Source of the DNA: a virus
Direction: 5' to 3' (one strand)
DNA: 64,000 nucleotides
IMG/VR virus record: IMGVR_UViG_3300025276_000001
Coordinates: 1-64,000 of that record
The position numbers and the translations under genes were made by a program. Positions 1 to 64,000 of this stretch are shown piece by piece (position 1 is the stretch's first letter; every line of letters starts with the position of its first letter). The notes under the pieces were generated by a model. That model was not told the origin of the DNA and searched no databases. It saw only the letters and a program-made list of their open reading frames with translations.

Positions 1-747
1 ACGGATATTGAAACTTACCTAATGTGGGGTAAAGGTGGTAGAATTAAACAAGATGGACCGGATGATATTAGATTATCTGTAGGTTTATGGTCACAGTTAG
101 ATAACTCTTTCAAAAGAGTATATAACAAGTCATCATTTACTCTTGACATGTTTAAGTCTGAGCTTTACAACTTCTATCAAGGTAAAGTTGAATTCAAAGG
201 ACCAGACCCACAAAGATCACTTGTTGTACAAACAGGTATTGCAGGAATGCAATTGATCAACAAAGCTATTGCTGATGAAGTATATGGTTCAGGTCTAGTT
301 CAAAATGCTACAGATATTGGAGCCGTTTCAGGTTCAGGTATGGATTTAGATTATGGTTTTGCTTACACAAGCTTTACTATTCCTTTCTTAGCTAACGTTA
401 AGTTTGTATTGAATCCAGCATTTGATAACTTAAACACAAATGATATTGAGAATCCATTAATTGATGGCCGTCCATTGAGCTCATTTAGTTTCATCATATT
501 TGATGTAACAGATGAAGGAAATGATAACATCCATTTATTGAAGCTTTCTTGGGATAATCAACTTAAGTGGTTCTACCAAAATGGTACTATGGACTACATG
601 GGAAGAACTCAAGGGTTTGCTTCTACTGGAAACTTTAATGGATATAGAGTTATGATGACTCAAACCATGCCAGCTATTTGGGTTAAGGATCCAACTAAAG
701 TTCTTAAAATTGTAATGAGGAATCCTATCACAGGAGGATCATTCTAG
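1..747 (+). CDS. Major capsid protein, C-terminal part (gene starts before the window)
   Basis: Frame is open from base 1. C-terminus ...GYRVMMTQTMPAIWVKDPTKVLKI resembles crAss-like HK97-fold MCP ends. Followed by a strong terminator and by the conserved post-MCP genes. Confidence 0.75.
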   Translation, partial: TDIETYLMWGKGGRIKQDGPDDIRLSVGLWSQLDNSFKRVYNKSSFTLDMFKSELYNFYQGKVEFKGPDPQRSLVVQTGIAGMQLINKAIADEVYGSGLVQNATDIGAVSGSGMDLDYGFAYTSFTIPFLANVKFVLNPAFDNLNTNDIENPLIDGRPLSSFSFIIFDVTDEGNDNIHLLKLSWDNQLKWFYQNGTMDYMGRTQGFASTGNFNGYRVMMTQTMPAIWVKDPTKVLKIVMRNPITGGSF

Positions 748-763
748 AGCTAAATAATTCAGA

Positions 764-792
764 GGGAGGTGGTTAACGCCTCCTCCCTTTTT
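764..792 (+). terminator. Rho-independent terminator after capsid gene
   Basis: GGGAGGTGGT-TAAC-GCCTCCTCCC stem (one mismatch) followed by TTTTT. Confidence 0.85.
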
Positions 793-816
793 ATTTAATT
801 TAAAAAAATAGAAATT

Positions 817-1029
817 ATGGCAAACATCATGGGCTTACAAATAAAAAAAGCAAACAAGACAACGGAATTCACTAACGCAAGTGTTTCTAAAATTCTTGCT
901 TCAACCTCTGTAGCTAAAGATATAGTTACAAGAAACTATGCAAATAATGCTGCAGCTAAAGCTGCTGGATTAGTTGACGGGGACTTGTATCATGCTGCTG
1001 GTGCAGTAAGAGTTGTGTTTACAGCTTAA
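817..1029 (+). CDS. Small putative virion protein (70 aa), possibly head fibre/decoration
   Basis: A-rich start context. C-terminal NYANNAAAKAAGLVDGDLYH motif is of a type seen in Bacteroidota phage fibre proteins. Position immediately after MCP. Confidence 0.55.
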   Translation: MANIMGLQIKKANKTTEFTNASVSKILASTSVAKDIVTRNYANNAAAKAAGLVDGDLYHAAGAVRVVFTA

Positions 1030-1086
1030 TAATCAAAACTTTAGCAAGTGTAAAAACTTGCTATAGAAATTATAATTATATAAATT

Positions 1087-1111
1087 GTACATAAAAAAAT
1101 ATGTACCTTTG
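1087..1111 (+). promoter_or_regulatory. Bacteroidota-type -7 element TACCTTTG (1104-1111) overlapped by inverted repeat GTACATA-N6-TATGTAC
   Basis: TAnnTTTG consensus about 40 bp upstream of the ATG at 1150. Another hairpin (TAGCAAGT-N6-ACTTGCTA) lies at 1042-1063. Confidence 0.5.
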
Positions 1112-1149
1112 ATTGTTAACAATTATTAATTTTAAAACCAAAAAACAAG

Positions 1150-2166
1150 ATGAATGATTACACTATTGTAGAAAAGTATCAACAAGGAAAAAGTCCTACT
1201 ATTGCAGTACGTCCTTTCTTTAGTCCAGGAAAAGAAAATATGGGCTTAGAGCAGTATGGATTATCACTTCATGATGGAGTATTCCATGAAGAAAACCTAG
1301 CGTGTTTAGAAATGAACGGTGTAAAACGCTATGTAACAGGACTTAATGAATTTGCTCCTGAAGTAAAAATGTTAGCTAAAGATAAAAAGCAAGCTAAGAT
1401 TAAAGAAATAAGAAGTACTGTTGCTCAGCTTGAAGCTGAACTAGCAGCTAATGTAGTAGATCCAGATGATAAAGACTTCTGGAATAAGCTAACAATTATG
1501 AAACCAGATAACTCTGCATTTTGGGATAAGATCTCATTAAGATGTGGTAATGATCCAGTCTTCTTAGATCCACAAAAGGATCCATATGATTTGATTAAGT
1601 TATTTGCAATTAATGCTGGTGGTTTTTCTATTGTAGCTAAATCATTAAGAAATGCTAAAGAAATGAACAACCCACCTAAGTTTTACTTAGATACAGTTGA
1701 AGAAAGCTTAAGCACAAGAACAGAATTAAGTAAGTTGAAAAACAGATCATTAGTAGAATTACAAAAACTATATGATAAGAATTCAACTAAACTAATGTAT
1801 GTTGCTAAGATATGTGATGTTGATAGTGTACAGTATGTTAAATCTACACCTAATGATATCTTATATGAAAACATGGATAACTACATTAATGGTTTTGGAC
1901 CAGAGTCTTCTAAGAAAAAAGCTGCAAGTCAGTTTTTAGAAGTTTCTAAGTTAGATATGGAAGAGTTAAAAATTAGAGCACTTATTAAAGATGCTTTATA
2001 CTATAGATTTATAACAACAAAAGCCGGAGGTTGGATAGAACCAATTGACAGTGGTATTAGACTAGGAAAAACCCCTTCAGAATGTTTAGAGTTTCTAAAG
2101 AACCCTAAGAATGAAGATTCTCTAATGTCTATACTAGATAAAGTTGAACCATATTGGGCATCCTAA
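1150..2166 (+). CDS. Conserved crAss-like protein downstream of MCP (gene 75/gp33-like), function unknown
   Basis: 338-aa ORF; assigned by synteny directly after the capsid gene. Confidence 0.6.
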   Translation: MNDYTIVEKYQQGKSPTIAVRPFFSPGKENMGLEQYGLSLHDGVFHEENLACLEMNGVKRYVTGLNEFAPEVKMLAKDKKQAKIKEIRSTVAQLEAELAANVVDPDDKDFWNKLTIMKPDNSAFWDKISLRCGNDPVFLDPQKDPYDLIKLFAINAGGFSIVAKSLRNAKEMNNPPKFYLDTVEESLSTRTELSKLKNRSLVELQKLYDKNSTKLMYVAKICDVDSVQYVKSTPNDILYENMDNYINGFGPESSKKKAASQFLEVSKLDMEELKIRALIKDALYYRFITTKAGGWIEPIDSGIRLGKTPSECLEFLKNPKNEDSLMSILDKVEPYWAS

Positions 2167-2177
2167 ATATATAAATA

Positions 2178-2882
2178 ATGAATAACAATACCCTTTTAAT
2201 TAAACTAAAGCAAAGGTTAAATAAACTTGATAGCCAAGACTATGATAACATAGAATGTTGGCAATTTGTTGAAGCATTTAATAAAGCTCAGGTTGAATGG
2301 TGTAGAAGAAATCTACATGGGGGTAATATGTATAAGGAAGGTGATGAGTTGTCAAAGAAAAGAATTGATGACTTACAACCTTTACTTATTGAGTTATCAT
2401 TAACAGGTACGTCAAATGACACATACTTTGAAACAAATAATTTTCCAGTTAGTAATTACTTAGAATTTAAAAGAGTAAGTACAAATGCAAAAACTGAATG
2501 TTGTCCAGCTAGAAGTATGACAGTTTATTTAGCTGAAGAAGCTAATGTTCCTTTACTACTTAGAGATCCTTTAAAGAATCCGGATTTTGAATGGGGAGAA
2601 ACATTTTGTACAATGATCAACAATACTATTAGAATATATAGAGGTACAGACTTTACTATAGTTAATCCAGTATTAACTTATTATAGACAACCTGTATACA
2701 TAGAAATTCTAGGTTGTGTTGATCCTTATACAGGATTAGAATCTTTAGTAAACATAGACTGTGAGTTTAAAGATGATTTAGCTGAAGTAATGCTAGATGA
2801 TGCAGCATCAATAATTGCAGGAGATATAGAAAACATATATCAACAGCAAAGATCTCAAGCTGCAGCAGAACGTAATAATTAA
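2178..2882 (+). CDS. Putative tail ring / head-tail connector protein (crAss gene 74-like)
   Basis: N-terminal LKQRLNKLDSQDY..FNKAQ and C-terminal LTYYRQP...CEF...EVMLDDAA pattern resembles crAss ring proteins; synteny. Confidence 0.6.
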   Translation: MNNNTLLIKLKQRLNKLDSQDYDNIECWQFVEAFNKAQVEWCRRNLHGGNMYKEGDELSKKRIDDLQPLLIELSLTGTSNDTYFETNNFPVSNYLEFKRVSTNAKTECCPARSMTVYLAEEANVPLLLRDPLKNPDFEWGETFCTMINNTIRIYRGTDFTIVNPVLTYYRQPVYIEILGCVDPYTGLESLVNIDCEFKDDLAEVMLDDAASIIAGDIENIYQQQRSQAAAERNN

Positions 2883-3009
2883 TATAGTAGGTTTATTAAA
2901 ATAGATTTAGTATATTAATATAGTAACACATATGTTACGAACAGAGCAAACTGATAAAAGCAATATATATAACCAGCGGGGTAATGGTCCCTGCACAAAA
3001 TTAATAATT

Positions 3010-4488
3010 ATGGCATATTTTAACAATGCGTTTTACAAAACGTTTGTAGCATCATCTGTTGACGCAGCTGCTGGTACATCAACTATTTCCCTGGCGGCAG
3101 GAGAAATAGGATTAGTAGAAGACAAAACTTGGCAGACAATGGCTATTCCAGGTGCTGTTATTCCTACTAATGCATTAGCTTACTTAGTACAAGGAAGCTT
3201 TTACACAAAAGACACAATTGGAAACAACCCAGGAAATGGTGGATACAAAGAGTCAGTAAAGTCTAAAGGGATAAACCCAAAGTTTATTTCAAGAGTATGG
3301 TCTGTTGCAGCTAACACTGCTGTTCAAGCTACTGCTACTTTAGGTTTAGGATCTTCATGTGTACCATGTGGAACTACTCAATTCATGAGAATGGATGTAA
3401 AAGGTTCTCCTGCATTACGTTTCTTAAATCACAATGCTTATGCAATTGGTGATTCAGCAAATATTTGTTGTGCTGAAGGACAAGAGTTTTTAGATCCAGC
3501 ATTAGTACTAGCTACTGAAGCTTATATGATCTTAGGTGATCCATTAATCAAGCCATTTGTTGCTGAAGCAGATATAGACGGTGTACAAGATGATGCAGGA
3601 AATGCATTAGTTGGTGGTACTGGATATGCAGCTGGTAGCAATGTAGCTGCAACAGGTGGTTCAGGAACTGGAGCATCTTTCAATGTAGTTGTTGCTGCAG
3701 GAGTAATTACTTCATTAGTAGTTTCAGCTCCAGGTAAAGGATATAAAGCAGCAGATGTATTAACTATCTCAGGTGGTAATGGTGATGCAACATTAACTTT
3801 AGCAGCAGGAGGAATTACTGCAGGTGGAGTTGTTGTATCTGTAACAGATGCGGCTGGAGAAGTTGTAGGAAGTGTATATACTATTGCTCAAGCAAAAGGT
3901 ACTGCAGCTTCTGGAAATTATGTAGCTTCACTAGTTCCAAATGCAGCAGCAGCTAAAGTTAGCGCAACTGTAACATGGGTTGGTGCTTATGTTGATACTA
4001 AATTTGGTAACTGTTCTTTTGATACTAGAGATCATTATGATGCTGAGCCAGTTGAAATTATTGCAAGTATTCTAGATGAAACTGGAAATGCATGTAATGA
4101 TTGTGGAACTGCTTCAAGAACTCCAGGTCAAATGCAACAAACGCAAGGTGAAGAAGTTATTAGAGCTTTAATCTTATCTGAAAGATACCGTCAATCTCCT
4201 TATAACCAAGGAAATGCTGACAGTGCTAGAATCAGAGAGATTGAAATGTCTGATGAGTTACTTGCTGCTGTAGATAGAACAGCTATCTATAAAGCTTACT
4301 ATGTAATGCATACAGTTCCACGTTACAATAACCCAAGTGGTGTATTTGACAATGATCAGTATGTTTACCAAATTTTTGTTAAGAGTACAGACGCTGCAGC
4401 TATAACTGCAATGGATGCTGTTGCAACTCAGTTGGTAACATTAGCAAATGCAGCTGGAAATAATATTGCAGTAGAAACAACTTTCTAA
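3010..4488 (+). CDS. Putative auxiliary capsid/structural protein (crAss gene 73/gp36-like)
   Basis: Likely start is the ATG at 3010 (MAYFNNAF) after A-rich TTAATAATT, not 2932. Ala/Gly-rich, followed by a terminator; synteny. Confidence 0.6.
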   Translation: MAYFNNAFYKTFVASSVDAAAGTSTISLAAGEIGLVEDKTWQTMAIPGAVIPTNALAYLVQGSFYTKDTIGNNPGNGGYKESVKSKGINPKFISRVWSVAANTAVQATATLGLGSSCVPCGTTQFMRMDVKGSPALRFLNHNAYAIGDSANICCAEGQEFLDPALVLATEAYMILGDPLIKPFVAEADIDGVQDDAGNALVGGTGYAAGSNVAATGGSGTGASFNVVVAAGVITSLVVSAPGKGYKAADVLTISGGNGDATLTLAAGGITAGGVVVSVTDAAGEVVGSVYTIAQAKGTAASGNYVASLVPNAAAAKVSATVTWVGAYVDTKFGNCSFDTRDHYDAEPVEIIASILDETGNACNDCGTASRTPGQMQQTQGEEVIRALILSERYRQSPYNQGNADSARIREIEMSDELLAAVDRTAIYKAYYVMHTVPRYNNPSGVFDNDQYVYQIFVKSTDAAAITAMDAVATQLVTLANAAGNNIAVETTF

Positions 4489-4530
4489 GCATACAATTTT
4501 CATAAGCGTTTATTAGCTTAAATATTAATT

Positions 4531-4561
4531 AGAGCAGGGGTATAAAACTCCTGCTCTTTTT
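4531..4561 (+). terminator. Rho-independent terminator
   Basis: AGAGCAGGGG-N7-CTCCTGCTCT stem followed by a T run. Confidence 0.85.
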
Positions 4562-4621
4562 ATTTTATAATGTCTCCTTTTTTTTGTATATTATATATAT
4601 AGCGTAATAAAGCAAAAGAAA

Positions 4622-5197
4622 ATGGCAAACAAACACATACTAAGTTTAGAAATACCAGCAGTTTCCAACTGTGAGTTGTTATGTATAAAAGATACCAGCC
4701 AGTATGCAACTGAACTAGCTGTTGATTGTGAAGAGTTATTGATAACTCTACCTGGATACTCAGTACCAATTTTAATTAAAGTAACTAAGGAATTTGACAT
4801 GTGTCTTAATGCCTGTGTGCTTAATCTTCAAAAAACTAAATGTGGTACAGTCTCTTCTGTTATACCTGACGGTATATACATAGTTAAATATAGTGTATCA
4901 CCTAATAGTAAAGTATTTGTAGAATACAACCATTTAAAAGTTTCCTCTTTAATGTCAACATACTATAATGTATTATGTGACTTAGATGTACAAGCATGTC
5001 AACCTGATTCACGTAAAGAAGATCTTTTAAGTGAAATGAATTTTATCAGGACTTTAATTGATGCTGCTGTTGCAAATGTAGAATACTGTCAATCATCAGC
5101 AAAAGGAATGCAACTTTATAGATATGCTAAACAAAGATTAAATAAAATTAGTTGCCCATCAGGTAATTGTGGTGGTAGCAATCCATATATAGTATAA
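4622..5197 (+). CDS. Cys-rich structural protein, putative tail hub / fibre-docking protein
   Basis: 191 aa; IPDGIYIVKYSV motif followed by a helical C-terminus ending in C..GNC; position before the fibre genes. Confidence 0.5.
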   Translation: MANKHILSLEIPAVSNCELLCIKDTSQYATELAVDCEELLITLPGYSVPILIKVTKEFDMCLNACVLNLQKTKCGTVSSVIPDGIYIVKYSVSPNSKVFVEYNHLKVSSLMSTYYNVLCDLDVQACQPDSRKEDLLSEMNFIRTLIDAAVANVEYCQSSAKGMQLYRYAKQRLNKISCPSGNCGGSNPYIV

Positions 5198-5218
5198 TTA
5201 AATATAAAAACCAAAATT

Positions 5219-5410
5219 ATGAATTGTAACCATTGTCATAAACCATTTACATGTGGATGCCAAAAAGCAAATGTAGCAAATGGTTTAGTAGTACATAAGA
5301 CATGTGTTAATGAATATAACCAAACACAAACTTTGATTGCTAAAGAAACAGTATCAAATTTAAGTTTGGAAATAGCTAGACAAAAAATAGTAGACCTAAC
5401 AAATAAGTAA
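5219..5410 (+). CDS. Small Cys/His-rich protein (63 aa), possible metal-binding
   Basis: MNCNHC..FTCGCQ..VHKTC; stop overlaps the next start (TAATG). Confidence 0.6.
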   Translation: MNCNHCHKPFTCGCQKANVANGLVVHKTCVNEYNQTQTLIAKETVSNLSLEIARQKIVDLTNK

Positions 5411-5949
5411 TGGCCACACCAAAAGGAGTATCAAATAATAATGAAATAGTTAAGAATGCTTTGGCAGCACAAATAAAAACTGAAAAGAATTTTGCTACTC
5501 AAGTATATGCTAAATTTAATTCAATAAAGTTTGGAATAGATTCTTGTTGCTATACTGATTATGTATCAGCAGTATTATCTAAGTCTTTGTGTGATTGGCA
5601 AAATGCTTCTAGTGATAAAGTAGTAGCATCTACTGATGTAAACGGAGTATTTGTAGAACCATTAGCAAAAATAAATAAAAAAGCAAGTATGGCATGTCCA
5701 GCAACCCCATCTAACGTATGTACTATAGTAAACCTAAAAGAACTTTTAGGAGGCAATACAACTTTCACACAATGTTTTGAAGTAGCATCTACCTCATGGA
5801 CTATTACACATCTCTTAGGTAGGTATCCATCCGTAACAGTAGTTGATGGTCAAAACGAAATAGTAGTTGCAGATATAGATTATGTAAGTAGTCAACAATT
5901 AACAATAACATTCAGCATACCCTTTGCAGGTTGTGCCTTTTTAAATTAA
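5410..5949 (+). CDS. Structural protein with C-terminal 'WTITHxLGRYPSVTVVD' beta domain (fibre-associated)
   Basis: 179 aa, translationally coupled to the upstream ORF; C-terminal motif is common in phage fibre/tail proteins. Confidence 0.6.
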   Translation: MATPKGVSNNNEIVKNALAAQIKTEKNFATQVYAKFNSIKFGIDSCCYTDYVSAVLSKSLCDWQNASSDKVVASTDVNGVFVEPLAKINKKASMACPATPSNVCTIVNLKELLGGNTTFTQCFEVASTSWTITHLLGRYPSVTVVDGQNEIVVADIDYVSSQQLTITFSIPFAGCAFLN

Positions 5950-5975
5950 ATAACAATAACTTAAACAATAATAAT

Positions 5976-8249
5976 ATGATACAATTTCTTTCAGGTCTAG
6001 ATATTCAAGGGAATATAGACCTAAACAGCAATCAGATCAAAGAGGTTGTTATAGATAATTTGACAGCGGATCCTACTGGGGCTGAAGGAAGAATCTATTA
6101 CAACACGGGTACTGATAAACTTAGACTTTATGCCGGTGGTGCATGGGCAGATCTATCAACAGCTTCAGATTCAAATACAACTTATGATTTATCAGGTGTT
6201 GGATCTACAAACGGAACAGCAGGTGTTAGGCTTGCAGGTTCAGATGGAACTAATGATGATGTACTAGTAGTAGGTGCAGGTACAGTAGGTGTAACAAGAA
6301 GTGGTAATACACTTACAGTTACAGGTGCTGATTCAGCAGCAGGTACCGTAACAGATGTTACAAGTGGTAAAGGTATTTTAATATCAGGTACATCAACAGT
6401 TACACCAGCAGTTAACATTAAAATTACAGGTGCAGACAATGCAATTCTATTTTTAGATGAAGCAGACGCTCCTAAAGATAGTTTCCTTTGGTTTTCTGAT
6501 TCATCTGATGAAACGCTTAAGAAAGTTCAAGTACAAAACATGCCAGGATATGGTAAGGATGGTACAGTAACTTCTGTAGGATCTGGAGCTGGTTTAACTG
6601 GTGGAGCTATTACAGGTTCAGGAACTTTAGCTGTAGATTATATAGGTTCAGATAACGTTATATTAGCTGCCGGAGATGGAACAGCTGTAACTGTAGCTTC
6701 TACAGATAAGATTATGGTAAGTGATGCTACTGATAGCAATGCTAAGTATGTAAACATTTCACAGATTACTGCTGCAATTGGTGGTGGTACTGTAACAGAA
6801 GTAGATGCAAGTGGAACAGTAAATGGATTAACATTAGCAACTACTCCAGCAGGTGGAATAACTGCAACAGGTTCAGTTAACCTTGGAGGTACACTTGCTA
6901 TAAATAATGCTGATTGGTCAGGAGCTGATTTAGCAGTAACTAATGGTGGTACTGGAGCAAGCAATGCAACAGATGCAAGAACTAATTTAGGAGCAGGTAC
7001 TGGAGATGGTTCTGTGACTAGTGTAGCTTTAGGTGCAGATAATGGTGCTGGTACAGCAATTTCAACAACAGGTACTTTAACTGTAGTAGGTGGTACAAAT
7101 GTTACTACATCTATTACTGGACGTGCAATTACTATTAATGCTACAGATTCAAATGTAGGTACAGTAACGTCTATAGCAACTGGTAATGGTATATCAGGAG
7201 GAACAATTACTGCTACTGGTACTTTAACAGTTGGAGCTGGTGATGGTTTATCACAATCAGCTACAGGTTTATTAGTAGATGGTACAGTTGTAAGAACTTC
7301 AGGTGATCAAACTATAGCTGGTGTTAAAACATTCAGTGATCAAGTAGTAGTTCCAGCAACTCCAACAGGAGCAAATAATGTAGCTTCTAAGGCTTATGTG
7401 CTTTCACAAATTGGTGGAGTAGGAGGATTTAGAGGAGGCTATAATGCAACAACTAACTCTCCAGCATTAAGTGGTGGTAGTAACGTTGCAATGGCATTAG
7501 GAGATTTCTTTGTAGTAGATGTAGCAGGAGATAACGGAGATTATTTTGATACCTTAGAACCTGGAGATTTTATATTTGCAGATGCAGCAATTGTTGCAAG
7601 TTCAAGTCCAGCAGTATCAGCTTATACAGTTGTTATTGCAGATCAGAATATTGCAGGTGTAGGAGCTAATGATGGAGTAACAACAAAAGGTGTTGCAGGA
7701 TTTAGTAGTGCATCTTTTGCAGGAACATCAAATGGATTCATTACTGTTAAAGCAGATGGAATCACCAATGCAATGTTAGAAGGACCAGTTAATACAATAA
7801 TTGGTACTGATACTGATTTAGCTACTGGTGGTGTAGATGTTGTAAATGATATTACTGTTACAGACGGTGTTATAACATTTATGGACAAGAGAACATTACC
7901 AAGTTCTACAACAAGTGCAGTTGGTGTTACAGAGATTGCAACACAAGCGGAAGTAAATGCAGGAACAGATTCATTTAGATATGTAACTCCAGCTACTTTA
8001 AAAGGCCGTCAGGATTTACGTAATTACTCTGGTGCATTTCCAGTTGGATCACCAGCATTAACGTGGACAATAGCAGTAGACACACATAAATTAGGTGTAG
8101 GTCCATTTATTATACAAACCTATAATATCAAGAAACAACAAGTGTTTGTTGATATTGAGATTGCAGACACTGGAGATGTTAAATTTTCAACTACTGCAGA
8201 TCAAGCAATAGGAAGTATCACATGTAATATATTGAAAGCTTCAAGTTAA
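5976..8249 (+). CDS. Tail fibre protein 1 (Gly/Thr-rich)
   Basis: Likely start at 5976 (MIQFLSG). Repeated GTVTSV-x-G-GL-GG-IT-SGT motifs, GDQTIAGVKTF and ATQAEVNAGTD..VTP fibre motifs. Confidence 0.8.
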   Translation: MIQFLSGLDIQGNIDLNSNQIKEVVIDNLTADPTGAEGRIYYNTGTDKLRLYAGGAWADLSTASDSNTTYDLSGVGSTNGTAGVRLAGSDGTNDDVLVVGAGTVGVTRSGNTLTVTGADSAAGTVTDVTSGKGILISGTSTVTPAVNIKITGADNAILFLDEADAPKDSFLWFSDSSDETLKKVQVQNMPGYGKDGTVTSVGSGAGLTGGAITGSGTLAVDYIGSDNVILAAGDGTAVTVASTDKIMVSDATDSNAKYVNISQITAAIGGGTVTEVDASGTVNGLTLATTPAGGITATGSVNLGGTLAINNADWSGADLAVTNGGTGASNATDARTNLGAGTGDGSVTSVALGADNGAGTAISTTGTLTVVGGTNVTTSITGRAITINATDSNVGTVTSIATGNGISGGTITATGTLTVGAGDGLSQSATGLLVDGTVVRTSGDQTIAGVKTFSDQVVVPATPTGANNVASKAYVLSQIGGVGGFRGGYNATTNSPALSGGSNVAMALGDFFVVDVAGDNGDYFDTLEPGDFIFADAAIVASSSPAVSAYTVVIADQNIAGVGANDGVTTKGVAGFSSASFAGTSNGFITVKADGITNAMLEGPVNTIIGTDTDLATGGVDVVNDITVTDGVITFMDKRTLPSSTTSAVGVTEIATQAEVNAGTDSFRYVTPATLKGRQDLRNYSGAFPVGSPALTWTIAVDTHKLGVGPFIIQTYNIKKQQVFVDIEIADTGDVKFSTTADQAIGSITCNILKASS

Positions 8250-8262
8250 TATAAATTAAAAT

Positions 8263-8314
8263 TGATAAAGGGAGTTTCTAAATACTAAACGGGTTTAGTG
8301 CTCCCTTTTTATCA
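8263..8314 (+). terminator. Terminator-like composite hairpin between fibre genes
   Basis: TGATAAAGGGAG...CTCCCTTTTTATCA outer stem with inner TACTAAA-CGGG-TTTAGTG hairpin; followed by the promoter-like TATCTTAG (8324-8331). Confidence 0.6.
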
Positions 8315-8347
8315 TAAAAATATTATCTTAGCAAAACAAAATAAATT

Positions 8348-11300
8348 ATGGCAATACAATTTTTATCTTCTTTAGAACTAACAGGAACAATTACAGCTTC
8401 ACGCATAGATAATGCAAATGCAGATACGGATAAGTTTGTAGTTAGTGATGGCGGTCTTCTTAAATATAGAACAGGTGCAGAACTAAGAAGTGATATTGGT
8501 GCCGGAACAGGAGACGGATCCGTAACATCCGTAACAGTACAAGGAAATACAGGATTATCTGGAAGTGGTACAGTTACTACTTCAGGAACAATAACCCTTA
8601 CAAATACAGATAGAGGATCAGCACAAAAGATCTTTAAGAATTTTGCAGTAGCTGATCAATCAACTATAGTAGCTGATAAGAATGATGATACTATAACATT
8701 TGTTGCAGATGGTGGTATGACCATTAAAACAGATTCTGATACAGATACTATAACATTTTTATCATCTGATAATAATACCAATAATTTTGTATCATCTACA
8801 ACATTTAATACAGGCAATGGAGTACTAACATTAAACAGAAGTGGTTTATCAGCCTTGACTGTAGATTTAGATGGTAGGTATTTAACTTCAGCTAGTAACT
8901 TTTTTCTTGATGGTATAACAAAGTCAGGTAATACACTTACATTTAGTGTAAGTGGAACTACAAATCAAACATATGCTTTTGGAAGTAATGCTTTCAATAG
9001 TACAACAATATATGCTGAACCAGGAATATTTAGTGGAGGTGGTACACCTACCTTAGCTACTGGAGTAACAGCAGCAGAAATTAGATCACTTATAGGAGCA
9101 GGTCAAAGTTCATCTACAGGTACAGTAACGTCTGTTGCAAGTGGGTCAGGTTTAAGTGGTGGAACAATTACAACAACTGGGACTTTATCAGTAGACTCTA
9201 CTGTTATAAGAACAACAGGTACTCAATCAATAACTGGTAATCTAGAACTTAAATCAAATGACCGTGCTACAAGTTATACGGTTGCTCCATTAGAAATACG
9301 TTCAGGTATATCAGGTGTAGACGGTATTGCACCTAGAATGTCATTTCATTGGGATGGTGTTGTTGCTTCTCAAATAGCAATTGAGGCAAACGGAACTATT
9401 GCTATTAGAAACAATCCGGGTACTGGATATGAACAATTTGCTGCAAGTAATTTAACATTACATTCTGGTAGTATTGTTTTAGGTGGAACAGGTAGGATAC
9501 AAGGTATTGATACAGTGTCTGCAGCAACAGATGCTGCTAATAAAGATTATGTAGATAAAGCCATAGCAGCAGTACCACAGGGTGATATTACTGCTGTTGT
9601 AGCAGGAACTAAATTATCTGGTGGAGGAACAGCTGGTTCTGTTAGACTAGATGTTGTTGATGCTGAATTAGGTAGAAACATAGGAACACGTAATGCTGTA
9701 GTTGCAGCAGGATGGATGACAGTTGCTTTAGCAGGTACTGCAAGACTATCAGGAGAAATATTTGTAACTGATGGAGAAAGTAGTGATCATTCCTTTATAA
9801 GGATACACTGGATGCGTAGTTATGCAGATTCAAACTGGACAGTTATAAATTGTGGAGGACATTCCAATAGAATTGTAGGAGTAAGAGTATTACAACAAAC
9901 TGGTGATGTAACATATGGTCCAAAATATTTACAGGTATACGTTACAACTTCTAGTAATTATTATACAACTATATTTACACCAGGTAGTGTACCTAACTAT
10001 GGTAAGCTAGAACCAGTAACACCTGTTTTACAAAATTCTATAGAAGGTTATGCTTTATTTGGAGCACAAGTAGAAGGATTAGATAAAGCAAGTCTAGCTA
10101 CTGATGAAGGTATTATAATTGGTGAAGATCTTATTGTAAAAGGTGGAGATATATTATTAGGTGGTACAGGACGTATTCAAGGAATAGATACTGTAACTGA
10201 TGGAACTGATGCAGCAAATAAAACTTATGTAGATGGTAAAGCAGATACAGGAGTGCCAGCAATACTGTCTAATGGTTCAACACCAAGTTTAAACAGTGGT
10301 ATATCTGCAGCAGAAATAAGAAGTATAACCGGTTCAGGAACATCTAGCTTAACTATTGGGACAAGTGCTTCAACAGCAAAGGCAGGTAACACTACAACAA
10401 TATCTAGTGGACAAGCTTCAGCTATTACGGCTAACACGGCTAAGACTGGTATTACTTCTACTCAGGCTTCAAACATAACAACTAACAATGCTAAGACTGG
10501 TATTTCATCTGGTCAAGCATCTGCAATAACAGCTAATACTGCCAAGACAGGAATTACAAGTAGCCAGGCAAGTGCTATTACGGCAAACACTGCTAAAGTA
10601 ACAGACACAGGTACACCTGCAATATTAAGCAATGGATCTACGCCTACATTAAATTCAGGCATTTCTGCAGCTGAAGTAAGAGGTCTAATAGGTGCTGGAA
10701 CAAGTTCAAGTGCAGGAGTTACTAGAGTAAGAGGTACAGCAAATAGAATAGCAGTTACTTCAGGAACAGATCCTGTAGTAAATGCAATTACAGGAACAGT
10801 AACTTCTAGTTCAGCTAACTTAGCAACAGGAGCACAGATACAAACTGCAATTAACAGTGCAGTAACAGGAGTATTAAAATACAAAGGTACTTGGAATGCT
10901 GAAACAAATACACCTACACTTGAAAGTGCAAAGGGTATTGCCGGAGAATACTATATAGTTTCTGCAAAAGGTGAAACAGACTTAGACGGAATAAAAGAGT
11001 GGGAAGTAGGAGACTGGGCAGTATTTTCTGATCAAGCTACAGATGCATGGCAAAAAATAGATAACACACAAGTAGGTAATGTAACAGGTTCAGGTTCAGG
11101 TGGAAGAGTAGCATTTTGGAATGGAACTTCAAATGTTACAAGTGATGCAGGATTAACATATAATGGAGGTACAAATGCTTTAACAATTACTGGTCCAGTG
11201 ACTTGGAGTGGGGGTGGATCAGCAGAATCTAACTCTGCATATGATAATAAGATTACTGCATTTGGTAATTCAGGTTCTTCAACAAAGGTTTTAACATTAA

Positions 11301-13645
11301 CACAACAAGATGGTGGTACTTTAACTACTTCATTTAGTATTCCACAAGGAGATATAATTTCAGTAGGAGCAGGAACAGGTATGACAGGTGGAGGTGCTTC
11401 AGGTGCTGTAACACTTAATGTTATTGGTGGCACAGGTATAACAGCAAATGCTAATGATATTGCAATAGATGCAACAGTAGCAACACTAGCAGGTTCACAA
11501 GCATTTACTAACAAAACAGGTAATATTAGTCAGTGGACTAATGATTCAGGTTATAAGACCACAGATAACAATACACAATATACTGCAGGTTCAGGTCTTT
11601 CATTGTCAGGAACTGAATTTGCAAATACTGCACCTAATATAGTACAAACTACTATAACAGGTAACGCAGGTACTGCAACCACATTAGCAAACGCTAGAAC
11701 TATAGCAGGTGTATCCTTTAATGGATCAGCTAATATATCATTGAATAACAATGCTATTACAAATGGTGCAGGGTATACTACTAGTGGAGATACAACATAT
11801 AGTGCAGGGACTGGTCTTTCATTAACGGGAACCGTTTTTGCAAATACATCTCCAAACATAGTTCAAACATCTGTATCAGGCTCTTCTCAATATTTAGGTA
11901 CTGAAAGAGGTACACCAGATAATGCTTTACAATATTGGCAAGCATCCGCTCTTGGTACTAAGGAAGCACCAACAACTGATTGGTATAATACTATAAGAGG
12001 TAGTCATGGTGATCCAATATCATACTATAGTAATACTTTGGCTATAAAAATGACAGGTAGTCAAACAGGTACAATTTATACTCAAACAATATCTAATGGG
12101 ACTCCTCAAGGATGGAATAAATTTTGGAGTGATAAAAATGATGGTGCAAGTTCTGGATTAGATGCTGATTTACTTGATGGTCAACATGGTTCTTATTATT
12201 ATCAAGCTAGTAACCCTACTGGATTTACTACTAATACAGGAACAACTACTGCAAGTAATTCACAAACCTTTACTGGTAAGGGTGGTAACATAAGTCAATG
12301 GACAAATGACTCTGGATATAAGACTACAGATAGTGACACTAATCATTATGTAACTAGTTTAGCTTTTAATACAGGTAATGGTATTCTTACTGCAGCAAGA
12401 AATGGTCTTGCTTCAATTACAGTAGATCTAGATGGTAGATACTCTACATCAAATACTACTTATTCAGCAGGTACAGGAATAACATTAACAGGTACAGTAT
12501 TTAGCAATTCTTCACCCAACATAGTTCAAACAAGTGTAAGTGGTAATGCAGGTACGGCAACTAAATTTTCAACAGTTGGTTCTAATTACAAAGGTGTTAC
12601 AGATACTTCTGTTGTTGGTCAGATGATGTGGAAAAATTATGGAAATAACCATACTATATTTGATGCTTCAGCAAGCAGCTCTCCATCTGGAAGTGCTGTA
12701 GATAATACTAATCCAAACTCAGCTTGGACAGGAACTTACCCTACATTAATGGGTTGGAATGGATCAAGCACATACGGAGTTAGAGTAGATATTTCAAGAA
12801 AAGCAGAAGTATTAAACACATCAAGAACAATTGCAGGTGTAGCGTTTAACGGTGCTTCTAATATATCTCTTAATAATAACGCTATAACAAACGGTGCTGG
12901 ATATACTACTAATACTGGTGATATAACAAGTGTTACTGCAGGAAATTATTTATCAGGTGGTGGTTCAAGTGGAGCAGTTACATTAAATGTAGATGCTACT
13001 GTTGAGAATAAACCAAATGTTATTCCAGTAAGAGATTCTGGTGGAGATATTAATGCTAGATTATTTAGAAGTGAGTATGATGTAACTAATGCTTCTATTA
13101 ATTTTATAATGACCCAAGTAGATACAGCTAGTAATAACTATATAAGGCCATCTACAATGGCTCAGGTTAGGGCAAGTCTTAATGTAGCTAATGGAGCTAC
13201 AGCAAATGTAGGTGATATAACTTCTGTTAGTGCTGGTACAGGAATGTCAGGCGGTGGAACATCAGGAGCAGTAACTCTTGCATGTACAATTAATACACCT
13301 GGAGAAGTTGGATTAAGTAATTTATCACAATCTGGTAATAGACTTTCTGGAAGTTTTACAGCTACTGGAAATGTTACAGCATACTCAGATGAAAGGTTAA
13401 AGAGTGAAGTTAAGACTATTGATAACGCTTTAGATAAAGTTAATGCATTAAGAGGTGTTACTTATGTTAAGGATGGAGAAAAGGGCTTAGGAGTCATTGC
13501 ACAAGAAGTAGAAAAAATATTACCAGAAGTTGTTTTAGAAGGTGAAGAATATAAATCAGTTGCATATGGAAACATTGTAGGTGTATTAATTGAAGCTGTT
13601 AAAGAACTTACTAAGGAAGTAGAACAATTAAAATCTAGACTATAA
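8348..13645 (+). CDS. Long tail fibre protein with C-terminal peptidase S74 intramolecular chaperone
   Basis: 1765 aa, Gly/Ser/Thr-rich with internal repeats and SGLDADLLDG. C-terminal GNVTAY-SDERLK...GVIAQEVEKILPEVV...VAYGNIVGVLIEAVKEL (about 13385-13645) is the canonical S74 chaperone signature. Confidence 0.9.
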   Translation: MAIQFLSSLELTGTITASRIDNANADTDKFVVSDGGLLKYRTGAELRSDIGAGTGDGSVTSVTVQGNTGLSGSGTVTTSGTITLTNTDRGSAQKIFKNFAVADQSTIVADKNDDTITFVADGGMTIKTDSDTDTITFLSSDNNTNNFVSSTTFNTGNGVLTLNRSGLSALTVDLDGRYLTSASNFFLDGITKSGNTLTFSVSGTTNQTYAFGSNAFNSTTIYAEPGIFSGGGTPTLATGVTAAEIRSLIGAGQSSSTGTVTSVASGSGLSGGTITTTGTLSVDSTVIRTTGTQSITGNLELKSNDRATSYTVAPLEIRSGISGVDGIAPRMSFHWDGVVASQIAIEANGTIAIRNNPGTGYEQFAASNLTLHSGSIVLGGTGRIQGIDTVSAATDAANKDYVDKAIAAVPQGDITAVVAGTKLSGGGTAGSVRLDVVDAELGRNIGTRNAVVAAGWMTVALAGTARLSGEIFVTDGESSDHSFIRIHWMRSYADSNWTVINCGGHSNRIVGVRVLQQTGDVTYGPKYLQVYVTTSSNYYTTIFTPGSVPNYGKLEPVTPVLQNSIEGYALFGAQVEGLDKASLATDEGIIIGEDLIVKGGDILLGGTGRIQGIDTVTDGTDAANKTYVDGKADTGVPAILSNGSTPSLNSGISAAEIRSITGSGTSSLTIGTSASTAKAGNTTTISSGQASAITANTAKTGITSTQASNITTNNAKTGISSGQASAITANTAKTGITSSQASAITANTAKVTDTGTPAILSNGSTPTLNSGISAAEVRGLIGAGTSSSAGVTRVRGTANRIAVTSGTDPVVNAITGTVTSSSANLATGAQIQTAINSAVTGVLKYKGTWNAETNTPTLESAKGIAGEYYIVSAKGETDLDGIKEWEVGDWAVFSDQATDAWQKIDNTQVGNVTGSGSGGRVAFWNGTSNVTSDAGLTYNGGTNALTITGPVTWSGGGSAESNSAYDNKITAFGNSGSSTKVLTLTQQDGGTLTTSFSIPQGDIISVGAGTGMTGGGASGAVTLNVIGGTGITANANDIAIDATVATLAGSQAFTNKTGNISQWTNDSGYKTTDNNTQYTAGSGLSLSGTEFANTAPNIVQTTITGNAGTATTLANARTIAGVSFNGSANISLNNNAITNGAGYTTSGDTTYSAGTGLSLTGTVFANTSPNIVQTSVSGSSQYLGTERGTPDNALQYWQASALGTKEAPTTDWYNTIRGSHGDPISYYSNTLAIKMTGSQTGTIYTQTISNGTPQGWNKFWSDKNDGASSGLDADLLDGQHGSYYYQASNPTGFTTNTGTTTASNSQTFTGKGGNISQWTNDSGYKTTDSDTNHYVTSLAFNTGNGILTAARNGLASITVDLDGRYSTSNTTYSAGTGITLTGTVFSNSSPNIVQTSVSGNAGTATKFSTVGSNYKGVTDTSVVGQMMWKNYGNNHTIFDASASSSPSGSAVDNTNPNSAWTGTYPTLMGWNGSSTYGVRVDISRKAEVLNTSRTIAGVAFNGASNISLNNNAITNGAGYTTNTGDITSVTAGNYLSGGGSSGAVTLNVDATVENKPNVIPVRDSGGDINARLFRSEYDVTNASINFIMTQVDTASNNYIRPSTMAQVRASLNVANGATANVGDITSVSAGTGMSGGGTSGAVTLACTINTPGEVGLSNLSQSGNRLSGSFTATGNVTAYSDERLKSEVKTIDNALDKVNALRGVTYVKDGEKGLGVIAQEVEKILPEVVLEGEEYKSVAYGNIVGVLIEAVKELTKEVEQLKSRL
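10403..10606 (+). repeat. Four tandem 51-bp (17-aa) repeats, SSGQASAITANTAKTGI-type, in the tail fibre
   Basis: SSGQASAITANTAKTGI / TSTQASNITTNNAKTGI / SSGQASAITANTAKTGI / TSSQASAITANTAKVTD. Confidence 0.9.
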
Positions 13646-14130
13646 TGGCAGTACCAGTTGAAGGATCATTAACATTACTTGCTATTGCACAAGAACGTAA
13701 GTTTGGTACTTATGGTTCTGGTGATATACAGCAATCAGTTGATCTTGCTGGATTACTTTTAACTGGAGGTGCTAATGGCTATCCTGCTTTAAATCAGAAT
13801 AGTCCTGCAAAACCTAATACAAGTACTCCTCATGCTATGAATGAGTGGTATGGTTATGATCAAGATGCTGCAGCACCAGTTGCATGTGATAGAATTGAAT
13901 TAAGTTATACTTCTAGATATAGATCTGCTACGGATGCATGTGGTGCTGAAATTTATTTAGTTGATGGAGATGCTAAAAATCCTTTTGGTAGTAAGATATA
14001 TGCTTTAGGTACTGACTGTAAAGAACCTGCTGATAGTGGAGCATATAGTAATGGCAAAACTGCTGCTATATGGAGTCAAAAAACTGAATCATGGAGTATA
14101 CTATCTTTATGTGGTAGAGGAGGAAAATAA
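13645..14130 (+). CDS. Putative fibre-tip/adhesin-like protein
   Basis: Coupled (TAATG) to the S74 fibre. MAVP..GSLTL..I...PHAMNEWYGY pattern is typical of small proteins encoded after S74 fibres. Confidence 0.55.
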   Translation: MAVPVEGSLTLLAIAQERKFGTYGSGDIQQSVDLAGLLLTGGANGYPALNQNSPAKPNTSTPHAMNEWYGYDQDAAAPVACDRIELSYTSRYRSATDACGAEIYLVDGDAKNPFGSKIYALGTDCKEPADSGAYSNGKTAAIWSQKTESWSILSLCGRGGK

Positions 14131-14154
14131 GAAAAACAAACTAAAAATAATATC

Positions 14155-14595
14155 ATGAGTAAAAAAGTTAGATCACCCAGAACAACAATTATTAAAAGAT
14201 CTATAAAAACTATAGAAGACTTAACCAGAGTAGAGCATGAAGTATCAGTAGATACACCTATCATAAGACATAGTTATGAAATAATTTCATTAGCTACTGA
14301 TGATAAAAATAGGTTAACAGAGATACACTTTAATTATAAAGGAGTATTGGTAATACCTAAATCTTTAAAAAAGTCTTGGAAAGCATCTAGTGCAGAAGTA
14401 CAAGCTAACTATTGTATTCCTTCAACTTTAAAACATCCTATATTAGATAAAGATTATAGACACTTAGGTAAAAAAGAAACTACAACTTTTCTAGCAATGC
14501 ATTTAAGAGAAGAATATGTAACAGGTTTAAAAGAATTACTGTACAAAGAGATCATGCCTGAAATTAAAATTATAGATGAACTTCCTTGGAAGTAA
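14155..14595 (+). CDS. Hypothetical protein, possible fibre assembly chaperone
   Basis: 146 aa ending in LPW(K); located in the fibre cluster. Confidence 0.45.
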   Translation: MSKKVRSPRTTIIKRSIKTIEDLTRVEHEVSVDTPIIRHSYEIISLATDDKNRLTEIHFNYKGVLVIPKSLKKSWKASSAEVQANYCIPSTLKHPILDKDYRHLGKKETTTFLAMHLREEYVTGLKELLYKEIMPEIKIIDELPWK

Positions 14596-14615
14596 GCTTT
14601 TTTTATTTATCTTTG
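14586..14615 (+). promoter_or_regulatory. Flavobacterium-type sigma70 promoter TTG-N19-TATCTTTG
   Basis: TTG at 14586-14588, 19-nt spacer, TATCTTTG at 14608-14615, upstream of the ATG at 14650. Confidence 0.65.
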
Positions 14616-14649
14616 CCTTATATATATATGAACTTTAAAAATTAGAATA

Positions 14650-14916
14650 ATGGCAAAATCAAAAGTTAAAAAATTAACAGCTAAAGAATTAGAAGGAGTT
14701 AAAGAATTACAAACTTCTATCAATTCTATATTAGTAAATATTGGAAATGCAGAAGTAGTAAAAATACAGATGGTTGAAAAACATGCAAGTCTGCAAGAAG
14801 ATTGGAAAAAGACTACAGGTTTACTAGAAGAAAAATACGGATCAGTAAACATTAGTTTAGAAGATGGAACCATCACTCCTGTAGAAGAACCTAAAGAAGT
14901 ACTTAGCAAAGTATAA
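14650..14916 (+). CDS. Small coiled-coil hypothetical protein (88 aa)
   Basis: Helical heptad pattern ending LEEKYGSVNISLEDG; has its own promoter. Confidence 0.65.
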   Translation: MAKSKVKKLTAKELEGVKELQTSINSILVNIGNAEVVKIQMVEKHASLQEDWKKTTGLLEEKYGSVNISLEDGTITPVEEPKEVLSKV

Positions 14917-15046
14917 ATATATATCATATCTATTTTTATAAAATTTTTTAAAGTCAAGCATTACTTGTTTGGTTTTAAAAAATTTTGTATATTATAACTG
15001 TATAGAGTGTAACTGATATCACTACATTATAGTAAAAAAAATATAT

Positions 15047-17245
15047 ATGATTCCAACTAGCTCAAGCATCTCATCAAATGGATGTGATAACATATCTTCT
15101 AATTGCGTAATTTGGCAAGGTCCGGATATTGCATGTATTGATTTATGCTCAGGTGATACTATCACTGAAATAACATTTAAGTTAGCAACAAAAGTATGTG
15201 ACCTTATTACAAATGGGGTAGTAGCTAATCCAAGTTTAACAGGTTTAGACTTATCATGTTTAAATATTCCAGGTTTAACACCTACTGAATTAGTACCTGT
15301 ATTACAAGAAATGGTTACTGCTATCTGTGCTGATGATGGCCGTAGTGGTAAATCTACATATACTTTACCAATAATGACATTGCCTGCATGTATGCAGTAT
15401 AATGATGTTAATGGAAATCCAGTAACAGAATTACGTTTAGATTTATTTGCATCTCTTATAGCTAATCAAGTTTGTACTAATTTATCTAGTATAAATATAA
15501 TTAACACAACACTTACTTCTTTAGATTCAAGAATAGATATATTGGAAGCTTGTGTTCTTCCTTGTTCAGGTGCAGTAGCTGAAGTACAAGTTATACCAAC
15601 TTGTGTTTTACCAGCTGCATTAACTAACGTTTCAGTTTTACTTCTTGCATTAGAAGTAAGGTTTTGTGCATTAGAAACTGCAGTAGGATTACCTGCAGCA
15701 ATCTTAGGAACAATATCCCAAAGTTTTATAACATCATCCACTTCTACATTAACTACTCCAGGTAGCAATTATGGAAGTATAGGAGGATGGAATAGTTCAC
15801 CTATTAATTTAGCACAAACTGTTCAAAACGCATGGGTAGTAATAGATGACATGTATACAGCTATTGCAGCTATACAACTTAACTGTTGTCCAGGCGGATG
15901 TGATAGTGTTATATATGCATACTCAACTACAAATAATTTAAACCCTAATGGTACAATAAGTGGGGTAACATTCAACTTTATAAATAGTTCAATACCATCA
16001 GGATTTAATGATTGTTCAGGTAGCACAGTTGTTACTTTAACTGATACATCAGGTGTAGCAGTAACAACAGTAGTAAGTGTAAGTACGTTACAAAATAATG
16101 GATCAGGAGTTTTAATTCCTGTGCCTTCATTAGATACTACATCAGCTCTTACAGCAACAGTTGCATTTTGTACATCAGATGGAATAAATACATGTACTGA
16201 AACACAAACTAGTAGTATAGCAGGAGCATTACCATGTCCTATAGTAGCTATATCTGCAATAACTAAAGATGGTTGTACAGTTAACTTCTCAAATACATTA
16301 GGTGTTACAGCAACATATAAAATTGATGCAGTAAATGTATCAACAGGTGCTATTGATGAAACATATACATGGAATAATCCAGGAGGACCATTAAGTTATA
16401 TATTTGTTGGTTTAGTAGCAGGAACTGCTTATAACATTATATTAAATGTTACTTTAAATGGAGTAACAAAAGCTTGTCCAGCAAATGCTGTTACTACTGA
16501 AACAGCTTCACCACCGTGTGATGCTGGTATGGATGTAGCATTTGTAATTGACTATACTTCTAGTATGACTAGTATCATTAATAATATTAAATCAGGTGTA
16601 GCAACTTTAGTAAATACAATACAAACTTCATCAGGTGCTAATGATTATAGAATTTCATTAACAACTGCAGATGAAAATACTTCCGGTGTACCTAATTATA
16701 GTGCATGTACAGATTATACATCTTTACCTGCACCTCAAAAAGTGGTAAATGTTGGTCCATCAGGAAGACGACAAATAATTACTGCATGGGAAAAGTTCCA
16801 AACTAATAATGGAACAAGTTTTTCAAGCCAACTAGCTAAATTAAATGGCGGGGCAGCAGGATCTTGTATTCAAATGGGACAAGGAATAGATGGACCTGAA
16901 CCATGTGATTATGCAGCACAACTGATAACAGGAGCTGGTGCTCTTACAGGAACCTTTAGACCTGCTGTAGCTAAATATGTTATAATTTTAACTGATAACT
17001 TACCAGGTGGTCAGTCTGATGCTTTCAATTCAACTGTATGGGCAGGAATTCAACAAATGATTCTTGATGCAAATAATTCTGGAATCAAATACTTTGTATG
17101 TGGTCCAGGAGCTTCTTTAAATGGATCAGGATCTTTAAGTTCAATTTATCCTTGGAAAGAATTGGCAACACAAACTGGTGGAACATGGAACGTCTCTGCT
17201 GATGCTTCACAAATTAGTGCAGACATAGTAGCAGGGTGTGCATAA
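15047..17245 (+). CDS. Cys-rich structural protein with FN3-like and C-terminal von Willebrand factor A domain
   Basis: N-terminal SSNCVIWQGPDI.C..LC.GD. FN3-like ..FVGLVAGTAYNI. vWA from about 16529: MDVAFVIDYTSSM (MIDAS DxTxS), DGPEP, VIILTD. Confidence 0.75.
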   Translation: MIPTSSSISSNGCDNISSNCVIWQGPDIACIDLCSGDTITEITFKLATKVCDLITNGVVANPSLTGLDLSCLNIPGLTPTELVPVLQEMVTAICADDGRSGKSTYTLPIMTLPACMQYNDVNGNPVTELRLDLFASLIANQVCTNLSSINIINTTLTSLDSRIDILEACVLPCSGAVAEVQVIPTCVLPAALTNVSVLLLALEVRFCALETAVGLPAAILGTISQSFITSSTSTLTTPGSNYGSIGGWNSSPINLAQTVQNAWVVIDDMYTAIAAIQLNCCPGGCDSVIYAYSTTNNLNPNGTISGVTFNFINSSIPSGFNDCSGSTVVTLTDTSGVAVTTVVSVSTLQNNGSGVLIPVPSLDTTSALTATVAFCTSDGINTCTETQTSSIAGALPCPIVAISAITKDGCTVNFSNTLGVTATYKIDAVNVSTGAIDETYTWNNPGGPLSYIFVGLVAGTAYNIILNVTLNGVTKACPANAVTTETASPPCDAGMDVAFVIDYTSSMTSIINNIKSGVATLVNTIQTSSGANDYRISLTTADENTSGVPNYSACTDYTSLPAPQKVVNVGPSGRRQIITAWEKFQTNNGTSFSSQLAKLNGGAAGSCIQMGQGIDGPEPCDYAAQLITGAGALTGTFRPAVAKYVIILTDNLPGGQSDAFNSTVWAGIQQMILDANNSGIKYFVCGPGASLNGSGSLSSIYPWKELATQTGGTWNVSADASQISADIVAGCA

Positions 17246-17268
17246 ACAAAAAAATAAAAAATTAAAAG

Positions 17269-17832
17269 ATGGCATGTAATTGTACAAAATGTAGTTCAAA
17301 ATGTGGATGTGCTGATACAGCACTTACTAACGCATGTACTTATACTGATTGTAGTGTAGGTAGTGAAAGGTGTACTGATGTACAGTGTACAGAATGCGTA
17401 AGCTACTGCGGAACTTCATTTCAAATAGGAGCTGCAGGAACAAGAATAATCATAACTTCTGGTGAAAGATTAGATTCTATTATACAAAAGTTTTCTATGA
17501 TTTTAGCAAATGGATTAGGTACTTGTACTTCTAATGATTTACAGCATGATCCATTTAATGTATATGCTGGTGTAATTACAAGCAGTACAGCAAATGTAAT
17601 ATGGGATGGTGTTTCAAGTGCTTCTACAGGAACTAATATATATATAGATACACAAATAGCTCCAACAGGTTATGTTTTACAAAACACAACACCTATAGTA
17701 CTTACAACTAATAATTTTGTTATATCAAACTTAGTTGCTAGTACAGCATATAAAGTAAAAGTAATATCAAACTATGCGGGTGCAGCTTCATGCATACCAA
17801 TAGAAATACTGTTCTCAACACCAGCAGTATAA
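17269..17832 (+). CDS. Cys-rich structural protein with C-terminal FN3-like domain
   Basis: About 10 Cys in the first 50 aa; ITSSTANVIW...ISNLVASTAYKVKV is an FN3 signature. Confidence 0.65.
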   Translation: MACNCTKCSSKCGCADTALTNACTYTDCSVGSERCTDVQCTECVSYCGTSFQIGAAGTRIIITSGERLDSIIQKFSMILANGLGTCTSNDLQHDPFNVYAGVITSSTANVIWDGVSSASTGTNIYIDTQIAPTGYVLQNTTPIVLTTNNFVISNLVASTAYKVKVISNYAGAASCIPIEILFSTPAV

Positions 17833-17878
17833 AAAAACAACAGAGTAGTGGTTTGTTGGTTTTCTACTACACGAGTTG

Positions 17879-17908
17879 GAAGAGACTGGGGCAACTCAGT
17901 CTCTTTTT
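17879..17908 (+). terminator. Rho-independent terminator with GCAA tetraloop
   Basis: AGAGACTGGG-GCAA-CTCAGTCTCT followed by TTTT. Confidence 0.9.
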
Positions 17909-17950
17909 GTTTTTATAAGTCTTTGATAGCTAAAGAATAAAAAAATTATA

Positions 17951-17958
17951 TATCTTTG
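17951..17958 (+). promoter_or_regulatory. Bacteroidota -7 element TATCTTTG
   Basis: Exact TAnnTTTG 21 nt upstream of the ATG at 17980, just after a terminator. Confidence 0.55.
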
Positions 17959-17979
17959 GTCAACTCTAAATTTTTAACT

Positions 17980-19203
17980 ATGGCCAACATTAGGAAACTA
18001 GTAGCTGCATCTTTGAAATGGAAAAAAGGAATAACTTATTGTGCAGCTAAATTGGGTATCTCAGAATCCAAGTATCTAGAAATCAAACAAGAACTTAAAT
18101 CAGAAAGAAAAAAAGAAAGACTTAAAAACAGGTTTTTTTCTAAAGCATCAAGTGATTCTCAAATTGCAGAAGTAGTTGATATAGAAAAAGGAGAAGCTAA
18201 AATCTCAGGAACATTTGATCATGAACCCAAATCCCCTGAAGAAATTATAGAGCTTCTTAATATTAATACTGCTATATGGAAACTTTCACAATATTGGAAT
18301 AAACAAATGGGAGACCACTGGAGAGTCTCAGCATTAGTTTCTAGAAAAAAAGAATCAGCATTAGATAATTTAGAAGAATTACTTAATGATTGGTCTCCAA
18401 AAACTTTTAAGATTCCTAAAGTAGATTTATCTAAAATTAAAAAAGGACAAACGGTTTGTGGTATAATGTCTTTACAAGATATACATTTTGGTAAACAGGG
18501 TAATGAAACAATTGATAAAGACTTTGAAGAGACAATAATAAACTTGATGTCTAGGGCGGCACCATCACATTATATTGAAAGATTGTATTTTGTTGTAGGA
18601 GGAGATATAATTAACATGGATACTTTCCATGGTACAACAACAGGTGGTACTCCTGTAGATAACTGTATGGATGCTACAGATGCATACTCACAAGCTTTTG
18701 ATGCTATGCACTGGGCTATAAATTATATAAAAGCCTTTTGTAAAGAATTACATGTAGTGTATGTTCCTGGTAACCATGATAGACTTTCATCATATCACTT
18801 AGCTCATGCCTTATCTAAATCAATAGTTAGTGATGAAATTACGTGGGATGTTAAATATGAAGAAAGAAAAGTTCATGTGTGGCATAATAACTTTAATGCT
18901 TTTGAGCATGGAGATAAACGTAGTAAAAACAATCCTTTGATATATGCATCTGAATATCCAAAAAAATGGGGTGCTACAACAAACAGAACATTATTTAAAG
19001 GTCACATACATACTGATAGGAAAGTAGAGTATATGACATCTAATGAAACAGCAGGTTTTATAGAAAAGACTTTACCTAGTTTAGGAAAGACAGATTATTA
19101 TCATTATAGTAATAAATTTGTAGGCAATAGAAGATCAGGAAAATTAGAGTTACAAGATGCATTAATAGGAAATATTTGTGAATTAACGTACCAAGCTATA
19201 TAA
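17980..19203 (+). CDS. Calcineurin-like metallophosphoesterase with N-terminal extension
   Basis: All five motifs present: DIHFG, GGDIIN, GNHD, HGD, GHIH. The ATG at 17980 is preferred over the TTG at 17956. Confidence 0.85.
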   Translation: MANIRKLVAASLKWKKGITYCAAKLGISESKYLEIKQELKSERKKERLKNRFFSKASSDSQIAEVVDIEKGEAKISGTFDHEPKSPEEIIELLNINTAIWKLSQYWNKQMGDHWRVSALVSRKKESALDNLEELLNDWSPKTFKIPKVDLSKIKKGQTVCGIMSLQDIHFGKQGNETIDKDFEETIINLMSRAAPSHYIERLYFVVGGDIINMDTFHGTTTGGTPVDNCMDATDAYSQAFDAMHWAINYIKAFCKELHVVYVPGNHDRLSSYHLAHALSKSIVSDEITWDVKYEERKVHVWHNNFNAFEHGDKRSKNNPLIYASEYPKKWGATTNRTLFKGHIHTDRKVEYMTSNETAGFIEKTLPSLGKTDYYHYSNKFVGNRRSGKLELQDALIGNICELTYQAI

Positions 19204-19240
19204 AGACCCCAATTAAATTTCATTAAGTGGGGTTTTTTTT
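19203..19240 (+). terminator. Rho-independent terminator
   Basis: AGACCCCA.TTAA...TTAA.TGGGGTTT stem followed by a T8 run. Confidence 0.75.
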
Positions 19241-19261
19241 GTAAATTATAAATATAACTAT

Positions 19262-19828
19262 ATGAAGAACAATTTTAAAAAACCTGATCTGAAAGCTTCA
19301 AGATATAGAGAAAGAAGGTTGGGCATATTAAATGAGGAAACAATAAAAGAATTTAAAGACAAGAAACCGTTATATTCTAACATAGACAATAATAAATTAA
19401 AAAAAATAATTAAACTATATAATGTAAAACTATGGGAAGCAGTTATTAATTATAGAGATGGTGTAGAGCTACCAGATTCATTAGGCTATTTATTTATAGG
19501 AACATGTCCCTCCTCTAAAACAATTAATCCTAACTATGCTCTATCTCATGAATATGATAAGATTTTACAAAATAAAAATTGGGAGACTGATGGAAATTTA
19601 GCAAAAATCTTTTATACAAACTGGTCAACTAAGTATAGATTTAAAAATAGAGAGTTATGGAGATTTGTTGCATGTAGAGAATTTAAAAGAAATGTTGCTA
19701 AAACATACCCTGAAAATTGGACTAAGTATGTAGTTATGAAAAACAAATATAGAGTAGCTCATTTGTATGATCAAAACGGTGAACAAACAAAAGAGGCTCT
19801 GAAGAATTATAATGAATTTGAAACATAA
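19262..19828 (+). CDS. IHF/HU-like DNA-binding protein (crAss-type)
   Basis: Basic; helix followed by DGVELPDSLGYLFIG (HU-like GxxLPxxLGxL); position before the ring and muzzle genes as in crAss-like phages. Confidence 0.6.
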   Translation: MKNNFKKPDLKASRYRERRLGILNEETIKEFKDKKPLYSNIDNNKLKKIIKLYNVKLWEAVINYRDGVELPDSLGYLFIGTCPSSKTINPNYALSHEYDKILQNKNWETDGNLAKIFYTNWSTKYRFKNRELWRFVACREFKRNVAKTYPENWTKYVVMKNKYRVAHLYDQNGEQTKEALKNYNEFET

Positions 19829-19833
19829 AAAAC

Positions 19834-20505
19834 ATGTCAACAATAGCAGTAGCAATATCAAGAATAAGAGGACAAGTTAAAGCGGAAGTTCAGGATGCTT
19901 TTGTTACGGATAGATACATATACAGTTTAATAGAAAAGTTTGCTCAAGTTTTAATGCGTAGACAAGATTATGCTAATAAGCTTATGAAGTTTAATTCTGT
20001 TTGGAAAGCTTTACCATTTGTAGAATTAATAGATGTAGATAAAGTAGAAGCACATTGTTCAGGAATAACTAGTGGATGTACAATTAAACGTACAAAAGTA
20101 AGACTACCTTCTATGATTGAAGGTTACTGGGGACCACTTATACGTACTGTAAGCTCCATAGATGGCTCTCAGGAGCTCCAAGCCACTCAACCGGGTACTT
20201 ACACCTCTATGACAAAAACAACGTCATTCAAGTACAATACAACAAGATACTTTTGGTGGTTAGATGGTTATATTTATTCACCTAATATAGAATGGGAAGC
20301 ATTAAAACTTGAAGGAGTATTTAATTCTGATATTACAAAATGGAATTGTGATACCTCAGATGATTGTACACCTAGATATGAACAACCAATATATATACCA
20401 GAAGCTTTATTTGCAGAAATAGAAGGACAAGTCATTCAAACAATGATGGGTACACTTCAGGTTCCTGCAGAAGATTCTGATAACAAACAAAACATACATA
20501 GATAA
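19834..20505 (+). CDS. Putative tail ring / tail tubular protein
   Basis: 223 aa; synteny between the IHF-like and muzzle genes; YFWWLDGYIY..GVF and C-terminal IPEALFAEI pattern. Confidence 0.55.
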   Translation: MSTIAVAISRIRGQVKAEVQDAFVTDRYIYSLIEKFAQVLMRRQDYANKLMKFNSVWKALPFVELIDVDKVEAHCSGITSGCTIKRTKVRLPSMIEGYWGPLIRTVSSIDGSQELQATQPGTYTSMTKTTSFKYNTTRYFWWLDGYIYSPNIEWEALKLEGVFNSDITKWNCDTSDDCTPRYEQPIYIPEALFAEIEGQVIQTMMGTLQVPAEDSDNKQNIHR

Positions 20506-21440
20506 TGGGCGTATCACAAAAATATAGAACGTTTACTCAGTTAATGGAAGATGTTTCTATTGACTTTTCTACATATGCTCTTGAGGGTATGATAGAACCA
20601 CAGCAACTTATTAAGGTAGCTACAAGAGTAAATTATGATTTGGGTTTAAAAATCCATAGAACTAAAGAAGTAGTAATTGATATTGAACATGGAAGAGGTC
20701 AACTACCAATGGACTTTGCTTTTCTTAATTATGCATTCTTATGTGGAGAATATAAAATTAATTCTACTATGCCTTCAGGTACTCATGTAGAAACTTTTAA
20801 TGATGTACCGTATGTACCTGCTCCTGGAGAAATGTCTCCCTGTAGTAAAGATGATACATGTAAAGATGTTTGTATAATTGAAACATGTGACGGTAAACAA
20901 AGCCATCAAATAGTTCAAAGAATAGGTCCAAATCAATTTAGAACATTTGGTACGTACATGCAATTACGTATACAAGACGTGAACAGTCCAACTTGTTATT
21001 GTCCTGAATTAGGTGCACAAGCAAAAGACATTGCACAAATACAAGATGGTTTTTTAATTACAACTTTTAGAACTGGTAAAGTATATTTAAGTTATCAAGG
21101 TGCTATGGAAGCACCTAACGGTGATCTTTTAGTTTTAGATCATCCATATTGTAATGAATATTATGAGTATGCCTTAAAGCAAAGGATACTTGAAAATATG
21201 ATTTGGCAAGGTGAATCTGTTACTCAACAGTTAGGTTTAGTAGAAACCAGATTAAGAGCTGCTAGAAATAACGCTTTAAGTTTTGTTAATACTCCTGACT
21301 TTGCAGAAATGAGAAAGTTATGGGAAGTTAATAGAAAAGCACAATATCACAATTATTATAACATGTTCTTAAGTCATGCTCCGGCTAACCCAAGAGTTAC
21401 CAGAACAAGCATGTCTGACGGAAACGGTTTAGCTTACTAA
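20505..21440 (+). CDS. Putative tail tubular / ring protein 1 (P22 gp4-like role)
   Basis: 311 aa; GQLPMDF, GFLITTFRTGKVYLSY..GDLLVLD..YYEYALK pattern; coupled by TAATG; directly upstream of the muzzle gene. Confidence 0.6.
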   Translation: MGVSQKYRTFTQLMEDVSIDFSTYALEGMIEPQQLIKVATRVNYDLGLKIHRTKEVVIDIEHGRGQLPMDFAFLNYAFLCGEYKINSTMPSGTHVETFNDVPYVPAPGEMSPCSKDDTCKDVCIIETCDGKQSHQIVQRIGPNQFRTFGTYMQLRIQDVNSPTCYCPELGAQAKDIAQIQDGFLITTFRTGKVYLSYQGAMEAPNGDLLVLDHPYCNEYYEYALKQRILENMIWQGESVTQQLGLVETRLRAARNNALSFVNTPDFAEMRKLWEVNRKAQYHNYYNMFLSHAPANPRVTRTSMSDGNGLAY

Positions 21441-21453
21441 AGAGCGTATAACT

Positions 21454-24400
21454 ATGGCAAAGCAAAAGAAACAACCTACTAAGGGTACAACATCTGTAAT
21501 TACTAATTCATTCATTAAAGGGATGAATAAAGATATTACACAATCTATGGAACCTGCTCAGAGTTGGTGGAATGCACGTAATGCAGCAAACAATTCTAAT
21601 GCTGGAGATATGGGTGTCATAGGTAATGAACCATCAAATTTACAATGTGGGGTTATACCATATACTATAATAGGCGCAATACATAGGTATGGAGATGAAT
21701 GGATTATTTATTCAACTGATAATGTATCATCTGAAATAGGACGTTTTGATGATAGTGAGTGTAAGTATACTGTTATTATTAATGACCCTTGTTTAGCATT
21801 TAATAAAAAGTTTTTAATAACTGGAGCTGCAAAAGAAAATTTTGATTGCTCATGGGAAGTTTATTGGGATGATGGAAACAATCCATCAAGGTCTTTAAAC
21901 ATAGATAACGTTCCATACAAACAAGAAATAACTTCAGCACCTGGAGATCCTTGTATTGTATATGGTGACATTTTACCAAGATCATTAAATTGTGAAAAAA
22001 TAAGATTAGCTCCTTTAGTAGATACCCCATGTATAGTACTTGAAAAAGCTACTGATGGTGGTATGTTACAGAATGGTGCATACCAAGCATACATTGCTTA
22101 TACAGAAAATGAACAACGTGTTACAGATTTTATAGGTATATCTAATATACAAACACTATGGAGTCACAAAGGAACTGATGGATCATTAGATGTACATATA
22201 AGTAATCTTGATAAAGATTATGAATTTTTTGAATTGGCTTTATTAATTAGAAACCAAGGTCAATCATATGCTAAACGTATTGGTCTTTATAGTACTGAAA
22301 GAAATGAAATTAATTTAGATTATATAGATGATTCATTAATAGCTATAGATTTAAAATCAATACCACAAAGAAGTCCTTCATATGAAAAATCTGAGGCAAT
22401 GTATGTTGTCAATGATTGGTTGATAAGACAAGGACCAACTGAACAATTTGATTTTAATTATCAACCTATAGCAAATAACATTACAACAAATTTTGTAATA
22501 AACTCTGTACAATCAAACTACTACCACTTAGGTGGAAATAAATTAAGTTATTTACGTGATGAACAATATGCATTTTTTATAAGATGGATATATAACACAG
22601 GGGAAAGATCTTCTTCTTATCATATTCCAGGAAGAGCTCCAGAGTATTATGGTCCTGCAGGGGCAGATGAGAATGTAGATATTTTTGGAGACAATGTTTT
22701 AGATCCAAATGGGGATCCTGTATTTAAAGTTTATAATACAGGAGCTGTTACTACAGCAGTAAGTGAACCACAGTCAGATGGAAGTACAATAATTGCAAGA
22801 GGTAAAATGGGATATTGGGAATCTACAGAAAGGTACCCAGTTAATAGACCAGACATATGGGGTGATTTATGTGGTAAGCCTATTAGGCATCATAAGATGC
22901 CAGCTGAAGGATCAGTAAATGGTTCAAATAAATTAAACTTGACTACTGATGATTCAGATAACATACATTTATTAGGAGTGGAGTTTGGGAATATAGGTAG
23001 ACCTAAGTATAATGATGGAACCTATTTACCAAATGTAGTAGGGTATGAATTACTAAGAGGATCAAGAGGAGGTGCTAAATCAATTTTAGGAAAAGGTTTA
23101 TTTAGGAATATGCGTAAGTATACTGTTCCTAATGCAGAAAATTTAATAGGTAATGATGTACAGGGATTATATCCTAACTACCCTTATAATGATCTAAGAC
23201 CTGATATGTATTTCCATGATGGAAAACGTGGTGATCCTCAGAATCCAGATTTTAATAGAACAGAAAGTTGTGATAACTTTGGTGAATCAATAAGTACTTA
23301 CAAGCCTCTAGGAGCTGATGGTATTGTTGATGGTGTACAATCTGGGTATTCACAAAAGGTATTTACTTTTTCATCACCAGATTTAATGTTTACAAAGCCT
23401 TTTTTAAATGCTTATGAAACTAGAATATATGGAGATTTAAATGGACAGTCTAGTGGATACTTTAAAGCATCAGAAGATCATCCTCAATTTAAATTAATAA
23501 GGAACGGTGCAGCTATTATTTCTGCATTCATTGGTGTAGGTTATGCAATGGGTCAAGTAAGTGGTACTAGAGGATCTAAGTTTATAAGTTCACAAGGTAA
23601 CTATAATGCCGGTGATTTTTATATGGGTCTTGGTACAGGTGGTACCACAGGTTTAGGTTTATCAGCAGCTGCCAATCTCGTTGGTGCAGGTGCCTCTGAA
23701 GTTGTAAATTTAGCTTCATATGCAATATTTGAAACAACAGATTCTACTATGGCACTTGCTGATTTATGGGCAGGTGGTTCTGTAACGGAAATTGCTCAAG
23801 GTGCAATGAACATTGCAGCAATATCTGTAGGTTTAGCACCTGGTGCAACTGGAGGTAAATGGGAAATAGTTAATAATAAGACAACACCTTTATCCAACAT
23901 GCCCGCTCTTTTAAGAGCATTTGCAAGTATGGCTACAACAGGTACAAATATATCCATAGGAGGTAATGAGATTGTTGAGTTAATATATAACTTAGTACGT
24001 CCTTCTGATTTTTGTTTGAAGTATATTTCATCAGGTGTATTTAATGAATTTACTAAAAGAACTTCTGATTTATGGAGAATAAAAAATAGTGATTCAAATT
24101 ATTTAGGTCAATCTTTTCAATCTTTTGATCAAGGTCAATATAAAATAAATAATTTATTTAGACCAAGTACAGTAGTTGTAGGATTAGAAAGAGAATTAGA
24201 ACCACCGTCTACAGAAGATAAATCACGTTTTGTAATTGGAGGTGAAGTAAATGCAAACGGTAGTACAAGTACATATAGTAATAGTTATTTATTAGATATA
24301 GATAGACAACAAAAAAGATCTATCTCAGCTCATTATGGTGCACTTAAATTTAATTTTGATAATCAGTATGGTCAACTTGATGGAATAAAACAAGTTCCAA

Positions 24401-27400
24401 TGAGGGGTTGTGTAGAGTTGATTGATGAAGATCTACCAGAAGCATTTATGTATACATCAGCACCAATCTTTAGTGGAGATGTATTTATCAATAGGTATAC
24501 TGAAAAAGTAATGATGCCTATTTTTGCTCAATTTTTAATGGGTGAACCAGATGAATTTACATATGATTATTCAAATCATGTGAATATTCCTTATCCAAGG
24601 TACTGGATAAACTCACAAAAATATGACATAACTAAGTTAGCTCAAAAAATTGCTACATTAAATATATTAAGTGCAAGTGGATTTAATAATAACACAATTG
24701 ATCCTGTATTGCCAGCTGATTTATTTTATTTAGATAGAGGTTCAGGAACATGTAGTATTGCTGGATTAGGTTCTTTATTTGATACAAATCCTAGTGATCC
24801 CAATCCAATTTTTGCAATGAGGTATGCATATATGTATACACACTCAAATGGTATTTTGGATTTCTTTGTTGAATCAGAAATTAATTTAGCACAAAGAGAT
24901 TGGGAAGATACTAAAGCAAAAAGAATTTATGATATATATCAATACAATGATTTAGTAGATTTATTTCATGCAGCAATTCAAAAAATAGATAACTTTTATA
25001 AATATGATGAATCTTTAAGTCCTGCTAGATTTCCAAGTCAATTAGGTTCTTGGGGAGAAATGCAAGGTAGATTTTATGATCCTTATGTTGCTGCCAATTG
25101 CTATGTATCACGTCCTAAAAGACTTATATATTCTTTACAAGCTCAAGAAGAATCTAAAAAAGATTTTTGGAGAGTCTTTCTAAACTTTAACTATAAAGAT
25201 TTTAAAAATAAAGTTAATGTTATTAAACCAATAAATAAAAACGGAGCTATAATATTCTTCCCTTATTTATCACCACAAATGTTTCAAGGTTTAGATACTC
25301 TTAAGACAGGAATGGGAACTAAATTAACAATAGGTGATGGTGGATTATTTAGTCAACCTTTTCAAAATATTACAAACTCAGATTTATCAAATGAATATGG
25401 ATCTTGTGAAAGTATAAGAGGTGTTATTAATACTCCTATGGGATTATTTTATATTTCTCAAGCACAAGGTAAAATATTTCAATATGCTGGTAAAGGATTA
25501 GATCCTATATCTAATAAAGGAATGAAGTGGTGGTTTGAACAATACTTACCATCTCAACTTATTAAACAATTTCCTGAATTAGAACAATCTGTGTTATCAG
25601 ATAATGCAGTAGCAGGAGTAGGTTGTCAAGCTGTGTATGATCCAAATGATGATATAGTTTACTTTATGAAAAGAGACTATAGTGTTAAAGCTAAGTGGCT
25701 TAGTCAAATCTCATTTTCTGAAACCGCTGGATTTAGGTTATTTAATAGTATACCATTAACAATAGGTGATCCAATTTATTTTGATGATACGTCTTGGACT
25801 ATAAGTTATGATCCTAAGTCTAAAGGGTGGATATCATTTCATGATTGGCATCCGGAGTTTTCTTTGCCAAGTATAAATCATTTCTTTACAACTAAGACAA
25901 TAACTACTGAAGTTCCACAATGTCCTCCGGGATATGATTTTAATCCAACAACTGGATTGTGTGAACAAAGTGTAAATGAAACTATCCCTGCTACAATAAC
26001 AGTAGAAGATATAGTAGCTACTATTACAGGAGGAGCAACAAATTGTGTTCTTGATATAGTTATAGCAATGGACTGGTCAGGTAGTACTGTACAGAATTGT
26101 CCAGGTACTGTTCCTGATTATAATCCTAATACAGGAGCAATGGGAAATACATGTCAAGGAACTGCTCAAATGCGTTGGCTAGATGTATTCTTAAACAGTT
26201 CTGGAATAACAGGACCAATGGCATCAGGAGATTTGCAAATTGGATTTACTGGATGGGAAGGTAGTTCAACAAGATGGATGCAACCAGGTAATAAATCAAT
26301 GACAAACACTGTAACAAGTGTTCAAGCTGTAAATTGGTATTTAGGTAATTGGGGTGTAGGAGTTAATGGTACAGACTTATCTGAGGCAATGAATACAACT
26401 AACCCAACAACTGGTTCAGGTGGTTTTGCACAGCTTAATGATAAAGCTAATTCAACTTTAGGTGATAGAGTATCAGACGCAAGTTTTAAACAAATTTTAA
26501 TTGTTGTAACAGATGGTACTACTGGTACTCCAGAAGTTAATGTTGCTAATTTCCAATCTCCAAATATAACATCTGGTACAGGTCAAGTTACCAATACTGG
26601 TTCATGGGCTAATACTAATTTAGGTGATCCATTAAAGCAAGAAGTATTTGGTGTATTTTGTGGTGGTAATTCTAATGTTCCAGGTAACACTGCTGTTTTA
26701 GATAATGCTTCAAATAGTAGGTATAATACACCTAGTGGTCCTGCAGGCCCAAATCAATTTACAATGAATGCACAAAACAATGCAGAGTTAGAAGCTGTTG
26801 CTAGTCAAGTAGCAGGTTCAGTATGTAGCATACCATTTAGTTGTGACTGTCCTGCAGGTTATACAAAAGTATTCCAGAACGCAACCACATTACAATTTAC
26901 AGAAACATCAGGTACTTGTGATGATACAGGTAAGGTTGAGTGTAGAAAGGTAACATGTGAATGTCCTCCGGCTACAATTCCAGGAACTGTTACTACAGCG
27001 TTAGGAACTTGTCCAGATAGTGCACCATTGATTTATTTAGCTGGACCAAAAGGAGATCCTTCTTTTGTATCAGATAGGCAATGTAATTATTTTTATTATA
27101 ATGGCGTAACACCTAATTATTCAGTTGGGTCTATTTGGAGACATAATGAAAGGTGTGATAGCTATGCAAATTATTATGGAGTTGATTATCCTTGGGAAGT
27201 AGAGTTAGTTGCTAACAGTGGACAAACTGTTAACACGCTAAGAAGTATTGAATATCAAATGGAGGCATATGTATACAAAGGTGTATTGGGATATGCATGT
27301 GGAAATGATAAATGGGAAGACTTGCTTTTTAATTTTGATCAAGCTGTTATTTATAATAATGAACAAACATCCGGATTACTATTACTAACTCCTACACCAT

Positions 27401-27756
27401 TTAATAACCCAATTTTAGAGTTAACATATCCAATAGTAAACACCAATAGTATTAATATATTATGTTCTAAAGTAGAACAAAAATATAGGTTTAATCAATT
27501 TTGGGATATTACAAATGATAGAGGTGAGTTTCCAAGTGCAGGTGGTGTTATTACACAACAACCAATTTGGAATACACAACTTAATGGATATGTTAGAAAC
27601 TTAAATAATATTAATTTAAATTATTTTAAATCTCCACTGCAACATAAAAAATTCAGAAACTATTTTGTTAATGTTATATTAAGAAGACAAGTATCAGGAG
27701 ATAGACAGATGTTGCTAAGATTAAATAATACTAAATTACTTACATCACTTAGATAA
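21454..27756 (+). CDS. Tail stabilisation / muzzle protein (P22 gp10-like role) with inserted vWA domain
   Basis: 2100 aa; N-terminal FIKGMNKD..NA.N..GNEPSN, YWDDGNNPSRSLNID, SYLRDEQYAF, WTISY..WISFHDWHP, IWRHN motifs typical of crAss Tstab. Confidence 0.8.
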   Translation: MAKQKKQPTKGTTSVITNSFIKGMNKDITQSMEPAQSWWNARNAANNSNAGDMGVIGNEPSNLQCGVIPYTIIGAIHRYGDEWIIYSTDNVSSEIGRFDDSECKYTVIINDPCLAFNKKFLITGAAKENFDCSWEVYWDDGNNPSRSLNIDNVPYKQEITSAPGDPCIVYGDILPRSLNCEKIRLAPLVDTPCIVLEKATDGGMLQNGAYQAYIAYTENEQRVTDFIGISNIQTLWSHKGTDGSLDVHISNLDKDYEFFELALLIRNQGQSYAKRIGLYSTERNEINLDYIDDSLIAIDLKSIPQRSPSYEKSEAMYVVNDWLIRQGPTEQFDFNYQPIANNITTNFVINSVQSNYYHLGGNKLSYLRDEQYAFFIRWIYNTGERSSSYHIPGRAPEYYGPAGADENVDIFGDNVLDPNGDPVFKVYNTGAVTTAVSEPQSDGSTIIARGKMGYWESTERYPVNRPDIWGDLCGKPIRHHKMPAEGSVNGSNKLNLTTDDSDNIHLLGVEFGNIGRPKYNDGTYLPNVVGYELLRGSRGGAKSILGKGLFRNMRKYTVPNAENLIGNDVQGLYPNYPYNDLRPDMYFHDGKRGDPQNPDFNRTESCDNFGESISTYKPLGADGIVDGVQSGYSQKVFTFSSPDLMFTKPFLNAYETRIYGDLNGQSSGYFKASEDHPQFKLIRNGAAIISAFIGVGYAMGQVSGTRGSKFISSQGNYNAGDFYMGLGTGGTTGLGLSAAANLVGAGASEVVNLASYAIFETTDSTMALADLWAGGSVTEIAQGAMNIAAISVGLAPGATGGKWEIVNNKTTPLSNMPALLRAFASMATTGTNISIGGNEIVELIYNLVRPSDFCLKYISSGVFNEFTKRTSDLWRIKNSDSNYLGQSFQSFDQGQYKINNLFRPSTVVVGLERELEPPSTEDKSRFVIGGEVNANGSTSTYSNSYLLDIDRQQKRSISAHYGALKFNFDNQYGQLDGIKQVPMRGCVELIDEDLPEAFMYTSAPIFSGDVFINRYTEKVMMPIFAQFLMGEPDEFTYDYSNHVNIPYPRYWINSQKYDITKLAQKIATLNILSASGFNNNTIDPVLPADLFYLDRGSGTCSIAGLGSLFDTNPSDPNPIFAMRYAYMYTHSNGILDFFVESEINLAQRDWEDTKAKRIYDIYQYNDLVDLFHAAIQKIDNFYKYDESLSPARFPSQLGSWGEMQGRFYDPYVAANCYVSRPKRLIYSLQAQEESKKDFWRVFLNFNYKDFKNKVNVIKPINKNGAIIFFPYLSPQMFQGLDTLKTGMGTKLTIGDGGLFSQPFQNITNSDLSNEYGSCESIRGVINTPMGLFYISQAQGKIFQYAGKGLDPISNKGMKWWFEQYLPSQLIKQFPELEQSVLSDNAVAGVGCQAVYDPNDDIVYFMKRDYSVKAKWLSQISFSETAGFRLFNSIPLTIGDPIYFDDTSWTISYDPKSKGWISFHDWHPEFSLPSINHFFTTKTITTEVPQCPPGYDFNPTTGLCEQSVNETIPATITVEDIVATITGGATNCVLDIVIAMDWSGSTVQNCPGTVPDYNPNTGAMGNTCQGTAQMRWLDVFLNSSGITGPMASGDLQIGFTGWEGSSTRWMQPGNKSMTNTVTSVQAVNWYLGNWGVGVNGTDLSEAMNTTNPTTGSGGFAQLNDKANSTLGDRVSDASFKQILIVVTDGTTGTPEVNVANFQSPNITSGTGQVTNTGSWANTNLGDPLKQEVFGVFCGGNSNVPGNTAVLDNASNSRYNTPSGPAGPNQFTMNAQNNAELEAVASQVAGSVCSIPFSCDCPAGYTKVFQNATTLQFTETSGTCDDTGKVECRKVTCECPPATIPGTVTTALGTCPDSAPLIYLAGPKGDPSFVSDRQCNYFYYNGVTPNYSVGSIWRHNERCDSYANYYGVDYPWEVELVANSGQTVNTLRSIEYQMEAYVYKGVLGYACGNDKWEDLLFNFDQAVIYNNEQTSGLLLLTPTPFNNPILELTYPIVNTNSINILCSKVEQKYRFNQFWDITNDRGEFPSAGGVITQQPIWNTQLNGYVRNLNNINLNYFKSPLQHKKFRNYFVNVILRRQVSGDRQMLLRLNNTKLLTSLR

Positions 27757-30700
27757 TGGAAAGAAAAGACAGAAAATCAATAGGGTTAGTTGGGGGTCCA
27801 AATCAATACATAACAGATATATCTGAATTTATTTCTATTGAAGGATATAAAAGAGACAGTCCTGATGTAAATAACCCATATAACATTATTCCGTCAGGTA
27901 ATATTACTATGGAAGATGTAGACTTTGCTGTTAAGGGTAGAGACAACTTGGGTAATGAATTAATAATGGAGCCTGGTGGTAACTACCAGTTCCCAGGAGA
28001 TAGTGTCTTAGAAACCCGCTTAGCACAAGATGGTACAGAAATGCCATATGAAGGTGATATACCAAGTCCAATGGAAGATCCAAATGGGTTTTTATATCAA
28101 ATAGAAGATTTAGTTGGATATCATTTAGATTATCCAAATGGTAAAGGTGAAACTTTTGCAACAATGCCAGGTGAGGAAAATAGCATTGATAATTTAAGAC
28201 ATGCAGGAAGTGCTAGGTATACAGCAGAAGCAATAGGAAAAAAAGTTAAAGAGGTACCTTATGTTGGTGGACTATTGGATTTTGTTGGTGTAGACAAAGC
28301 AGCTGGTTTTATTGGTGCTAATGTATTAGGCTTAGGTCATGAGCTAACATCTTTTTTTGGTGAAGATGAAAGATCATTCTTAACAAAATTACAAGAAATG
28401 GGTGAAGACTCATTTAATAATTTAGTTGGTTCAATTGTTGGATCAACAGATATGGATTCTGATAAGAAAGATAAATTACTAAAAAAACTTTCATTTAATA
28501 ATATTTTACCTGATGGATATGTAAGTACTGAAAATGGAAGAAAGAATGGCCTTTCTGAAGACATATACTTTAAAGATGAAGAAGGAAAAAGAAAAACTCC
28601 AGAATATAAACGTGGTGGTGGTTTACTAGACAAAACTATGGAATGTAATAGTTGCGGTTGGGAATGGAAAGCTGCAGACGGTGGAGCTGATGTATCTACA
28701 TGTCACAAGTGTGGTAGCAGTGCATTACCTAAAGCTCAAGAAGGGAATTTTCCAACTCCAAATATAAAACCAAGAGAAATTGATTTTATTGATTACAATT
28801 CTTTGGAGAGAAGTAAAAGAGATGATGTAAGAAATAAAGTACATCTAAATAAAGCAACAAACTTTGCAGAAAAATGGATGTCAAGTCCAAGATATGCAGA
28901 ATTGTTAAGTAATTCTGGTGGAAATGATTGGTGGAATAATGGATCAGATATAGCAAAGTCAAGAATAAATAACTTAAATCAAATACAAAAAGAAGTAAAA
29001 TATATAAAGGATGATCCTACACAATCTTATACAGAAGAAGAGTTAGAAGGCATAGGAGGTTATTCAAGTAGTAATACTGGTGAAATTCATGTTAACCCGC
29101 AACAGGGTGCTTTAAAGCATCATACAATATATGATCATGAAATTTCACACAGTGTTGATAGACCTGCAAAAGGAGACAATATTGTAAAACAATTTGCAAA
29201 ATTCTATGCTAGAGGTGCGACCCACGCACAACCTAGATTAATACCAAATAGTGATGTAGAACTTACAGAAAAACTTTTAGATAAATCTATACCGCAAGAT
29301 GACATTGTTACATTTTGGGCAAAGTATGGAGACACTCCAGAAGAAGGGACTAGAAACTATTTTTCTGAGCCTACAGAAGTAAGAGCTAGACTTTCTCAAA
29401 TAAGAAGAGAATTAGACAAAGCAGGTGTAGATATATTTAATAATGAAATTACTCCTGAAGACTATGAAAAGGTAAAATATAGAGGTCCAGTAAAAGGCCT
29501 TAAAAAAGTTTATTCTGAAGAAGCTATTATAGAAATGCTGAATACAATATCAGATGCTGGAGAAAATGCTGGAGAAAATAAAGATGGATTATATTATGCT
29601 CAAAGAGGTGGTTCAACACAAAGGGTTAATTCAATATCAAATGATATATATTTAAGACAAACATTTGCTGAGTCAAGTTTTAAACCTGGTGCAAAATCAA
29701 ATGTTGGAGCACAAGGACTAACACAGTTTATGCCTGATACAATAGAGTATTTAATTGAAAGAGGAACACTACCTGAAGACTTTGATATACATGATCCTAA
29801 ACAAGCTGTAATGGCACAAAAACTTTATATGGAAGATATCTATAATAAAGATTTTATCAACAAGCCTAACCAGTCTGATCAAGTTAGGTTAGCTAAAACT
29901 TTAGCTGCATATAATGGAGGACCAACTAGACTTAAAAATATATTGACTGCACAAAAAAATGAAGGAGTAGATATATATAATTCTCTTGATTGGATGTCTG
30001 CTTTACCTAAAGAAAGCAAAGAGTACATTGATTTAATATTATTAAATAAAAACACAACAGGTAGACCTAAGTTTAATGAAAACTTTGATAGTTTATTAAT
30101 TGATGAAAATTACAAAAAATACATTGATCTTTATCAACAAGGTGGTAGTGTAAACTATACCGTTGCTGCTGGAGATAATTTAGGTAAAATTGCTAATAAG
30201 TATAATACATCTGTTCAAGAAATTGTTGATTTAAATAATATAGAGGATGCTAATAAAATTGGTATTAATCAGGAATTAATAATACCTAGTTCACAAATGC
30301 AAGAAGCAGATATTACTTCTGCATATAAAGTAAGATCAGGTGATACATTAGGTAAAATAGCAAAAACATATAATACTACAGCTAAAAATTTAGCAGAGTA
30401 TAATGGTATTAAGAATATGAATATGATTCAGGTTGATCAACAAATATCTATTCCTGATAATATTAGAAAGCAAGTAAAGAAACCTGAGCCAGCTTGGTAT
30501 GGAGTAGATGATGTAAAAACTAGGAACACAAAAACAAACAGTCAGAGTGATACTAATATAATAATGCAATCTCAATTATTAAATAACCCTAACCAAAGCT
30601 ATGTAATTATAGATAAAAAGTCAGGTCAGTTAAGAGTTATGAATGGTGAAGATGAAGCATTGAGTTTTGAGGTTCTTACTGGTGATAATCCTGGTGATGC

Positions 30701-32072
30701 TCAAACTGTAACTAAAATGGTTGATCAAAATAATGATGGTAAAATTACTGATCAAGATAGAAACAGAAAAAACCAATGGGTAACGGATTGGTCTGCTGGT
30801 AATAAATCTACTGGAGCAGGTATATATTCAATAAGTGCTTCTTCACCAACATCAAAGCCTGGATATCAGAATGCTCCAAGTTGGAATTTAATAAATGATA
30901 ATGGTATTGAGGTATCTACAGCAATACATGGTACAACAAATTATAGAAAACAATTCTTTAATGACGGTAACACTGAGAACAACCAAGCATCTAATGGATG
31001 TATAAATGGACAATGTAGTGACTTAGATGCATTATATGATTTAGACTTGCCAATGGGTACTCCTATTTTTATTTTACCAGAAGATGAAGGAAACAATTTC
31101 ATGTTGCAAGATGGTAAAGCAATAATGAAAATGAGTCAAGAAAATAGAAGTGATTATTTAGATTATACTGATTCTAAAGGTAGAACACAAAAAGGTCAAG
31201 GAGGTAACTATACTACAAACACCTTAGTATATAAACCAATAAAAGCTCAGTTCAATGAAGAAAAATTTAAAAAAGAAAGATTTACAGCTTTTGATTTTAA
31301 TGATACTGAAGAATTAGAAAATTCAACAATACCGTTTATACAAGCTCTTGAAAATAACAAGAAAAAAATAATGCAAGAAGCACAAATTTCTGGAGATGTA
31401 TATAATCAAATTGCTAAAATTGCTTTTGGGGTATATGGTACTGAATCAGAATTTGGTGATACACATAGTTGGGTAGGTAATGCTGCAAGAGGTGCAAATA
31501 AAAAATATGGTACAGATGGCTCATCACCAGACATTACAAAAAAATATGAAGGTTTTGACTTACCATTTACTGAGGCAGGAGCAGGAGCACAATCAAATAA
31601 TAATAGTGTAGGCTATACACAAATACGTTGGAGTCAGCTGAATGATAAAGAGAAGAAAGTATTAAGAGCATTTGATATTACATCTAATGAAGACTTTATG
31701 GATCCTACTAAATCAGCAATAGCTACAGCATCAATATTAGGTGTACGTTATAATGAGCAACTTACTGGTGAACAGAAAAAAAATATATGGGCAAACTTAC
31801 CTGGTAAATGGAATAATAGAGCTAATTATGCAGACAGAGTAAAAGAAAACTCAGTCTATTTAGATTTTCAACAAAAAGATGTAATGGAAAATGGTGGTGA
31901 AATTGAAAATCATATCATGTATAAAAACTATGTAAATGGTGTTTATGAAGGAAGTAAAATGGAAACTAAAGGTGCAAAGATTTATGATAAATTAAATAGG
32001 ATACATTATAGAGATGCAAAAGCATCTAACATGACTCCTTCAAATTACGTCATGACTAACGTTATAGGCTAA
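27756..32072 (+). CDS. Multidomain cargo protein: Zn ribbon, zincin-like, SLT lytic transglycosylase, 2x LysM, L,D-transpeptidase-like (YkuD), second lysozyme-like domain
   Basis: CNSC..CHKC; HEISH; ESSF..A.S..GAQGLTQFMP..LAAYNGG; YTVAAGDNLGKIA and YKVRSGDTLGKIA; AIHGT..SNGCIN; TESEFG..SVGYTQI. Confidence 0.85.
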   Translation: MERKDRKSIGLVGGPNQYITDISEFISIEGYKRDSPDVNNPYNIIPSGNITMEDVDFAVKGRDNLGNELIMEPGGNYQFPGDSVLETRLAQDGTEMPYEGDIPSPMEDPNGFLYQIEDLVGYHLDYPNGKGETFATMPGEENSIDNLRHAGSARYTAEAIGKKVKEVPYVGGLLDFVGVDKAAGFIGANVLGLGHELTSFFGEDERSFLTKLQEMGEDSFNNLVGSIVGSTDMDSDKKDKLLKKLSFNNILPDGYVSTENGRKNGLSEDIYFKDEEGKRKTPEYKRGGGLLDKTMECNSCGWEWKAADGGADVSTCHKCGSSALPKAQEGNFPTPNIKPREIDFIDYNSLERSKRDDVRNKVHLNKATNFAEKWMSSPRYAELLSNSGGNDWWNNGSDIAKSRINNLNQIQKEVKYIKDDPTQSYTEEELEGIGGYSSSNTGEIHVNPQQGALKHHTIYDHEISHSVDRPAKGDNIVKQFAKFYARGATHAQPRLIPNSDVELTEKLLDKSIPQDDIVTFWAKYGDTPEEGTRNYFSEPTEVRARLSQIRRELDKAGVDIFNNEITPEDYEKVKYRGPVKGLKKVYSEEAIIEMLNTISDAGENAGENKDGLYYAQRGGSTQRVNSISNDIYLRQTFAESSFKPGAKSNVGAQGLTQFMPDTIEYLIERGTLPEDFDIHDPKQAVMAQKLYMEDIYNKDFINKPNQSDQVRLAKTLAAYNGGPTRLKNILTAQKNEGVDIYNSLDWMSALPKESKEYIDLILLNKNTTGRPKFNENFDSLLIDENYKKYIDLYQQGGSVNYTVAAGDNLGKIANKYNTSVQEIVDLNNIEDANKIGINQELIIPSSQMQEADITSAYKVRSGDTLGKIAKTYNTTAKNLAEYNGIKNMNMIQVDQQISIPDNIRKQVKKPEPAWYGVDDVKTRNTKTNSQSDTNIIMQSQLLNNPNQSYVIIDKKSGQLRVMNGEDEALSFEVLTGDNPGDAQTVTKMVDQNNDGKITDQDRNRKNQWVTDWSAGNKSTGAGIYSISASSPTSKPGYQNAPSWNLINDNGIEVSTAIHGTTNYRKQFFNDGNTENNQASNGCINGQCSDLDALYDLDLPMGTPIFILPEDEGNNFMLQDGKAIMKMSQENRSDYLDYTDSKGRTQKGQGGNYTTNTLVYKPIKAQFNEEKFKKERFTAFDFNDTEELENSTIPFIQALENNKKKIMQEAQISGDVYNQIAKIAFGVYGTESEFGDTHSWVGNAARGANKKYGTDGSSPDITKKYEGFDLPFTEAGAGAQSNNNSVGYTQIRWSQLNDKEKKVLRAFDITSNEDFMDPTKSAIATASILGVRYNEQLTGEQKKNIWANLPGKWNNRANYADRVKENSVYLDFQQKDVMENGGEIENHIMYKNYVNGVYEGSKMETKGAKIYDKLNRIHYRDAKASNMTPSNYVMTNVIG

Positions 32073-32138
32073 CGTTAAACCTTAAAAATTAGTAAATCTC
32101 TTGATTTATTTGTATATTAATAATATAAAATCATTGTT

Positions 32139-35100
32139 GTGAAAGTAAACAAATTAAGTTTAAAACAGGGTGGAGGAAGTAGTGAACAACCTTCACATCA
32201 AATGCCAGATGGTAGTGTTATGCCAGGTGCAACTCATCAAGAAGCTGAGGGACAACCTATTATGCAAGACCCAAATCAACAACAAGATCCCGCTATTGCA
32301 CAAATAACAGAGATGGTAAGTAGTGCTTTATCAGATGGAGAAGACCCAGTTGGTATAGTAATGGCTTTGATTGAACAGCAAGTAGATCAAAATATTATAG
32401 CTCAAGCTTTTATGAGTGGTGGTTATGCAGAAGAAGATGTTGTTGCTTTATTTGAAACAGTACAACAAAAATCTCAACCTCCGGCTGCTGCTTCAGCAGA
32501 AGAACAAACTAAAGATCCACAAGAGATTGCAAGAAATCAAGCTATGCAGGAAGAAGCTGTAGCTGCTGAAAGCCAAGAAGCAGAAATGCTTGCGGCTGAA
32601 CAAGATGCAATGTCTGAAACCCTAATGGGTAAATCTGGTATAGAAATTAAACCTGAGAATAAAGGTAAATTTACCAAATGGGCTAAAGCCCGTGGAATGT
32701 CTGTTTCTGAGGCTTATAATAAAGTAATGTCTAACAAAGACAAGTATGCTCCTAATGTAGTAAAGATGGCAAACTTTGCTAAGAATGCAGCAGGTTGGAA
32801 AAAAGAAGAAGGTGGAGAGCAAGAAGCTTATAAGCCACACTTTATGTATAAGGGTAAAAGAAAAATTAGGGCTAAAGATATGGAAACACATCTTAGACTT
32901 AAAGAAGCTGGTTATAATCATGATACACCTAAAGCACAGCCAGGTGGAGAACAAGGAACACAACTAGGAAGAGGTGAATCAATAAATACTAATGGAGAAA
33001 AAGTAAATAAATTTGGTAATACTAATGCTCAACAATCTATAATAAATCAAAATACAACAAGTAAACAAACAACATATCCAACTGAGTATTCCAATTATAG
33101 GAATGCTATGACAGCAAGAAGTGTTTGGGAAGATGGTGATGGTGGTAAAAACTTTTTGAAAGATTACCCACAACAAGCTGAATTAGATTCACTAAGAACA
33201 GTGTATAGAAATTTACCTAATATAACTAATATACCTAAAGGTAAACAAGGTAAAGAAATGATTAAGCGTGCTGATGGATCATATTCTCAAAGAGGCATGT
33301 GGGATAACATTAGAGCTAATAAAGGAAGTGGAAAAAAACCTACAGCTGAAATGTTAGCAGAAGGAAGAAAACTTAAAACAGCTCAAACGGGTACTGGAAA
33401 AACTGCTGCACAAAAATTCTATGAAACAACAGGTGTTGTTAAAAGAGGAGATGTATTAACTAATACTGCTCCAAGATATACATTACCAACTACATTCAGT
33501 GATGGAACAGATTTTACTGTATCTGGAGCTCTATCAACTCTTGCAGATGTTGGATCAACTTTATTTAGTAGTGAACTTGATGAAAATGGTTTGAAGTCAG
33601 GAACCTTTATGGATTGGAAAAAAAAGGGTGCTGTTGAAGATGAAATAAAAGGAAACTATTATAACTATGAAGGTACTATAGACCTTAATGATCCAAACCA
33701 ATATGCCGGAGATAATTTAGATTTATATAATGCATCTAAATATAAGAGACCACTTAGAACAGTAGAACAATATAGTGAAGACGTTATGGAAAACTCCATG
33801 GTCAACTATAATGAAGAAACAAAAGAATATGATTTTACTAGATCAAGTAGAAAAATCAATCCTAATCTACCTGGTGTTAATCAAAATTCTTTAGATGGAG
33901 AAAATCTAAATTACTTTAATGAAGTAGATGCTAAGACCAGACAAGAATTATTAGATTTTGGAAGTAGTGATGCTCCAGAAGGTACTACATTAAGTATAGA
34001 TGAAATGGGTGCAACAAGTTATGTAGATCCAGAAGCTGAGAATCTTAATGAGTATGGTACTATGATGGGTTATAATAAGTCAGGAGTAGATAGACGGCCT
34101 AAAGTTATTGAAGAGGAACAAACTTCTATGATACAACCCAATGAGCAAGGTATGTTTAGAGAGCCTAGTATTGTATCAGTTGATCAAACAGAAGAACCTT
34201 TAAGTTTTAAGGAATGGGCAATGCAAGATAGTGTTCGTAGAATGGGTGCAAATGCTCCACAACAATATCAAGACTATATTAATGGTGTAGAAACAGAAAC
34301 AACTAAACCAAGTCTAGAAGATAAGATAAAAACTGGATTAAATGAAGCAGGTGAATTTATTGAAAGTAAATACAATCAAGCTGCTCCAGTTGTTAGAAAA
34401 GGTATTGATGATGCGGGTATGTTTGTTAAAGACAAAGTTAACAGTGGATTAGAATACTTAGAAAATAAGTTTAAAGAAGGTGGTGATTTACCAAAAGCAC
34501 AGTTTGCTGGACAACCAGGATTCTATGATGCCTTATCAGAGTTTACTAGCAACTTGGATTATTCATCAAATTCAGATCAATCAGATATGTTTAATCAACA
34601 ACAAATGAGTTTTGATAATAATCTTCCTTTTGATAATCCAAATAATCAAAATGCAATAGCAGATTTAAATAATGCTATCAGCTTTGGTCAACAAACTGAT
34701 TACAATAGAGATACTGAAGCTGTTAAACGTGCACAAATTGATAATGGGACTTATGGTAATAATAAACAACAATGTCCTGAAGGTCAAGAGTATGATGAAG
34801 TAATGGGACAATGTGTATTAAAAACTGTTGATGTTGTTGAAGATGAAGTTGCAGTTGCAAAACCGCTATATGAACCTGATGCTCCTACAGTTAAAAGAAC
34901 AAATAAATTTAGTGGTGGTTTAAATAGATTTTTAGATAGTAAAGAAGTTGGTGCTTTTGAAGATGTTTCTACAGCAGCTGTAGCAGTAGCAGGTGTAGCA
35001 AATGATTTCTTTAGAGAACGTAGTGTAAATGAAGCAACAGCAAGCAATAGAGCTAATGCAACAGCAGATGAAGTATATGGAGTCAATGAAGATCCATTTA

Positions 35101-35423
35101 TGAAAAGAGGTTCATGGGATATTAATACAGGTACATTTGGTAGTGAAGGACAAAGAACAGTAAGAACAAATATGGGTACTGCTAAAAATGGAGGAGGAAT
35201 AAACAATGCAGGATTTAAAGCTTTGCCACCACAAGCACAACAAAATATTTTAGATAACATGTTATATGGTGGTGATCCAAACCCAGGTATTAGAGCACTT
35301 AGAAAAGTTGCTCCAGAAGTAGTATCAAAAATGGGATATAAATCAGGTGGAGAAACCATCAACGTAAATTCTACTATCTTAGCAAAACTAATTGCAGCGG
35401 GAGCTGATATTGAAATACTATAG
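32139..35423 (+). CDS. Modular cargo/internal virion protein (1094 aa, GTG start)
   Basis: Long ORF of short basic modules and Q/E-rich segments separated by xxGG motifs; lies in the cargo region. Confidence 0.75.
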   Translation: MKVNKLSLKQGGGSSEQPSHQMPDGSVMPGATHQEAEGQPIMQDPNQQQDPAIAQITEMVSSALSDGEDPVGIVMALIEQQVDQNIIAQAFMSGGYAEEDVVALFETVQQKSQPPAAASAEEQTKDPQEIARNQAMQEEAVAAESQEAEMLAAEQDAMSETLMGKSGIEIKPENKGKFTKWAKARGMSVSEAYNKVMSNKDKYAPNVVKMANFAKNAAGWKKEEGGEQEAYKPHFMYKGKRKIRAKDMETHLRLKEAGYNHDTPKAQPGGEQGTQLGRGESINTNGEKVNKFGNTNAQQSIINQNTTSKQTTYPTEYSNYRNAMTARSVWEDGDGGKNFLKDYPQQAELDSLRTVYRNLPNITNIPKGKQGKEMIKRADGSYSQRGMWDNIRANKGSGKKPTAEMLAEGRKLKTAQTGTGKTAAQKFYETTGVVKRGDVLTNTAPRYTLPTTFSDGTDFTVSGALSTLADVGSTLFSSELDENGLKSGTFMDWKKKGAVEDEIKGNYYNYEGTIDLNDPNQYAGDNLDLYNASKYKRPLRTVEQYSEDVMENSMVNYNEETKEYDFTRSSRKINPNLPGVNQNSLDGENLNYFNEVDAKTRQELLDFGSSDAPEGTTLSIDEMGATSYVDPEAENLNEYGTMMGYNKSGVDRRPKVIEEEQTSMIQPNEQGMFREPSIVSVDQTEEPLSFKEWAMQDSVRRMGANAPQQYQDYINGVETETTKPSLEDKIKTGLNEAGEFIESKYNQAAPVVRKGIDDAGMFVKDKVNSGLEYLENKFKEGGDLPKAQFAGQPGFYDALSEFTSNLDYSSNSDQSDMFNQQQMSFDNNLPFDNPNNQNAIADLNNAISFGQQTDYNRDTEAVKRAQIDNGTYGNNKQQCPEGQEYDEVMGQCVLKTVDVVEDEVAVAKPLYEPDAPTVKRTNKFSGGLNRFLDSKEVGAFEDVSTAAVAVAGVANDFFRERSVNEATASNRANATADEVYGVNEDPFMKRGSWDINTGTFGSEGQRTVRTNMGTAKNGGGINNAGFKALPPQAQQNILDNMLYGGDPNPGIRALRKVAPEVVSKMGYKSGGETINVNSTILAKLIAAGADIEIL

Positions 35424-35425
35424 TC

Positions 35426-38179
35426 ATGGCAAAAATTAAAATAAATAAATTACCAAAAGGGTTTAAATTACTAGACGGCAAAGTTGTTGAAGAACAAGTT
35501 ATGAGAGACGGAGGTGATTTACAAACTGGTGACCAAGCTGATTATGGCCTAGTTACAACTCCACAAGAATACTATAATAATACTAACTTTAACAACACTG
35601 ATGATAGGGATGTTAGATATAGTTTATCTAGTGTACCTAGAGAAAATGCTAATATAGAAGCTGAAGGTGGAGAAACTGTTTTAACAGATTTGACTAATGA
35701 TGGTACGTTTGGATTATATGATATAACAGGACCTAGACATTCTAAAGGTGGAGTACCAATGTTTTTACCTGAACAATCATTTATATATTCAGATACAGAC
35801 AAAATGAAATTTACAAGTGAAGAGTTATCTGAGTTTGGAATTAATAGTAAAAAGAAAATAACACCTGCTAAGTTATCTAAAAAATATCAATTGAATGATT
35901 ACTATAACCATTTAACAGATCCTTATGCAGATAATATACAAGCACTAACTTCAGAGTTAATGCTTAAAAAGAATATGATGAATCTTTCTAAGTTAGCATT
36001 TACACAAGAATCAAAAAAGAAATTTGAAGAAGGAGTTCCATTAGCTGCACATCCATATTTAGTACAACAAGGTATTGACCCAATACAGTTTACAGCAGAG
36101 ATGGAACAAATCAGTAGAGAGCAAGCTGAAATGGAAGCAATAGCAGCATTACCGCCTGAGCAACAACAACAAGTAATGATGATGCAACAGATGATGGCTC
36201 AAGAACAAGAACAACCTCAACAGCCTCAAGGTCAAGAAATGCAAACAGAAGAAATGATGATGCAAGAAGATGCTATGGCAAGATTTGGTGGTGAAAGAAA
36301 ATTAAAAAGATATCAAAAAGCAGGAGAGACAGGTAAAGAATATTCAGAAAGAATGGGTCAAACATGGGATCCAACACTTAAGAATCCTACATATGATAAG
36401 AAAAATAAGATGTGGGTATACGGAGATGGTACTCCATCTGTATCTAAGTCTGATGCTATGAGAATGGCTATGTCTGGACAAAAACCAAGTCAAGATTATT
36501 ACATTTCAGAAACTGAATTAGAAGGATCAGTAAATACAAATACTCAAACTGGAGGTGATAATGTAGAAGTATTAGAAACTGAAATTACTGAGTCATCTAC
36601 ACCAGGTACAGGTAATCCAGGTATACCTGCTGAACAGTGGGCAATATGGAAACCTTATATAGATAATGGAGCAACGCTAGAAACTATTACTCTTGATGAT
36701 GGAAGAAAAACAGTTAGAATTTCTACTCCAAAAAGTGATGTACAAAAACTTAGAGAACAAGTTACTGCTACAAATCTTGTAGGACGTGGAGGTACAACTG
36801 ATATATATGGTGAAGATATAAGTGGTCAAGGAAGAGCTATTAAAGAAGGAACACAAGAAGGATGGGTTTATAAAGAAGGACCACTTACAGGAGGACAAAG
36901 AAATGTTACTCAAGCAGGTGTTGATGGTGTGTATGGTTCTAGTGATATTAATTCTGAGACAACTCAAACAATATTTAGAGATAATTGGGGAGATACATTA
37001 GAAAAAATTGAAGAGCAATTTGGTGTTCCTTTTGACAATACCAATGATGAACAAGTTCTGGCATTTCAAACTGCTGCAGAAGAACAAAGAAAATTAGATG
37101 CAGCAGCAGCAGGTGTTGATTATATCCCATACTTTAAAAAACCAGGAGATGAAGGCTATGTAAAAGGACAGTCATTAGATGGCAAGATGGGTTTATATAC
37201 TATTAACATTCCTAGGTTAAGTAAGAATGACCAATTTAATGATGAAGCTACATACGGAGACATAACAAAAGATGATCTTGTACCAGGAGAAATTGACGTT
37301 AAAGAAAGAGGTCAACCAGAATGGTGGATTCAAGATCAAAATAATTTAAATGCATTAGGTCAAATAGATGATAATTTATATTTACCATGGGCTCCAGATG
37401 CACAACGTGTTACACTTGCACCAACGTTTGATGATTGGAGATCAGCTGTTAATTCAAATAATTCAACAGCTTCTACTATTGCTCAAGCTTTAGGAGCAGT
37501 TGGTGGACCACAAGCAGTTGCAAATTCACAAATACAAGGTCAAACATTAGAAGCAAATGCAAAAGCTATAAACAGAACTAACACAAATAATGTTGGAATT
37601 GCAAATCAATATGGAGCAATGCAAGCTCAGTATGATAATTTAGCTAACCAGGAGAATGATAAAAGAAAGATGGCTGTTTATGACAACACTCAGAAAACTT
37701 TGCAAGCACATGACAACTTTCTAAATTGGAAAATTGGTGAGAATGTTAAGCTACAAAACGCAGCATTAACAAATAGAGCTAATACATTTAATTTAAATAG
37801 CACATATGATAACTATGAAATTGATCCAAGAACAGGTGGTATAATTGATTTTACAGATCCAAGAGCATTAGAAAAACAAGGGCCAATAGCAGATCAAAAA
37901 TCAAGAGAAAGAGATTATTTTGAAGGAGTTACTTCTCTTGCTAAAAATTTAAATAGAGAACCTACTAGTGCAGAAATAGAAGGTTTCTTTGATTATACTA
38001 GAGGTAGTGGAAAGCCAGCATATAGAGATCCAAATATATCTAATGCAGCTGCTGAATTACAAAAAAAAGGTGCACCAGGAAGATCAGTAAATGCTAATGT
38101 GAACACACAAACAGCAAGAAAAGGAAAAGAACTTAAACGAATGGTAGTACCATTCTATAGTGGTAAAATGGGGAGATAG
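35426..38179 (+). CDS. Cargo/internal virion protein (917 aa)
   Basis: NIEAEGGE..GPRHSKGGV..FIYSD motif seen in crAss-like cargo proteins; Q/M-rich linker; N/Q/A-rich coiled C-terminal part. Confidence 0.7.
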   Translation: MAKIKINKLPKGFKLLDGKVVEEQVMRDGGDLQTGDQADYGLVTTPQEYYNNTNFNNTDDRDVRYSLSSVPRENANIEAEGGETVLTDLTNDGTFGLYDITGPRHSKGGVPMFLPEQSFIYSDTDKMKFTSEELSEFGINSKKKITPAKLSKKYQLNDYYNHLTDPYADNIQALTSELMLKKNMMNLSKLAFTQESKKKFEEGVPLAAHPYLVQQGIDPIQFTAEMEQISREQAEMEAIAALPPEQQQQVMMMQQMMAQEQEQPQQPQGQEMQTEEMMMQEDAMARFGGERKLKRYQKAGETGKEYSERMGQTWDPTLKNPTYDKKNKMWVYGDGTPSVSKSDAMRMAMSGQKPSQDYYISETELEGSVNTNTQTGGDNVEVLETEITESSTPGTGNPGIPAEQWAIWKPYIDNGATLETITLDDGRKTVRISTPKSDVQKLREQVTATNLVGRGGTTDIYGEDISGQGRAIKEGTQEGWVYKEGPLTGGQRNVTQAGVDGVYGSSDINSETTQTIFRDNWGDTLEKIEEQFGVPFDNTNDEQVLAFQTAAEEQRKLDAAAAGVDYIPYFKKPGDEGYVKGQSLDGKMGLYTINIPRLSKNDQFNDEATYGDITKDDLVPGEIDVKERGQPEWWIQDQNNLNALGQIDDNLYLPWAPDAQRVTLAPTFDDWRSAVNSNNSTASTIAQALGAVGGPQAVANSQIQGQTLEANAKAINRTNTNNVGIANQYGAMQAQYDNLANQENDKRKMAVYDNTQKTLQAHDNFLNWKIGENVKLQNAALTNRANTFNLNSTYDNYEIDPRTGGIIDFTDPRALEKQGPIADQKSRERDYFEGVTSLAKNLNREPTSAEIEGFFDYTRGSGKPAYRDPNISNAAAELQKKGAPGRSVNANVNTQTARKGKELKRMVVPFYSGKMGR

Positions 38180-38242
38180 TTAAACCTAAAAGGTTTTTAT
38201 ATTTACCTTGTTAAACTTAATAAATTATAGTAATTTTATATT

Positions 38243-41200
38243 ATGGCAACATACGTACCAGGATCAGAAACTTATTTACCGGATATCAAACCGTTTACAC
38301 CAGACTACAAGTTTTTGTCTGCTGTACTTGGTCAGAGACAAGATAAATACAACACAAATTGGCAAGCAACAAATGACATATACAATAAGGTAGTATATGC
38401 GGACATATCACGTGAAGACACTAATGTTAAAAGAGAGCAATATGTAAAAAACTTAGCTCCATCTTTAGAGAAAATAGCTGGTTTAGATTTGTCAATGCGT
38501 GAAAATGTACAAGCAGCTAAGTCTGTATTTCAACCATTTTTACAAGATGATTTGATTGTAAAAGATATGGCAGTTACTGCTAACTATAGAGATCAAATGG
38601 CATTAGCTGAACGTTATAAAAATTCCCCTGATGCTGATACAAGAAAGTTATGGCATAGAGATGGTGTTGCAGCTTTGCAATACAAGATGGAATCTTTTAT
38701 TAATGATGATGCTACAAAAGCATTAAACTTTAGAGCACCCAAGTATGTTCCAGAAGCAAACATAATGGCATTGTCTGAAGAAATTTTAGGTGAAATGAAA
38801 CCACCTTTAAAATTAAAAATAGATCATTTTGGTGTTAATGCAGACGGATCAGTAAATACTGACTGGATTGTTACTGATCAGAATGGAGAAAGATTAGTAG
38901 GTCCTGCATTACAAATTATAAGAAACCAATTACAACAAGATCCAAGAGTTGCAGATTCTTATCAAGTAAAAGCTTATGTAGCATCTATGGACTTTGGAAG
39001 AGCAATGGTAGATAATGGTACATTTGGTTCTGTTGATGAAGGGAGAATGGCTTGGGCTGTTGAAACACTTACTAGAGCACAAGAAAATAATGCTATTAGA
39101 TTAACTGAAGGTGCTGGAGAATTAAGAGAATATAACAATATAAATGTAAGATGGCAAAATTATCAAGCCATTAATGGAGTTATTCCTGGTTCTGATGAAG
39201 AAACTACAATGAAAAATAACTTGTCTGCTTATGAGAAGACAAGAATGCAAATGGCGCAAGATCAAAAAATTGCTGGTATAATTGATACACCTCCTGCTGA
39301 TTTAGAAAGCACATTGGCTACTGCATATCAAGTTCTAATGTTAACTAACATGGATGGAGATATGATTAAAGCAGCTAAATCATATAGCATGAGAGATATG
39401 GAATCTACTTTTAGAGTAAATCCATATGCTAAACAAGATAAGCAGTTTAAATATGATATGCGTAAAGAAGCTGCTAGAGCACAAAATAACTTATTTAGAG
39501 ATTCTGAAAAAGATAGACGTGCTAGACAATTAGCAATAGATAAAGGGGAGATAAAAACTCAAGAACAACTTGATCAAGAAAATAAATTAAGAATAGCTTT
39601 AGGTAATGCTAGTACTGTTCGTGGTGATTCAAGAACAAATACAGCTGATCTAGAGGATGGTGATGTTTATGCTGATGAACAAGCTGACTTTCAGAAGATG
39701 TTAAGTACAAATACTAAAGATCAAGCTAGTCAAATACTTTCATCAATGAGACAAGTTGATCCTATGGGTGAAGTTGTAGATGGAAAAGGTACATACCAAT
39801 GGAGTATGGAACTTGATGGTAAAAAAGTAACAGGTGATATGGCTAAATTAGAAAAAATTCTATATAGCACAAAAGCCCTTACTGAAGAACAAGAAGGAGA
39901 TGAAGACTTTATGAAGTCTTATGTTCCTGAATTTATCTATCAACATGATATTGATAGAATCCATGATGAGAAAATTCAGCAGATGAATTCAGTTGATGAA
40001 AATGGAGCATTGAATATTATTCAATCACATACATCTGAAATTGTTACTCCTGCGTATAAAGCTTTAGTAGAAAGTATGCTAAATACTCAAACTAATAATG
40101 GAACATTAATGAAGACTCATGCTAACTTGCTAGAAGCATATGCAAGGACTGGTGTCAAAACTGATATAGAAGCAAGAAATATTAATGATAACTTAGTAGG
40201 ATTTCAAGAAAGTGGTTACCCAAGTATTTTTCAAAAAAATGCATCTGGTGTAACAGTTAGATTAGGTAGAGAAGAGTATGCTGACTTAGTTGAAAAAATG
40301 GCAAAGGAACGCAAGCTTACAAACTTTGATAGAGATTGGATTGACGGAGGTACTGATCAAAAGAATTACATGAAAGACAAAAGAGGTGTCAATGAATATG
40401 TACATTATGTAACAGAACCAATGTTAGATTCAAATGGTGAACCAGCATTTACTGCAAATGGTGCACCAAGAATGACAAGAAGAAGTATAGTTACTAAAGA
40501 GAAAGTAGACGGTGTTAGAAATTACAGAACAAAAACAACCTACATGGTTGATCAGTTTGGTGAAGAGGTGCGTGCAGCAGACCGTCAAATGAGTAAGATA
40601 ATTGATGGTAAAGAAGTAAGACTAAACTATACTGTAGCTAAAATGCTTGATGTAAGAGGTGTAAGGACTGAAGCAGATTATGTATATGATAAGTATAATG
40701 CTTCTTTTAAAGATGGTCTTAATGGTAAGTTAACTGACCAAGTAGGAGTTTTGGAAACAGGATCACTAAATTCAGCTTTATTAGGATTAGATAATACAGT
40801 AGGAAACCTATCAACTGGAACTTTATACAAAGGGGATTTCAATCCAATGAGTCCTAATGAAGGACAAGGTGCAGTAATATATACTCAATTTTTAGATCAA
40901 GTAGCCTCAATGAATAAATTAGGTATTCAACCTAATTACTACATGGGTAACGAACAAGACTTTGAAGTAGAAGAAACTAGTCCAAAAGCAAAAGCTTTTA
41001 TGGATCAAGTACGTCAGGATGTTATTTCAGACATGCAACCAGCAAATAAAAAATCAACAAGAACTACAGCAAGAGGGGAATGGTTTTATGCTCCAGTATT
41101 AGGATCTGCTGATGATATGGACAAGAGTACTGCTGGATATATTTTTAAACCAACTGAAGATTATGTAACATCAAAAGTTAAAGGTGGAGGTCTAGCTAGC

Positions 41201-41644
41201 CAATGGGCAGGTTTAGATGCAGGAGAAAGAAAGAAAATTCTTGAAGGTGGAATTTCCATGGTGTTTGATCAGAAAGATGATATCAATCCAAGAAAAGTTG
41301 CAGACAACTGGGGGAATACAATAGTAGCACAGGTAATGGGTAGTCCAAATCAAACTAAACAATGGAACCCTACTGATGCTAATGGTGATCCAGCCGGTTC
41401 CTATAGTATAAGTAGAGTTAATCAAAACTTATATGTTATGAATTATCAATATTCTACATATCAGGAAGGTGGAACATATACTCCCAGTACACCAATGATA
41501 ATGAATGTTCCTATTTCTAGGCAAACCGGAGGTTTTAAAGCTTTAACTGCTGCTCAAAATTCTATACTAGAAATATATAAGCAAAGAGGCTTACTCAATA
41601 TGGCAGCTAAAAAGAAAGACAAAGGATTGAACGCAAAAAAGTAA
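38243..41644 (+). CDS. Cargo/ejection protein (1133 aa)
   Basis: Helical N-terminus (PFTPDY..L..RQ..Y); position directly before the RNAP-containing gene. Confidence 0.65.
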   Translation: MATYVPGSETYLPDIKPFTPDYKFLSAVLGQRQDKYNTNWQATNDIYNKVVYADISREDTNVKREQYVKNLAPSLEKIAGLDLSMRENVQAAKSVFQPFLQDDLIVKDMAVTANYRDQMALAERYKNSPDADTRKLWHRDGVAALQYKMESFINDDATKALNFRAPKYVPEANIMALSEEILGEMKPPLKLKIDHFGVNADGSVNTDWIVTDQNGERLVGPALQIIRNQLQQDPRVADSYQVKAYVASMDFGRAMVDNGTFGSVDEGRMAWAVETLTRAQENNAIRLTEGAGELREYNNINVRWQNYQAINGVIPGSDEETTMKNNLSAYEKTRMQMAQDQKIAGIIDTPPADLESTLATAYQVLMLTNMDGDMIKAAKSYSMRDMESTFRVNPYAKQDKQFKYDMRKEAARAQNNLFRDSEKDRRARQLAIDKGEIKTQEQLDQENKLRIALGNASTVRGDSRTNTADLEDGDVYADEQADFQKMLSTNTKDQASQILSSMRQVDPMGEVVDGKGTYQWSMELDGKKVTGDMAKLEKILYSTKALTEEQEGDEDFMKSYVPEFIYQHDIDRIHDEKIQQMNSVDENGALNIIQSHTSEIVTPAYKALVESMLNTQTNNGTLMKTHANLLEAYARTGVKTDIEARNINDNLVGFQESGYPSIFQKNASGVTVRLGREEYADLVEKMAKERKLTNFDRDWIDGGTDQKNYMKDKRGVNEYVHYVTEPMLDSNGEPAFTANGAPRMTRRSIVTKEKVDGVRNYRTKTTYMVDQFGEEVRAADRQMSKIIDGKEVRLNYTVAKMLDVRGVRTEADYVYDKYNASFKDGLNGKLTDQVGVLETGSLNSALLGLDNTVGNLSTGTLYKGDFNPMSPNEGQGAVIYTQFLDQVASMNKLGIQPNYYMGNEQDFEVEETSPKAKAFMDQVRQDVISDMQPANKKSTRTTARGEWFYAPVLGSADDMDKSTAGYIFKPTEDYVTSKVKGGGLASQWAGLDAGERKKILEGGISMVFDQKDDINPRKVADNWGNTIVAQVMGSPNQTKQWNPTDANGDPAGSYSISRVNQNLYVMNYQYSTYQEGGTYTPSTPMIMNVPISRQTGGFKALTAAQNSILEIYKQRGLLNMAAKKKDKGLNAKK

Positions 41645-41672
41645 ACCAAAAATAATAAATTACTATTCATAG

Positions 41673-44600
41673 ATGGAAGAGGTACAAAATAATACAGGCT
41701 TAGCTGAAACAATCAAGTCACAGGAAGTTCCATTACAGGAGATACCTAAAGACAGACCTTATATTCCAATTGAGGAAATGTTTAATACTCCGGAATATGA
41801 TGAATGGATAAGCAGTGCTGACGTTGCACAAATACAACAACTTCAAGAGTCTAAATTAGACATTGATAAGTATAGCCCAGCTGCTATGGCCAACCTAGGT
41901 ATAGCACGTCCATCACAAGCAACTACAACATTTGATCCTGTTGCACAACAAAACCCACCAACATTAGAAGAAGAAGGTGGATTCACCAGGCTTCTTAATG
42001 AAGGTATGAATAAAAACTTATCTGTATTAGCTAAAGAAGCAAATGATAACTTTACTGTTGATCCAGTTATATCAAACATTAGACAAACTAATTTTAAAAG
42101 ATATTATGAACATCCTGAATATGCTGATTTAGGTTTCTCTCCTTTTGCAAATAATGAACAGTTCTATAATGAGAATTCTACAGTGTGGGATGATTACTCT
42201 AGAATGTGGGGTCAGTTTGGTAGCTTAGCGGGTACTGGATTTATGAGTGGTTACAGATCAATAGGTGACTTTTTTACAGGAGAAGGTTTAGAAGCAGATA
42301 GACAAAGTGCTTATGAGTTTGAAGATGCTATGGCAATTGGAAACTCATCAAGAGGTGGCGCAATGGCTTGGACAAATAACTTATTGCTTAACTCTGGATA
42401 CACTATGGGTATCATTAGTAGTATAGCATTAGAAGAACTTGTTTTAGCAGGAGCTACAGCTTTATCTGGAGGAGCATTAGGAGCTCCTGCCGCTATAAAA
42501 ACAGGAATTAATGCTGCAAAAATTACTAAGACAGTATCTAATTCATTTGGTGTAGGAAGAATGGCCAACTGGACTAGAAATATGTTGAAGCAATTAAATA
42601 ATGCTGATGCAGCTAAAGACTTATATAATGGTGCTAATAGTGGAAGAAAGTTTTTAGGTAAAATATTTTTACCAGAAACAACAGCAGCTATTAGAGGATT
42701 AAAAACTACAGCAAATGGTGCACAAAATGTAACTAATTTTGCTAAGGGTGCAAAAACATTTGGTGGATTCTATAAAGATTTAAGATCAGTTAACTATGCA
42801 TTAGCTGAGTCTAAGTTAGAGTCAGGTATGGTTTATAATCAGAGGTTAAGACAGAATTTAAATATTGCTAATGAATCAAATTTTGGAGGGGAAATAACTA
42901 CTGAACAAATGGAAGCTGCAACTAGTAATGCTAGTGAAGCTGCATTTGAAACTTTGATAAGAAATGCACCATTAATCTATGCAAGTAACTTTTTTGTTTT
43001 AGGTAATGCATTTGGTGGGTTTAATAAGTCATTTGCAAGAATGGCTAATGATAGTTATAAGTCTATTGGTAGAAGGATAATGAGAAAAGGTGCTGCTACA
43101 GGTGCAGACGGACAAGTACTTAAGAATGTTTTTTCTGATGCGGGTACAGGACTTAAAGGTTTATGGAATAGAACAAAGAATGCAGGAGTAAGAGGTGGGG
43201 GTAAAGCTTTATTTCATTCAAGTGCAAGATACTTTGCAGCAAATTTTGCAGAGGGTATACAAGAGGTAGGGCAAGAAGCAATATCACATGGTGTAAACCA
43301 TTACTATGAATCATTATTTAGAGATCCAATGTCAGGTGGTGCTCAGCTACATAAACAATCTGTTAATTCAGGTATGGGTTCTCAGTTTAGTGGGCAAGGA
43401 CTTGATGTATTTATGTCAGGTTTCTTAATGGGTGGTGTAGTATCAGGACCACAAAAACTTTTCTTCCAAGGCGTACCTGCAGTATATAACTTTGCAAAAG
43501 GTAAAGGAGCATTTGGTGCAGAAGGAGCAGCAGCAGTTGCTGAACAAAACAAAACAGAAAAAGAATTTATTGATTCTGTAGTAGCTTCATATAATGCAGT
43601 TGCAGAGGGTGTTGGTGGAGTAGCTCAGTCTGAAGGAAAAGATTCTGTTGATCCAGGATCTGCTTTTGACATGACTTTACTTAATTTTTTAATTCAAAAA
43701 CAAACAGGTGCTGAGTTAACAGGAAACTCATATGATGGTAACATCTTTGGATATCAAGATGCAAAAGACTTTGGTACATTCCATAACTTATACCAGGTGT
43801 TTAGTACTGGTGGTGCTGCTCAGTTTGAGAGTATGATAAAAGATTTCCAAAAACTAGATGATGCAGCTTTACTTGAAGCATTCCCTGCTAGCAAAGCAGA
43901 AATCAAAAGTGGTAAGTTTAGGTCTAAGTTTACTAAGATGGAACAAAACATGGACAAGATGGAAGTGGATTACAATGCAGCTAAGGATTTATTTCCTAGC
44001 CCATTTGATTCTAGCCAGATGGACAAAGGTACTAGAGCATACCAAGATGAAAGAATAAAAGAAATGTCTTGGAGACATGCACAGTATTTATACATGTTTA
44101 CTAAAGATGGATTTGATCAAGCATTGGTTAGATCAAGTAGTATATATAAAAGATTAGCTGCTGATCCATTATTTGAAGGAATGGCTACTAGTGATGTAAC
44201 TGTTTTATTAAGTCCAGATAGTTTAAAAAATGAAATAAGATTATTAAAAGAAGAGCTATCTACTTATGAAGTAGATGAAGACTCTAAGAAATTAAACAAA
44301 GAAATTATTGCTGCCAAGAAAGGTAAGCAAACTAGATTAGAAGCTTATTTAAAAGTAGTAGAGGATCCTAAAAATCAAAGTAAGGATGGTATCTATGACA
44401 GAAGAAGCATGACTGAAATTGAAAGAGTCTTTGATGATTATATTAAATTTATTGCTAAGAGTGAAGGCAGCTTTATAAATAAAGAAGCTAGAAGAGAAGC
44501 ACTAAAAGATATTATAGATTACAAAGCTTTAAAAGGAAGAGCTATAGTGTATGATAGAACTATGGAGATGATGGCAAATCCTGCTAGGTTCCAAGAGATA

Positions 44601-47600
44601 TTAGACAGAAACAATGCTCTTCATGATTCATACTTTGCTAACATAAAAGAAGAGTATAGAAAGACAATAGAAGACTATGTAGGTGTTGTAAAAAGAAATG
44701 AGTTAATGAATCAAATCACCAACATAGAAGGTGAAGACGTGATTCCTCATCCTTTATATGCTAAGATGTTTTTACAAACGGGTGATGCTTCTATATTTTT
44801 TGAAGGAGATAATTCTTTCTTTTTTGTTCCAGAAAAAGGAAGAGTAACTAAACTAAATAATCCTGTATTATTTGAAAAATTACAAAGTATTGTTTCAATG
44901 TATGAAGCAACAAATGTAAAAGAAGCTAAAATAGCTGAAGAAAAAGCTGAAGCAGATATTGCAGAAAAAAATAGACAAGAAGTTAAAGATGTACTAAATG
45001 ATATTGGAGTAGAAGAAAACCTACCATTCTCAACAAGTTCAGTATATAATAATTTATTAGATTCAAAGTATAATGCTTATGTAGCTACACAAGCTAACCT
45101 AGGTAAAGCTCCATTAACAAAAGATGAGTGGGTAAACAAGGATGGTAAAAACTTTAGAACCGCTTTTCAAGCACTTAGACAAGTCTGGGTTGCTAATGAT
45201 AAATTAATTAATCCCAACAAACCCTTAACTCAAAATGAAATTCTTGATGATACTAAATTTATTAACTGGTTGCTTTCTCCAACAGGAGGTCAAGTTTCAC
45301 CAGAGGTTGATTTGGTATTACAGAAATTAGAGATTTCAATGTTTGACGTTACAGGTCAAAAAGAAACAATACAAGATGGTGCTCAAGTACAAGATAATAT
45401 AGAAAGAGAAGTTGTTGGACAACCTGGTTTATTATTTGCTGTAGTAGAGGAAAATATTGAAGATCAAGAAACACTAAAGAAACAAGTTGTATACAAAATA
45501 ATAGATCTTAATACTCAAGAGGAAGTAGAAGACGCTATTCTACAAAGGTTTGGTTCAGACATAAACATATTTATGACCATAGGAGAAGCTCAAGCAACAT
45601 TGCTTTCTATGGAAAAAGATATGGGTGATGGTAAAACATTTGAGTTTACTGAGCCTGGTATTGGAAATGATAAAGAAACATCAACTACTTTATCTTTTGG
45701 TACTATTGTTTACAATAAAGATGGTGACCAGTTTATAGTACAAAGTAAAATGGACGGTATTATAAATGGTAAAGATTTATTCTTAATTCCTATTGATAAA
45801 GTAGGTTTATCATTTAAAGCCAAAGCAGAATTTTTAGTAAGAGTTCCAAGAGGTGGATTTGCTGGTGTATATAGTTTACAAGAAGTTAAAAATATATCAC
45901 CTGAGTCAGTATCAAGAGTAACACTAAATGAAATTGTTACTCCATATCCATATGTAAATAAAGATCAAAGTGTAAATCCTATAGCTGCTAGGAATGAAGA
46001 TCCTGCTAAAGCAAGAGATAGATATAATGCTATACTTTCAATTTTAACTGATGAAGAAATAAGTCAATTAGAACTTGTAGTTACAATAGATCCACTTGCA
46101 GTAGAGGGTGTATCAAAAGATTATCAAAGAAAAGGTTTTGAACCTAACCCAAACATTAGACAACAAGTATCTAAGTATCAAGTAGGTCTTAAGGCAGGAA
46201 GTATTGAAGCACAAGCAAAGATTGATACTTTACTTAAAGATATGGGATTAGATGATAGTGTAGATCCTAATAATATATTTGGGTTTATTGCTATAGAAAA
46301 CTTTAAGTTTATTAATACTAAGAACGGACCAGCTATTGATCCTTCTAGTATGTCTCAACTTGAGTTAGAAAACTTTATCAACGTACCACAATACTTAAAA
46401 GATAAACTTACAGCTTCAGAGATATTAGAAATGGTTCAGAAAAATTATGCTACAAGCATGGTTTTACAAGGTGTGTTAGATGCAAAAATGAAAGATCAAC
46501 CAATTGGTGTTTCAGTTTCAATACCTATATCATCTTTAAATTTAGATGAAAATGGTAAAGACCTAGGTCATAATATATCATTAGATCTAAAGCTTGGTCT
46601 AGTTGATTATGATAATAACACAAAAGGATTAAATGATCTGGAGTACTCTAGTGTAAATGAAAATGGTGATTACTTAATTTATAAGCTTGAAATGGGTAGT
46701 ACTGAGAGATCAGTGGTTCCTGTAACAAATCTTAAAGAAGGAGCAAGAGATAAACTTATTGCAGAAGTAGAAGTTCAACTAAAAAAGCAAAGCTTGTGGA
46801 ATGAACTTGCACAAGGTAAAGATGGTTATAAAGCTGTAGTACTATTACCAAATGGTACATATGCATTGATTCCATTGAAGGCTGTGCCTCTAGACATTAA
46901 TGAGTTAATGACTGAGACTATTGAGGCTGCTCAAAAAATTATAGAACAAAAAGATCATAATAGTAAAGATGGAATAAAAGGTGAAGCACTTAAAAAGTTA
47001 AGGGCTGATAACAAATTACGTTCTTCTAAATTATTTATAAGTTCACAAAGTGGATATTCTATTTCATTACAAGTCACTAAATGGGGTAAAATACAATTAG
47101 AGTTAGCACTTAAACAAGGAGAAAACTATTCTAGTGTAGCAAAAGTAACGTTGAGTGTTAAGGATATATCAAGTGATATAAGTATTGCTGATAAAACTAA
47201 AATACTTTTTGATGCTTTCAATAAAAATGCTGGTGTACAAGAAGCAGGTATATCATATACTGATGATAATGGAAACTTAAAAGGAATAGGAGCTAAAAAC
47301 TTTAGAGTATCATTTCCTAGAACAGCAAGTATAGCAGAGTTACTTGCAGTTACAACAACTGATGTAATGCCTAAAGTAGTAAATGATAATAACTTTACGT
47401 TGTCTGCTAGTTCATCTTCTATCCAAGCACAACGTGATATGGAAATGACTACTAGTGGAGTATTCCAACAAACAGAATCATATGTTGATGCAGAAGGTAA
47501 TGCTATACCTAAAGGTCCAGAATTAAGAACTGATTCTAACAATAAACCTTTAGTAGAAGTATCTGAAAATGTTGAAGACTCATTGTTAGATTTAACTCAA

Positions 47601-50600
47601 GAAGAATTTGATGAATATGCAGCAAGTAACTTTAACAATTTCCCTATAAAGTATTTACAACATATTGCTAATAAGTTAGATTTAACTGAAGTAGAACTTA
47701 ATGAGAAAGAAGCATTAGTATTTGAAGCACAACGTGAAGCAATAGCCGCATTAGCAGCTATAAATCCTCAAACTCCTGCAATAGATAATTCAGAAGTATT
47801 AGAAAGATCTGCACTTGTTGCTGTTAAAGAAAATATAAAAGCTTTAAAAGCTAAATTACAAAAAGGTAAAACTGGAATAGATAAAATTATAGTACTAAAT
47901 GAAAGTGAACAATTTCAAAGACTTTTAAAAAGAAAAGATGAATTAACTGGAGCGGCTAATAAAATTATAGCTGCTATGGAACCTCAAGATATAGAAGATA
48001 TAAATATCTTTTTAGCTTGGGCCAGTAATAATCTTCCGGGTAATATTACTATACAAGACATTGCTTTATTAGGTGACAACTTAAAAGCAGGCGGTGTCAG
48101 AGTTGGTGCATTTGTTTTAAACCTTAGCAACATAGCTGGTGGAGAAACAATTAATGGTACACTATATACTGGAGCTCAGTCTTCACATAGATATCATGAA
48201 GCTTTCCACGGTATATTTAGAATGTTACTTAGTGATGTTGAAATTAACAAGTACTTAGCAATTGCTAAGAAAGAAGTAAGAGCTAAACTAAGAGCTGAAG
48301 GTAAGACTTTAGAATCTGAGTTAAAAATGTTTAGACGTTCAGCTAACACTTATACTAATATGAGTATGAGTAGACTTGAACAAGAGTACTATGAAGAGTA
48401 TTTAGCTGATGAGTTTCAGAAATTTAAAAGAAATCCAAAGAGTAGTAATACTTCTTCAGAAGTTAAATCATTGTTTACAAGAATATTAGATTGGATTAAA
48501 TCTGTATTCACAAGTTATGATACTAAAGAGCTTCAAACATTATTTGATAACATTGATGCAGGTAAATATAGTGACGCTCAAGTAGCATCTAATCAGTTTA
48601 CTAATTTAGGTATTACATTAGAGGCTAATGCAATTATTCCATATTCTGAAAAAGAGGAAACTGCACTAGTGTCAGATACTGAAGGTGTACAAACAAGAAA
48701 GAATAGAACTGGTTTTTTATATTTAGATAGCGTAGTTGCTGATCCATTGGTTGCTTCTATAGCAGCAATGTATTTACAACGTGTTAGTAATAACACAGAT
48801 CCTTTACTTTTAAGATCTACAATGTTACAAGATGTATTAAATGATTTTTATGTATTGTATGATGTTGAATCACCACATAACTTATCTAAGTCTGATAAGC
48901 AAAAGGTGTTACTAGAACAAGCAAGTACTGCAATCATAGAATATAAAGAATCAATTAAAAAACAAGTATACGGAATATTAAATGTTATTGATACTCAAGT
49001 AACAGAAGAAGAATATAATGCTGAGTTTTTTGAAGACAAAGTTGGTTTAAGAACATCAAGTCAATGGAATACTGACGCATCAATGATTGGTGGTATACAA
49101 TCAACACCTAGAGAAGTAAGAGCTTATCTAGCTACTACTACTATTTCTGAGAAAGATTTCTTTGGTAATACAGAGTTAACACCTGGTGAACGTATAATTG
49201 TTCCTGTAAACTTTTCTGAAGTATATAATGGATTATTAAAGTCTGTTAAAAATATTGAAGACCCAAAACTAATGTTGCAGAACATGTACTTCTTTGGTCA
49301 ACAGAATCCACAAACTGGAGCAGCAGTAAGTAGAATTTTAAGTGACATAGGTATATCTGAAGAAGTGTTACTAAGTGATGCGCCTCTTCCTTTACAAATG
49401 AAAAATGCAAAGTTGTTTCAAGCAATTACTAATGCATTTGAAAACTTTAGAATAGATTATTTATTTACTCAAACAGATAACTCTGGTAATGTATTAATGT
49501 ATTCTGCTGCACAAAGGGATGATGTAAACTCTCAGTTAGATAGATGGTCTCAAGCTTGGGGTCAAGCATCTAAAAAACTTTCAGCAGACAAAGCAGTAAA
49601 GGTTCAATTAGAAAGAGTTTTGGATAGTCTTCAAGATTCATTAAATAACAATCAAGAAGAAGTAGGTATAAGTATAATTGACGCTCTTCAAGACAATGGT
49701 TTATTATCAACAGAAGAAAAAACTGCAATATCTGATAAGGCATTAACTGAAATGTCTCAAAAGTTCTCATCTAATATATTTGACTTAACAGGTATAAAGC
49801 TAAGTGCTCAGTTTATTGCATTTAGTATGATTAAAAATAGACAGGTTAAATTCTTAACACCTAAACAAAAGGCATTAATAAATGTCAATGCTCAAGAAAC
49901 TCCTATATCTCAACTTGATATAATTGAAATGAGACGTTTGATAGTAGACAATAGTGATATCTTTAGTGATGGGGATCAAGGAATGAATTCCAGACTTAGA
50001 AGAATGGCTATTGACAATGCACCTTTTGATGAAACAATAGGTCTCTCAGTATTTAAAAACGCTGAAGGTAACTTGGTTTATGCACATCAGAAAGGAACAT
50101 ATCATTTAAAAGAAGTACAAAAGTTAAATGATTTAGCATACTTAGAACAACTTAAAGAACAAGATCCTTATTTAGATAACAATCATCTTTTAAATAATGA
50201 AGCCTTTAAGCAATTATCAAATGACAATCAACAAAGAATATTAAGAATAGCGGGAACTGCAGTTGGTAAGATTAATGCTACTGAAGAAGAAATTAATGAT
50301 AACATATCTGGTATATCTTCAAGATCTACATATGGTAACTTTACTCCTCAAGAGTTTGCACTTAATTTAATAAACTCTTATACCGGATTACTAAATACTA
50401 AATCAGGAAAGGTAAAGTTTGTAGAATACAAAGATGGTAGAACTGGTAAAATGGTTAGGGTAGCATTAACTGCAAGCCTAATAAGAGTTTTAGAATCATC
50501 AAATACTGGAGATCTAATGTACATGCCGGTTGTTAATGCTGTAAGGTATGCAAGTGGTGACAGAGGATCAAGTGTGTTAACTGATGATGTACTTGTAGCT

Positions 50601-53600
50601 TTTACTAATTCTATAAAGACAGAGTATACACGTATACAAAGAGAAAGGTCTGATGCTTCTAATAAAAATGATGTAGTAGGTTATAACAAAACAGAATTTA
50701 ATGAAGAGACTGGTGAAGAAATAATTGGTAGAGCATTTAAATTACATAACTCAGCATTATTATTAGATCCAACAGTTAAAGGTCAATTAGAAGAAATAGC
50801 AAATAGATCTGAAAGTGTTTCATTTGAAGAAGCTTTAAAAGAATTAACTATAACACCTAAGCAATTTAGTAATCAACTTAATCAAATACTAGAAGCACAG
50901 TTTACTGAATTTAAATCTGAACTTGATCAATTAAATATAAGCAGTGAATTAAGTTTCAATGTAAAAAATGGTTTAACTGCAGATGCTAAATTTAGTGAAG
51001 CTGCTGAACTACTTAATTTAAAACAAGATAAAGATTATAACTTAAAGCAAATCTTTTTTAGTGACTGGGTAAATACAAAAGCTATTAATGAAATACTATT
51101 AGGTGATCAAGCTGTAACATTAAAGAATGGTGTAGATGCAATTAAAAGAGCTAAAGCACAAAATGCAGCTACAGTAACTGCAGCAAGTGTTATTGCTGAT
51201 CCAACAGTAGGTGTAATGCATCCAAATCAAAACTTAAGTGCTTTTGTTTTTGAAGAACCAAGAGGTGAATCTTCACTTACAGGTAAATCAATTGATGAAG
51301 CTGATGCGCAAGCATACTACACTCTTAAAGGATTAAGGTATAGTGAGTTTGGTTTTGGTACATTAACTCCAATGCAAGCAGCATTAATTACAAGATTAGA
51401 ACAAGGAGAAGACATTCCTTCTGAAGAAATATTTGGACAGGATGGTTTTGTATCTAATGGAAGCATGATCAATTCTAGAAAGCTAGTTTATGCAGATGGT
51501 AAAACATTTATTAAAATGTCTACGTTTGTGTTGATTCCTGCTTATACTTCTAATCCAGTTAGAGATGATAACGGAAACATTATTGACTGGGTGGCTAAGC
51601 CTAATAGAGTAGCTCTACACAATCTTAGAATGAAGATGGAGGCAGAAGAAGTTCTAACTGAAACAACGTCTATAGCGGCTCCCTTAAGTGCATTTAAAAT
51701 GCTTAAGCAGAACGTATCTTCTTTAGAAGAAATAGAAAATACTGATGATGTCTTTACTGAAAAACCTACTAAGTTAAAAGCTAAGTATCTTGGACTACAA
51801 GTTCCAGGTCCATCAAACAAAATGGAAATGGTTGATCCAACACAGATAAAAAACATAGTTACATCAGAACAGAAAGATGACACACCTATACCAGGAATGC
51901 AAATGAATGGTAAAACTATGACTGTTGGTGATGTAAGAAGAGAATACAATAAAGCTACTAGTCAACGTTTTGAATTGAAGTTTAAAAATAAAAGAAATTT
52001 GACTTTTAGTTTTGAATCAGCAATGAATGAATTAAGCATATCTAAAAAGGTTGGAGCAATAACTCCTAACCTAATGGCATTTTTAAAATTTGCTCAGAGT
52101 GGTTTAAAATCATCTCAATCAAGTAGTAATCAATTAGAATTCTTTAGTACAAAAGATGGAGAGCAACAATATGATTTAAATAATCCTATTACTATAAATA
52201 ACTTTGAGAGTTTATTTTTAAACTATTTAAGTAAAGGAACACTTGCTGAGAAAATACCTGGGCATAGTCTTGTATTAGTATCTGACTTTGGAAGTAATAT
52301 ATACAGAAGAGTATTTAGCTTTGATGAAAATGGTATTCCTGATAGATCAGTAGTAATAAGACAAAAAGAATGGGAAAGCTCAACAGGTATAAACTCTAGT
52401 GTAAATAATACAATTCAAAATTCTACACAAATAGATGGTCAACCAACTTGGAAAGAAGTTAAAGTACCCGCAGAAGGTGTAGTAATTCTTGACCGTTTAA
52501 GATCAGCTGTAAAAGAATATGATAGTAAAGGAGTAGCAACAGGACTTAGGTATACAGAAATGATGATGCCTTCTCACTATGCTGATGTAATGGATATGAT
52601 TGAGAATGATCCAAGTGCATCTATACCAGATGTGATTGCTAAGATGTTTGCAATACGTATACCATCTCAAGATAATCATTCAACTATAAATAGTAAGTTG
52701 GTAGACTTTATGCCTGCAATCTATGGTTCAGTAGGTATGTATTCAAGAGAACTGGTAGAGATATCAGGAGCGGATTTTGATATTGATAAAGTGTTTAGTC
52801 AAATAAAAGAATGGTACATAAAGAACAATGAGTTTGTTGAGTATGGTAAGACTACTAATGAACGTGAAGCATATGAAAACTATATTGAGTATGTAAAAAT
52901 AAAAGTTAGTAGAAAAGGAACAATATACAATGAAGCATACCAACTAAAAGATTCAGACAATCAATCAATTAGAGAAGGTAACCCTTCAGCGGAAGTTGTA
53001 TCTGATGAATTAGGGCCAGTATATGATCCAGCTATTACTGCATTAGAGATGTTAGGTTTACCAATATCATTTGAACAATATAAAGAATACAAAAATAAAA
53101 ACGGTGAACCTTATGAAGCACCACACAGTAATAAAATTTTAGATTATAAGTATGCTCTGATGGGTAATACAGCAGTAACTGAAGAAGCTTTAGTTGGAGA
53201 ACTTCCAATATCATATACTCCGGCAAGTCTAGATATTCTTGAAGATATATGGAAAGAGTTTAGTGATGAGACAGAAGATAGTTCTACTAGATCTGAGTAT
53301 CTAGTTAAGCGTTCTAGAGAAGATAACATTGATATAGATAACTTATTAGGTAAGATAAAAGCTTTTGCTGCAAATAAAGGTGCGGCCATTGGTGCAGTTG
53401 TTTCTCCTAATCAAGCATTGAGTTTACTAACAGAATATAAAATTCCTTTGGGAGGTATAAATGCTCCGGTAATTGAAATAGATGGGGTTACCTTTAATAG
53501 TTTTGAATACTTAAGAGAAAGATTAGCGGATGGTAAACTAGGATTAAGAAAACAAGATATCATTTCTTCTCTGATAACAATGGCAACAGATAATGCTAAA

Positions 53601-55940
53601 GAAAGATTAGTTGCTAAACTAGGCCTAAACAAAGAAGCGTTAGCTTTAGTTACAAATATGGTTGCATTAGGTATGCCTATAAAGACTGCTCTACTGTTAA
53701 TCAATCAACCGTTTATTCAGGACATTTATACTGAAGCAATAAATAAAAAAGAGAAGACTGATCCGGGAGTAGATAGTTTGGTTAAGGCACTACTAAGTGA
53801 TAAGAAATATAAGGATCTTCAAATGGTAGATGTTACATCAGGTATGATGCGTGAAGGTTTGGATGTTGAATTATCTGATGCACAAACAATGTCTATCCTT
53901 CTTACTTTCCAAGAAGCATTAAAGGTCTCTAAGTTTACAAAAAACATGAGAGCTGTTTCTGATTTAACAAATGGTTTAGGAAAAGATATTGCAAGTGTAA
54001 ACTACAAGAGAGAACAAATGGATTTATTGTTTGAAGAAAATGCAATAATGGATCTTTCACCTATCTATAAAAGTGATACATGGCAGTCTAAATACTTAGA
54101 GGTTTTTGATCAGATATATGATGAGTTGTTGCCTGCTACTTTCTTAAGTGCAAGTCCACAGTTTACAGATATTATGGATGAGTTATTAAAAAGTATTGAC
54201 ACACAGAAAATGGAATTTAATTCTGAAGTTCAATCTAAGATTTCTAAAGATTTATTATCATATATAACAATTAAAGCATATCAAAACAATGTAGGTAATG
54301 GAACAACAGCTTCTATTGCTAATTTAAATAATGACTTTTTATATCCATCTGGTAAAAACTCTATCAATAATATAGTAGAGAACTTAAGACTAACAGAAGC
54401 TGGAAAGAATAACTTCTTTTTAGATACGTTTGCTTTAAGTATTCCGGCAAGTGATAAAAGTAACTTTAGTGGAATGAATCTTTTAATGGCTAATACATTT
54501 AGAAGTTTAAATGCATCACAGAAAGTTGATTTACAAACGTCATTTGCTAAATTGTATGGGTCATTAGAAACTAAAGATGATGCATTATCAATCATTAATT
54601 ATATGATGGTGAAGGATGGTCTTCAGTTATCCTATGGTACATTACTAGAAGCAATATCTCCATTTACAATGAGCTCATATTTAGATCATATAGCAACTGC
54701 TAACTTAGCATTGCGTGATAGTTCTGATTCTAAAATGAATGAAGTTTTTGGAATGACACTAGAAGAAATGAAAACAGACTTTAGAGATGGTTACTTACAG
54801 TCTAATATAAATAATGCTTTGCTTAATACTTTCTCAAGCGCAAACAAAGATGTAAATGTAAAAGATGATGTTGTAAGTGTTAAACTTACAAGTCAACTAG
54901 TTACTAAGGATGTTAACTACATCAGAATAAAAACTATTTCAGGTGATACAGCTTTCTATAAGACATATAAGGTAAATGAAGATTTATCTAATAAAGATGT
55001 ACGTACTTTTGAATTGGTTGATACATATGGATCCAACCAACAGAACGGAATAGGTTTTATGTTTGGGCCAAGATCAACATATGCTGAGGTAAGAAACACA
55101 ATTACTGAGCTACATAAAGATCCTATTGAAAGTAATAATCAGTATTCACAAACTGAAGATAGTGATTTATCTCAAAAAGAAAGAGATGTTGAAAAAGTAA
55201 TACAACAAGCTGATGAAGTTGAAATAGTGATTGGATCAGCTAGACAAGGTGGAACAAAAGTAGAAGTAGATGGTAAAAATGTAGCAGATGTAAAACCTGT
55301 TACTGAACAACCTTCTTTTAGAACTATTACATATACACCAACTGGAAAACCTAAACAAGAGTATACTATTGATGGTGATAGAATACTTAATAAAAAAGGT
55401 ATTGAGGTTTTTAAATCAATGAGTAAAGACAGACTTAAGATATTTGCTAATCTAGCTATTAAGGAAGGTAGAGCTAAGGTTGTTACATATAGAGGTAACA
55501 GTTATGTAGTTAATGACAAGAATCAAATAATGTCAGTGCGTACTGGTTTAGAAATGAAGTGGGAGGAAAACAATGGTAATAGAATTGCAGTGTTAAACCT
55601 AGCACAAGATCCACAGAGTATGAACAGACAAGAGTTTGAAGATGCATCTGAGGAAGTTGCAGATGAGTATACTCCTGGTGCTCTATACGGTGCTGCTCTC
55701 CTAGACAATCAAATGACATTGGAGTTTGAAGCAGAAGATAGCGTTAAGCTAACAGAGTTTTGGGATAATGAAGTTGAAAAATATCCAGAAAAAAAGGCTA
55801 TTTTTGCTAATAACAAAATGCCTACTTATAGCAGCATGGTTATGTTTTATAACACACAGAAATTAAAAGGATTCTTTCAAGGAACTGCAGAACAAAGTTC
55901 AGAAGAGGAGTTTATGGAATCATTAAAATGTTTAAGATAA
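41673..55940 (+). CDS. Giant virion protein (4755 aa) containing zincin-like domain and crAss-type virion RNA polymerase
   Basis: RIPSQ..S..ISGADFDIDK catalytic motif (DFDID at 52773-52787, about residue 3701); HEAFH..EEYLADEF zincin motif (48195); TMATDNAKE; hydrophobic Gly-rich N-terminal segments. Confidence 0.9.
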   Translation: MEEVQNNTGLAETIKSQEVPLQEIPKDRPYIPIEEMFNTPEYDEWISSADVAQIQQLQESKLDIDKYSPAAMANLGIARPSQATTTFDPVAQQNPPTLEEEGGFTRLLNEGMNKNLSVLAKEANDNFTVDPVISNIRQTNFKRYYEHPEYADLGFSPFANNEQFYNENSTVWDDYSRMWGQFGSLAGTGFMSGYRSIGDFFTGEGLEADRQSAYEFEDAMAIGNSSRGGAMAWTNNLLLNSGYTMGIISSIALEELVLAGATALSGGALGAPAAIKTGINAAKITKTVSNSFGVGRMANWTRNMLKQLNNADAAKDLYNGANSGRKFLGKIFLPETTAAIRGLKTTANGAQNVTNFAKGAKTFGGFYKDLRSVNYALAESKLESGMVYNQRLRQNLNIANESNFGGEITTEQMEAATSNASEAAFETLIRNAPLIYASNFFVLGNAFGGFNKSFARMANDSYKSIGRRIMRKGAATGADGQVLKNVFSDAGTGLKGLWNRTKNAGVRGGGKALFHSSARYFAANFAEGIQEVGQEAISHGVNHYYESLFRDPMSGGAQLHKQSVNSGMGSQFSGQGLDVFMSGFLMGGVVSGPQKLFFQGVPAVYNFAKGKGAFGAEGAAAVAEQNKTEKEFIDSVVASYNAVAEGVGGVAQSEGKDSVDPGSAFDMTLLNFLIQKQTGAELTGNSYDGNIFGYQDAKDFGTFHNLYQVFSTGGAAQFESMIKDFQKLDDAALLEAFPASKAEIKSGKFRSKFTKMEQNMDKMEVDYNAAKDLFPSPFDSSQMDKGTRAYQDERIKEMSWRHAQYLYMFTKDGFDQALVRSSSIYKRLAADPLFEGMATSDVTVLLSPDSLKNEIRLLKEELSTYEVDEDSKKLNKEIIAAKKGKQTRLEAYLKVVEDPKNQSKDGIYDRRSMTEIERVFDDYIKFIAKSEGSFINKEARREALKDIIDYKALKGRAIVYDRTMEMMANPARFQEILDRNNALHDSYFANIKEEYRKTIEDYVGVVKRNELMNQITNIEGEDVIPHPLYAKMFLQTGDASIFFEGDNSFFFVPEKGRVTKLNNPVLFEKLQSIVSMYEATNVKEAKIAEEKAEADIAEKNRQEVKDVLNDIGVEENLPFSTSSVYNNLLDSKYNAYVATQANLGKAPLTKDEWVNKDGKNFRTAFQALRQVWVANDKLINPNKPLTQNEILDDTKFINWLLSPTGGQVSPEVDLVLQKLEISMFDVTGQKETIQDGAQVQDNIEREVVGQPGLLFAVVEENIEDQETLKKQVVYKIIDLNTQEEVEDAILQRFGSDINIFMTIGEAQATLLSMEKDMGDGKTFEFTEPGIGNDKETSTTLSFGTIVYNKDGDQFIVQSKMDGIINGKDLFLIPIDKVGLSFKAKAEFLVRVPRGGFAGVYSLQEVKNISPESVSRVTLNEIVTPYPYVNKDQSVNPIAARNEDPAKARDRYNAILSILTDEEISQLELVVTIDPLAVEGVSKDYQRKGFEPNPNIRQQVSKYQVGLKAGSIEAQAKIDTLLKDMGLDDSVDPNNIFGFIAIENFKFINTKNGPAIDPSSMSQLELENFINVPQYLKDKLTASEILEMVQKNYATSMVLQGVLDAKMKDQPIGVSVSIPISSLNLDENGKDLGHNISLDLKLGLVDYDNNTKGLNDLEYSSVNENGDYLIYKLEMGSTERSVVPVTNLKEGARDKLIAEVEVQLKKQSLWNELAQGKDGYKAVVLLPNGTYALIPLKAVPLDINELMTETIEAAQKIIEQKDHNSKDGIKGEALKKLRADNKLRSSKLFISSQSGYSISLQVTKWGKIQLELALKQGENYSSVAKVTLSVKDISSDISIADKTKILFDAFNKNAGVQEAGISYTDDNGNLKGIGAKNFRVSFPRTASIAELLAVTTTDVMPKVVNDNNFTLSASSSSIQAQRDMEMTTSGVFQQTESYVDAEGNAIPKGPELRTDSNNKPLVEVSENVEDSLLDLTQEEFDEYAASNFNNFPIKYLQHIANKLDLTEVELNEKEALVFEAQREAIAALAAINPQTPAIDNSEVLERSALVAVKENIKALKAKLQKGKTGIDKIIVLNESEQFQRLLKRKDELTGAANKIIAAMEPQDIEDINIFLAWASNNLPGNITIQDIALLGDNLKAGGVRVGAFVLNLSNIAGGETINGTLYTGAQSSHRYHEAFHGIFRMLLSDVEINKYLAIAKKEVRAKLRAEGKTLESELKMFRRSANTYTNMSMSRLEQEYYEEYLADEFQKFKRNPKSSNTSSEVKSLFTRILDWIKSVFTSYDTKELQTLFDNIDAGKYSDAQVASNQFTNLGITLEANAIIPYSEKEETALVSDTEGVQTRKNRTGFLYLDSVVADPLVASIAAMYLQRVSNNTDPLLLRSTMLQDVLNDFYVLYDVESPHNLSKSDKQKVLLEQASTAIIEYKESIKKQVYGILNVIDTQVTEEEYNAEFFEDKVGLRTSSQWNTDASMIGGIQSTPREVRAYLATTTISEKDFFGNTELTPGERIIVPVNFSEVYNGLLKSVKNIEDPKLMLQNMYFFGQQNPQTGAAVSRILSDIGISEEVLLSDAPLPLQMKNAKLFQAITNAFENFRIDYLFTQTDNSGNVLMYSAAQRDDVNSQLDRWSQAWGQASKKLSADKAVKVQLERVLDSLQDSLNNNQEEVGISIIDALQDNGLLSTEEKTAISDKALTEMSQKFSSNIFDLTGIKLSAQFIAFSMIKNRQVKFLTPKQKALINVNAQETPISQLDIIEMRRLIVDNSDIFSDGDQGMNSRLRRMAIDNAPFDETIGLSVFKNAEGNLVYAHQKGTYHLKEVQKLNDLAYLEQLKEQDPYLDNNHLLNNEAFKQLSNDNQQRILRIAGTAVGKINATEEEINDNISGISSRSTYGNFTPQEFALNLINSYTGLLNTKSGKVKFVEYKDGRTGKMVRVALTASLIRVLESSNTGDLMYMPVVNAVRYASGDRGSSVLTDDVLVAFTNSIKTEYTRIQRERSDASNKNDVVGYNKTEFNEETGEEIIGRAFKLHNSALLLDPTVKGQLEEIANRSESVSFEEALKELTITPKQFSNQLNQILEAQFTEFKSELDQLNISSELSFNVKNGLTADAKFSEAAELLNLKQDKDYNLKQIFFSDWVNTKAINEILLGDQAVTLKNGVDAIKRAKAQNAATVTAASVIADPTVGVMHPNQNLSAFVFEEPRGESSLTGKSIDEADAQAYYTLKGLRYSEFGFGTLTPMQAALITRLEQGEDIPSEEIFGQDGFVSNGSMINSRKLVYADGKTFIKMSTFVLIPAYTSNPVRDDNGNIIDWVAKPNRVALHNLRMKMEAEEVLTETTSIAAPLSAFKMLKQNVSSLEEIENTDDVFTEKPTKLKAKYLGLQVPGPSNKMEMVDPTQIKNIVTSEQKDDTPIPGMQMNGKTMTVGDVRREYNKATSQRFELKFKNKRNLTFSFESAMNELSISKKVGAITPNLMAFLKFAQSGLKSSQSSSNQLEFFSTKDGEQQYDLNNPITINNFESLFLNYLSKGTLAEKIPGHSLVLVSDFGSNIYRRVFSFDENGIPDRSVVIRQKEWESSTGINSSVNNTIQNSTQIDGQPTWKEVKVPAEGVVILDRLRSAVKEYDSKGVATGLRYTEMMMPSHYADVMDMIENDPSASIPDVIAKMFAIRIPSQDNHSTINSKLVDFMPAIYGSVGMYSRELVEISGADFDIDKVFSQIKEWYIKNNEFVEYGKTTNEREAYENYIEYVKIKVSRKGTIYNEAYQLKDSDNQSIREGNPSAEVVSDELGPVYDPAITALEMLGLPISFEQYKEYKNKNGEPYEAPHSNKILDYKYALMGNTAVTEEALVGELPISYTPASLDILEDIWKEFSDETEDSSTRSEYLVKRSREDNIDIDNLLGKIKAFAANKGAAIGAVVSPNQALSLLTEYKIPLGGINAPVIEIDGVTFNSFEYLRERLADGKLGLRKQDIISSLITMATDNAKERLVAKLGLNKEALALVTNMVALGMPIKTALLLINQPFIQDIYTEAINKKEKTDPGVDSLVKALLSDKKYKDLQMVDVTSGMMREGLDVELSDAQTMSILLTFQEALKVSKFTKNMRAVSDLTNGLGKDIASVNYKREQMDLLFEENAIMDLSPIYKSDTWQSKYLEVFDQIYDELLPATFLSASPQFTDIMDELLKSIDTQKMEFNSEVQSKISKDLLSYITIKAYQNNVGNGTTASIANLNNDFLYPSGKNSINNIVENLRLTEAGKNNFFLDTFALSIPASDKSNFSGMNLLMANTFRSLNASQKVDLQTSFAKLYGSLETKDDALSIINYMMVKDGLQLSYGTLLEAISPFTMSSYLDHIATANLALRDSSDSKMNEVFGMTLEEMKTDFRDGYLQSNINNALLNTFSSANKDVNVKDDVVSVKLTSQLVTKDVNYIRIKTISGDTAFYKTYKVNEDLSNKDVRTFELVDTYGSNQQNGIGFMFGPRSTYAEVRNTITELHKDPIESNNQYSQTEDSDLSQKERDVEKVIQQADEVEIVIGSARQGGTKVEVDGKNVADVKPVTEQPSFRTITYTPTGKPKQEYTIDGDRILNKKGIEVFKSMSKDRLKIFANLAIKEGRAKVVTYRGNSYVVNDKNQIMSVRTGLEMKWEENNGNRIAVLNLAQDPQSMNRQEFEDASEEVADEYTPGALYGAALLDNQMTLEFEAEDSVKLTEFWDNEVEKYPEKKAIFANNKMPTYSSMVMFYNTQKLKGFFQGTAEQSSEEEFMESLKCLR

Positions 55941-55947
55941 AATAGAT

Positions 55948-58900
55948 ATGGCAAAATGTCCCAACGTAAATGCAGCAGAGTACAAAGCACTGCAAGCAGT
56001 TTATAAAACTGAAATTGAAACAAACAGTATTATTAATTCTTGGCAGAACGCTAATGAAAGTGATAATTTTCCAACAGCTGTTCAGGCGGCAAAGTTTGTT
56101 AAAACTACAAAGGCTGTCTATGCACTTAAACAAAAGCAGTTTGGTGAAAGTGTTATCAGTAACTTAGTTAATAAGAAACTAATCCACATGTTTAATGGAA
56201 ACTATCTTGTTAATGTTGCATACCCAGGTACACAAGAATATAATGCGCAAGCTGTCAAGGATAATTTAAAAGCTATATATAAGTATTTAGATATTAATAA
56301 AATTCCTTTAGAGACTATTGACTTTGCTGCAACAGATAAAACATTTAAAGTAACAATGCTTAATAATGTTTTTACACCTAAAGATATATTAGAATCTACA
56401 CGTGGGTGGGATACTTCTAGATCACAAAAGGTTGTAGGCCATCTTAAAAGAATGTTTCCGGGGGTTGAGGTAAGATTAGTATCAGTTAAAGAAGCTAAAA
56501 GAATACATGATGGTTTACCAGCATGGAGAAAAACATCAGGTAGCTTTGCTAATGTAAATTCATTTTACTATGATCAAGTAGCTTATTTAGTTAAAGGAAG
56601 AGTAACAAATGAAACAGCAATAGAAGAGATGCTTCATCCATTCATTGATGCTATTAAGGTAGACAATGAATCTTTATTTAATAACTTACTTGAAGAAGCT
56701 AAAGTAAACTTTCCAGAAATGGTTCAGCAGATTACTGAAGCTTATAATAATAAGAGAAACTTTAATGACTTAGATAGAAACTTAGAAATAGTAACACAAG
56801 CATTAACAAGACATTTTAATAATGAATATGAATCACAACCTACTAATTCTTTTTTAAAGTTAATTCAAGATGCATTAGAATGGTTTAAGAGTGTTATAGA
56901 AAACTTACATGAATATGTTACTGGTAATCCTTTGCCTGTTTCTGCTATAAGTAAGAATGCAACGTTTACTGATATTGCTAAATTATTAAATACAGAAGGT
57001 ATTAGGTTTAAGTTAGAAAAAAGAGCAAGTGCAAAACTTAGATATTCTTTTACTCCAGAAGTACAAAGTATTTTACAAGGTGCACGTTCTGTTGCTAACG
57101 GTATTCAGCTAGAAATACTAAATAAGATGTTTGGTATAGCTGAAAAAGATAGTAGAAATAATGATAGGTTATATGCTAATGCGGCTGAGCCAACTGATGC
57201 AGGTCCTAGAATAGTATTCAATCAAAAGGATCACACTTATATAGATGTCAATAATCCTAATGGTCAGGTGTATGCTTCTGCAACAACTGCAATAAAAGGA
57301 AAACTTAGTAATAAAGAAGGTGAAGCAATCATTAGAAGAGATGAAGCACTACAAGCTTTAAGTGATAAAGGTCAAAAGCCTAATGCTAAATTTACTGAGA
57401 AATATAAAAAAGAAATTGCTAATGGAAAAGCAGATGACATCCAAAAAGAAAAAGATGTTAAGCTTAACCTAGATCTGGGTAATGATGTTGACATGATTGT
57501 TGAGTCAATAGTTAAATTAATGAATGGCTATGAAGGAAACATTAATACTGAATTAGAAAAGGCTATGGATAGCATGGCTGTACTTAGCCGTGATCAAGCA
57601 AGAGAATTTTTTGGTGCAATGAAAGTTGCAATAAGAGACTTTATGCCTATTGATGGAATAGCTCTTTCTCAAGTAGTTGTATATGATGAAGCAACAAAAC
57701 TTGCTGGTACTGCAGATTTAGTTATAATTGATAGGAATGGTAAGATTAGAATATTTGATTTAAAGACTAGTAAGAATTCTATAGAGAAGAAAATTTCATT
57801 ATCTCAAAGTGCAGGTAGAAGAGGTTTAGGAAGTTATGAATTTAGTGAATGGACTTTACCAGCTGATAGTAGGTTAAGAAGTGAGAGTAAAGAAAAGATA
57901 GGTAGAGAAGTAACTAAGTTGAGTACAAAGGGTCAACATAATTTACAAGTAAATCTTTACAGAAGAATGTTTGAGAACATGGGCTTCTCAGTTTATGAAG
58001 GTTCATTTGCAGCATCTACATTTCATGTTCAATTGGATATAGCTAATAAAGGTGAAAAACAAGAGTATAAAGGAACTTGGGATTATGAGGGTAAAGTAGA
58101 TCATTATGAAACTAATATATCTGAAAATAGTGTTTATGTAGACATGCTTATTCCGGCTACTGTTGATAACAGAAACAAGAAAAAACTTGATGCTAAACTT
58201 GCAGAACAACCTGAAGCTCCATATAGAGGAGATCAAGATAAAATGGCTCAAGAAGAAATTGAATCTACTGTTGAGGAAGAAGTAGCACAAGCATTATATC
58301 CAGAAATGAATACAGTATTTGGTGCGTTAGAATCTTATAGTACTGCATTAGATCAAGCACAAAGAGGAGACCTAAATACTAAGAAAGTATATTCTAAACG
58401 TTCTAAAGAACAAAGGTTATTGGACATTGCAAAATTACAAGCATATATTACTAGTGGTATTAGCAGAGGTCCTAAAGCACAATCAAAGATCTATACTGGA
58501 TTATTAAGTAATGCTTTAAAAGACATAAGAGAGTTTACTGATTATGTTACTGATCCTAATAATGTAACAGGTGATCCTGAATACATTGGTTTTGTATTAA
58601 ACTTTAATAGATTCCTTGCAACTTATGAACCTTTATATGCAATAGAAGGGTCTAAGGAATTAAATGCAACACAACAACAGTTGGTGTTAAATTTAAAATT
58701 AGAAGTTGATAAATTAATTGGTGGTACTAGATTAGTCTCAGAAGGTAGAGAGGGTATTATCAATGATGCAATTTTTAATTATGTAAAAGAAACAGTAAGA
58801 CTTAGATCATCTAAACAATTTGGTGTAGAAGGTAGTGGGTTTACTGAAGCTGATTTAATTAAAGAATTAACTATAGTTAATGATATCCCTGGTATTGATT

Positions 58901-61900
58901 TACAAACCAGAGACATGGATACTTCTACAGATACTTTACTTGCTGTAGTAGCTAAGATATACAAATCACAAAAACAACTTTTACTAGACAGGATTCAGTA
59001 TAGAGAAAAAGTAATTAGAACTGCAGGTAATAAAGTATTAATGCTTAGCGGTACTAATAAAGAAAATGCATATAATTATATGCAAAACTTTAATGAGGAT
59101 GGAACACGTAATGGTACTTATGTTAAACCTATTGGTAGTAAGTTTTATGACAAACAAAAAGAACTAAGAGCTGCAACTAGAGATGCTGATAATGTACCAT
59201 ATACTTATTTCAATATAAGTGATAAGAACCAAGCATCTGAAGAAGAGCTGGAATACAATATAGATTTAGCAAATAAAAAAAGAGCTGCATCTCAGTTTGG
59301 ATTTGCTGAAAGAGTTAATGAAAACGGACAAAGAATTGATGGAGAATACTATTCATATAACCAAGAGTTTATTGATGCAAGAAATAAATTTGAATACTTT
59401 GTAAGTAATGATGCATATGAAGGACGTTGGTTTAAAAAACAAAGAGTTGATAGTGTAGAGTTTAATGCTTATGAAGCTAGATACTATAACATTACCAAAT
59501 ATAATCAAGCACTTAGAAATCCTAATGGTGAAGCTACTGGTGTAATCATGCAAGGTGTTGATGGAAGGTTTGTTAAACCGGAGTATAAAGATAAGAATCA
59601 GTTTAGACTAGACAAAGAAGGTAATAGGATAGAAGATTTACGTAGTGATAAATACAAAGCAATATTTGATCCTGCTAAAACTGATGCATTGTCAATAGCA
59701 CAAAGAGAGTTTTATGTTTTATATGTAAAATTCTTTGAAGAAGAGTTGCTTAGAATGTTGCCTGATAACGTTAGGCAATCAATGCTAGGAAAGAACCCTG
59801 TTGTAAAAAGCAATCTTTTAGATGATCTTAAAAATAGACCAAGTATAGTTTCTAGAATGTATGCAAGTAGTGTTAGAGGAGTTAAGAATTTATTCCAAGA
59901 AACTTCTGTACAAAAAGCTGTTCTGCTTGATGAGGTGGGTGACATAACTAATAGTCTACCTATTTTTATGGTAGGAAGCCCAAGGAAAGAAGGGGATATG
60001 GAAGCTGTAGAAGCAAAAATAATAATCCTTGAAGAGAAGTATAAAAAGAATACTGTTAATAGAGAAACTTATAAAAGTCAGTTAGCAGTATTAACTGGTG
60101 AATTAGCAAAAATAAGAAGTAGACCTTTAGCAAGTGAGCTGAGTGGAGATCTAGCAACAAGTTTAATAAAGTTTAGTGCAATGGCAGAGCACTATGAAGT
60201 TATGGGTCAAATAGAAGATACCTTAACTGCAATACAAAGAGTAGTTAATAATAGACAGTATGAACCGTCTGATGTTAATACAAAATTTGTAGGGCGTGGA
60301 CAGAACTTAATAAATAAAGCTAAGAAACAAGTTGACGCAGCTGTTAGTGGTGTTGAACAAAGTGGATCAGTTGGATTTAAAAAAGAAACAAGTGGTGATT
60401 CTAATACTGTAAGAAGATTAAGAAAGTATATGTCAATGGTATACTATGATAATGAATTAATCACAAAAGGTGCAGTAGATAAAATAGCTGATCTTTTAAT
60501 TCAACAATCTTCTCTTGCTTATGTAGCCTTTAATCCTTTTGGTAACTTTAATAACTACCTTATGGGTAGGATTAACAACAACATTGAGATGTTGGGTGGT
60601 AGATTCTTTAGTAAGAAAAACTTTCTTAGAGCGGGTGGTGAGTGGAATAAGCAAGCTATAACCGGCCTTGTTGAAAGAACTGGTTCTGGACTTAGAGATT
60701 TAGCTGATGTATCCACTGCAGGTCTAGCAGGTATTGGTAAGTCTAATTATGATCCTGACTTTGCAAATAATAAGTATGAAGCATTCACACAGCTTCTAAG
60801 AATGATGGATGATTCTACAGACATACGTGAATCTGGTAAAGACTCAGATGGTAAAAGCATATGGGAAAGGTTTAAAGAATGGGGTTATGTAATGCAAGAT
60901 GCTGCAGAGTACAATGTACAAAGTAGAGTAGGTATTGCTATGATCATGGATACTAATTTAATAGATGAAGCAACAGGAGAAACATTATCTATGTATGATG
61001 CATTTAACTTTAATGCTAAAACTAAAGAGTTAGATTTAGAAAGTGGTAAATGGTCAGTATTAAACAAAGACGGATCTACTCAAGAATACAATGATGCATT
61101 CAGATATGACTTAAGAAATAAAATTAGAGAAGTCAACAAACAAATTCATGGTAACTACGCTGCAGAAGATAGAATGGTTATTCAATCACATACGCTTGGT
61201 AATTTAGCTGCTCAGTTTCATAAGTGGGTTGCTCCGGCAATTAGAGCTAGATTCCAAACAGAATACTTTGATGAAAATCTTGGATGGATGGAAGGTAGAT
61301 ATAAATCTTGGTTTAAGTTTTTGGCTTTCTATTTTAAGAATGTAGTAGAAGCTAAGGGTAACATGAAAGAACTTACTGAAACCTTCTTAAAAGAACAAGA
61401 CGGTTATGATGGTAAAGGTGGTCAAGCGGATCAAAAGGGTAAAAATAGACTTTTTGGATTCTATAGAACAATGGGTGAGATGTCTATTATAGCTGGAGTA
61501 TTTTTAACTAATCAACTTTTAGCAGGTTTATTAGAAGGAGATGATGATGATAGTGATACTGAAAAAAGAATTAAAAACTTAACTAAGTATCAAGGAGATA
61601 GACTGTATAAGGAATTAGTATTATTTGCTGTTGTTTTACCAGCATCAATGGAACAGATATTTCAAATGGCTAAGTCACCAATTGCTACTACAAGAACAAT
61701 GGGTGAATTAGGTCAAGCTTTAAGTATGACAATATGGACACCATATGAATTAATTACAAAAGGTAAAGAAGGTTATGAGGCAAACTCAGAATACGTATAT
61801 CAAAACAATCCTAATAAAGGACAGTGGAAACTAGGGAAAGAATGGAAAGATGTTATTCCAATTCTATATACTATACAGAAATGGAAGAATGCTCTTAAAC

Positions 61901-61923
61901 TAGATAAGTTCTGGATTAAATAA
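55948..61923 (+). CDS. Large cargo protein (1991 aa) with degenerate zincin-like and PD-(D/E)XK nuclease-like domains
   Basis: IEEMLHPF (HExxH lacking the first His); FNQKDHTY..SATT..GNDVD..LAGTADLVII..IFDLKT..QVNLY nuclease motifs (about 57200-58000); position after RNAP as in crAss-like phages. Confidence 0.75.
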   Translation: MAKCPNVNAAEYKALQAVYKTEIETNSIINSWQNANESDNFPTAVQAAKFVKTTKAVYALKQKQFGESVISNLVNKKLIHMFNGNYLVNVAYPGTQEYNAQAVKDNLKAIYKYLDINKIPLETIDFAATDKTFKVTMLNNVFTPKDILESTRGWDTSRSQKVVGHLKRMFPGVEVRLVSVKEAKRIHDGLPAWRKTSGSFANVNSFYYDQVAYLVKGRVTNETAIEEMLHPFIDAIKVDNESLFNNLLEEAKVNFPEMVQQITEAYNNKRNFNDLDRNLEIVTQALTRHFNNEYESQPTNSFLKLIQDALEWFKSVIENLHEYVTGNPLPVSAISKNATFTDIAKLLNTEGIRFKLEKRASAKLRYSFTPEVQSILQGARSVANGIQLEILNKMFGIAEKDSRNNDRLYANAAEPTDAGPRIVFNQKDHTYIDVNNPNGQVYASATTAIKGKLSNKEGEAIIRRDEALQALSDKGQKPNAKFTEKYKKEIANGKADDIQKEKDVKLNLDLGNDVDMIVESIVKLMNGYEGNINTELEKAMDSMAVLSRDQAREFFGAMKVAIRDFMPIDGIALSQVVVYDEATKLAGTADLVIIDRNGKIRIFDLKTSKNSIEKKISLSQSAGRRGLGSYEFSEWTLPADSRLRSESKEKIGREVTKLSTKGQHNLQVNLYRRMFENMGFSVYEGSFAASTFHVQLDIANKGEKQEYKGTWDYEGKVDHYETNISENSVYVDMLIPATVDNRNKKKLDAKLAEQPEAPYRGDQDKMAQEEIESTVEEEVAQALYPEMNTVFGALESYSTALDQAQRGDLNTKKVYSKRSKEQRLLDIAKLQAYITSGISRGPKAQSKIYTGLLSNALKDIREFTDYVTDPNNVTGDPEYIGFVLNFNRFLATYEPLYAIEGSKELNATQQQLVLNLKLEVDKLIGGTRLVSEGREGIINDAIFNYVKETVRLRSSKQFGVEGSGFTEADLIKELTIVNDIPGIDLQTRDMDTSTDTLLAVVAKIYKSQKQLLLDRIQYREKVIRTAGNKVLMLSGTNKENAYNYMQNFNEDGTRNGTYVKPIGSKFYDKQKELRAATRDADNVPYTYFNISDKNQASEEELEYNIDLANKKRAASQFGFAERVNENGQRIDGEYYSYNQEFIDARNKFEYFVSNDAYEGRWFKKQRVDSVEFNAYEARYYNITKYNQALRNPNGEATGVIMQGVDGRFVKPEYKDKNQFRLDKEGNRIEDLRSDKYKAIFDPAKTDALSIAQREFYVLYVKFFEEELLRMLPDNVRQSMLGKNPVVKSNLLDDLKNRPSIVSRMYASSVRGVKNLFQETSVQKAVLLDEVGDITNSLPIFMVGSPRKEGDMEAVEAKIIILEEKYKKNTVNRETYKSQLAVLTGELAKIRSRPLASELSGDLATSLIKFSAMAEHYEVMGQIEDTLTAIQRVVNNRQYEPSDVNTKFVGRGQNLINKAKKQVDAAVSGVEQSGSVGFKKETSGDSNTVRRLRKYMSMVYYDNELITKGAVDKIADLLIQQSSLAYVAFNPFGNFNNYLMGRINNNIEMLGGRFFSKKNFLRAGGEWNKQAITGLVERTGSGLRDLADVSTAGLAGIGKSNYDPDFANNKYEAFTQLLRMMDDSTDIRESGKDSDGKSIWERFKEWGYVMQDAAEYNVQSRVGIAMIMDTNLIDEATGETLSMYDAFNFNAKTKELDLESGKWSVLNKDGSTQEYNDAFRYDLRNKIREVNKQIHGNYAAEDRMVIQSHTLGNLAAQFHKWVAPAIRARFQTEYFDENLGWMEGRYKSWFKFLAFYFKNVVEAKGNMKELTETFLKEQDGYDGKGGQADQKGKNRLFGFYRTMGEMSIIAGVFLTNQLLAGLLEGDDDDSDTEKRIKNLTKYQGDRLYKELVLFAVVLPASMEQIFQMAKSPIATTRTMGELGQALSMTIWTPYELITKGKEGYEANSEYVYQNNPNKGQWKLGKEWKDVIPILYTIQKWKNALKLDKFWIK

Positions 61924-62023
61924 TTTAGACAAATTTACATAGAAAAATCTTCTAAGTTTAAATAAGAATGACTATATTATTGTATAAACCTACAGTAGTA
62001 TAGTCATAACTTAATACTTGTAT

Positions 62024-63238
62024 ATGAAAAAAATTATTGTCTTTTTACTTTTATCATTATTTATAACAAGTAATGTATCTGCACAAGGAAAGTTCTTTAG
62101 TGGTTTATATAAGGACTTTTTAAAATACGGTACCGTATACGGTGCTGGAGATATTTCTAATTCCATTGAAGCTGCAGAGCCCACTTACTTTGTAAGAACA
62201 GGCCAAGACGGCAGTCTATATTCCATTCCTGTTGTGGTTGATAATACTCCTAATTATCCCTTTGATTATAGATACGGAATTGGTATTAGAAAGTTAGCTA
62301 GATTTAGTTATGAAAGAAAGCCTAAAAACTTTTATGACGGAACAGAAAATCAGCTAGCATTTTCAGCACCAACATCTGCTTTCAAAGGTTTAGAATATCA
62401 AATACATTTTGAGAAGGAGAGATGGAGAGGGGAGAATTTTACAAACCACCATTTATTTGTAAAGCACACTGGTAAATATCATATTTTTAAAGTTCAAAGT
62501 AGAGAGGTAGATAAAATCAATTTAGAATTCTTTTCAATTGAAGCTAGAGCTAGGTTACCACTTGGTGAGAAGTTTTCAATATCAGCAGGAGTTATAGCAC
62601 GTGGACACGAAAGAGCATATGGTTATAACCCAATAGAGATATGGTTAAATGAAACTACAGAATATATAAACCCAGATGGTACAACTGAGGAGTTTCCAAC
62701 TAACCCTTGGTATACTTTAGGATTCTTATATGGTTATTCTGATCACTTCACAACTTCTACTGATGCTGCTACAGGAGAAGAAACTCAAGACTGGATTTGG
62801 AAAGATGCTGATGGAAACATAGTAGCACATACTGATTTAGAGTTTAGAGAAAATATATTTACTGACTTAATGAATAGGTACAATGGAGAACAATGGGAGC
62901 TCTTAGATCCTTGGGTAGAGATTGCTCCTATTATAGGTGCTGATTTTTATCATTATAAAGGTAACTTTTGGTTACATGCATATGCTAATTATATATTACC
63001 AATGCACAGATATATAAAAGGTGATGAAGACTTTTCATACCTAAACAGAAACAACTACGGTGCAGGAGGTTTAAATCCAGAGTCTGAATTAGAACAATGG
63101 AATGATTATTCTGCTGGACTTAGTTTTGGATTTAAAGTAAATAAAAGCTTAGGGGTTTTTGTACAGGGAGAATACTCTAAGATGTGGGATAGTGAATTAT
63201 ATCAGACTACATTTGGTCTTAATTATACATTTAGATAG
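62024..63238 (+). CDS. Putative outer-membrane beta-barrel protein with Sec signal peptide
   Basis: MKKIIVFLLLSLFITSNVSA|Q signal peptide; aromatic-rich amphipathic strands; C-terminal TTFGLNYTF(R) resembles a BAM beta-signal. Confidence 0.75.
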   Translation: MKKIIVFLLLSLFITSNVSAQGKFFSGLYKDFLKYGTVYGAGDISNSIEAAEPTYFVRTGQDGSLYSIPVVVDNTPNYPFDYRYGIGIRKLARFSYERKPKNFYDGTENQLAFSAPTSAFKGLEYQIHFEKERWRGENFTNHHLFVKHTGKYHIFKVQSREVDKINLEFFSIEARARLPLGEKFSISAGVIARGHERAYGYNPIEIWLNETTEYINPDGTTEEFPTNPWYTLGFLYGYSDHFTTSTDAATGEETQDWIWKDADGNIVAHTDLEFRENIFTDLMNRYNGEQWELLDPWVEIAPIIGADFYHYKGNFWLHAYANYILPMHRYIKGDEDFSYLNRNNYGAGGLNPESELEQWNDYSAGLSFGFKVNKSLGVFVQGEYSKMWDSELYQTTFGLNYTFR

Positions 63239-63240
63239 AT

Positions 63241-63954
63241 ATGAGAACGTTAATTATTTTTATGATAGTATTATTAAGTAGTTGTTCTACTTATAAAGTA
63301 AGTACAATGGGTCACGATCCAGAATACAGTCTTAATCTACCTGATAATATAACGATTGATACCCTTAACTATAGACAATTACAGTGGAAGCTTAGAACAG
63401 ACTTTAACTTTAGATATGATTTTGCAGTCTATGCAATGAATCAGCCATTTAATTATAGGTTTGGTAGATACAATAGATTTGGTATGTTTAATCCTCAATA
63501 TAGTAGCACACAGTATTGGATGAATTGGGCATTTGGAAATACTAATTTTAATATGTGGGACAACTGGGGTTACCCATATAGTAATAACTATGTATGGAAT
63601 GGATGGAGTAATGGATATGGATATAATGCATGGCACCAATTTGGTGGAATTTATGGTAGAAGAATGTCTATACAAGATAGGCGAGGTATAGCTGCTATGG
63701 GAAATTCAAGAATATCTAGAGAAACGACTGCTGTTATTCATGGTAATAACAATACTAGAGTGAGAGTAAAAAGAACTAATGTTAAACCAAAAGTAGTAAT
63801 TAGAAACAAACCTATAAAAGTATATAAGCCTATACCTTTTAGAAATAATTCAATTCCAATTAACAATACTAGAAGTAATAGAGTAGTACGTAACAACAAT
63901 AATAATAGTACAGTAATTAAAACAGTAAGTAGGAACCCTACTAAAAATCAATAA
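63241..63954 (+). CDS. Putative lipoprotein with W/Y/N/G-rich middle and R/N-rich low-complexity tail
   Basis: MRTLIIFMIVLLSS-C lipobox (Cys15); starts 2 nt after the barrel gene. Confidence 0.75.
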   Translation: MRTLIIFMIVLLSSCSTYKVSTMGHDPEYSLNLPDNITIDTLNYRQLQWKLRTDFNFRYDFAVYAMNQPFNYRFGRYNRFGMFNPQYSSTQYWMNWAFGNTNFNMWDNWGYPYSNNYVWNGWSNGYGYNAWHQFGGIYGRRMSIQDRRGIAAMGNSRISRETTAVIHGNNNTRVRVKRTNVKPKVVIRNKPIKVYKPIPFRNNSIPINNTRSNRVVRNNNNNSTVIKTVSRNPTKNQ

Positions 63955-63959
63955 TAATA

Positions 63960-64000
63960 ATGGCCCAGGAGATAGGAGAAGGAACTAAAGTAACTTTAGA
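63960..64000 (+). CDS. Start of next gene (MAQEIGEGTKVTL...), truncated by window end
   Basis: ATG at 63960 after an A-rich spacer; frame is open to the end of the window. Confidence 0.5.
   Translation, partial: MAQEIGEGTKVTL

Follow-up and report, generated by a model that had tools for sequence, protein, structure and literature searches.

Three cargo genes built from modules

The window analysed here is a stretch of 64,000 nucleotides (positions 1 to 64,000 of IMG/VR record IMGVR_UViG_3300025276_000001) from a distant marine crAss-like podophage whose 114-kb genome is complete; all features below lie on its plus strand. Three consecutive open reading frames, present just as an earlier note on this DNA described them, encode P1 (1438 aa; 27756-32072), P2 (1094 aa, GTG start; 32139-35423) and P3 (917 aa; 35426-38179). 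They occupy the cargo-gene position, with a large tail/muzzle-position protein on one side and RNAP-associated giant proteins on the other, and their products are probably particle-borne, injected cargo proteins. These proteins are strings of swappable modules, and at almost every module joint lies a short peptide, Leu-Pro-Lys-Ala-Gln-x-Gly-Gly/x-Glu, which we call the seam. Seam scores given below come from a 14-column PSSM trained on the P1-P3 homologues of 80 IMG/VR loci, with the window left out of training.

P1 consists of a constant N-terminal module, variable payload modules and a constant C tail, and its homologues at the same gene position in 80 loci range from 406 to 2276 aa. The N-terminal module (residues 1-95; 27756-28040) ends in the seam AQDGTE (28023-28040; PSSM 17.9); HSPs from 59 loci cover it, and 52 HSPs end at residues 81-100. 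Further downstream, a Zn-ribbon mini-module (28605-28745) sits between the seams YKRGGG (28605-28622; 14.0) and PKAQEG (28728-28745; 14.5). In the AlphaFold2 model this module has a pLDDT of ~70 with a low-confidence gap on either side, and it recurs at differing positions in 16 other P1 proteins; in three examples it sits at residue 96, 197 or 288, each time with a seam 1-2 aa upstream. A HEISH string (residues 461-465; 29136-29150) belongs to a poorly conserved module, found in ~3-7 of 80 loci, with only a sub-threshold match to DUF3810 (E 0.0044). The seam AQRGGS (29598-29615; 14.3; within the model's pLDDT<50 segment 325-375) directly precedes an SLT lytic transglycosylase domain (residues 638-736; 29667-29963; PF01464, E 5.8e-17). 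At the SLT-LysM joint lies YQQGGS (30132-30149; 9.9; pLDDT<50 segment 542-547), where 12 HSPs end at residues 781-800. Residues 800-1106 (30153-31073) then hold two LysM domains (PF01476, 4.6e-27) and a YkuD domain resembling L,D-transpeptidases (PF03734, 5.3e-08). Finally, MENGGE (31884-31901; 15.5) introduces the constant 58-aa C tail (together 31884-32069), which is covered by 66 loci; 36 HSPs begin at residues 1361-1380. The SLT, LysM and YkuD labels that the earlier note gave to P1 therefore have Pfam support, but its RH..HE module, lysozyme and 'zincin' have no significant family match.

P2, with ten seams and homologues of 478-1761 aa, is composed of mini-modules of 20-60 aa rather than enzymes. 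Nearly all homologues start M-K-V-N-K-x-S-x-K-Q-x-G-G; the corresponding seam here is LKQGGG (residues 8-13; 32160-32177; 11.8), so that the first seam falls at about residue 13, against a median of residue 15 among homologues. The mini-module at residues ~168-221, between the seams MGKSGIE and KEEGGE (32625-32819; 16.6 and 11.5), also exists as free proteins of 56-71 aa, carried by dozens of contigs (63 for P0208, 28 for P0186), and these free versions stop where the P2 seam would start and lack it. Downstream follow KAQPGGE (32931-32951; 15.7; 17 HSP ends at residues 261-280), the pair GKQGKE (33240-33257; 14.3) and AQTGTG (33381-33398; 10.0) around a 45-aa basic module, and the tandem seam FKEGGD-LPKAQFAG (34470-34511; 14.3 and 13.3). 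The seams AKNGGG (from 35181; 11.9) and YKSGGE (from 35337; 12.2) lead to a constant 22-aa C tail, ..LAKLIAAGADIEIL (the whole region 35181-35420). In most P2 homologues this tail runs 24 aa past the last seam, and it is still recognisable in Leptolyngbya phage Lbo-JY46.

P3 is a conserved protein with 777 homologues and four seams. In MRDGGD (residues 26-31; 35501-35518), which places the first seam at about residue 29, G29 and G30 are invariant in both alignments (23 and 35 homologues); M26, G288, E290, Q297 and G900 are likewise invariant in the 23-sequence alignment. The N-terminal domain that follows (35516-36205) is highly conserved, with 42 invariant columns in an alignment of the first 300 residues, and obtains no AlphaFold2 fold (pLDDT ~30); its proximity to an ESM Atlas cluster carrying PF25725 is a lead only. 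The tandem seam ARFGGE...YQKAGE (36278-36328), which contains G288, E290 and Q297 and reads M-A-x-Y-G-x-E-L-P-K-A-Q-x-G in relatives, borders a hypervariable region, and the large P3 indels start directly after it. The last seam, ARKGKE, with G900 invariant and K901 and E902 conserved in at least 90%, precedes the constant C tail LKRMVVPFYSGKMGR (together 38114-38176). G-x-E is the invariant part of P3 seams 2 and 3.

The seam is a conserved peptide confined to P1-P3

The core of the seam is L-P-K-A-Q-x-G followed by G or x-E, and in full the seam reads (E)-L-P-K-A-Q-x-G-[G or x]-[E]-[L/I/V/T]. The earlier note had described about 20 copies of a shorter motif, [AYMF]-[QKER]-x-G-[GKT]. The sites are real, and the residues quoted for all 20 are found exactly at their coordinates, but the core is longer than Gly-Gly: among seams identified from their upstream half alone, only 38% have the second Gly. 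Glu at +2, found in only ~42-58%, partly substitutes for it, and 30% of the seams called in this way have neither. Gly is the most conserved residue. Overall, the conserved stretch spans 10-16 residues, with L, P, K, A and Q/K kept over 6-8 positions in proteins that are otherwise unalignable, and the seam is present in 68 of 68 related loci having all three genes. Of 683 gaps between seams, 87 are the 7-15 aa spacings of tandem pairs. Codons at the seam match gene-wide usage, which points to selection on the peptide rather than on the DNA.

The seam is restricted to P1, P2 and P3, which together comprise 3,449 aa; the remaining proteome of the genome comprises 31,814 aa. The PSSM recovers 19 of the 20 earlier sites (MLYGG is missed) and splits FKEGG-DLPKAQFAG in two, giving 20 matches in P1-P3. 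At scores of at least 13 there are 12 matches in P1-P3 and none in the rest of the complete genome, including the neighbouring multi-domain giants of 2100, 1133, 4755 and 1991 aa; nor did the PSSM find a seam in the capsid and portal proteins. The regular expression [AYMF][QKER]xG[GKT] gives 14 matches in P1-P3, against 2.8 +/- 1.6 across 2000 shuffles of matched composition, where the highest count was 9, and 9 in the rest of the proteome; a stricter version ending in GG gives 11 against 1.05 expected, with 4 elsewhere in the genome. Relatives have 2.4-4.8 sites per 1000 aa in P1-P3, compared with 0.03-0.07 in the homologues of the flanking gp2100 and gp1133 and 0.04 in shuffles. The enrichment over shuffles and over the rest of the proteome, which the earlier note had named as a check, is thus present.

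Modules are exchanged at the seam

The earlier note had also proposed that the motif marks module boundaries and, in one of its two readings, that it lets modules be swapped as cassettes, and had suggested aligning related loci to look for breakpoints there. Among 135 P1/P2 relatives, homology blocks stop at seams: 22% of internal HSP ends fall within 5 aa of the motif versus 4% by chance, and they are most frequent 0 to +5 aa downstream of the conserved Gly, at ~5x chance. Modules shift position along with their seam, as the Zn ribbon does, and the number of seams in P1 increases with its length (r = 0.62). In the AlphaFold2 models, all five seams in P1 residues 250-1438 lie in linkers with pLDDT<50 between folded domains, and all four P3 seams lie in stretches with pLDDT<50. 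These results support the seam as a module boundary, with modules gained, lost and moved exactly there.

Candidate processing enzymes

The complete genome has no match to the Peptidase_C5, C48, S77, S78 or MPTase-PolyVal models, and no recognisable adenain, Ulp, T4-type or HK97-type protease. The lack of a Peptidase_C5, C48, S77 or S78 match speaks against the analogy to adenovirus and African swine fever virus (ASFV) proteases drawn in the earlier note. That note had further named two zincin-like strings as candidate enzymes. HEISH in P1 is made unlikely as the general seam enzyme by its rarity among loci: its module occurs in ~3-7 of 80 loci and any HExxH string in P1 or P2 in only 19 of 68, whereas the motif is in 68 of 68. 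HEAFH (48195-48209), in the 4,755-aa RNAP-associated giant protein, fares better as the only conserved candidate metalloprotease site, with Y-HEAFH-x-[VI]-[FY]-R kept in five of five complete related genomes, but its region matches no zincin model in Pfam, and comparison did not establish homology to the phi14:2 gp65 zincin.

What the seam may do

As the best reading, we tentatively propose, at somewhat less than even odds, that the seam is a processing site for payload release. Cutting at the seams, inside the head or following ejection, would split the P1-P3 strings into single modules; it would also remove small leaders (P2 residues 1-13, P3 residues 1-30) as well as the constant C tails. 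The enzyme may be the HEAFH-bearing region of the packaged 4,755-aa protein, the sole conserved candidate in the family, or alternatively a host protease. We counted for processing the restriction to P1-P3, one seam per module, peptide-level selection and the low-pLDDT setting; the free, seamless version of the P2 module, as a sign of module autonomy; the leader-like and tail-like placement (first P2 seam at ~13, first P3 seam at ~29, last P2 seam 24 aa from the end); and the conservation of HEAFH in five of five relatives. Counted against it were the lack of a recognisable protease in the complete genome and the heterogeneity of residues after the conserved Gly (30% without G at +1 or E at +2). 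In addition, the conserved ends of all three genes suggest that intact chain topology matters, and a peptide that is this long and often tandem is more typical of binding than of protease sites.

Known viral processing sites offer partial parallels. T4 gp21 cuts at L/I-x-E, taking off a capsid-targeting leader, and the phiKZ-like protease (gp175) cuts S/A/G-x-E at many sites of head-internal proteins. The seam is similarly a short consensus repeated in packaged internal proteins, with G-x-E invariant at two P3 seams; in contrast, no assemblin-fold or T4-type protease is detectable here, capsid and portal lack the seam, and Glu at +2 is far from universal. Adenovirus protease cuts (M/L/I)xGG|x and ASFV pS273R cuts GG|x in virion polyproteins. 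The seam likewise has a hydrophobic residue and then x-x-G-G, but the hydrophobic position is shifted by one, most seams can do without the second Gly, and no CE-clan cysteine protease was found.

P1 also resembles the polyvalent proteins of phages and conjugative elements, which are injected, multi-domain proteins combining unrelated activities (Iyer, Burroughs, Anand, de Souza, Aravind 2017, PMC5512222), in joining SLT, LysM, YkuD, a Zn ribbon and an HExxH module in one chain. Processing of polyvalent proteins by embedded zincin metallopeptidases has been predicted (PMC5512222), and cleavage of crAss polyproteins has been suggested (bioRxiv 10.1101/2020.03.07.982082). However, the polyvalent-protein work defines no junction or cleavage motif, this genome has no MPTase-PolyVal match, and P2 consists of mini-modules, not enzymes.

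About as likely as processing is that the seam stays uncut and serves as a docking or connector peptide, folding onto a putative repeated site in the portal, the tail barrel, the capsid wall or a further cargo protein; the strings would thereby be held in order for packing and tail threading, with the modules staying tethered. Like binding motifs, the seam is a long, often tandem conserved stretch in otherwise disordered linkers; its places within 15 residues of the P2 N terminus (~29 in P3) and before the constant C tails are sensible spots for a handle; and no protease is recognisable. A close comparison is the Bacteroides phage crAss001, whose C1 (gp45) and C2 (gp46) are virion-packed, partly disordered cargo proteins (Bayfield et al. 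2023, PMC10172136); their genes, too, stand between that of the large tail/muzzle protein and those of the RNAP-associated giants. The ESM Atlas cluster with PF25725 near the P3 N domain would be a further likeness, as a lead only. Like P1-P3, gp45 carries repeated phi-x-G-G sites, and these flank its ordered, docked segments, which start at or just past them: 209-210 precedes helix 214-245, and segment 425-552 opens with 427-428. The site at 427-428 is uncut; a similar A-F-G-G-W falls within the portal-bound segment 425-552 of the model and so is uncut in the virion (PMC10172136), which also counts against processing. In the crAss001 virion gel, bands of ~270 and >300 kDa match its largest proteins in size, but the source text ties no band to a protein. 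Against docking, the constant ends would suffice for loading, so a handle at each joint is not obviously needed; seam number scales with module number; free-standing modules lack the seam; and the crAss001 sites fit the motif weakly, with A-F-G-G-W scoring below 6 and gp46 not matching at all. The seam (LPKAQxG) is longer than the crAss001 sites, no sequence-level homology is demonstrable between P1-P3 and the crAss001 cargo proteins, P3 and gp45 included, and PMC10172136 mentions neither motif nor cleavage.

A passive role for the seam, as hinge or domain cap, is improbable; it would then be a Gly-containing turn that only insulates modules for independent folding, unfolding and refolding on ejection and is retained because a standard joint yields viable recombinants. 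This would fit seams that lie in flexible inter-domain gaps, coincide with recombination joints and have Gly as their most conserved residue, but would explain neither the conservation of L, P, K, A and Q/K nor the absence of seams from the four giants, and codon usage carries no DNA-level recombination signal. A chance or compositional artefact of Gly/Lys/Gln-rich sequence is hardly conceivable: the motif was defined after the data were seen and GG dipeptides are only mildly raised (34 versus 24.9 expected), but none of the 2000 shuffles met the observed count, a PSSM trained on other genomes finds the sites, and columns are invariant in 35 homologues.

The seam pattern of P1-P3 is real and seems undescribed in the literature. 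This phage differs from crAss001 in having three cargo genes, of which two are hypervariable in length and full of enzyme and mini-modules. We take the constant end pieces of P1, P2 and P3 to be particle-loading parts between which payload modules vary, and each exchangeable module brings a conserved seam on its C-terminal edge.

The phage and its cargo genes

The genome is complete (114,099 bp, with direct terminal repeats); the window is its first 64 kb, and the + strand carries nearly all of the window's genes. By its portal (phrog_6547, 1.3e-90), large terminase (phrog_6681, 6.7e-59) and major capsid protein (major head protein phrog_11589, 9.1e-19), all of them matched to crAss-type PHROGs, this is a Crassvirales-like phage. 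In tblastn the portal is 22–26% identical to those of csAssE-Sib, cr85_1, PhiCrAssBcn and IAS virus, and its best match is Leptolyngbya phage Lbo-JY46 (32% identity), a name that our literature search found in no paper. In the phage collection, P1 and P2 have no DNA match, P3 has no protein match, and no cultured member of this clade was found; Lbo-JY46 is the closest cultured phage encountered. The first ORF (window 1–747) matches only the C-terminal part of a major head protein PHROG (278–490 of 495), so the capsid gene may span the contig ends (genome 113012–114099 at the far end), which are direct terminal repeats. The last ~100 residues of a 1,765-aa tail-fibre protein (window 8348–13645) match C-terminal ends of tail-fibre PHROGs (phrog_25848, 3.4e-28) and may be a self-cleaving intramolecular chaperone end. 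Outside the window, on the − strand (genome 74416–76050), the phage encodes a GroEL/Cpn60 chaperonin (PF00118, 1.2e-76), as does Cellulophaga phage phi14:2 (g105); this chaperonin could have a part in the folding or refolding of the giant cargo proteins.

A 2,100-aa virion protein is followed by the three putative cargo proteins P1 (27756–32072, + strand, 1438 aa), P2 (32139–35423, 1094 aa) and P3 (35426–38179, 917 aa) and then by ORFs of 1,133, 4,755 and 1,991 aa, the last two being candidates for the giant RNAP-associated virion proteins of Crassvirales. P1–P3 thereby occupy the position held by cargo proteins gp45 and gp46 in Bacteroides phage crAss001. Pfam recognizes no family in P2 or P3; in P1 it finds several domains of disparate activity (SLT, two LysM and YkuD) inside a virion-protein block, as in polyvalent proteins (Iyer et al. 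2017). Homologues of P3 number in the hundreds, and a profile scan of IMG/VR gave 80 loci, taken with 10 kb on each side, across which the order 2,100-aa protein, P1, P2, P3, 1,133-aa protein is kept. In these loci the length is 406–2,276 aa for P1 and 478–1,761 aa for P2; P3 (738–1,426 aa, mostly 830–1,000) and the 1,133-aa protein (1,013–1,198 aa) are much less variable.

Homology of P3 to crAss001 gp45 is not demonstrable by the PF25725 (crAss_CARG1) model, hhalign or BLASTP. Specifically, PF25725 matches nothing encoded by the genome at E≤10 and none of 35 P3 N-terminal sequences at E≤0.1, the hhalign probability is 0.3%, BLASTP gives E 0.057 over 37 aa, and in ESM features PF25725 is a neighbour only at 0.91.

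A short peptide recurs in the cargo proteins

The earlier note had listed 20 sites in P1–P3 under the pattern [AYMF][QKER]xG[GKT], and all 20 fall exactly on the residues it quoted. The enrichment is genuine: the pattern has 14 matches in P1–P3 versus 2.8 ± 1.6 in composition-matched shuffles, none of 2000 shuffles reaching 14, and 9 in the remaining 31.8 kaa of the genome. Because the pattern had been written with the data already seen, we built an independent test, a 14-column position-specific scoring matrix (PSSM) trained on the P1–P3 proteins of the 80 loci with the window proteome left out. The PSSM converged on (E)-L-P-K-A-Q-x-G-G-E-[L/I/V/T], a peptide that we call the seam. It recovers 19 of the 20 sites (MLYGG is missed) and splits FKEGG-DLPKAQFAG in two, giving 20 matches; at a score of at least 13 there are 12 matches in P1–P3 and none elsewhere in the genome. 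In relatives, seams scoring at least 12 occur at 2.4–4.8 per 1000 aa in P1–P3, versus 0.03–0.07 in the flanking giant proteins and 0.04 in shuffles. Individual residues are constrained too: G29 and G30 of P3 are invariant in both alignments (n=23 and n=35 homologues), as are M26, G288, E290, Q297 and G900 in the 23-sequence alignment. Outside P1–P3, the sole near-terminus seam-like site is a weak YQQGKS (PSSM 9.9), at residues 10–15 of a protein of 338 aa that is encoded among the head genes (window 1150–2166).

The seam is thus a real, clade-wide feature of crAss-like cargo proteins, and the observation stands. The peptide is apparently undescribed so far; a literature search found 'LPKAQ' in none of the relevant papers. 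It is absent from the cargo-position genes g068–g070 of phi14:2, and therefore the motif is not universal in Crassvirales. Seven phi-x-G-G sites in gp45 of crAss001 match the PSSM only weakly, and gp46 has none.

The composition of the seam differs from the GG motif first proposed. Among sites called only by their upstream half (positions −7 to 0), Gly follows at +1 in only 38% and Glu at +2 in 42%; Glu is twice as frequent where +1 is not Gly (52% vs 25%), and in 30% both residues are missing. This makes "GG" a subtype, and the constant core is L-P-K-A-Q/K-x-G: the earlier sites hold, and GG as their core does not. P3 seam 2 has the family consensus M-A-x-Y-G-x-E-L-P-K-A-Q-x-G, a tandem element of 14 residues, in which the second Gly is replaced by K, R, A or M and the Glu (E290) never changes.

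Seams coincide with module boundaries

Local alignments (HSPs) show that sequence blocks begin and end at seams, as the earlier note had proposed. In P1 of the window, 52 HSPs from other loci terminate at residues 81–100, where AQDGTE is the seam (residue 90); YKRGG opens the Zn-ribbon block and PKAQEG closes it, AQRGG and YQQGG flank the SLT block, and 36 HSPs begin at MENGG, before a 58-aa tail found in 66 loci. When 135 distinct P1 and P2 proteins are compared all against all, a seam is found no more than 5 aa away from 22% of internal HSP ends, versus 4% of random positions; the ends peak 0 to +5 after the conserved Gly, and HSP starts are enriched about twofold. The Zn ribbon itself relocates: depending on the P1 protein it lies at residue 96, 197 or 288, in these examples with a seam 1–2 aa upstream, and the number of seams grows with P1 length (r = 0.62). 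Synonymous codon choice at seam positions matches that of the whole gene; it is thus the peptide that is under selection, and a DNA-level recombination signal is ruled out. The two split P2 genes (L005 and L044) are uninformative: each is interrupted some 25 aa from a seam, apparently by a frameshift or break and not by a clean split.

Structure prediction places seams between domains. All five seams in the AlphaFold2 model of P1 residues 250–1438 fall in gaps of pLDDT<50 between folded domains, and in the poor P3 model 4/4 lie in low-confidence stretches. In addition, the module between seams MGKSGIE and KEEGGE of P2 (residues 168–221) also occurs as complete free-standing proteins of 56–71 aa on dozens of contigs (for example, P0208 on 63, P0186 on 28 and P0213 on 27). 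These stop exactly where the P2 seam starts (..FAKNAxxW plus 1–3 residues) and have no seam, with one exception, P0197, which retains an N-terminal LFGKSGIY. On this evidence the seam is a property of the fused context and not of the module fold.

Constant ends and a conserved P3 domain

The ends of the three proteins are constant. In P1 they are a 95-aa head and a tail of about 60 aa; P2 starts M-K-V-N-K-x-S-x-K-Q-x-G-G and ends ..VDSxxLAKLIAAGADIExL, 24 aa past its last seam; P3 starts MAKIKINKLPxGF...M-x-x-G-G and ends G-K-E-x-K-R-M-x-V-P-F-Y-T-G-K-M-G. These end pieces are recognizable in Lbo-JY46, where a P3-like protein has an LPKAQIGME seam at residues 8–16. Residues 20–33 of P2 (window 32196–32237) read H-Q-M-P-D-G-S-V-M-P-G-A-T-H, and the P3 homologue P0014 has a similar insertion, H-x-M-P-D-G-S-M-M-D-G-A-x-H (alignment A1, columns ~293–305); the shared element may be a portable His/Met-rich metal-binding mini-motif.

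P3 residues 31–260 (window 35516–36205) are among the most conserved stretches of the locus, with 42 invariant columns in 35 sequences. They match no family and nothing in a profile search of PDB sequences. The AlphaFold2 model (pLDDT 54 for P3, ~30 for this domain) is too poor for a fold-based search for function; this domain may need a partner, such as the portal, in order to fold.

Candidate processing enzymes

In the complete genome there is no match to Peptidase_C5 or C48 (adenain/ASFV type), to the prohead proteases S77 (T4 gp21) or S78 (HK97) at E≤1, or to the zincin MPTase-PolyVal (PF18818) at E≤1, and the 438-aa ORF between the portal and capsid genes has no Pfam match. The missing matches to these protease families argue against cutting. 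They also count against the proposed analogy to GG cleavage in adenovirus and ASFV: no CE-clan cysteine protease is matched in the genome, and the second Gly is not obligatory.

The zincins put forward earlier as processing enzymes, HEISH and HEAFH, are bare HExxH strings, with a DUF3810 match below cut-off for HEISH. Only a handful of loci carry the HEISH module of P1, and any HExxH string occurs in P1 or P2 of 19/68 loci, while seams occur in all 68; this, too, counts against cutting. The HEAFH string, Y-HEAFH-x-[VI]-[FY]-R, lies at residue 2175 (window 48195–48209) of the 4,755-aa protein (ORF 41673–55940), a giant fusion with no Pfam match along its full length beyond sub-threshold noise. 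Kept in 5/5 complete relatives, it is the sole conserved candidate enzyme site; it matches no zincin model and cannot be aligned to the phi14:2 gp65 zincin. The 4,755-aa protein has no seam at a score of at least 8, so any cutting of that protein is not at this motif. In phi14:2 gp65, a carrier of HEIMH, the C-terminal region aligns instead with that of the following ORF (55948–61923, 1,991 aa; E 9e-7), in which there is no HExxH. Outside the window (genome 85222–86385, − strand) lies a gene for a DUF2201 putative metallopeptidase with a VWA-like domain and HELLH; its product is a possible further protease candidate, encoded outside the virion block on the opposite strand.

Cleavage site, connector or hinge

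Our tentative reading, held with limited confidence, is that the seam is a processing site. Each module has one seam, a module that occurs free is without it, the linkers are accessible, and seams are placed like leaders at N termini and like tails at C termini. G-x-E is invariant at two P3 seams, and it resembles T4 and phiKZ protease sites. Processing has been predicted both for injected polyvalent proteins (PMC5512222) and for crAss polyproteins (bioRxiv 10.1101/2020.03.07.982082); our literature search found no published evidence for cutting in the relevant papers, and neither the crAss001 atlas (PMC10172136) nor the crAss001 isolation paper mentions proteolysis.

Almost as probable is that the seam is instead an uncut peptide for docking or connection. 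Its length and frequent tandem arrangement speak against cutting, as do the missing protease families. In crAss001, the modelled portal-bound segment of gp45 (425–552) begins A425-F-G-G-W (PMC10172136), and therefore that site is continuous, and so uncut, in the virion; however, the site scores <6 with the PSSM and P3–gp45 homology is not demonstrable. That the seam is a passive hinge we consider improbable.

A more far-reaching possibility, which we regard as rather unlikely, is that environmental crAss-like phages share, across the clade, a plug-and-play system for payloads. Any small protein or enzyme could be inserted between the constant loading ends provided that an LPKAQxG(G/xE) seam came along; a packaged protease, for example the HEAFH region of the putatively RNAP-associated giant protein, would cut each seam; and cutting would free a cocktail of effectors into the host upon injection.

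Implications

Crass-like phages rank among the most abundant viruses, and they have megadaltons of cargo protein to load, order and deliver. A conserved joint peptide offers a concrete, mutable handle on cargo loading and delivery, and it predicts the sites at which to look for neo-termini or docking contacts. It also provides an operational rule for dividing unannotatable giants into functional units, several of which are also free small phage proteins. If the seam is only a connector, it is still a useful annotation rule, with no new mechanism; if cutting is confirmed, it would define a processing specificity new among phages, together with a natural system of cassettes for injected effectors.
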